A DNA stretch of 26,266 nt from an uncultured archaeon (lineage in GTDB: Archaea; Asgardarchaeota; Thorarchaeia; Thorarchaeales; Thorarchaeaceae), in the NCBI GenBank assembly GCA_964458565.1, contig CAYWJO010000047.1, positions 1 through 26,266 of the forward strand, written 5' to 3'. Shown here piece by piece: positions 1 to 26,266 of this stretch (within the stretch, counting starts at the first letter, position 1; each line of letters starts with the position of its first letter). The translations under genes and the position numbers were made by a program. Below the pieces are notes generated by a model, which was given only the letters and a program-made list of their open reading frames with translations, had not been told where the DNA came from and ran no database searches.

Positions 1-44
1 TAAACAACAGAGGTGAAATCTAACAGCAGAGGAACAGAGTAAAA

Positions 45-157
45 TGGCGCTGAGGGAGAGATTTGAACTCTCGCGTGCAGAGCACACTGGATGTTTGCTG
101 AACTGCTAAAGACGTTCAATAGCAATCCAGCTCCTTGCCAGGCTCGGATACCTCAGC
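45..157 (-). tRNA. tRNA-Ser(GCT) with 27-nt canonical 37/38 intron (93..119), CCA encoded
   Basis: Minus strand gives acceptor stem GCTGAGG/CCTCAGC + G + CCA, anticodon stem CTGGA/TCCAG with GCT, long variable arm GTGC-TCT-GCAC and T-arm GAGAG-TTCAAAT-CTCTC. The intron forms a clean bulge-helix-bulge (TTGC/GCAA central helix, TGAAC/GTTCA outer helix). Confidence 0.95.
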
Positions 158-208
158 GTGTTTGAGCGATGCAGACTCGGACAGGATTCTCTCATAAAGA
201 TTGTGACA
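140..208 (-). repeat. Repeat R0: tRNA-Ser 5' 18 nt + leader + promoter (the copy in the intact tRNA gene)
   Basis: aggctcggatacctcagcgtgtttgagcgatgcagactcggacaggattctctcataaagattgtgaca; reference copy for R1-R4. Confidence 0.9.
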
Positions 209-302
209 TGGTTTTACTCCTCAAAATTCAAATGCGATTAATGCATTAATGAATACTATCGAATTTCATTTAGTGTAATGAGGAGGAGTCTACACTGATT
301 GA

Positions 303-1691
303 TATTATGGGTACAGAAAGTCAACCAAATCCATTGTTTTTGGTCAAGCTGTTATCTTGGAAGAATCCGATTCTCATACAGAAATGTTTGTCTGTCAAGA
401 TCCAAGAAATATTGGTTGTTTCCTGATAGGATTATTCACCGAATCAACAATCTCTCATGAATCTGGATTTTCAAGGATGGATAATGATGTCACCAGACTT
501 GAGAGAGTTCTCAGATTTGAGCCTGAATATATTGATACAAAACCGCTCATTATCGAGAAGTCAGACAACGATATCTTGTGTTGGACTTGGAATATCGCAA
601 ACCTTGGTTGGGAGTTTCTTGGACACATCAAATTGATTTCAAGACATAAAGGACGGATTGCACTTCTTGATGCTTTGAAAGTCACATCAGATTCTTTTGA
701 AGGAATAAATCCCCCAGAAATTGCATACCCTCCTGATTTTGAAGAAAAAGCTTGGATGGTGATAAATAGATTTTACATATTGCGAAAACAGATAATTCCA
801 GTTGAGATTTCTCTGAAACAGAAAGGAAGCGGCTGCATAATCTCTTTTACAGATTCTGAAAATTATACAACTATTCATGAGGTAGAGATAGAAAGTGTAC
901 CAGATGCCATTACCACACTAAGGGCCGGATATTTGTTTCAAACAACAATTGATAATTTTATGACTTGGAATGTATATCATGACATAGAATATGGTGATTT
1001 TGAAGCTCTAAAACCACTTGTGGAAACTAGTACAGCATTAAGAACAAGGACTAAAATTCCTTCCTTATTGCAGAATATGCTGGAACCTGAAGACGACAGA
1101 ATCAAACTTGTTTTGACTCATGATGAATCAAATTGTCCAGTGGTAAAGAGGGGCATGAAGAAACACGATTCGTGTTGGATAATAATTAGTCATGAAGACA
1201 ATATGTTAGACCTTTCAGATATTCCATCACCACTTAATGGTGAGCAAGTATATGCTACATTGGCTTCTGGTAAAATCTACTCGGGTTCCCAGAAATATTC
1301 GTTTGATCTTGAATTGATACCTGAATATGGTAATTCTGCCTTTTCTGTATTTCAAGAGGATAGATGGATATTGAGATTGTTGAGAGAGCAAGGCATGAAT
1401 TTGATTGGAATGCCTGTTGGATCATTCATTGTTTCTAAAGAAGAAAAGTGGAAGGTTGTTGTTAATGTCGAAAAAACTCACCTGACATGGGTATTAATTT
1501 CTGAAACTACAGGTAGACAATATGGTGATGGATTAGTGCTAATTCAGTTCTCCACCTTGGATTCAATTGATGATATTGTTGAAGCTACAACTGAGCAGAT
1601 ATTGTCACACATGACTCAAGACGATTTAGTTGATTTTGAATTATTTCCAAATAAGCTGAGATCACTACTAACTAGCAAAGGTTTGAAGTAA
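303..1691 (+). CDS. Uncharacterised protein, probably a 5'-truncated C-terminal remnant (family copy A)
   Basis: 444-aa ORF from TTG 357; the frame is open from 303 with no clear start or RBS. It aligns by eye with 7649..8302 and 24325..26124 (WNVYHDIEY, LKPLV, LTHDESNCP, HDSCW). The stop codon abuts repeat R1. Confidence 0.7.
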   Translation, partial: YYGYRKSTKSIVFGQAVILEESDSHTEMFVCQDPRNIGCFLIGLFTESTISHESGFSRMDNDVTRLERVLRFEPEYIDTKPLIIEKSDNDILCWTWNIANLGWEFLGHIKLISRHKGRIALLDALKVTSDSFEGINPPEIAYPPDFEEKAWMVINRFYILRKQIIPVEISLKQKGSGCIISFTDSENYTTIHEVEIESVPDAITTLRAGYLFQTTIDNFMTWNVYHDIEYGDFEALKPLVETSTALRTRTKIPSLLQNMLEPEDDRIKLVLTHDESNCPVVKRGMKKHDSCWIIISHEDNMLDLSDIPSPLNGEQVYATLASGKIYSGSQKYSFDLELIPEYGNSAFSVFQEDRWILRLLREQGMNLIGMPVGSFIVSKEEKWKVVVNVEKTHLTWVLISETTGRQYGDGLVLIQFSTLDSIDDIVEATTEQILSHMTQDDLVDFELFPNKLRSLLTSKGLK

Positions 1692-1694
1692 AAA

Positions 1695-1763
1695 AGGCTG
1701 GGATACCTCAGCGTGTTTGAGCGATGCAGACTCGGATAGAATTCTCTCATAAAGATTGTGACA
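1695..1763 (-). repeat. Repeat R1: displaced tRNA-Ser 5' fragment + leader + promoter
   Basis: 1696..1763 matches 141..208 at 65/68 by manual alignment; identity to the tRNA stops in the D-loop at an A-run. Confidence 0.93.
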
Positions 1764-1825
1764 GGATACTGGTTCAGATATGAGATTCTGCTACACTCAA
1801 CCAAAACTAAGGCTCTTCAGAATAT

Positions 1826-3007
1826 TTAGTATTTCTCCTTTCTTCTAAACATAGTAAAATATAGGATTGATACGATTACCATACTATTGACAGGTATGAG
1901 AAGGGCCACTATGTTGGCATCTATTGGTATATCTCCAAAGTATACATACCTAGGATTTGTAAAATCTATCAAATTGCCATCGTATGCATCCCGTGGAAAT
2001 TCTAATGGCTCCTGTGTTAGATTAAAATTAGCATATTTCAATACCCACCCTAACTGAAATCTTAAAGAATATTCATCTGGTTCTTGACCTAAATATAGCA
2101 TTCTTAGATTCGCTCCCATATATTGATAATTCTCTTCGATAGACTTTTCATCACTTGAAATATAGCTGCGCACAAGATCCGGATTTATTACATTTGTTAC
2201 ATCTATCTCTGGTATCTCTATGCACCTGTATTCAAAATTAATGATGTAACCTGTTAGTGCATCTAAGTAAACAGTCACTCCCTGAAACATCTCATCAGGT
2301 GCTATTGAATTTCTTTCATATGCTATTTCGATTTTATACATGCTTGGATTGTTTTCATTTGGATAAGGGATTATCTCAATCACACGCATGTTTACATGTA
2401 AGGTATACCCTTTTTCCTTGAGAAAGTCTGCAAATACAGTTTTAATCTGATCTTCATCCGCCGGCAATTGATTTTCATTTATGTAATTTTGTCTTAATTC
2501 CACCGGCCATATATCCAATCCATTTTCGAAACGAGGTATATAGACAGCTACCTTCTTACTTATCGGATTGATTCCAACAAGAACACCATTAGGATTTGAT
2601 TGATTCTTGCCTATGAACCTGAGATATACCAAAGGTGGTCCAACTGACGTATTGAAATAATGTGGAGTGGGTTCCAGAAAAGAAAACAACGTGTCACCGA
2701 TGAAGTCACGAGCAATTGAATATAACTCGCTGTTGTTAAGTTTCATTAGGCGTACAAAAGAAACTGAGAAAAGAGAAGGATTTGTATTACTTCTATTGAA
2801 AACTCCCTTGTATATCACTGGATCTATTGCTTCACTTGTGATATTAGAGAATTCTGTTTCTTGAATCGGAGTACCACTGGAAATAATCTGATCTTCTCGG
2901 GCGCGTGTTAAATTAAATGCAACTGTTGGTATTGAGAATCCCGCAACACCAATCAATATAACTAAAATAACTGATTGAAGTAATCTCAATTTCTTTGATT
3001 CTATCAT
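1826..3007 (-). CDS. Membrane-anchored extracellular protein with N- and C-terminal hydrophobic helices and possible PepSY/YcdB-like repeats
   Basis: N-terminal signal/TM segment, C-terminal TM followed by RRKEKY, and recurring motifs VGINPISKKV, VYLDALTGYI, RDAYDGNLI resembling PepSY-type IDA.TG.I turns. Confidence 0.55.
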   Translation of the reverse strand: MIESKKLRLLQSVILVILIGVAGFSIPTVAFNLTRAREDQIISSGTPIQETEFSNITSEAIDPVIYKGVFNRSNTNPSLFSVSFVRLMKLNNSELYSIARDFIGDTLFSFLEPTPHYFNTSVGPPLVYLRFIGKNQSNPNGVLVGINPISKKVAVYIPRFENGLDIWPVELRQNYINENQLPADEDQIKTVFADFLKEKGYTLHVNMRVIEIIPYPNENNPSMYKIEIAYERNSIAPDEMFQGVTVYLDALTGYIINFEYRCIEIPEIDVTNVINPDLVRSYISSDEKSIEENYQYMGANLRMLYLGQEPDEYSLRFQLGWVLKYANFNLTQEPLEFPRDAYDGNLIDFTNPRYVYFGDIPIDANIVALLIPVNSMVIVSILYFTMFRRKEKY

Positions 3008-3112
3008 TACCTTTCATATTATACATTCCTAATAACTATATTATTCTACGTCTAGAGCTTCCCATTCAAATAACCACATATTCTTTACATAATGAAGCTC
3101 AAATAATAGAGC

Positions 3113-3568
3113 TTAATCATAAAGCGGCTGTGATTTCCACATCACCAAAGTTTCATAAAATGTAATACAACATGCAATTAACAAAGTGATGAGCAATACA
3201 ATATTGGATGGGTCCAAGCGTAATCCGAATATCAAGAGAAACCCGACAATCTCTGATAGAAAAAATACGAAATAGATTAAATAGCGTGGTAGAATTAACC
3301 CTCGTCGTCCTATGAAGAATCGAAGAATTCCGACACGTACTTCTTTTGAAACATAGTATCCTCCATGAGGATTCATTTTCACTAGATCTAAATCCTTCAA
3401 TTTATCAAGATGATGCAAAGCTAAACTTGCGCTTGATAGTCGTGCTTTTCGCTGAATATCTCTTAGACTTAGCTGATTTCTCTCTTTGAGAAGGACATAA
3501 TATACTTTTAATGTAGTCCCACTCAATTTCTTCTCAAGCGATTTTCTATCAATCCAATCATCATCCAT
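3113..3568 (-). CDS. Winged-HTH (ArsR-like) regulator with two C-terminal TM helices
   Basis: LSGTTLKVYYVLL..LSLRDIQRKARLSSASLALHHLDKLKDLDLV..GGYYV followed by two hydrophobic segments. Confidence 0.75.
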   Translation of the reverse strand: MDDDWIDRKSLEKKLSGTTLKVYYVLLKERNQLSLRDIQRKARLSSASLALHHLDKLKDLDLVKMNPHGGYYVSKEVRVGILRFFIGRRGLILPRYLIYFVFFLSEIVGFLLIFGLRLDPSNIVLLITLLIACCITFYETLVMWKSQPLYD

Positions 3569-3698
3569 TTTATACCACTCAATTTCCTGATATACACTAA
3601 TCTATGAAATCAGACATTGATTCGGAATTTCATTTTCAATTATCTTTTCCTCTCTATTTTAATCCTACATATGTCAAAGCGGTTTGAGATTTAGAATT

Positions 3699-5363
3699 TT
3701 ACACCCAAGGTGGATCTCTTAGAGCCCAATAATACTGACAGCACCAAGGACTCTCTTTGATATTTTGAGGATTCTCAGGATGATGACTATCCATACAGCA
3801 TTCAGGATTACTACAATAAACCTCATATCCTTGGCTATTCAATATCAAGATGCCTGTGTTATGGTTAAATTCATGAAGGAATGCCGTTCTTCTATAAGCA
3901 AGAATCGAAGGATTCCCAGTTATTTCTGATTGATATTTACATGCATCTTCGAAAATACAGAATCCTAATCTTTCTCCTACTCCATACATTCCCAAGACTG
4001 CATATCCAGAATCTAAATATTTCCTAGTACCTATCAGGCACCATTGCCATGGGTCATAATCATGAGTGAAATATTGATTGCGAAGATTGCTGAAATCTCC
4101 ATTACTTATAGCACCATCATAAGGGATAAAATCATTATCGATATCATAATCGAATCTAGTGAATCCTCGAAGAATGTGATATGTGCGAGTATAATCTATC
4201 ATATTCCTGATTTTTGATTTTGTAAGAATATATCCACTATTTCCAATCTTTTGCATTCTATCGACTTCAAGCTGTTGAACTCGATATGTAACATGATTAA
4301 AATTAATCCTCTTTCCATAATATGTATTAGACCCAACAAGTTCCAAACCAAGAACAAATGCTGTTCCGTCAGATGGTTCATAGCTAAGGCTTTCTTCATA
4401 TGACCCTGGACTTGTGACTGTAAATTTGTAGTTTCCATTAACATATACCTTTAAATTTCGTGAGTATGGATCATTATCATTTTCAGTCCAGAGATCTATT
4501 ATTGTTGATGTACCTCCTTTTACTTCATACTCTAATAGTGAATTATCTTCTTGTGGGAAATATTCCCAAAATGCTAGAATTGGATTACCTGAAGCTGGCC
4601 ACTGACTCTCAAAAGGTTGAATATATGTCAGCTTCCATGCATGATCTTTATGCGCTCCCCAGCTAATTTCAAGTTCGATTTCGTGTTCACCTGCCCCTAC
4701 TCCCCATACAGTGACAGCACTATGAAAACCAGAATTACTTCCTTGAGGAAAAATTTCACTGCTATATACCTCATTTCCATCAAAATAGACATAAAACATC
4801 CTTGAGTAGATAGTTTCCTGATCAGGTTCGATATCTATGAATATATCTAATGCCCAAACGTATGCTGGAAGGTCAATAAGAAAGGCAAGAACTGATTGGC
4901 CCTTAAAAGGAAACCAGTGTCCATTTTTCGCTGGTGATTGAAGTTCTTGGCGTCGCCATTCCGATGGAGTATATGGATTTCCCTCATCTGTTCCTGTAGG
5001 ACTAGAAAGTAGTTGAAAATCCAAATCCGTTTCTGTTGTTTTGTTATTGTCTTCACTAACAAAGGCAGAATACTCACTTCTATCAATTCCTTCTGGATTT
5101 GGGATGTTTAGGGAGTTTGATATTATTTCACTCTCAGAAGGCAATTCTTTTAGCCATTCTGCAGACATAAAATACGTTTCAGGTGAAAAAATGTCATTGT
5201 TCAATTCAGATTGTAATATATCTTGTGAATATATTGCACCATCATTTCCACCCATCATCATATATTTTGTATTCTCACTCTGAAAAGATGGTGTTGGAAA
5301 TATCAAAATTCCCACTAACACAATAAGAAGAATGCATTGTACATGCACTATTTTGACCTTCAT
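3699..5363 (-). CDS. Secreted protein with C-terminal zincin (HEXXH) metallopeptidase-like domain
   Basis: Signal peptide, two similar beta-rich segments (YSRMFYVYFDGN / YSRNLKVYVNGN), then FLHEFNHNTG..YCSNPECCM..CC, reminiscent of the archaemetzincin C-x4-C-x-M motif. Confidence 0.6.
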   Translation of the reverse strand: MKVKIVHVQCILLIVLVGILIFPTPSFQSENTKYMMMGGNDGAIYSQDILQSELNNDIFSPETYFMSAEWLKELPSESEIISNSLNIPNPEGIDRSEYSAFVSEDNNKTTETDLDFQLLSSPTGTDEGNPYTPSEWRRQELQSPAKNGHWFPFKGQSVLAFLIDLPAYVWALDIFIDIEPDQETIYSRMFYVYFDGNEVYSSEIFPQGSNSGFHSAVTVWGVGAGEHEIELEISWGAHKDHAWKLTYIQPFESQWPASGNPILAFWEYFPQEDNSLLEYEVKGGTSTIIDLWTENDNDPYSRNLKVYVNGNYKFTVTSPGSYEESLSYEPSDGTAFVLGLELVGSNTYYGKRINFNHVTYRVQQLEVDRMQKIGNSGYILTKSKIRNMIDYTRTYHILRGFTRFDYDIDNDFIPYDGAISNGDFSNLRNQYFTHDYDPWQWCLIGTRKYLDSGYAVLGMYGVGERLGFCIFEDACKYQSEITGNPSILAYRRTAFLHEFNHNTGILILNSQGYEVYCSNPECCMDSHHPENPQNIKESPWCCQYYWALRDPPWV

Positions 5364-5458
5364 TCAAACTTTCCCTCTCAAAACAATTAGAATATCTTCT
5401 ATTGGTTTGTGATTTTATCATTCAATTACTTAATAAATTTAATTGAAAAAAACTGATA

Positions 5459-5520
5459 GGATACCTCAGCATGTTTGAACGATGCAGATTCGGACTTCAT
5501 GTTCTCATAAAGATTGTGAC
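5459..5520 (-). repeat. Repeat R2: tRNA-Ser 5' 12 nt + leader + promoter
   Basis: 54/62 identity to 146..207 by manual alignment; terminal 18-mer tctcataaagattgtgac identical. Confidence 0.9.
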
Positions 5521-5606
5521 GTGGAGATATTGATTGGTCATTTCCTATAGACACGAAATACAACATTTGTGTTTGGTATCAATAATACCAAACAAAACCA
5601 CATCTA

Positions 5607-7421
5607 CTACATATCAAAATCTTCGAACTCTTCCAATGGATCTATCCCCTCGAGGTCCTCTCCTTCTTCTCGAAGTCTGAAAATCGCCATTTCATATGCC
5701 TTGAGTACGTCTGCCTTTGTGATGAAACCAATCATCTTATCTGGGTATCTCGGGTCGACCACAACAGCATGGCCTTCATCTCTTTCAAGCATAGCATGTA
5801 GGACGCTGTCCATCGAATCATCTGGTTTGAGATGCAGGAAATCTCGTTTCATGAGGTCCCCTACAACATATTCACAGTCTTCATCTTCACAGAATAAATC
5901 CTCAGTAATCAGAGTGCCAACTACCTTCCCATCAGCATCCACCACAGGAAACTTGGTGTGCTGTGTAATATCAACGATCTTCAAGACCTGATTCTTAGTC
6001 ATTTCAGGGTTTAATACTGTAGGTGTCGAAGTCATAACTTGAGATGCTTTCGCTTCTTTCAATGCACCAATATAGGCTCCCCGACGTATCTTAACCCCTC
6101 TTCGTGATAGTTTGAGGGTATATATGCTCTCTTCCTCAATTGATGCAGAGATCAGGTAGGAAGTAGAAACAGCAATCATTAGGGGAAGTATTAAGGAGTA
6201 GTCTTTGGTCATCTCCATTACCATTACAATACAAGTGATTGGTGCTCTACCAGAACCTGCAAATAATGCTGCCATTCCAACGATAGCAAAAGACATTGGC
6301 TGAGGTACAATTCCAGGAAAAAGAATCGAGAAGGTCAATCCAAACGCTCCACCTAGGGCAGTCCCTATATACAGTGTTGGAGCAAAGACACCACCAGATC
6401 CACCAGAACCAAGAGTGAATGCTGTGGCAAATGCCTTCAATATACCAAAAACGATGAGTGCAATTAGAGCTACATTGCCTAACAATACTGAATCTATGAA
6501 TGAATATCCAACTCCCATAATTGCTGGAACATAAGGCTCATACAGACCGAACTCACCAGCGTATGCAAAAGTACTCTCTAGCATTATGACAACAATCGCA
6601 AGACCACCAATCATTAATCCTCCAATCGCTGGGAGTAGATATCCGGATATCTTGATTCGTTCGAAGATATCCTCTATCTTGTAAAAACCTCTAGTCCAGA
6701 TCACACTTACAAGACCTAACAATAGGCCTAATCCCAGATACAACAGAAGCTCAAAGTAGTTGTTTAAAACAAAAGATGTTTCTAGAAATGATGTCTGCGG
6801 ACCCAGAAAGACATTAGCAACAGCTGTTGCTAGAACAGATGCGAGAATGACAGGGACTATTGAGAAACCTGCAAGACCCCCTGCAATTACTTCTACTCCA
6901 AACAGTGTCCCTCCAAGAGGAGCATTGAATGTAGCTGCAATACCAGATGAAACCCCACAGACAACCATCGTTTTGGTCAGTCGACTATTGAGATTCAATA
7001 ATTGCGCAATGCTTGATCCCACACCTCCACCTATCTGAGCGATTGGTCCTTCTCGACCACACGATCCTCCGGATCCTATACAGATTGCAGATGCAAGGCT
7101 TTTCAAAATTGGGACCCGCATTCGTATACGCCCCCTTTTCATTGCATATGCATCCATAATCTCAGGTACACCATGCCCTTTTGCCTCAGGGGCATACCTC
7201 ATCACTATAAAGGCAACCATCAACCCTCCTAAAACAGGAATGATGACCCACCCTATAGGTCCCCAATTCTGTGGAATAAAGACAAAGATCGTACTGATTC
7301 CAATAATCAACCATCTAAAACCTACAGCCACAAATCCTGATACAATACCTATAATTGCTCCAAGTGAATAGATTCTTACTTCTTGTTTCATTATCTGTCT
7401 TCTTAACATGAGATATGTCAC
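5607..7421 (-). CDS. CLC-family chloride channel/antiporter with C-terminal CBS pair
   Basis: CLC motifs GHGVPE, GREGP, FNAPLGG, GVFAP and IYT, many TM helices, and CBS domains (FPVVDADGKVVG, GFITKADVL). Confidence 0.93.
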   Translation of the reverse strand: MTYLMLRRQIMKQEVRIYSLGAIIGIVSGFVAVGFRWLIIGISTIFVFIPQNWGPIGWVIIPVLGGLMVAFIVMRYAPEAKGHGVPEIMDAYAMKRGRIRMRVPILKSLASAICIGSGGSCGREGPIAQIGGGVGSSIAQLLNLNSRLTKTMVVCGVSSGIAATFNAPLGGTLFGVEVIAGGLAGFSIVPVILASVLATAVANVFLGPQTSFLETSFVLNNYFELLLYLGLGLLLGLVSVIWTRGFYKIEDIFERIKISGYLLPAIGGLMIGGLAIVVIMLESTFAYAGEFGLYEPYVPAIMGVGYSFIDSVLLGNVALIALIVFGILKAFATAFTLGSGGSGGVFAPTLYIGTALGGAFGLTFSILFPGIVPQPMSFAIVGMAALFAGSGRAPITCIVMVMEMTKDYSLILPLMIAVSTSYLISASIEEESIYTLKLSRRGVKIRRGAYIGALKEAKASQVMTSTPTVLNPEMTKNQVLKIVDITQHTKFPVVDADGKVVGTLITEDLFCEDEDCEYVVGDLMKRDFLHLKPDDSMDSVLHAMLERDEGHAVVVDPRYPDKMIGFITKADVLKAYEMAIFRLREEGEDLEGIDPLEEFEDFDM

Positions 7422-7542
7422 ATCTATTCACTATGCACCTAGATTAGTGACCAATAAACATAGCATGCTACTAACGAAGGGTTATAGCAAAACAACACTT
7501 TTGAATGGTTCTTAAAGCTTCTTACAACGAATGAATGGAAAA

Positions 7543-7646
7543 AGGTGCAACGGCTCTCACAGTATCGGATGTCCATTCCTACTGAGCTAAATCGAAGCTT
7601 TTCTCAAAGCAGCTACCTCTGGGGCTCCACCACTCCGCCTTAGTGC
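7543..7646 (-). repeat. Duplicated 3' third of the SRP RNA gene (att-like fragment)
   Basis: 103/104 identical to 9926..10029, with a single mismatch at 7550/9933. Confidence 0.95.
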
Positions 7647-7648
7647 CT

Positions 7649-8302
7649 TAGTGACGACCTCGAAGGCATAAATCCTCCTGATATAGGATATCCGTCTGAC
7701 TTAGAACAGAGAGATTGGATATCCGTGAAACGATTTTACAGCTTACGGAAACATGAAATCCCTGTTAAAGTTTCATTAGAAGAAGTGAATGAACAGTGTA
7801 AAATTGCCTTTTCAGATTCTCAAGAAGAAACGACAATTCGTGAAATAAGTGTGAGGTGCACATCAGATGCCATATCTATTCTTAGAAGTGGTTACTCATT
7901 ACAATCTAGTATTGATAAAAGCATGACATGGAATTCATATCATGATGTTGATTATGGTGATTTTGACTCATTGAAACCATTTGTTGAAACAGATTCTGCA
8001 GTGAGAACAAAAACTAGGATTCCCGTTCTCTTATGTGATTTATTGGATTCTGAACAAGAACATCTGGAACTTGTACTGACACATGATGAAGCAAATTGTC
8101 CTGTAATGAAAGACGGTTTTTTGGACATGGGTCGTGCTGGAGAGTAATCCCCGATTCAGATATTGTGATGGATATGAAGGATATGTTTCCTCCAATGACA
8201 GGAGAAGAAGTATATGCACTTCTATCATCAGGAGTGATTTACTTGGAAAGTCGAAATTATGTATTTGAGCTGAATTTAATACCTGATTATGAGAGTCCAT
8301 AA
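7649..8302 (+). pseudogene. Internal fragment of the uncharacterised family (copy B), frameshifted
   Basis: Reads LEGINPPDIGYPSDLEQRDW..KRFYSLRK.. against FEGINPPEIAYPPDFEEKAW..NRFYILRK in copy A. Adding one T to the T6 run at 8117..8122 joins ORFs 7725..8147 and 8096..8302 (GFFGHGSCW vs GMKKHDSCW). Truncated at both ends. Confidence 0.85.
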
Positions 8303-8660
8303 TCATGTGGATGCAAACAACGGGTGGATAGTGGGCGATGAAGTCCCAATCATGTATACACCCGATGGTGGACTGAGCTGGTATGAACAGAGCACCTCTG
8401 AAGGTGTTTATTATCGACTATATGCAGTAGACTTTGTGGATCAGACTCATGGATGGGCTGTTGGATCAGGTGGATACATCCTTCGTACAACCAGAGGAAA
8501 TTCTACTGATATGCGGCTATGGACTGGCATGAATGATCCTATCTTCTTATCTATCATTGGTGGTCTAACAGGGGTTGCAGTGGTCGTAGTCATCACACTC
8601 TGGATCATACGAAGCAGAATTGGGTCTAAGCAAAGAAGTCAACAAGGTCTTGATTTGTAG
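8289..8660 (+). pseudogene. C-terminal fragment of a YCF48/BNR-repeat beta-propeller protein with TM anchor
   Basis: NGWIVGD..IMYTPDGGLSW, VDFVDQTHGWAVGSGGYILRT, C-terminal TM. Only about 2 blades and no signal peptide. Confidence 0.7.
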
Positions 8661-8691
8661 AATGTCTCTGTAACGTGATAAACCGCCTCCT

Positions 8692-8723
8692 AGGCTGCTT
8701 CAGTATGTTTGAACGATACAGAC
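8692..8723 (-). repeat. Repeat R3: degenerate partial copy
   Basis: cttcagtatgtttgaacgatacagac (8698..8723) matches R2 cctcagcatgtttgaacgatgcagat at 22/26 and is preceded by aggct; the promoter block is lost. Confidence 0.65.
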
Positions 8724-8836
8724 AACTCAGAACAGAAGTACAAATCAGAAGCAGATTTTTTGTGTGTAACTAAACACAACAACCGTTATACAATGCAATA
8801 ACTATGATTATTGTGTATCAATGGAGGAATGGGAAT

Positions 8837-9826
8837 TTGAATCATTCCAAAAGCTCAATAATTTTTTTCTTAGCAATTTTACTCTCTCTAAATCTAATCA
8901 ATACATCAATGATGGGTGTACCTGTGAGGGCGGATATTTTCTTCTATGATGACACCAATGTAATGGGAATCGTCACATCAAATCCAAACATCAGCATGCC
9001 CGAAGCGTATGTCTATGTAGATGCGGTAGTCACATCCAACTGGGACTACGACTTTGAAATCAATTGCTCTTACATGGTAAGAAGTAATAACACTTGTAAT
9101 GAAACGATAGCATTCGTTTATCCATGGTACACTTCAGATGACTATGTGAGTACGGAAATAGGTCCAATTCTTGGTGAATATAACATCTCTATTGATAGTG
9201 TTCCTGTATATCATGAAACCAAAACATGGAATGAGATACCTTCTGAGATACAGGATGCTTTCAGTTGGCACAACGATGCGTTCACTTTCGAGATTTTCAA
9301 CATAACTCTCGAAGGAAATAGAACCTCTGAGATTCAAATCTTTGGTGAATTTGAATACTCAACGATTTATAACCTATTTTATTTCTTTTACATGGTCGAA
9401 ACTGCAAGATGGTGGGCAGGAAATACAAGAGAAATCGTTGTAATGGACATAGATGTACAAACAACCATTGAGTCGATTCATTTTATACCTGATTCCTTCT
9501 TATCACAGTCCATTAATGGTAGTAGACACATTGGAGAATGGAATTTTACTATAGATGAATTTCCATCCGATACAGCAACAGCATTCTATGTAATTCAATA
9601 TATTCCTCCATTTCCGTATTCGACTACCAGTACACCAGAAACCTCCTTCAACACAACAACAACCTTGGTGACAACTTCTTCGACTCCAACCACATCTTCC
9701 TCAGTGGTAACTACTTCAACTTCACCTGCAATGGACAATGCAAATCTTGTATTCACTATAGGAATAATTAGCGGTAGTGCAATAGTTCTGATTGCAGCTG
9801 TTGTTTATCTTCTCAGAAAACGTTGA
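8837..9826 (+). CDS. Cell-surface protein: signal peptide, beta-rich (possibly DUF4424-like) domain, Ser/Thr linker, C-terminal TM + RKR
   Basis: Likely TTG start 8837 after GGAGG (track start 8804); motif YMVETARWWAG; stalk STTSTPETSFNTTTTLVTTSSTPTTSSS; several N-x-S/T sequons. Confidence 0.7.
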   Translation: MNHSKSSIIFFLAILLSLNLINTSMMGVPVRADIFFYDDTNVMGIVTSNPNISMPEAYVYVDAVVTSNWDYDFEINCSYMVRSNNTCNETIAFVYPWYTSDDYVSTEIGPILGEYNISIDSVPVYHETKTWNEIPSEIQDAFSWHNDAFTFEIFNITLEGNRTSEIQIFGEFEYSTIYNLFYFFYMVETARWWAGNTREIVVMDIDVQTTIESIHFIPDSFLSQSINGSRHIGEWNFTIDEFPSDTATAFYVIQYIPPFPYSTTSTPETSFNTTTTLVTTSSTPTTSSSVVTTSTSPAMDNANLVFTIGIISGSAIVLIAAVVYLLRKR

Positions 9827-9849
9827 AGCGAAATCTAAAACTATTAAGA

Positions 9850-9867
9850 AGGCTTGGATACCTCAGC
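9850..9867 (-). repeat. Repeat R4: tRNA-Ser 5' 18 nt with a different (probably original chromosomal) leader
   Basis: aggcttggatacctcagc matches 140..157 at 17/18. It has its own TATA-like element at 9893..9908 and lies directly downstream of the SRP RNA gene. Confidence 0.85.
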
Positions 9868-9892
9868 TTACTGATTTGCGGATTTCTTTTTT

Positions 9893-9908
9893 CTCTTAAA
9901 CATTGTCG
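9893..9908 (-). promoter_or_regulatory. BRE/TATA-like promoter CGACAATGTTTAAGAG of the displaced tRNA 5' end
   Basis: TTTAAG lies about 26-33 nt upstream of tRNA position 1; the same motif occurs upstream of SRP RNA, infB and rpl7ae. Confidence 0.55.
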
Positions 9909-9926
9909 TGGGGATTTGATAAAAGA

Positions 9927-10242
9927 GGTGCAGCGGCTCTCACAGTATCGGATGTCCATTCCTACTGAGCTAAATCGAAGCTTTTCTCAAAGCAGCTACC
10001 TCTGGGGCTCCACCACTCCGCCTTAGTGCTGTTCCCGCCAGGGCCTGACACGGTTCGACGGTTTAAGACAATCCCAGCAGACCTTCGACTGCTGCTATGT
10101 TCGTGACAGACTCCAGAGACTGCCTATCATAGTCCGGCAACGAAACCCAGCAGGGCCGGTTTCATTCTCCACGGAGTTAACTGACGCCATTATTGCCTTT
10201 ATGGATAACAGCCGCGGCAAACGGCCCGTCCTTCCCGCTGCA
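9927..10242 (-). ncRNA. ffs: Signal recognition particle (7S) RNA
   Basis: About 316 nt. Terminal helix TGCAGCGG/CCGCTGCA, helix-8 signature GAACCGTGTCAGGCCC-TGGC-GGGAACAGCACTAAG, helix 6 CAGCAG-TCGAAGGT-CTGCTG, downstream T-run and upstream TATA. Confidence 0.9.
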
Positions 10243-10264
10243 ATTCGACTTTTTATCGTGTCTG

Positions 10265-10280
10265 CCTAAAAAGATTGTCA
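10265..10280 (-). promoter_or_regulatory. BRE/TATA-like promoter of SRP RNA (TGACAATCTTTTTAGG)
   Basis: Lies about 23-30 nt upstream of the predicted 5' end. Confidence 0.6.
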
Positions 10281-10313
10281 ATCAACAACATAAATACAGA
10301 ACATGGCAAAAAC

Positions 10314-12107
10314 CTATACGAATGCCCCAGCTTCTCGTTTTATCTGAGTCAGTTCTTCAAGAACTTCAATTTCGGATTGTGTGAGATCCTCTCTGAATTT
10401 GGTCCTAGCAGCGATAATGTGAGAGTCTGGCATATCCACGTAGAGCACATCATCTTCCTTCACTTGTCGCCCAATAGTAGGTCCTCTGACTGATATTGCG
10501 ACTTCCATCCCTGCAGTTGCTTCATTGATAGTTACACTTCTATCCTGAATCTGAAGAATGGTTCCTATTCTCTTTCCTTGCAATGTCATCAATGGAACTC
10601 TGGGTCTAATAATCCCGTGCACTTTAACACCAAACACAGCTGGATTATTACGTCTGAATATATATTCGGGAATGATTTCCACTTTTCCGGGTCTTATTAT
10701 TGATCCCAATGATGATGCTTTTGCCTGTTCTCTCTTGACAATCAACCACGCATTATAATCATCATACAGCCTGTAAATGACCTCATTCATGAAGAGTTCT
10801 ACTCCCTCTTCAGCAGCAAGGTCCTCAATCTCTGGTGCAACTTTCACATTGAAGCCCAATACAACCGCATTGAGAATGTCTGTATCTCCTGCTGCTTTAG
10901 CCTCAAGGATATCTCGACGTACGACTGGGCCAACATCAGCTACGCGAACAGGAACCTTTCGTTCCTGGAGAAATTGGGTTACTGCTTCTAAAGAGCCCAA
11001 TGTATCAGTCTTAAGAACAATTCCTGACGAGTCTCTCTGAATTCGAATCGCTCCTACTTCGGCTCTGACCTTTTCCTCGATTTCCGCTAATTTTTCAAGA
11101 TTTGATACAGCATAGACTGGAGCTCCTGCAACTACTCCCTCAATGTCTGGTGCAACAATCTTGACCCCTGCAGCTGCATGTACCTCAGACACGTGGGTGA
11201 ACTTCTCCTTTGGGTCTCTAATCTCGTCAAGTTCTTTTGGTAGAAGGAGCGCTCTGATTTTAGCTACAATTACTTTGTCAAGACCTCCAACAACAATTGT
11301 GTCACTCTTTTTCAGTATACCTTCGTAAATAATGGTATCAAGGGTCAGTCCCAGACCTGTTTCTTCTCTCACTTCAAGTATTGCACCACGTGCAGGACCA
11401 GAAGACACCTTGAGCCGATCTTTCATATACTGTTGTGTTAAACCTGAAAGAACTGTCAATAATTCCGGAATACCCTCTCCTGTTTTTGCGCTCGTTGGTA
11501 CTATCGCAATGTTTTTGGTGAAATTTGTGACCCTATCAAATCGTTCTGCCATGATGTTATTAGCAGATAAAGCACCAACTATCTCGTACAATCTTCTATC
11601 TAGTTCTGTTTGAGTTGACATACCTTGTGCTTTAATTGATTGGAGTAGATTCATACCAGGTTTCAACCTCCATCCAGGAACCTTATCCAGCTTGTTTGCA
11701 GCAATAATGAAAGGAGTCTTTCCAGATCGGAGTATCTTGAGTGACTCATAGGTCTGTGTCAAAGCTCCTTCATTAATATCTACTACAAGTATCGCAATAT
11801 CTGCGATTGCACCCCCCCGTCTTCTAAGATTCAAATATGCTTCATGCCCAGGTGTATCTATAAACAATAGGCCTTCAATACTTAGTTTAGCACCCATGGT
11901 TTCTAAGAGTGGACCACAGATTTTCTTGATAGTTTCAGTCGGAAAATAGGAGGCACCAATATGCTGAGTTATACCTGCAGCCTCTCGTGACTGCACAGCG
12001 GTACCTCGCATTTTGTCCAAGAGAGAAGTCTTTCCGTGATCAATGTGACCGAGAACCGTTACAATTGGTGAGCGTAATTTTCCGGTTTCTGCTTCTGGCT
12101 TAGACAT
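10314..12107 (-). CDS. infB: Translation initiation factor aIF5B (IF-2)
   Basis: LRSPIVTVLGHIDHGKTSLLD, GITQHIGA, DTPGHE, NKLD, TSAKTGEG. Start taken at ATG 12107 after GAGGTG (track start 12146). Confidence 0.97.
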   Translation of the reverse strand: MSKPEAETGKLRSPIVTVLGHIDHGKTSLLDKMRGTAVQSREAAGITQHIGASYFPTETIKKICGPLLETMGAKLSIEGLLFIDTPGHEAYLNLRRRGGAIADIAILVVDINEGALTQTYESLKILRSGKTPFIIAANKLDKVPGWRLKPGMNLLQSIKAQGMSTQTELDRRLYEIVGALSANNIMAERFDRVTNFTKNIAIVPTSAKTGEGIPELLTVLSGLTQQYMKDRLKVSSGPARGAILEVREETGLGLTLDTIIYEGILKKSDTIVVGGLDKVIVAKIRALLLPKELDEIRDPKEKFTHVSEVHAAAGVKIVAPDIEGVVAGAPVYAVSNLEKLAEIEEKVRAEVGAIRIQRDSSGIVLKTDTLGSLEAVTQFLQERKVPVRVADVGPVVRRDILEAKAAGDTDILNAVVLGFNVKVAPEIEDLAAEEGVELFMNEVIYRLYDDYNAWLIVKREQAKASSLGSIIRPGKVEIIPEYIFRRNNPAVFGVKVHGIIRPRVPLMTLQGKRIGTILQIQDRSVTINEATAGMEVAISVRGPTIGRQVKEDDVLYVDMPDSHIIAARTKFREDLTQSEIEVLEELTQIKREAGAFV

Positions 12108-12243
12108 TAGAGGCACCTCGCAAAACGACTGGCCGCGTGACGACAATTAGAACATAAGAAACTGTCGTTACATCCCTCTTCACAAGGCTAATATTAATGT
12201 CATCAATTTCTCACTATGTTATTGGCATAATCATCTATGAAAG

Positions 12244-12915
12244 GTGAGATTAGTGGAACAATCATTAGTGATAATAAAACCAGACGGGACTGTAAGAAGA
12301 CGCATTGGTGCACTTGTTATTGAAGCACTACTTGACCGAGGCTACAAGGTTCGTGCATTCAAGGAGATGAAGGTACCAAGGGAGGTAGCCAAGCTCCATT
12401 ATGCAGTACACAAGGAGAAACCATTCTTTCCATGGCTTGTGGATTTCATATCATCAGGTCGAGTTCTTGTTTTGATTCTTGAGGGCGATAATGTCATTCA
12501 AGGAGTGAGAGACGCATTAGGCGCAACCTTCGTTCAGAAGGCTGACTCTACATCATTGAGAGGCAAATTTGGAATCTGGGCAGGAATTAATATTGCACAT
12601 GCATCAGACGCTCCTGAAACTGCTGCTATTGAGATAACACTCTGGACTAATGAAGGTGGAGTTTCTGAATCAGAATCTGCTGATGCAAAGGCTCATGAAT
12701 ATATCAAGAAGTATAAGATTGGTGATGCAGATTATACCATGCAGATTCGTGAGGTTGTGAAATCTGCTATTGATTCTAAGGACACATCCCCTGAAGTACT
12801 CATCTCACTTGAAGAGCTGTTCGGAAAGGATGCGGACGGTATCGAAAAGGATGGAATCAAGGCACTTGCTGTCGCCATTTTTGATTTCATCAAAGAAGAA
12901 GTAGAAAAAGTATAG
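12244..12915 (+). CDS. ndk: Nucleoside diphosphate kinase with C-terminal extension
   Basis: IIKPDG, HYAVHKEKPFFPWLVDFISSG, SLRGKFG, NIAHASD catalytic His; about 80 extra C-terminal residues. Confidence 0.93.
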   Translation: MRLVEQSLVIIKPDGTVRRRIGALVIEALLDRGYKVRAFKEMKVPREVAKLHYAVHKEKPFFPWLVDFISSGRVLVLILEGDNVIQGVRDALGATFVQKADSTSLRGKFGIWAGINIAHASDAPETAAIEITLWTNEGGVSESESADAKAHEYIKKYKIGDADYTMQIREVVKSAIDSKDTSPEVLISLEELFGKDADGIEKDGIKALAVAIFDFIKEEVEKV

Positions 12916-12927
12916 GGAGTGATTCAT

Positions 12928-12946
12928 GGTGGCACAACGTGCCACC
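12928..12946. terminator. Hairpin between the convergent ndk and rpl24e genes
   Basis: GGTGGCAC-AAC-GTGCCACC, a perfect 8-bp stem. Confidence 0.45.
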
Positions 12947-12986
12947 CTTCACTCTGTTATATTTACATTGATAAAATGACGAGTCT

Positions 12987-13184
12987 TTATCGGGGTTTAC
13001 CACCCTTCTGAAAGCCTTGAGTCCATTTGGTCTGTCTAGGCTTCATTCTACGCTTGACTTGTGCAGTCTTGCACTTGTTGGAACAGAACCACATAACTGA
13101 CCCGTCTTTTGTTCGTACAAAAGCTGAGCCCGTACCGGGTTCGATATCCTTCCCGCAGAAATCGCATTTCTGTGTTCCAACCAT
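12987..13184 (-). CDS. rpl24e: 50S ribosomal protein L24e
   Basis: CDFCGKDIEPGTG..FCSNKC..PRQTKWT. Confidence 0.97.
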   Translation of the reverse strand: MVGTQKCDFCGKDIEPGTGSAFVRTKDGSVMWFCSNKCKTAQVKRRMKPRQTKWTQGFQKGGKPR

Positions 13185-13188
13185 TACT

Positions 13189-13416
13189 CTAGCGCCTCCT
13201 CATCTTTCTTGCTTCTCTTTCAGTTTCACGAAGAATGAGAATGTCCCCCATTCTTACGGGTCCCTTTACATTACGCGTAAGGACACGACCTTTATCCCTA
13301 CCATCGAGTATCTTAACTCGTACTTGGGTAATCTCTCCAGTGACACCAGTTCTGCCCAGAAGTTGAATTACTTCTGCAGGGATTGATGGTGTCTTTGAGT
13401 CATCCTCTTTACTCAT
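13189..13416 (-). CDS. rps28e: 30S ribosomal protein S28e
   Basis: [40 protein letters not shown]. Confidence 0.97.
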
Positions 13417-13442
13417 GGATATTCATCACCTAGAGGGATTTT

Positions 13443-13814
13443 CTATGCACGTAGAGCGCCAATCTTCTCGACAATATCTGATACGAGATCCTTCGCTTTA
13501 CCTTCGACAATTATCGCAACTGCAGCTGTTGGTCGTTCGATACCAACTGATGCACCCAAATCCTTCTTATGAGGTACGAAGATGTAAGGGGCTTTCTTAT
13601 CGTCACATAGACCGGGTAGGTACATAATAATCTCTTGAGGCTCAACGTCTTCAGCTACTACAACAAGCTTCGCTATTCCACGCTCGATTGATTTAGTAGC
13701 CTCATTGATACCCTTCTTGATTCGACCGGTGTCCTTCGCAATTTCGAGAGCATCTAAGGCCTTCTTCTGAAGTTCCTCAGTAGCATCCCAATCGACAAAT
13801 GATGGTTTTGGCAT
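13443..13814 (-). CDS. rpl7ae: 50S ribosomal protein L7Ae
   Basis: GRIKKGINEATKSIERGIAKLVVVAEDVEP. Confidence 0.97.
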   Translation of the reverse strand: MPKPSFVDWDATEELQKKALDALEIAKDTGRIKKGINEATKSIERGIAKLVVVAEDVEPQEIIMYLPGLCDDKKAPYIFVPHKKDLGASVGIERPTAAVAIIVEGKAKDLVSDIVEKIGALRA

Positions 13815-13938
13815 TTCTGTTTACCTCTGTTCTCACTTCATTGGTATGAATACAGATTGAGCTACCCACATTATCTGGATAGTTATTGGGCGGCACTTCT
13901 TTGGTTCTTTTAAAACTGTCGAAGCATCTATAGATGAA

Positions 13939-14991
13939 TCAATATCCAAGGTCTTGGAGTCCTCGAACTATATCACTATCATCAAGTTTCAGATGCCTGA
14001 GCACAGAGTACCTATTCCTTCGTTCCATTATCTTTAATGCATGATGGACATCATCTATGAACAATTCTTGGCTCACATTCAATTCATCAAAGGTCATGGG
14101 GAATCCCCGTTTTCTCATGAAATCTTGTATGAACTCAGATTTGTACTTGGAATAGCCTACCTCCTCCAGATACTTCACACATAGAGGTGTAGCAAAAGCA
14201 ACCTGAATGCCATGAAGATTTTCTAATCTTCGGTCCATTGCATGTGAAATTGCATGTTCTGTTCCAGAACATGGTCTTGAGCTACCAAATTGACACATAG
14301 CCTCCCCAGCATCGATTTCTGCTCTGACAAGAGTTACGAGGCTATAATCAGTCAAGATAGTATCTAATGTTTTGGCTAATGTTGAATAGATGTCCTCATT
14401 AAATGCCTCTTCATTGTGCTCATGTGCTAAACGCCATTCTGCAAGACTTGATGCTTTACTAATAATATCACCGAGTCCTGCCATTTCCAATTTCGATGGA
14501 GCCTTTGACATTATGGAGAGATCTGCAAGGACAGCTATAGGTTTCTTACACAACTCTGAATATCTGTAGCCATCATGTGTTACTGATGCAACATCACTCG
14601 CAATACCATCATGGGATGCAGCAGTTGGAATCGATACCCACTCAAGTCCTGATTCCCTGGCGAGAAGTTTTGCCGCATCGATGCTACGACCTCCACCAAA
14701 ACCAATTATGATATCTGCGTCCTTAAATTCAGATACATTGATTTCAGCACCTCTGCTTGCTCCAAATATAACACGTCCATCATATGGGTCTGTTGATATC
14801 ACCTGATTAAACTGAGGTAACCTCAACCAATTATGCTCACGACCTATCACAGAAGCGATGACCTCATGATATTGAGCATAAATCAAGTCATCTGTTACAA
14901 TCAGTACATGCTTAAACTTCTTGAGAAGATCAGTAAGTTTTTGGATTGCCCCTTCTGCAATAATAACATTGTTTGATGAATTAGGGGACAT
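13939..14991 (-). CDS. egsA: sn-glycerol-1-phosphate dehydrogenase family protein
   Basis: GGGRSIDAAK, PTAASHDGIAS, AGLGD, SSRPCSGTEHAISHAMD, HGIQVA. Confidence 0.85.
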   Translation of the reverse strand: MSPNSSNNVIIAEGAIQKLTDLLKKFKHVLIVTDDLIYAQYHEVIASVIGREHNWLRLPQFNQVISTDPYDGRVIFGASRGAEINVSEFKDADIIIGFGGGRSIDAAKLLARESGLEWVSIPTAASHDGIASDVASVTHDGYRYSELCKKPIAVLADLSIMSKAPSKLEMAGLGDIISKASSLAEWRLAHEHNEEAFNEDIYSTLAKTLDTILTDYSLVTLVRAEIDAGEAMCQFGSSRPCSGTEHAISHAMDRRLENLHGIQVAFATPLCVKYLEEVGYSKYKSEFIQDFMRKRGFPMTFDELNVSQELFIDDVHHALKIMERRNRYSVLRHLKLDDSDIVRGLQDLGY

Positions 14992-15159
14992 TATGATATA
15001 CTCCTTTAGGGTACGAATTCACCGGTTAGTATACACATCTAAACTCTTCGAATTCCACTTACTTACGTTTAGTGGTCTGTATATACCTTGGGACTTAGCG
15101 TTATTCTGGTAATACTCTAGCTATTATGCTCTTGAAACAAGACCTGACATGACCACCTA

Positions 15160-15681
15160 ATGAGGAAAGCCAATATGACTCAATATGTCAAAGTCGCATT
15201 ACTTGGTTCTGGTTATGCGGGTAAATCCACTCTGATTCGTCTGCTCACTGATAATGTATCAAAGATAAAGACGCATCATCAACCCTACAAACCAACAGTT
15301 GGAATGGACTGTGGAACCATTACATTGGACACGACAACTAAAATTTCACTTGTGGAAATGGGTGGTCAGACACATTTTGAGTTCTTGTGGCCTGATTTGA
15401 TTCGAGGCAGCAGAATGGTAGTTGTAATCACAGAGAGTTCACCAAAAGCGGTTCTAAAAACTCGTCAGCTCCTTGAGAAATATAAGACCTATCTTGATGA
15501 TAAACAGGTGATTGCGATAGCCAACAAACAAGATATTCCTGGCTCGATGAAACCAGAGTCTGTACAAGATCTGTTAGGTATTCCTACTTATGGAATGGTA
15601 GCAATTGATCCAAAGCAAAGAGTGAATGGATACAGACTTATTGTGAATGGTCTTCGCGAATTAATTCAAGTAGCAGCTTGA
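15160..15681 (+). CDS. Small Ras-superfamily GTPase (Arf/MglA-like)
   Basis: G1 GSGYAGKST, G2 PTVG, G3-like EMGGQ, G4 NKQD. Confidence 0.88.
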   Translation: MRKANMTQYVKVALLGSGYAGKSTLIRLLTDNVSKIKTHHQPYKPTVGMDCGTITLDTTTKISLVEMGGQTHFEFLWPDLIRGSRMVVVITESSPKAVLKTRQLLEKYKTYLDDKQVIAIANKQDIPGSMKPESVQDLLGIPTYGMVAIDPKQRVNGYRLIVNGLRELIQVAA

Positions 15682-15737
15682 GTAATTTAGACGCTGTTTC
15701 GTAACTCTTTTATGCAATCCACGATGTGACTCTGATG

Positions 15738-15812
15738 CCTAGGACACGGGCGCGTGAGCTGTAAGTAGCAATTGTCTTTCAGCGAGTCCGTCCGGGAACA
15801 GTGTCTTTTGGG
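15738..15812 (+). other. Candidate structured leader RNA upstream of rpoD
   Basis: GC-rich nested stems AGGACAC/GTGTCTT, GGGCG/CGTCC and GCTG/CAGC with opposed GA/GA; TATA-like TTTTATG at 15708..15714. Confidence 0.45.
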
Positions 15813-15845
15813 TAATATCAACTGTCCATATGGTCAGGTGACAAA

Positions 15846-16646
15846 ATGGAGATTACAATAATTCACAAGACCGAGGCTGATATACACTTCTTGGTCGAAG
15901 GTGTAGATGCTGCATTCGCAAATGCGCTTCGAAGGACTATGTTAGTCCATCTACCGTCAATGGCTATAGATGAAGTGCTTGTCATTGAGAATACAAGCGT
16001 CATGTATGATGAAATCCTAGCACACAGGTTAGGACTAGTACCTTTGACCACTGACCTAGAATCGTATAATCTTCCCGAGGAATGTGAATGCGAGGGTAAG
16101 GGATGTAGCCTCTGCCAAGTTACACTCACATTAGAGATAGAGGCCGGAGATGAAGACTTGACAGTCTATACTCGCGACCTATCACCACAGGATCCAAACG
16201 TGGTTCCCGCATCTGGTGACATACCCTTGGTAAAACTAGCCCCACATCAACATCTCATTATCGAAGCATATGCTCGACTTGGTACTGGCAGCGAGAATGC
16301 CAAGTTCCAACCCGTAGCCACGGTGGCATACAAGAATGTACCAGTTGTTACAATTGATAAATCAAAGTGCAATCTCTGTGGTGACTGTGTTGAAGTTTGC
16401 CCCAAGAATATCCTGAAAATTGATGGTGATACAATCTCCACTCAAAACACACTAGACTGCAGTCTCTGTGAAATCTGCGTCAAGTCATGCGAACCCGGAG
16501 CGATAACAATTGATTCCAAGAGAGACACCTTCCTATTCAAAGTGGAATCCTCTGGTGCTTTGAAGCCTGAGGAAATTGTAGAGAAAGCAGCTGAGGTACT
16601 TAAAGAGCGAATCCGCATAGCATTGGATTTCGCTAACGAGTTGTGA
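15846..16646 (+). CDS. rpoD: RNA polymerase subunit D (Rpo3) with ferredoxin-type insert
   Basis: FANALRRTML, ENTSVMYDEILAHRLGLVPL, CNLCGDCVEVCP, CSLCEICVKSC. Confidence 0.97.
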   Translation: MEITIIHKTEADIHFLVEGVDAAFANALRRTMLVHLPSMAIDEVLVIENTSVMYDEILAHRLGLVPLTTDLESYNLPEECECEGKGCSLCQVTLTLEIEAGDEDLTVYTRDLSPQDPNVVPASGDIPLVKLAPHQHLIIEAYARLGTGSENAKFQPVATVAYKNVPVVTIDKSKCNLCGDCVEVCPKNILKIDGDTISTQNTLDCSLCEICVKSCEPGAITIDSKRDTFLFKVESSGALKPEEIVEKAAEVLKERIRIALDFANEL

Positions 16647-16657
16647 GGTGTCAAAAG

Positions 16658-17020
16658 ATGGTAAAATCTGGACCAACTGATCCAAATACACGTGCATTAG
16701 TCAACGCACTGAAAAAGGCGTCCACAAAATACAATATAGGAATCTGGAAACGAGTGGCTGAACTTATTGTTCGTCCTGCTAGGAACCGTGCAGCAGTAAA
16801 TGTGGGAAAAATAGGCCGCCACACAAATGATGGCGATATAGTAATCGTCCCTGGAAAAGTATTAGGTTCTGGGGTTCTTCCACATAAGGTTACAGTAGCA
16901 GCACTTAATGCATCCACAACTGCCAGATCTATTATTGTCGCATCCGGTGGAACACTGATTACAATTAATGAGCTTTTGAACAATCATCCAAAGGGTACAG
17001 GTGTTATGATAATCACTTGA
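16658..17020 (+). CDS. rpl18e: 50S ribosomal protein L18e
   Basis: IWKRVAE..VNVGKI..VPGKVLGSG; ATG 16658 after GAGGTG. Confidence 0.96.
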   Translation: MVKSGPTDPNTRALVNALKKASTKYNIGIWKRVAELIVRPARNRAAVNVGKIGRHTNDGDIVIVPGKVLGSGVLPHKVTVAALNASTTARSIIVASGGTLITINELLNNHPKGTGVMIIT

Positions 17021-17031
17021 AGGTGAAAAAG

Positions 17032-17484
17032 ATGAGTGAAAAGAAAATACAGGTCTTCGATGCAGAAAACATGGTCGTAGGTAGACTAGGCTCCAAGGTA
17101 GCGAAGGCTGCTTTACTAGGGAAGCAAATAGTCATTCTGAACTGCGAAAAAGCCATCATCACAGGTGATCGAAGAACCGTGATCGATGCCTTCAAGGAGA
17201 CACACAAAATACGAACTTCCTACAATCCCAGAAGGGGTCCATTTCATGAACGCCGTCCGGATAAGATGGTACGAAAGATGCTACGGGGAATGTTACCGTG
17301 GCCTACTCCAAGAGGTAAAGCCGCATACAAACGAATCTATTGCTATATTGGTATCCCGGAAAAATATGCAGATTCCGAGAAAATAATTCTGGAGAAATCT
17401 AAATACCGAAGTCTATCTGGGAAGTATATTACAGTACAAGAATTGAGTCAAGAGCTCGGCTGGAGAAACCCGGAGGTTGCATAA
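17032..17484 (+). CDS. rpl13: 50S ribosomal protein L13
   Basis: DAENMVVGRLGSKVAK, NCEKAIITG, RGPFHERRPD..RGMLP; ATG 17032 after AGGTGA. Confidence 0.96.
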   Translation: MSEKKIQVFDAENMVVGRLGSKVAKAALLGKQIVILNCEKAIITGDRRTVIDAFKETHKIRTSYNPRRGPFHERRPDKMVRKMLRGMLPWPTPRGKAAYKRIYCYIGIPEKYADSEKIILEKSKYRSLSGKYITVQELSQELGWRNPEVA

Positions 17485-17485
17485 A

Positions 17486-17884
17486 GTGCGTGTCATTGTT
17501 AGTGTAGGTAAACGTAAGACAAGCCTTGCTAAGGCCACATTGAAATCCGGGTCCGGAAAGATACGAATCAATGGTAGTCCACTTGAAATTCTTCAGCCAG
17601 AAATGGCAAAGATGAGGATTATGGAGCCTCTAATAATATTCGGAAATAATTGGAAAAGGTACGATATTAGAGTCCGAGTAAAAGGAGGAGGTTTCATGAG
17701 CCAAGCTGATGCAGTAAGAATGGCCATAGCAACTGGTCTCGTTCAAATGAGTCAGGACTATGAAGCTCGTTCTAGGATGATTGAACATGACCGAACAATG
17801 CTGGTTGGAGACCCACGACGTACGGAACCAAAGAAGTTTGGTGGGCCCTCAGCACGTTCCCGATATCAGAAATCATACAGGTAG
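17486..17884 (+). CDS. rps9: 30S ribosomal protein S9
   Basis: GKRKTSLAKA, VKGGGFMSQADAVR, DPRRTEPKKFGGPSARSRYQKSYR; GTG 17486 after GGAGGT. Confidence 0.97.
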   Translation: MRVIVSVGKRKTSLAKATLKSGSGKIRINGSPLEILQPEMAKMRIMEPLIIFGNNWKRYDIRVRVKGGGFMSQADAVRMAIATGLVQMSQDYEARSRMIEHDRTMLVGDPRRTEPKKFGGPSARSRYQKSYR

Positions 17885-17896
17885 GTCGATGAGAAG

Positions 17897-18115
17897 ATGA
17901 TTATTCCTATACGATGTTTCACATGTGGAAAAGTAGTAGCTGACAAATTCGAACCGTTCAAGCGACGCGTTAAACAGGGCGAAGACCCCGCAGCAGTCTT
18001 GGATGATTTGGGGCTAAATAGATATTGCTGTCGCCGAATGTTGTTATCTCATATTGATATCATTGATAGCTTCATGGCTTTTGCTTCTACTGAAGAGCTA
18101 ACGGAGGTTAAGTAA
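17897..18115 (+). CDS. rpoN: RNA polymerase subunit N (Rpo10)
   Basis: [32 protein letters not shown]. Confidence 0.98.
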
Positions 18116-18753
18116 TGTTAGGTGATAGTGAAATCGCAGAAGTAGACCTATTGACCCCAATGGACAAATATCTAGCAGCAGGTTGTCACATAGGCACTCA
18201 AGTTAAGACGCAGGACATGGAGCCCTTCGTGTATAGGCAACGACCCATTGGTCTCTATGTGTTAGATGTAAGAAAAACTGATGAACGCATCAGAACAGCT
18301 GGTAAATTCATCGCCAGATTTGATCCTCAGAAGATAGTTGCTATCTCAGGGCGTGTATATGGAAAGAGACCTGTGTTCTCCTTTGCACACTATACTGGCT
18401 TTCATGCATTCACTGATCGATTTGTTCCTGGGACCCTTACCAATCCCAATATTGCTGGGCCTCGTATCTATATTGAGCCAGAACTAGTGATTTTGACAGA
18501 CCCTCGGACAGATCAACAGGCTTTATCTGAGGCGGCAAGAATCGGTGTTCCAGTCATAGCGCTTTGTGATACAGACAACGTCACAACAAACGTTGACCTT
18601 GTCATTCCTTCAAACAATAGAGGTAGAAAGGCTCTTGCACTTGTCTATTTTCTTCTAACCAGACAAGTTCTCAGAGAACGTGGCGAGATACCACTAGATG
18701 CTGAAGCAGCTTTCACACCTGAAGATTTTGAACCACAAATTCAACGTTTTTGA
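18115..18753 (+). CDS. rps2: 30S ribosomal protein S2
   Basis: YLAAGCHIGTQ, RFVPGTLTNP, DPRTDQQALSEA, LCDTDN, PSNNRGRKAL. Confidence 0.97.
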   Translation: MLGDSEIAEVDLLTPMDKYLAAGCHIGTQVKTQDMEPFVYRQRPIGLYVLDVRKTDERIRTAGKFIARFDPQKIVAISGRVYGKRPVFSFAHYTGFHAFTDRFVPGTLTNPNIAGPRIYIEPELVILTDPRTDQQALSEAARIGVPVIALCDTDNVTTNVDLVIPSNNRGRKALALVYFLLTRQVLRERGEIPLDAEAAFTPEDFEPQIQRF

Positions 18754-18754
18754 T

Positions 18755-19147
18755 TTATTCAATAATGGATATGACGCCTTTATCGGCGTCAACTTCCACT
18801 TTTTGTCCATTCTCAAGTTTTTCTATATCAATTCTATCAATAGTTGGAATCTCACTGATTATACTTCCCACTGCAACAACAGGGTCTGTTTCTTTGTTGA
18901 TGATTGCCAAGGGTGCTTTTCCAGCTTTCCTAAGTGCATAGAGCACATATGAGCCAACCGTGGAGCCCTTACCCGTCGGGAAGACCAGTATTTTTCCTGC
19001 AATTGATTTTCCTTCCAATTCGTGTCCTTTTTCGACAATCTCTCCTGTATCTGGATCACAGCCCCCATAGAATGAGATGTCATGTGATGTAATTAGAATT
19101 TCACCTACTACCTTTCCTTTGTAGATTTTTCTGCCCTTCAGATTCAT
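18755..19147 (-). CDS. AcnX swivel subunit (DUF126); probable phosphomevalonate dehydratase small subunit
   Basis: ISFYGGCDPDTGEI..GKILVFPTGKGSTVGSYVLY; ATG 19147 overlaps the stop of the large subunit. Confidence 0.88.
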   Translation of the reverse strand: MNLKGRKIYKGKVVGEILITSHDISFYGGCDPDTGEIVEKGHELEGKSIAGKILVFPTGKGSTVGSYVLYALRKAGKAPLAIINKETDPVVAVGSIISEIPTIDRIDIEKLENGQKVEVDADKGVISIIE

Positions 19148-20340
19148 GTTGTTGCCTCCTTGATACATTGTTCTATAGTTCGAATCTCTGTCTTGAAAGA
19201 GTTTTTCCCTCTTGCATAGAAACATGCTTTTGCTGAATCTGTCATAAGCCCCTTAAATCGTCCCTTGAGTGGTGCTACTGCACAACATGCATCACTGACT
19301 AGAAATGCACCAGCTTCTTCGATTTTATCATAGAATCCCATTTTAATCGCGAGATCCTTTGTGGGTTTTGCAGTTGTTATCCACACAGTCTTTCCCTCAG
19401 TCACCTGTTTGTTCTCAAGTAGCTCTGCTATATGTGCAATCTCTCTGATGCTTGCATGTGGACACCCAATACTTATGAAATCAATCTCTGCATCGGCATC
19501 ATCAAGCTGACTTCTGGCCGCAATTAAATCCTCTTGCGTGACAATCTCAGTTTCTTCAGGAATACTAGTCCTGTTTGGTGTGATTCCCTCCATATGGAAT
19601 AGAGCCACACCACCATAGGTTGCAATTGAAGCACAGAAAGATTTCAGCTCTTCGGATGTTGCACGATTGATACCTACAATATAAGGTATCTTTTTTCGAG
19701 TACGTTCACCAATTACTTGACCTAGTAATCCAAAATCATCTGTGTTACGAAGTTTCGCTTTTACTTCATATTTCACCTGTGCTATTCGGTTATTATCAAG
19801 ATGAAATCCGTACTCTGCGGTTCTTCCAGTAAGCGCAGCAGCTAATGCACTAGGACCACCCTCTCTATTTGTACGAGCACCAATAACCGAATTCGCAAAG
19901 CAAACAGCTGATGATTCAGCCCAAGATATATGCTCTCCATAGTGTGGCAAGTTTCCAATAAGATAAGGAGTGCAAGTACATGTAGTGATGACCCCCATCT
20001 TGGCAAATGCATCAATTACTCTCTGCTGGTTGATGGCGAACTCTTCATCAATGCCATGTTTTTTCCATTCAATCAAATCCATTCCAGCAGGATTCAATGT
20101 CGTCAAAGTTCGTACTCTTCCATCGTCAGCCATCTCATCAAGATATTCAAGTCCTGCCTCTCCTAGATTGTGGTATGACACACCCGCAATCTGCACGCTG
20201 GATATTGGTATAAGTCGCTCAGCACCATAAATTTCTCCAAGCGTGGTTATTATCTCCATAGACTTTCTAGTTGCCTTACCCTGCTTTCCATCAAGCATAT
20301 CCTGTTCTTCACTAGTAAGTTGTAGTCCCACTTTACTCAC
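19144..20340 (-). CDS. AcnX catalytic subunit (DUF521); probable phosphomevalonate dehydratase large subunit
   Basis: TTLNPAG, TCTCTPY, WAESSAVCFANSVIGARTNREGG, IGCPHAS, DACC, TDSAK. Confidence 0.9.
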   Translation of the reverse strand: MSKVGLQLTSEEQDMLDGKQGKATRKSMEIITTLGEIYGAERLIPISSVQIAGVSYHNLGEAGLEYLDEMADDGRVRTLTTLNPAGMDLIEWKKHGIDEEFAINQQRVIDAFAKMGVITTCTCTPYLIGNLPHYGEHISWAESSAVCFANSVIGARTNREGGPSALAAALTGRTAEYGFHLDNNRIAQVKYEVKAKLRNTDDFGLLGQVIGERTRKKIPYIVGINRATSEELKSFCASIATYGGVALFHMEGITPNRTSIPEETEIVTQEDLIAARSQLDDADAEIDFISIGCPHASIREIAHIAELLENKQVTEGKTVWITTAKPTKDLAIKMGFYDKIEEAGAFLVSDACCAVAPLKGRFKGLMTDSAKACFYARGKNSFKTEIRTIEQCIKEATT

Positions 20341-21640
20341 CCATATACTTCTTTATATCAACATCAGGGAATTCTGCCTTCTCAAAGCTTTTCCCCTTTG
20401 TTTCCATCGGTTTCGTTACGTCAAAGCCAATCTTTGTTGTGAGTTTAGTCTTAGGTTCAGCACTAGGATCTAACGAGCTACCAGGTTCTCTATCTTTGAT
20501 GAGCATATCTTCATCGCCTTGAAATCGAGTTGCCATTGCCCACTCTCTTTCCTGTTCGTTGTAGATATCTATGTCTTCGTCATAGACCCAAACATGCTTT
20601 GCACTTCTATGCCCCTCGAATGCGCCTTCTAATGCTTTGATGCCATCATCGTCGTTCTTCTTTCGAATCTTGACTGCAACATGTAACCAACTTGTTCCTC
20701 CCGGAGTAATATTGACATCCAACACATCAACTCCCTTTTCCTTAATTTTTCGAAAAATTGTCGGTTCCCGGGGCATTCCCATTAAGATTTTGTGTTCATA
20801 CCTACCTGGTAAAAGTCCTTGCCAGATAGCTGTCTTCCTATGTGTTATTTTCTTTACTTCAAAGATTGGTTCCTGCCTAACCACATCAACAGTCTCTGTC
20901 AGATCTATAAATGGCCCTTCATCATGCTTCTCATCAAGTATAACTTTTCCTTCAAGAACGAATTCTGCGTCTGCAGGTATCAACAAATCATTAGTCTTGG
21001 TTCTTGTGACATTTATTGGTTTCAATGCATTGGCAATCTCTAGCTCATTTATCCCAGTTTCCACCGATGTTGCTGCCGCTATTAGGACTTCTGGAGTATT
21101 TCCTATACAATATGCAACCTCGACCTCACCATTCTTTTCTAGATATTTATGAAAATCTCTACCACGAACAACTCTTGTGACCATCCGATCCTTTCCAATC
21201 TGCATCGCACGATGAAAGTCTAGATTCTGACCGTATTCAGGATCAACTGAAACAACAACTCCTGATGAGATATAGGGGCCTCCATCCACCACGTTATGCA
21301 GAAGCAACGGTAATTTATCTAAGTTGACAGTTTCTTCTACAATTTCCTGACATGGGGCTGAATCGACAATAGTAGGACTACTTCTTTTCTCAATTGCAGT
21401 GGTTAAAGTTGGGATTATTTCTTCTGTCTTGATTCCAAAATAGTCTGCAATCTGTTCCTTGGTACAGAAGAGATTTCCTGCAACACGAAACTCTGACTCA
21501 TTTACATTTTCAAACAAGACTGGTGTCGGTTCCAGTGCCTTCAGAACCCCAGCAATCTCAAGGTTTTTTGAGATTCCGTTTTGAATCCTAATTAATTTCT
21601 CATCATTAGATAGTTTCTCTATATATTGTTCAAGTATCAT
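20333..21640 (-). CDS. UbiD-family decarboxylase; probable trans-anhydromevalonate-5-phosphate decarboxylase
   Basis: DGGPYISSG, FHR, AEFVLEG, EGPFIDLT, WAMATRFQ, SSLDPS, KIGFDVT; operon context. Confidence 0.88.
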   Translation of the reverse strand: MILEQYIEKLSNDEKLIRIQNGISKNLEIAGVLKALEPTPVLFENVNESEFRVAGNLFCTKEQIADYFGIKTEEIIPTLTTAIEKRSSPTIVDSAPCQEIVEETVNLDKLPLLLHNVVDGGPYISSGVVVSVDPEYGQNLDFHRAMQIGKDRMVTRVVRGRDFHKYLEKNGEVEVAYCIGNTPEVLIAAATSVETGINELEIANALKPINVTRTKTNDLLIPADAEFVLEGKVILDEKHDEGPFIDLTETVDVVRQEPIFEVKKITHRKTAIWQGLLPGRYEHKILMGMPREPTIFRKIKEKGVDVLDVNITPGGTSWLHVAVKIRKKNDDDGIKALEGAFEGHRSAKHVWVYDEDIDIYNEQEREWAMATRFQGDEDMLIKDREPGSSLDPSAEPKTKLTTKIGFDVTKPMETKGKSFEKAEFPDVDIKKYMGE

Positions 21641-21649
21641 TGTTCCACC

Positions 21650-22591
21650 TCACAATCCAAATTCTGTAATCCATGAGGCAACAGCTCCTCCCTTTTCAAG
21701 AGCCTCTGCGATTCTTTCAGCTGACTTTCTATCCTGGGCGAGAGATATCATATTTCCTCCCCTTCCTGTTCCAGTCATCTTGGCACCCAATGCACCATTC
21801 TCTCGAGCTATATTCACCAAATTATCTAATTCCGTGCAGGAAACAGTCAACTGCTGGAGTAAATCATGATTTTTGTTCATGAGTTTACCTACTCTATTTC
21901 TATCAATTCTCATTAAGGCATCACGAGCATCATTCACTAGTTCCTTGTACTCACTGACTATTCTCTCAAACCATGCAGGATCATTCTCTTTCTTTGTTCG
22001 AACATCTCCCACTACTTCTTTCGTACTGGCAGTGAGACCGGTTGTCGCTATCACAAGGTGCATCGATTCTTTTAATTTCAATGCTTCAAATGCAGGTGAC
22101 CCTCCTCCCATGTCCCTGATGAACCATATGAGTCCCCCATATGTTGAGGCTGTATTGTCTATGCCTGATGGAACACCATGATATCCTTTCTCACCCTCAT
22201 ATCCTGCTTGATTTATCTGTTCTAAACTAAAGTCAAGTCCAAACTCAGCATCTAATGCCTTGGCAAGAGCTACGCAGCTCGCAGCACTCGCACCAACACC
22301 TGATGCGCACACTAAATCTCCGGCGAGCTCGATATGAATTCCCTCTCGTGATAGGTCTATATCGCAGTAGTTCAGAACATTATCGATTGAAACTCTCTGT
22401 TCATCTGCTTTCTTTTCCTTATAGCCAGACATTGCTGGTCTATTATCATCTAGTGACCATCCTGGTGTGTCCTTTCTTGTAACTATAGCAACAGTTTCCA
22501 ATGCTATACCTGCTGCTATAGCTGGAATTCCATAAACAACAAAATGTTCTCCAAAGAGTATTGATTTACCCTTGCCACTTCCTTGTCCCAT
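21650..22591 (-). CDS. mvk: Mevalonate kinase
   Basis: GKSILFGEHFVVYG, ASGVGASAA, HGVPSGIDN, GAKMTGTGRGG; start taken at ATG 22591. Confidence 0.92.
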   Translation of the reverse strand: MGQGSGKGKSILFGEHFVVYGIPAIAAGIALETVAIVTRKDTPGWSLDDNRPAMSGYKEKKADEQRVSIDNVLNYCDIDLSREGIHIELAGDLVCASGVGASAASCVALAKALDAEFGLDFSLEQINQAGYEGEKGYHGVPSGIDNTASTYGGLIWFIRDMGGGSPAFEALKLKESMHLVIATTGLTASTKEVVGDVRTKKENDPAWFERIVSEYKELVNDARDALMRIDRNRVGKLMNKNHDLLQQLTVSCTELDNLVNIARENGALGAKMTGTGRGGNMISLAQDRKSAERIAEALEKGGAVASWITEFGL

Positions 22592-22698
22592 TGGTGCACA
22601 CTCTTCTCCGAGTTCTGATGCCGCTTTATCCCTTCGGTGCATTTGAATCTATTCTTCAGCAAAGAGTTAAGTTCTCACCAAGTGCCATTATCTTTATC

Positions 22699-23664
22699 AT
22701 GCCCTTCAGGATACTCGACCTCTTCAGTGGTGCAGGTGGTTTCTCGTCTGGTTTCATAAGTCCCTCAAGACATCATCTTGCAGTTGACATAGATCCCTTA
22801 CCACTTGAAACATACAAGTATAACTATCCGAAAGCTAAGATATTTCAACGTGATATTAGCAGTCTGCATTCGTTAGAACTTGAACAAACGTTCGGAATTC
22901 CTGATGTAATATTAGCCTCTCCTCCCTGTGAGGAATTTAGTCTGGCAAATCCAAAAAGTGAGATATCTGCTGCTGAACGTATTTATGGTACTGGTACCGC
23001 ACGATTGCTTTTAGATGCGATTCGTATCATTGGTGATTTAGAACCCTCTGTTTTTGTGATTGAGAATGTGGCAGCGATATTGAAATCTGGAGGTCGTGAG
23101 ATTATTCAAAGTGAAATGAAACAAGCTGGATTGGAAAATATTCATTTCAATATGATTCGAGCTCATCAACATGGGAATCCATCAAAACGGCTTCGTGTTT
23201 TTATTAGCAACATCAAGTTGAACCTCCGGAAAAGCCCTCCAAAAACGGTCATGGATACCATTGGGGACTTGCCTCCCAAAGGGATTGATGCGCTATTTCA
23301 TGTATACGAAGATATCCCTAATCATGAAAGCCCTTCACTTACAGAAGACAGAATAAAGAAAGTCAGGAAAACTCCTTGGCGTCATGGTGCCAAACACTTT
23401 CGTGTGGCTCGTGATAGAACCATACCAAACTGGGTGAGATTAGCACCTGACCAGATAGCTACATCAATCATTGGGCTCGCTCGGTATATCCACCCATATG
23501 AGAATCGACTTCTAACTGTTAGAGAACACGCTCGATTAATGTCATATCCCGATGATTTTATCTTTAAGGGACATCTGACAAGTCAATACAATCAAGTTGG
23601 TGAATCGGTGCCACCTATAATTTCCCATCTTATTGCACAGGAGGTTCTAGCTGCAATTGAATGA
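22699..23664 (+). CDS. C5-cytosine methyltransferase (Dcm/Dnmt2 fold)
   Basis: DLFSGAGG, SPPCEEFS, IENV, R.R (KRLRVF), HPYENRLLTVREHARLMSYPDDF, QVGESVPP; start at ATG 22699. Confidence 0.9.
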   Translation: MPFRILDLFSGAGGFSSGFISPSRHHLAVDIDPLPLETYKYNYPKAKIFQRDISSLHSLELEQTFGIPDVILASPPCEEFSLANPKSEISAAERIYGTGTARLLLDAIRIIGDLEPSVFVIENVAAILKSGGREIIQSEMKQAGLENIHFNMIRAHQHGNPSKRLRVFISNIKLNLRKSPPKTVMDTIGDLPPKGIDALFHVYEDIPNHESPSLTEDRIKKVRKTPWRHGAKHFRVARDRTIPNWVRLAPDQIATSIIGLARYIHPYENRLLTVREHARLMSYPDDFIFKGHLTSQYNQVGESVPPIISHLIAQEVLAAIE

Positions 23665-24127
23665 ATCAATAGAAAATGTATATGTTGTTCTGCATAATAT
23701 TCATGCAGTGTCTAAAGTAGTTGAAACTGCCCAAGTTGTTTATGGACTTGGTTTCTCTCACTTCATTGTGTCAAAAGCTGAAGGCTCTGCCGCTCAGACT
23801 GGTGTTCCAGAAGCTAACAAAATTGCAATGAAGATGAACCGTAGTTTTATGGTTCTTCCTAGTCTGAATGATGTAATAGAACTTCTAAGCGTAGAACGCC
23901 CTCTATTGATCACATCACCAGTTCTAACCAAAGAACGTATTGATTTACAGGATTTAGAACGAAAGGTCAAGTCCAAAGAACGGATAGTTATTGTGCTATC
24001 CGGAAGTAATAGCTCCTTCTCTCGAAAAGAAATGGATCTGGGCGAGTGTGTCAGTCTTGATGCTAAGATTGACATTGGTCCTGCTGGAACTATAGCTGTC
24101 ATACTCTATGGGATTCTGGGCAGATAA
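23657..24127 (+). CDS. Probable DUF2122/COG4080 SPOUT-like protein
   Basis: VVLHNIHAVSKVVETAQVVYGLG..SKAEGSAAQTGVPEANK..LPSLNDVIELL..FSRKEMDLG, recognised from memory; overlaps the MTase stop codon. Confidence 0.7.
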   Translation: MNESIENVYVVLHNIHAVSKVVETAQVVYGLGFSHFIVSKAEGSAAQTGVPEANKIAMKMNRSFMVLPSLNDVIELLSVERPLLITSPVLTKERIDLQDLERKVKSKERIVIVLSGSNSSFSRKEMDLGECVSLDAKIDIGPAGTIAVILYGILGR

Positions 24128-24213
24128 CAATAATTGGCGAGCTCATAGATATGCTGTTTCTTCCCTGCTGAGAAACAGTTGTTGAAACACAATTCAATTA
24201 CAATTATGAGAGA

Positions 24214-24244
24214 TGGTGGGCCGGGTGAGATTTGAACTCACGAT
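24214..24244 (-). repeat. Isolated tRNA 3' fragment (T-arm + acceptor strand + CCA), att-like
   Basis: ATC-GTGAG-TTCAAAT-CTCAC-CCGGCCC-ACCA on the minus strand; no anticodon or D-arm upstream. Confidence 0.85.
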
Positions 24245-24324
24245 TATACCAGAAGTGAAACAAACAAGGTAGAATTGTGATTGTATTTAATAATCAAGAA
24301 ATCATCCAAGTACGTTGAACTCTC

Positions 24325-26124
24325 ATGCTTCAAATGATTATCAATGCAATATTCGAGAATGTTGAACCTAGGGATTTGAAAGTTCTATATGATGGTGAAA
24401 TCCCTTCGTGGATTGACGCTTCAGAAATAACAGGAGTCCAATTTGGTCCCTCGCATATTGATAGAGAGCTGGATACAATCGTAGTGACTCCTGTATCTGT
24501 TGATGTTCTTCTCAGTATTCCAACATCCATAGATGAAGCAACCAAGTCTATGAAGGTTCAGTTATGCAAGTTTTCGCTGGACGAGCTTGGAATAGGAAAA
24601 TGGATTCCCTTTGGACGACTTCACTATACTACCAGACGCTTTGAGGATGTCACATTACTACGTACTCTTGAACTCTCAGAAATCCGTTATCTGCAACCTC
24701 TCGAATATGATGATGTGCGACGACCATACCAACGGCTAGAGGACATGATTCTGAGAGCATTGCTCATCCTCAACAGAGGACTGGAGGGATGTGTATCATC
24801 TACCTGTAAAGTCATGCTTGACACAAGAGCGAAGATGTACAGAGTTGTCTTCACTGATAGGGATTCCGAGAATGTGATTGGAGAGATATTGATCCGCAGA
24901 ACTGTGGATCTTCTAGAAATCCTCAGGCGTCCTGATACGGACTGTGAGCCCGTCATTGTGAAAGAACAACGTCTGATATGGAACAGGTTCAGGGATATCT
25001 CCTATGATGAGGACGTGGCACTGCTCAAACCCTGGGTCGCCAGACGTAACCCTTTTCCAGAAATGAGTCTGAACCTTCCACCTACGGCACAAGACCTGCT
25101 ATCTTCCTCCAAGGAATTGGATATCACTATAGAATTATACCATGATCCGTGGACCTGTCCTCTGAAACATATCTCTCTGGAAGACATAGACCGACAGCAT
25201 CGCTTGGCACGGTCAGTAAAGCATCACTACCTCTTCGACACTGGGAGTTCTTATGGCGAGCCCGTCCATGTCAGTAACGAACCAGGTGTACATCATGGCT
25301 CATGCTGGAGAGTTCATATTGATACTCCAATCAAGATTACTCCAGAATTACGGGAGATAATAGAAACCCGGTTCACTGATGGGCAGGTACGGTCACTCTT
25401 GAGTTCACAAGAAATTATCTACTGGTCTGAAGAGCGACAAACATGGGTGACCCATACTTTCAAACTAGTGGTCAGAGAGAGCTGTATTGAAGAGGTAAAG
25501 GAGTCCTGGCACCTTCGCATGATGGTGGCAGAGTTGACCGGTCAGAGGTACGACTCGCAGTTTCCCGGATTGTACCTGCAGAATCCTGATACATGGAACC
25601 CCTACATCATCATCGAACCAGAGTATGTGACGGTTGGTCTGAGAAAGAAGGAAACCAGACAGACCAGAGAGAAGAGAGTTTCTGAAAGAAATGTTGCTCT
25701 GAAGTACCGATTTCAAGTACAAGAACTACTAGAAGGTGAGATGAAGGGTCTTCTGGAAGAATTGGGAATAGTGCCAAACAGGAGATTAACATCAGAGATT
25801 CAGGGAGCGATATCTGACTCTCTTGAGATATATGGGTTGAAAGAAGGCAAGGCAGAGGTAGAGTTTGATGGTGTGATTATTGAACAAGATACAGTAGGTG
25901 GGCGTATTCTCTTTGTAGTCTTGGTATCGGAACTTGAAATTCACAAGGTCCCTGTCACTGGACACCTGCATGATATTCGGCAGATTGGTCGAATTAGGAG
26001 AGCAGAATTTGAGAGTGAAGTTAGGTCACTTCTTGAAGAGTATAATCTCACTGATGTTGATAGGGCCAGAGCTGTGAGCGAATGTATCAAAGTAATGAAA
26101 GAAGAGAAACTAATTACTAGATAG
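24325..26124 (+). CDS. Uncharacterised protein (family copy C), possibly 5'-decayed
   Basis: 599 aa with WNRFRDISY, LKPWV, LYHDPWTCP, HGSCW and GQVRSLLSS, colinear with copies A and B. The upstream frame continues toward the tRNA fragment through two TGA stops. Confidence 0.75.
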   Translation: MLQMIINAIFENVEPRDLKVLYDGEIPSWIDASEITGVQFGPSHIDRELDTIVVTPVSVDVLLSIPTSIDEATKSMKVQLCKFSLDELGIGKWIPFGRLHYTTRRFEDVTLLRTLELSEIRYLQPLEYDDVRRPYQRLEDMILRALLILNRGLEGCVSSTCKVMLDTRAKMYRVVFTDRDSENVIGEILIRRTVDLLEILRRPDTDCEPVIVKEQRLIWNRFRDISYDEDVALLKPWVARRNPFPEMSLNLPPTAQDLLSSSKELDITIELYHDPWTCPLKHISLEDIDRQHRLARSVKHHYLFDTGSSYGEPVHVSNEPGVHHGSCWRVHIDTPIKITPELREIIETRFTDGQVRSLLSSQEIIYWSEERQTWVTHTFKLVVRESCIEEVKESWHLRMMVAELTGQRYDSQFPGLYLQNPDTWNPYIIIEPEYVTVGLRKKETRQTREKRVSERNVALKYRFQVQELLEGEMKGLLEELGIVPNRRLTSEIQGAISDSLEIYGLKEGKAEVEFDGVIIEQDTVGGRILFVVLVSELEIHKVPVTGHLHDIRQIGRIRRAEFESEVRSLLEEYNLTDVDRARAVSECIKVMKEEKLITR

Positions 26125-26187
26125 AGCTTGTCTTATATCCGTTGATGGAATATCTTTATCAATTCCACCAAGTGATTCAATTCATAT

Positions 26188-26264
26188 GGGTCGGTGGTCT
26201 AGCTTGGTATGATTCGTGGTTCGGATCCACGGGATCGGGCGTTCAAATCGCCTCCGGCCCACCA
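26188..26264 (+). tRNA. tRNA-Pro(CGG), CCA encoded
   Basis: GGGTCGG/CCGGCCC + ACCA; anticodon arm CGTGG-TTCGGAT-CCACG; T-arm GGGCG-TTCAAAT-CGCCT. Confidence 0.93.
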
Positions 26265-26266
26265 TT

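Follow-up and report, generated by a model that had tools for sequence, protein, structure and literature searches.

The interval between the SRP RNA gene and the tRNA-Ser(GCU) gene of a member of the Thorarchaeota (Asgard) is occupied by about 9.7 kb of accessory genes, and on balance this array is probably an additive (accreting) genomic island built on the promoter side of the tRNA gene, with an unusual 5' polarity and with recombination in a core of about 12 nt. All coordinates refer to the window, i.e. the whole stretch of 26,266 nucleotides that was analysed.

The tRNA-Ser(GCU) gene is intact and lies on the minus strand at 45..157. It was parsed manually into exon 1 (157 to 121), a 27-nt intron at position 37/38 (about 120 to 94) and exon 2 (93 to 45, including CCA). 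ARAGORN missed the gene in default mode and in intron mode found a tRNA at 45-157 under a wrong name, and when the 27 nt at 37/38 were removed the program called an 86-nt tRNA-Ser(gct). The gene is homologous to tRNA-Ser(gct) of relatives, whose genes are without the intron, and it is apparently a single-copy, essential gene in the host. An intact gene does not fit a split or trans-spliced tRNA gene, in which separate 5' and 3' pieces with complementary flanks take its place. The SRP RNA gene, also on the minus strand (9930..10241, read 10241 to 9930), was matched in Rfam at E 1e-18 with 87.9 bits, which is below the gathering score of 96.5 bits. The order aIF5B followed by SRP RNA is kept in 23 of the 24 family genomes searched.

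A 69-nt module made up of promoter, leader and tRNA nt 1-18 recurs through the interval, with the copies co-oriented on the minus strand. The active copy, R0 (140..208), has a TATA-like CTTTATGAGAG at 189-199, a leader and tRNA nt 1-18, with the core at 146-157. The displaced module R1 (1695..1763) matches R0 at 96% along its 69 nt (E 6e-26 in a whole-genome search), stops at tRNA nt 18 and is followed by a T-run. R2 (5453-5521, annotated as feature 5459..5521; core 5459-5470) has a variant leader, is 81-86% identical (E 3e-16) and joins the neighbouring gene block at tRNA nt 12. R3 (8691..8722) is a decayed stub of leader and tRNA nt 1-14 that is nearest to R2 (27/32). R4 (9846..9910) lies 62 nt after the SRP RNA gene and has its own TTTAAGAGA-type promoter, a distinct leader and tRNA nt 1-18 at 9850-9867 (17/18). 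The first-pass annotation had claimed five co-oriented copies of the tRNA 5' end, and all were recovered in place and on the minus strand. It had also been correct that R4 differs in its leader and adjoins the SRP RNA gene, and that R1 and R4 leave the tRNA sequence at the same place, with identity lost after nt 18 in both. Overlooked at that stage were a spare 108-nt copy of the SRP RNA 3' end and trailer (7539..7646, minus strand, 98% identical to 9922-10029) and, directly following it, a decayed R4-like promoter, leader and junction remnant (7468..7538, minus strand) with TTTAAGAACC at 7507-7516 and TAACCCTTCGTTAGTAG at 7468-7484.

The 12-mer GCTGAGGTATCC at the tRNA start occurs four times exactly in the window, always on the minus strand, compared with 0.06 occurrences expected when one mismatch is allowed. 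A search of the genome, as had been proposed earlier, placed the 12-nt core in the array only, with no exact copy in the rest of the 3.7 Mb, and none of the viral contigs searched carries the module. R0, R1 and R2 do not fold better than shuffled sequences (z +1.9 to -0.5). Twenty local alignments of post-stub sequence to tRNA trailers addressed the idea that the stubs are internally deleted tRNA genes that keep a 3' trailer; 19 of them stayed at shuffle level (z at most 2.0, and z 0.3 for R1 with the trailer of the window itself), and the idea was rejected. The exception, the decayed stub aligned to the trailer of one lineage-B contig (z 3.1, 3/200 shuffles), was treated as chance.

Between the repeats lie discrete units of 1.1-3.7 kb. 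Unit 1 (209..1694, plus strand, GC 0.356) contains geneA at 357-1691, which had been described as a copy of a gene family; the family membership holds, and what is present is a 5'-truncated fragment corresponding to residues ~1010-1450 of a ~1550-aa family. Unit 2 (1764..5458, minus strand, GC 0.348), here called the trio, encodes a membrane protein (1826-3007) for which no homologues elsewhere were found when sought, a wHTH-TM protein (3113-3568) and a secreted HExxH protein (3699-5363), and its conserved left end, TATCAGTTTTTTTCAATTAAAT, is at 5437-5458. Next come a CLC chloride channel with CBS domains (5607..7421, minus strand), a frameshifted geneA' pseudogene (7647..8302, plus strand, 53% aa identity to geneA residues 110-326) whose truncation coincides exactly with the boundary of the SRP-tail copy, and a fragment (8289..8660, plus strand) that covers the C-terminal end of a BNR-repeat surface protein and includes a TM anchor. 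A second CLC gene, located 2 kb past the tRNA on contig C45, is a paralogue of the array CLC (62% aa, 66% nt). The unit nearest to the SRP RNA gene encodes a putative surface protein, surf (8804..9826, plus strand, GC 0.365), with a signal/TM segment, a Thr/Ser-rich stalk and a C-terminal TM segment. Gene strands are thus mixed in the array (geneA and surf on plus, trio and CLC on minus), and the GC content of three blocks is 0.35-0.37 compared with 0.42 in the core. Both geneA copies are truncated, the SRP-tail copy sits in the middle of the array and a CLC paralogue lies nearby; such untidy boundaries look like illegitimate or homology-driven events.

In relatives the aIF5B-SRP-tRNA-Ser locus is compact, with a gap between the SRP RNA and tRNA genes of about 100-150 nt in four genomes and of 2.1 kb at the widest, and none of the block genes was found in the relatives' SRP-tRNA-Ser loci. 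Among the loci of 14 relatives only one further stub was detected. The promoter and leader of R4 are of the type seen in the compact relatives, which supports the earlier proposal that R4 is the ancestral tRNA start. Two sister lineages contain arrays of other compositions, in the order SRP-R4-surf'-R-trio-R1/tRNA in lineage B and SRP-R4-[HTH, membrane gene]-R1/tRNA in lineage C, and the junctions of each are present in two independent assemblies. In both lineages the counterpart of R1 is the live tRNA 5' end and geneA is missing. Lineage B has a surf homologue, 74% identical, at the equivalent place, the position of R3 is homologous to the repeat directly before its trio, and its repeats on the two sides of the trio are identical (63/63). 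Even though the SRP sequences of B and C are 97.5% identical, the two differ by the surf' block. When related loci were compared for variable blocks, as the first-pass annotation had suggested, the repeats marked the exact points at which content changed between genomes (types A, B and C); neither the geneA block nor the CLC block is present in the sister lineage with the trio, and repeats delimit the differences at both ends. When JGI metagenome contigs were scanned for the leader pattern, one more lineage-B contig came up, and no new architecture emerged from look-ups of the geneA, MFS, surf' and aIF5B proteins.

The trio has been transferred recently. It is 99.5-99.7% identical in three contigs whose aIF5B/SRP flank is only 74-78% identical. 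Downstream of the tRNA, over the ~130-240 nt available, identity is 90-95%, and this mosaic relative to the 74-78% upstream suggests that ordinary homologous exchange is also at work at the locus. One and the same trio end (a T-run, then CAATTAAAT) joins R2-type, R0-type and R4-type leaders at tRNA nt 11-12. Three different leaders on the same end indicate that recombination occurs within the first 12 nt and not, as had been proposed, at nt 18 in the D-loop; nt 18 is simply where the tRNA-like stretch of some units stops. A strictly age-ordered array is also contradicted, given that the CLC block, which carries the SRP-tail copy, lies between the related stubs R3 and R2 and therefore entered a displaced stub. 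The proposed age gradient is apparent in part and fails at R4, in which 17/18 tRNA bases survive while R3 has decayed further.

Taken as an additive island, the locus would have started from a tRNA gene located ~60-150 nt after the SRP RNA gene. Blocks would enter by recombination in the short core formed by the first ~12 nt of the tRNA, and the tRNA-proximal end of each block would be a module of promoter, leader and tRNA nt 1-12/18. Once inserted, the block's own module would drive the intact tRNA body, and the older promoter and tRNA start would stay upstream as a dead stub, often with a T-run that would terminate transcription. Displaced stubs could also serve for entry and exit, so that the array would be shuffled as well as extended. 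Insertion on the 5' side of tRNA-Ser by units that bring a promoter, leader and tRNA-start module had been suggested from the first reading and is supported here. We infer circular intermediates and a Campbell-type insertion, as well as the nature of the enzyme; no circular junction, and no empty-site junction inside one lineage, was seen in the contigs.

No integrase or other recombinase domain was detected in the array ORFs, which bears out the earlier statement that no integrase is encoded in cis. Given that no block encodes a recombinase, the recombining enzyme would act in trans. The sole PF00589 match in the genome, on contig C53, is weakly XerA-like with 38.9 bits against a cut-off of 220, and a search of the genome for a serine recombinase found none. 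RNA-guided insertion would call for a guide beside a TnpB or Cas1 gene that matches the target. The genome has about seven TnpB-like genes and one CRISPR-type Cas1, and the sequences within ~1.5 kb on each side of these genes have no exact match of at least 12 nt to the module or the tRNA. A 15-20-nt match on contig C62 lies within a large ORF and was judged to be chance. As a candidate hidden recombinase, geneA was rejected: it has no Pfam or PDB sequence match, its structural model (pLDDT 85.6) gave Foldseek TM-scores of ~0.1 and a best VIA Z of 6.5, within noise. A search of a protein atlas with the 1533-aa relative returned no usable match. DNA methylases adjoin geneA relatives, which makes a defence role more likely than a recombinase role.

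We regard it as conceivable, and no firmer than a tentative idea, that Thorarchaeota have a dedicated recombination system by which cassettes without an integrase land at the ends of stable-RNA genes, at this locus at the SRP RNA tail and at nt 1-12 of tRNA-Ser plus the promoter. If true, archaea would possess a functional counterpart of integrons, and the promoter of each cassette would keep an essential RNA gene alive.

The same locus could possibly, if doubtfully, be a homology-driven exchange hotspot without any dedicated system, in which linear DNA from related strains recombines via the SRP RNA tail, the R modules and the tRNA, and in which one-sided homologous plus illegitimate joins, or host recombination on short repeats, left the stubs and the spare SRP tail behind as scars. 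The identity mosaic around the tRNA, the leader swaps on one junction, the 108-nt SRP-tail copy and truncated gene fragments at block edges and the failure to find an integrase all fit such exchange, and the block by which B and C differ could be removed by recombination across an 11-12-nt repeat. Cassettes with repeats of tRNA parts are likewise described for additive islands in the literature, where integrases go unmentioned (PMC7771536). Against this, 12 nt is a short stretch of homology for homologous recombination to be efficient, and random illegitimate joins would not produce the recurrence of breakpoints at nt 18 (R1, R4 and the R4 of lineage B) and, in all three contexts of the trio, at nt 11-12.

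That the blocks were classical integrative elements or proviruses, each arriving with its own integrase that was later lost, appears unlikely. Such elements characteristically leave tandem arrays with displaced tRNA fragments, 159 of 3919 Islander islands have a 5' fragment (PMC4383910) and erosion is visible in the geneA fragments. However, the trio moved recently into three backgrounds and an integrase is found in none of them, the units are small, the module is on no viral contig and the crossover is outside the anticodon loop, T loop and 3' junction. Still more improbable is local segmental duplication and divergence alone, without DNA import. The paralogue pairs geneA/geneA' and CLC/CLC2 and the duplicated SRP tail would be explained, but the block genes were not found in relatives' loci, the trio is near-identical across diverged backgrounds, block GC is low and most blocks are mutually unrelated; the contigs of lineages B and C largely refute it. 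An assembly or binning artefact, with strain variants joined at repeats, is extremely improbable: the sequence comes from a MAG, the contig ends 44 nt past the tRNA gene and Logan unitigs break within R1 and the SRP-tail copy, but the repeats are diverged rather than collapsed and each is spanned with unique flanks at 100% identity by at least one of six independent contigs. The chimera that had been named as a possible refutation is contradicted by these contigs, and independent metagenome contigs from several samples and several assemblers tile the array at 100%, so the array is not an assembly artefact.

Among known systems the closest parallels are the additive flexible genomic islands at tRNA genes (fGI1 of Ca. 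Actinomarinales, PMC7771536), in which small cassettes are added or swapped at a fixed site by a tRNA, are exchanged among strains, species and genera, and for which no integrase is described. Here too the locus is the same with gene content differing in relatives, and cassettes have been transferred across diverged genomes. The array differs from fGI1 in its repeat, which is the tRNA 5' start with promoter and leader, in belonging to an Asgard archaeon and in containing a spare SRP RNA tail. With promoter and leader included in the repeat, each cassette must supply transcription signals. Islander tRNA/tmRNA islands (PMC4383910) are similar in having an intact tRNA gene, co-oriented displaced fragments that mark the ends, and tandem arrays, and the 5' fragments upstream of the present tRNA are on the correct side. 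Those islands carry a tyrosine integrase, displace a 3' fragment in 96% of cases (3760 vs 159 with 5'), cross over in the anticodon loop, T loop or T/acceptor junction, and rarely form arrays of at least three (4 cases) (PMC4383910). In contrast, the present island contains no integrase, its fragments come from the 5' end, its core (nt 1-12) lies away from those three crossover sites, and there are 4-5 stubs.

The first-pass annotation had called the array integron-like. Integrons do share small gene units in order, a recurring co-oriented site between units and strain-variable content, but here there is no IntI beside the array, the repeat consists of part of a host RNA gene together with its promoter and forms no hairpin attC, and genes in mixed orientation replace mostly promoterless, co-oriented cassettes under a common promoter. 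Cis-mobilisable elements accreted beside ICEs have att-like flanking repeats, lack recombination genes of their own and depend on a helper; the present blocks likewise lack a recombinase, and no helper element or integrase was identified for them. The array is not an integron and is best read as an additive, tRNA-anchored island of 5' polarity.

A literature search on tRNA 5'-end integration in archaea found nothing specific. Elements that insert into tRNA genes nearly always replace the 3' part, leaving the host promoter working. In this genome the promoter and first bases of an apparently single-copy tRNA gene have been replaced repeatedly, which means that incoming DNA takes over the transcription of an essential gene. 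Moreover, blocks pass between diverged lineages of Asgard archaea, the closest archaeal relatives of eukaryotes, without a recognisable integrase. It is a long-standing idea that integration is hindered by tRNA introns, and the nt 18 limit of some stubs coincides with the D-loop intron site of relatives, which makes interference of tRNA introns with integration testable at this locus.

The accessory genes of the array lie between two RNA genes that were both missed in the window by default ARAGORN and by Rfam at the gathering score. The first is a class II tRNA-Ser with anticodon GCU at 157→45 on the minus strand, with a 27-nt intron at 37/38 according to manual sequence parsing. ARAGORN in intron mode places the gene at exactly 45-157 and, after removal of the 27-nt intron from the sequence, reports an 86-nt tRNA-Ser(gct). 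The genome (G000, a 3.7 Mb Thorarchaeota MAG in 93 contigs, one of which, C47, is the entire window) yielded no second GCU isoacceptor. The SRP RNA gene (10241→9930), directly 3' of aIF5B, matched the Rfam model with E 1e-18 and 87.9 bits, which is below the gathering score of 96.5 bits, and standard annotation would therefore miss this copy. Within the family, tRNA-Ser(GCU) introns occupy three positions (anticodon 37/38, D-loop at about nt 18-20, and T-loop; seven loci), and two tRNA-Ser(GCU) allele types inside one genus suggest allele replacement.

The repeat unit R consists of 51 nt of upstream sequence, comprising a TATA-like CTTTATGAGAG and a leader, followed by tRNA nt 1-18. Five minus-strand copies are present: the active R0 at 140-208 (the reference copy) and the displaced R1 at 1695-1763 (96% similarity to R0), R2 at 5453-5521 (81-86% similarity), R3 at 8691-8722 (27/32 to R2) and R4 at 9850-9867 (17/18 of the tRNA start), the last with a different, TTTAAGAGA-type promoter and leader ahead. 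The window holds four exact matches to the tRNA start GCTGAGGTATCC, always on the minus strand (expected 0.06), and the rest of the genome none. The five co-oriented copies had been recognized in the first-pass annotation, which overlooked one further feature in the middle of the array: a 98% copy (7539-7646, 108 nt) of the SRP RNA 3' end (last ~100 nt) with its trailer (cf. 9922-10029), followed by a decayed version of the promoter, leader and junction of R4 (7468-7538). Just past the SRP-tail copy the sequence is only ~60% like the region past the real SRP RNA, and this sharp change in identity points to gene conversion or to an independent insertion at the SRP tail.

The array is not an assembly artefact. 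Positions 1-18199 are tiled at 100% identity by independent contigs (several JGI samples; Logan and ENA assemblies) and every repeat is spanned with unique flanks (contigs L104, L108, L096, L100, L098 and L097). L104 joins the window to the end of contig C45 of the same genome; window and C45 share an identical 55-nt overlap (window 1-55 = C45:27078-27132) bridged by a JGI contig, with the assembly break just past the tRNA. The next genes beyond tRNA-Ser encode an MFS transporter, a second CLC and a creatininase, followed by EF-1alpha, whose gene (C45:20094-21614) matches in three frame-shifted pieces.

The family shares the order of aIF5B-NDK and the ribosomal protein genes, with the SRP RNA after aIF5B. 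The distance from SRP RNA to tRNA-Ser(GCU) is about 100-150 nt in four relatives (G009, G019, G006 and G023) and 0.4-2.1 kb in others, with a few inverted or rearranged, and none of the window's array genes were found at the SRP/tRNA-Ser loci of other genera. The R4-type promoter is used by the compact relatives, and the R0-type promoter (GTCACAATSTTTATGAGAGAAT) was found at tRNA genes lying apart from the SRP RNA or rearranged relative to it. From these comparisons R4 marks the ancestral tRNA-Ser start, as had been proposed earlier, and 9.7 kb was added in the window's genome. In another genus (L054, contig C11 of G005, 8231-14164) the resident tRNA-Ser(GCU) is broken into its promoter plus nt 1-25 (8231-8300) and a 3' part (~14085-14164); the 5.8 kb between them carry genes for LRR proteins and, in inverted orientation, an intact replacement tRNA-Ser (12155-12268), and an integrase is absent from 8231-14164.

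Look-ups of the array proteins gave two sister architectures, each backed by two independent assemblies. In type B (L105, L107) aIF5B, SRP RNA, R4 and surf', which is 74% identical to the window's putative surface-protein gene, are followed by a repeat, the trio (genes for a secreted HExxH protein, a wHTH-TM protein and a membrane protein) and R1 fused to an intact tRNA-Ser. In type C (L106, L112) aIF5B, SRP RNA and R4 are directly joined to the HTH and membrane genes, followed by R1 and the tRNA. An SRP identity of 97.5% places B and C in one species-level lineage; what separates them is the surf' block together with the protease gene. Their closest sampled genome is that of the window (78% over NDK-aIF5B-SRP vs ~69% for other genera). 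Since the trio is 99.5-99.7% identical between the sister lineages and the window, it has moved recently between diverged genomes. Two additions distinguish the window from B: a geneA unit between R1 and R0 and, between R3 and R2, a 3.2-kb block (BNR fragment, geneA', SRP-tail copy, decayed stub and CLC gene). All these differences begin and finish at repeats. In the type C scaffold L112 (2064-2441) R1 breaks off at the TATA box, beyond which unrelated, coding-like sequence without a match in G000 takes over; this reflects either a further rearrangement or a chimeric scaffold.

Three different leaders meet the distal end of the trio (a T-run, then CAATTAAAT), in each case at tRNA nt 11-12: R2-type in the window, R0-type in B and R4-type in C. 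The two trio-flanking repeats of B are identical over 63 nt, as far as tRNA nt 12, and the block by which B differs from C is bounded only by the shared ~12 nt. From the three leaders and the bounds of this block, the common crossover region is deduced to be the first 12 nt of the tRNA instead of the D-loop joint at nt 18 suggested previously. The nt-18 boundary in R1, R4 and the R4 of B is the end of the tRNA-like stretch of those units; it coincides, perhaps only in position, with the place of the D-loop intron in the tRNA-Ser genes of B, C, G007, G067, G002 and G006.

GeneA (357-1691) is a truncated fragment, since it spans only residues ~1010-1450 of a ~1550-aa family that is multi-copy and has no Pfam domains, and geneA' is truncated exactly at the edge of the SRP-tail copy. 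The family has a conserved H/C/H/C motif, and comparison of the predicted structure gave no convincing fold match. Its relatives lie beside DNA methylases. One of these relatives, a distant 599-aa family member (24325-26124), is in the window together with a C5 cytosine methylase (22561-23664) and a RecB-family nuclease DUF2122 (23657-24127); the three lie within 22561-26264 at the end of the contig, just upstream of tRNA-Pro(CGG), and may form a restriction/defence module at another tRNA. The trio membrane protein had no homologue among 5.8 billion proteins. The array CLC and the CLC beyond the tRNA share 62% protein identity, and the GC of three blocks is 0.35-0.37 vs 0.42 for the core.

The locus is best read as an additive island anchored at the tRNA, with 5' polarity. 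Each incoming unit, equipped with a module of promoter, leader and tRNA start, would recombine with a resident module inside the 12-nt core and take over tRNA transcription, and the old tRNA start would remain behind as a stub. The recombination may be the work of a dedicated site-specific enzyme, which would fit breakpoints that repeat at the same nucleotides, or of host recombination on short homology, which would fit the mosaic flank identity (90-95% downstream vs 74-78% upstream) as well as the spare SRP tail and truncated genes within the array. The genome encodes one tyrosine recombinase (366 aa, weakly XerA-like), no serine recombinase, ~7 TnpB-like genes and one CRISPR Cas1, and no match to the repeat module was found in the neighbourhoods of the TnpB-like genes or Cas1. 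The integron-like label initially given to the array was abandoned, as R lacks attC-like folding and no recombinase is present in the array.

Among 3919 islands in Islander, 159 have a 5' fragment, all with an integrase and with crossovers in the anticodon or T region (PMC4383910), whereas the present array is without integrase and has its core at tRNA nt 1-12. Additive islands with tRNA-part repeats have been described in marine bacteria (PMC7771536), and the Asgard elements described to date integrate at tRNA genes with integrases (PMC8813620); the distinctive parts of the present array are the tRNA 5' head including the promoter and the SRP RNA tail. At the neighbouring tRNA-Ser(UGA) (C45:956-1092, minus strand; locus L135, C45:1-5000) two displaced promoter/leader copies lie at 4082-4116 and 4862-4900. 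Each precedes a co-oriented gene, the first for a 941-aa SBBP propeller protein and the other a 181-aa ORF, and a copy of the tRNA 3' end is located at C45:23-73. The locus is thus another small array, similar in style to that at tRNA-Ser(GCU).
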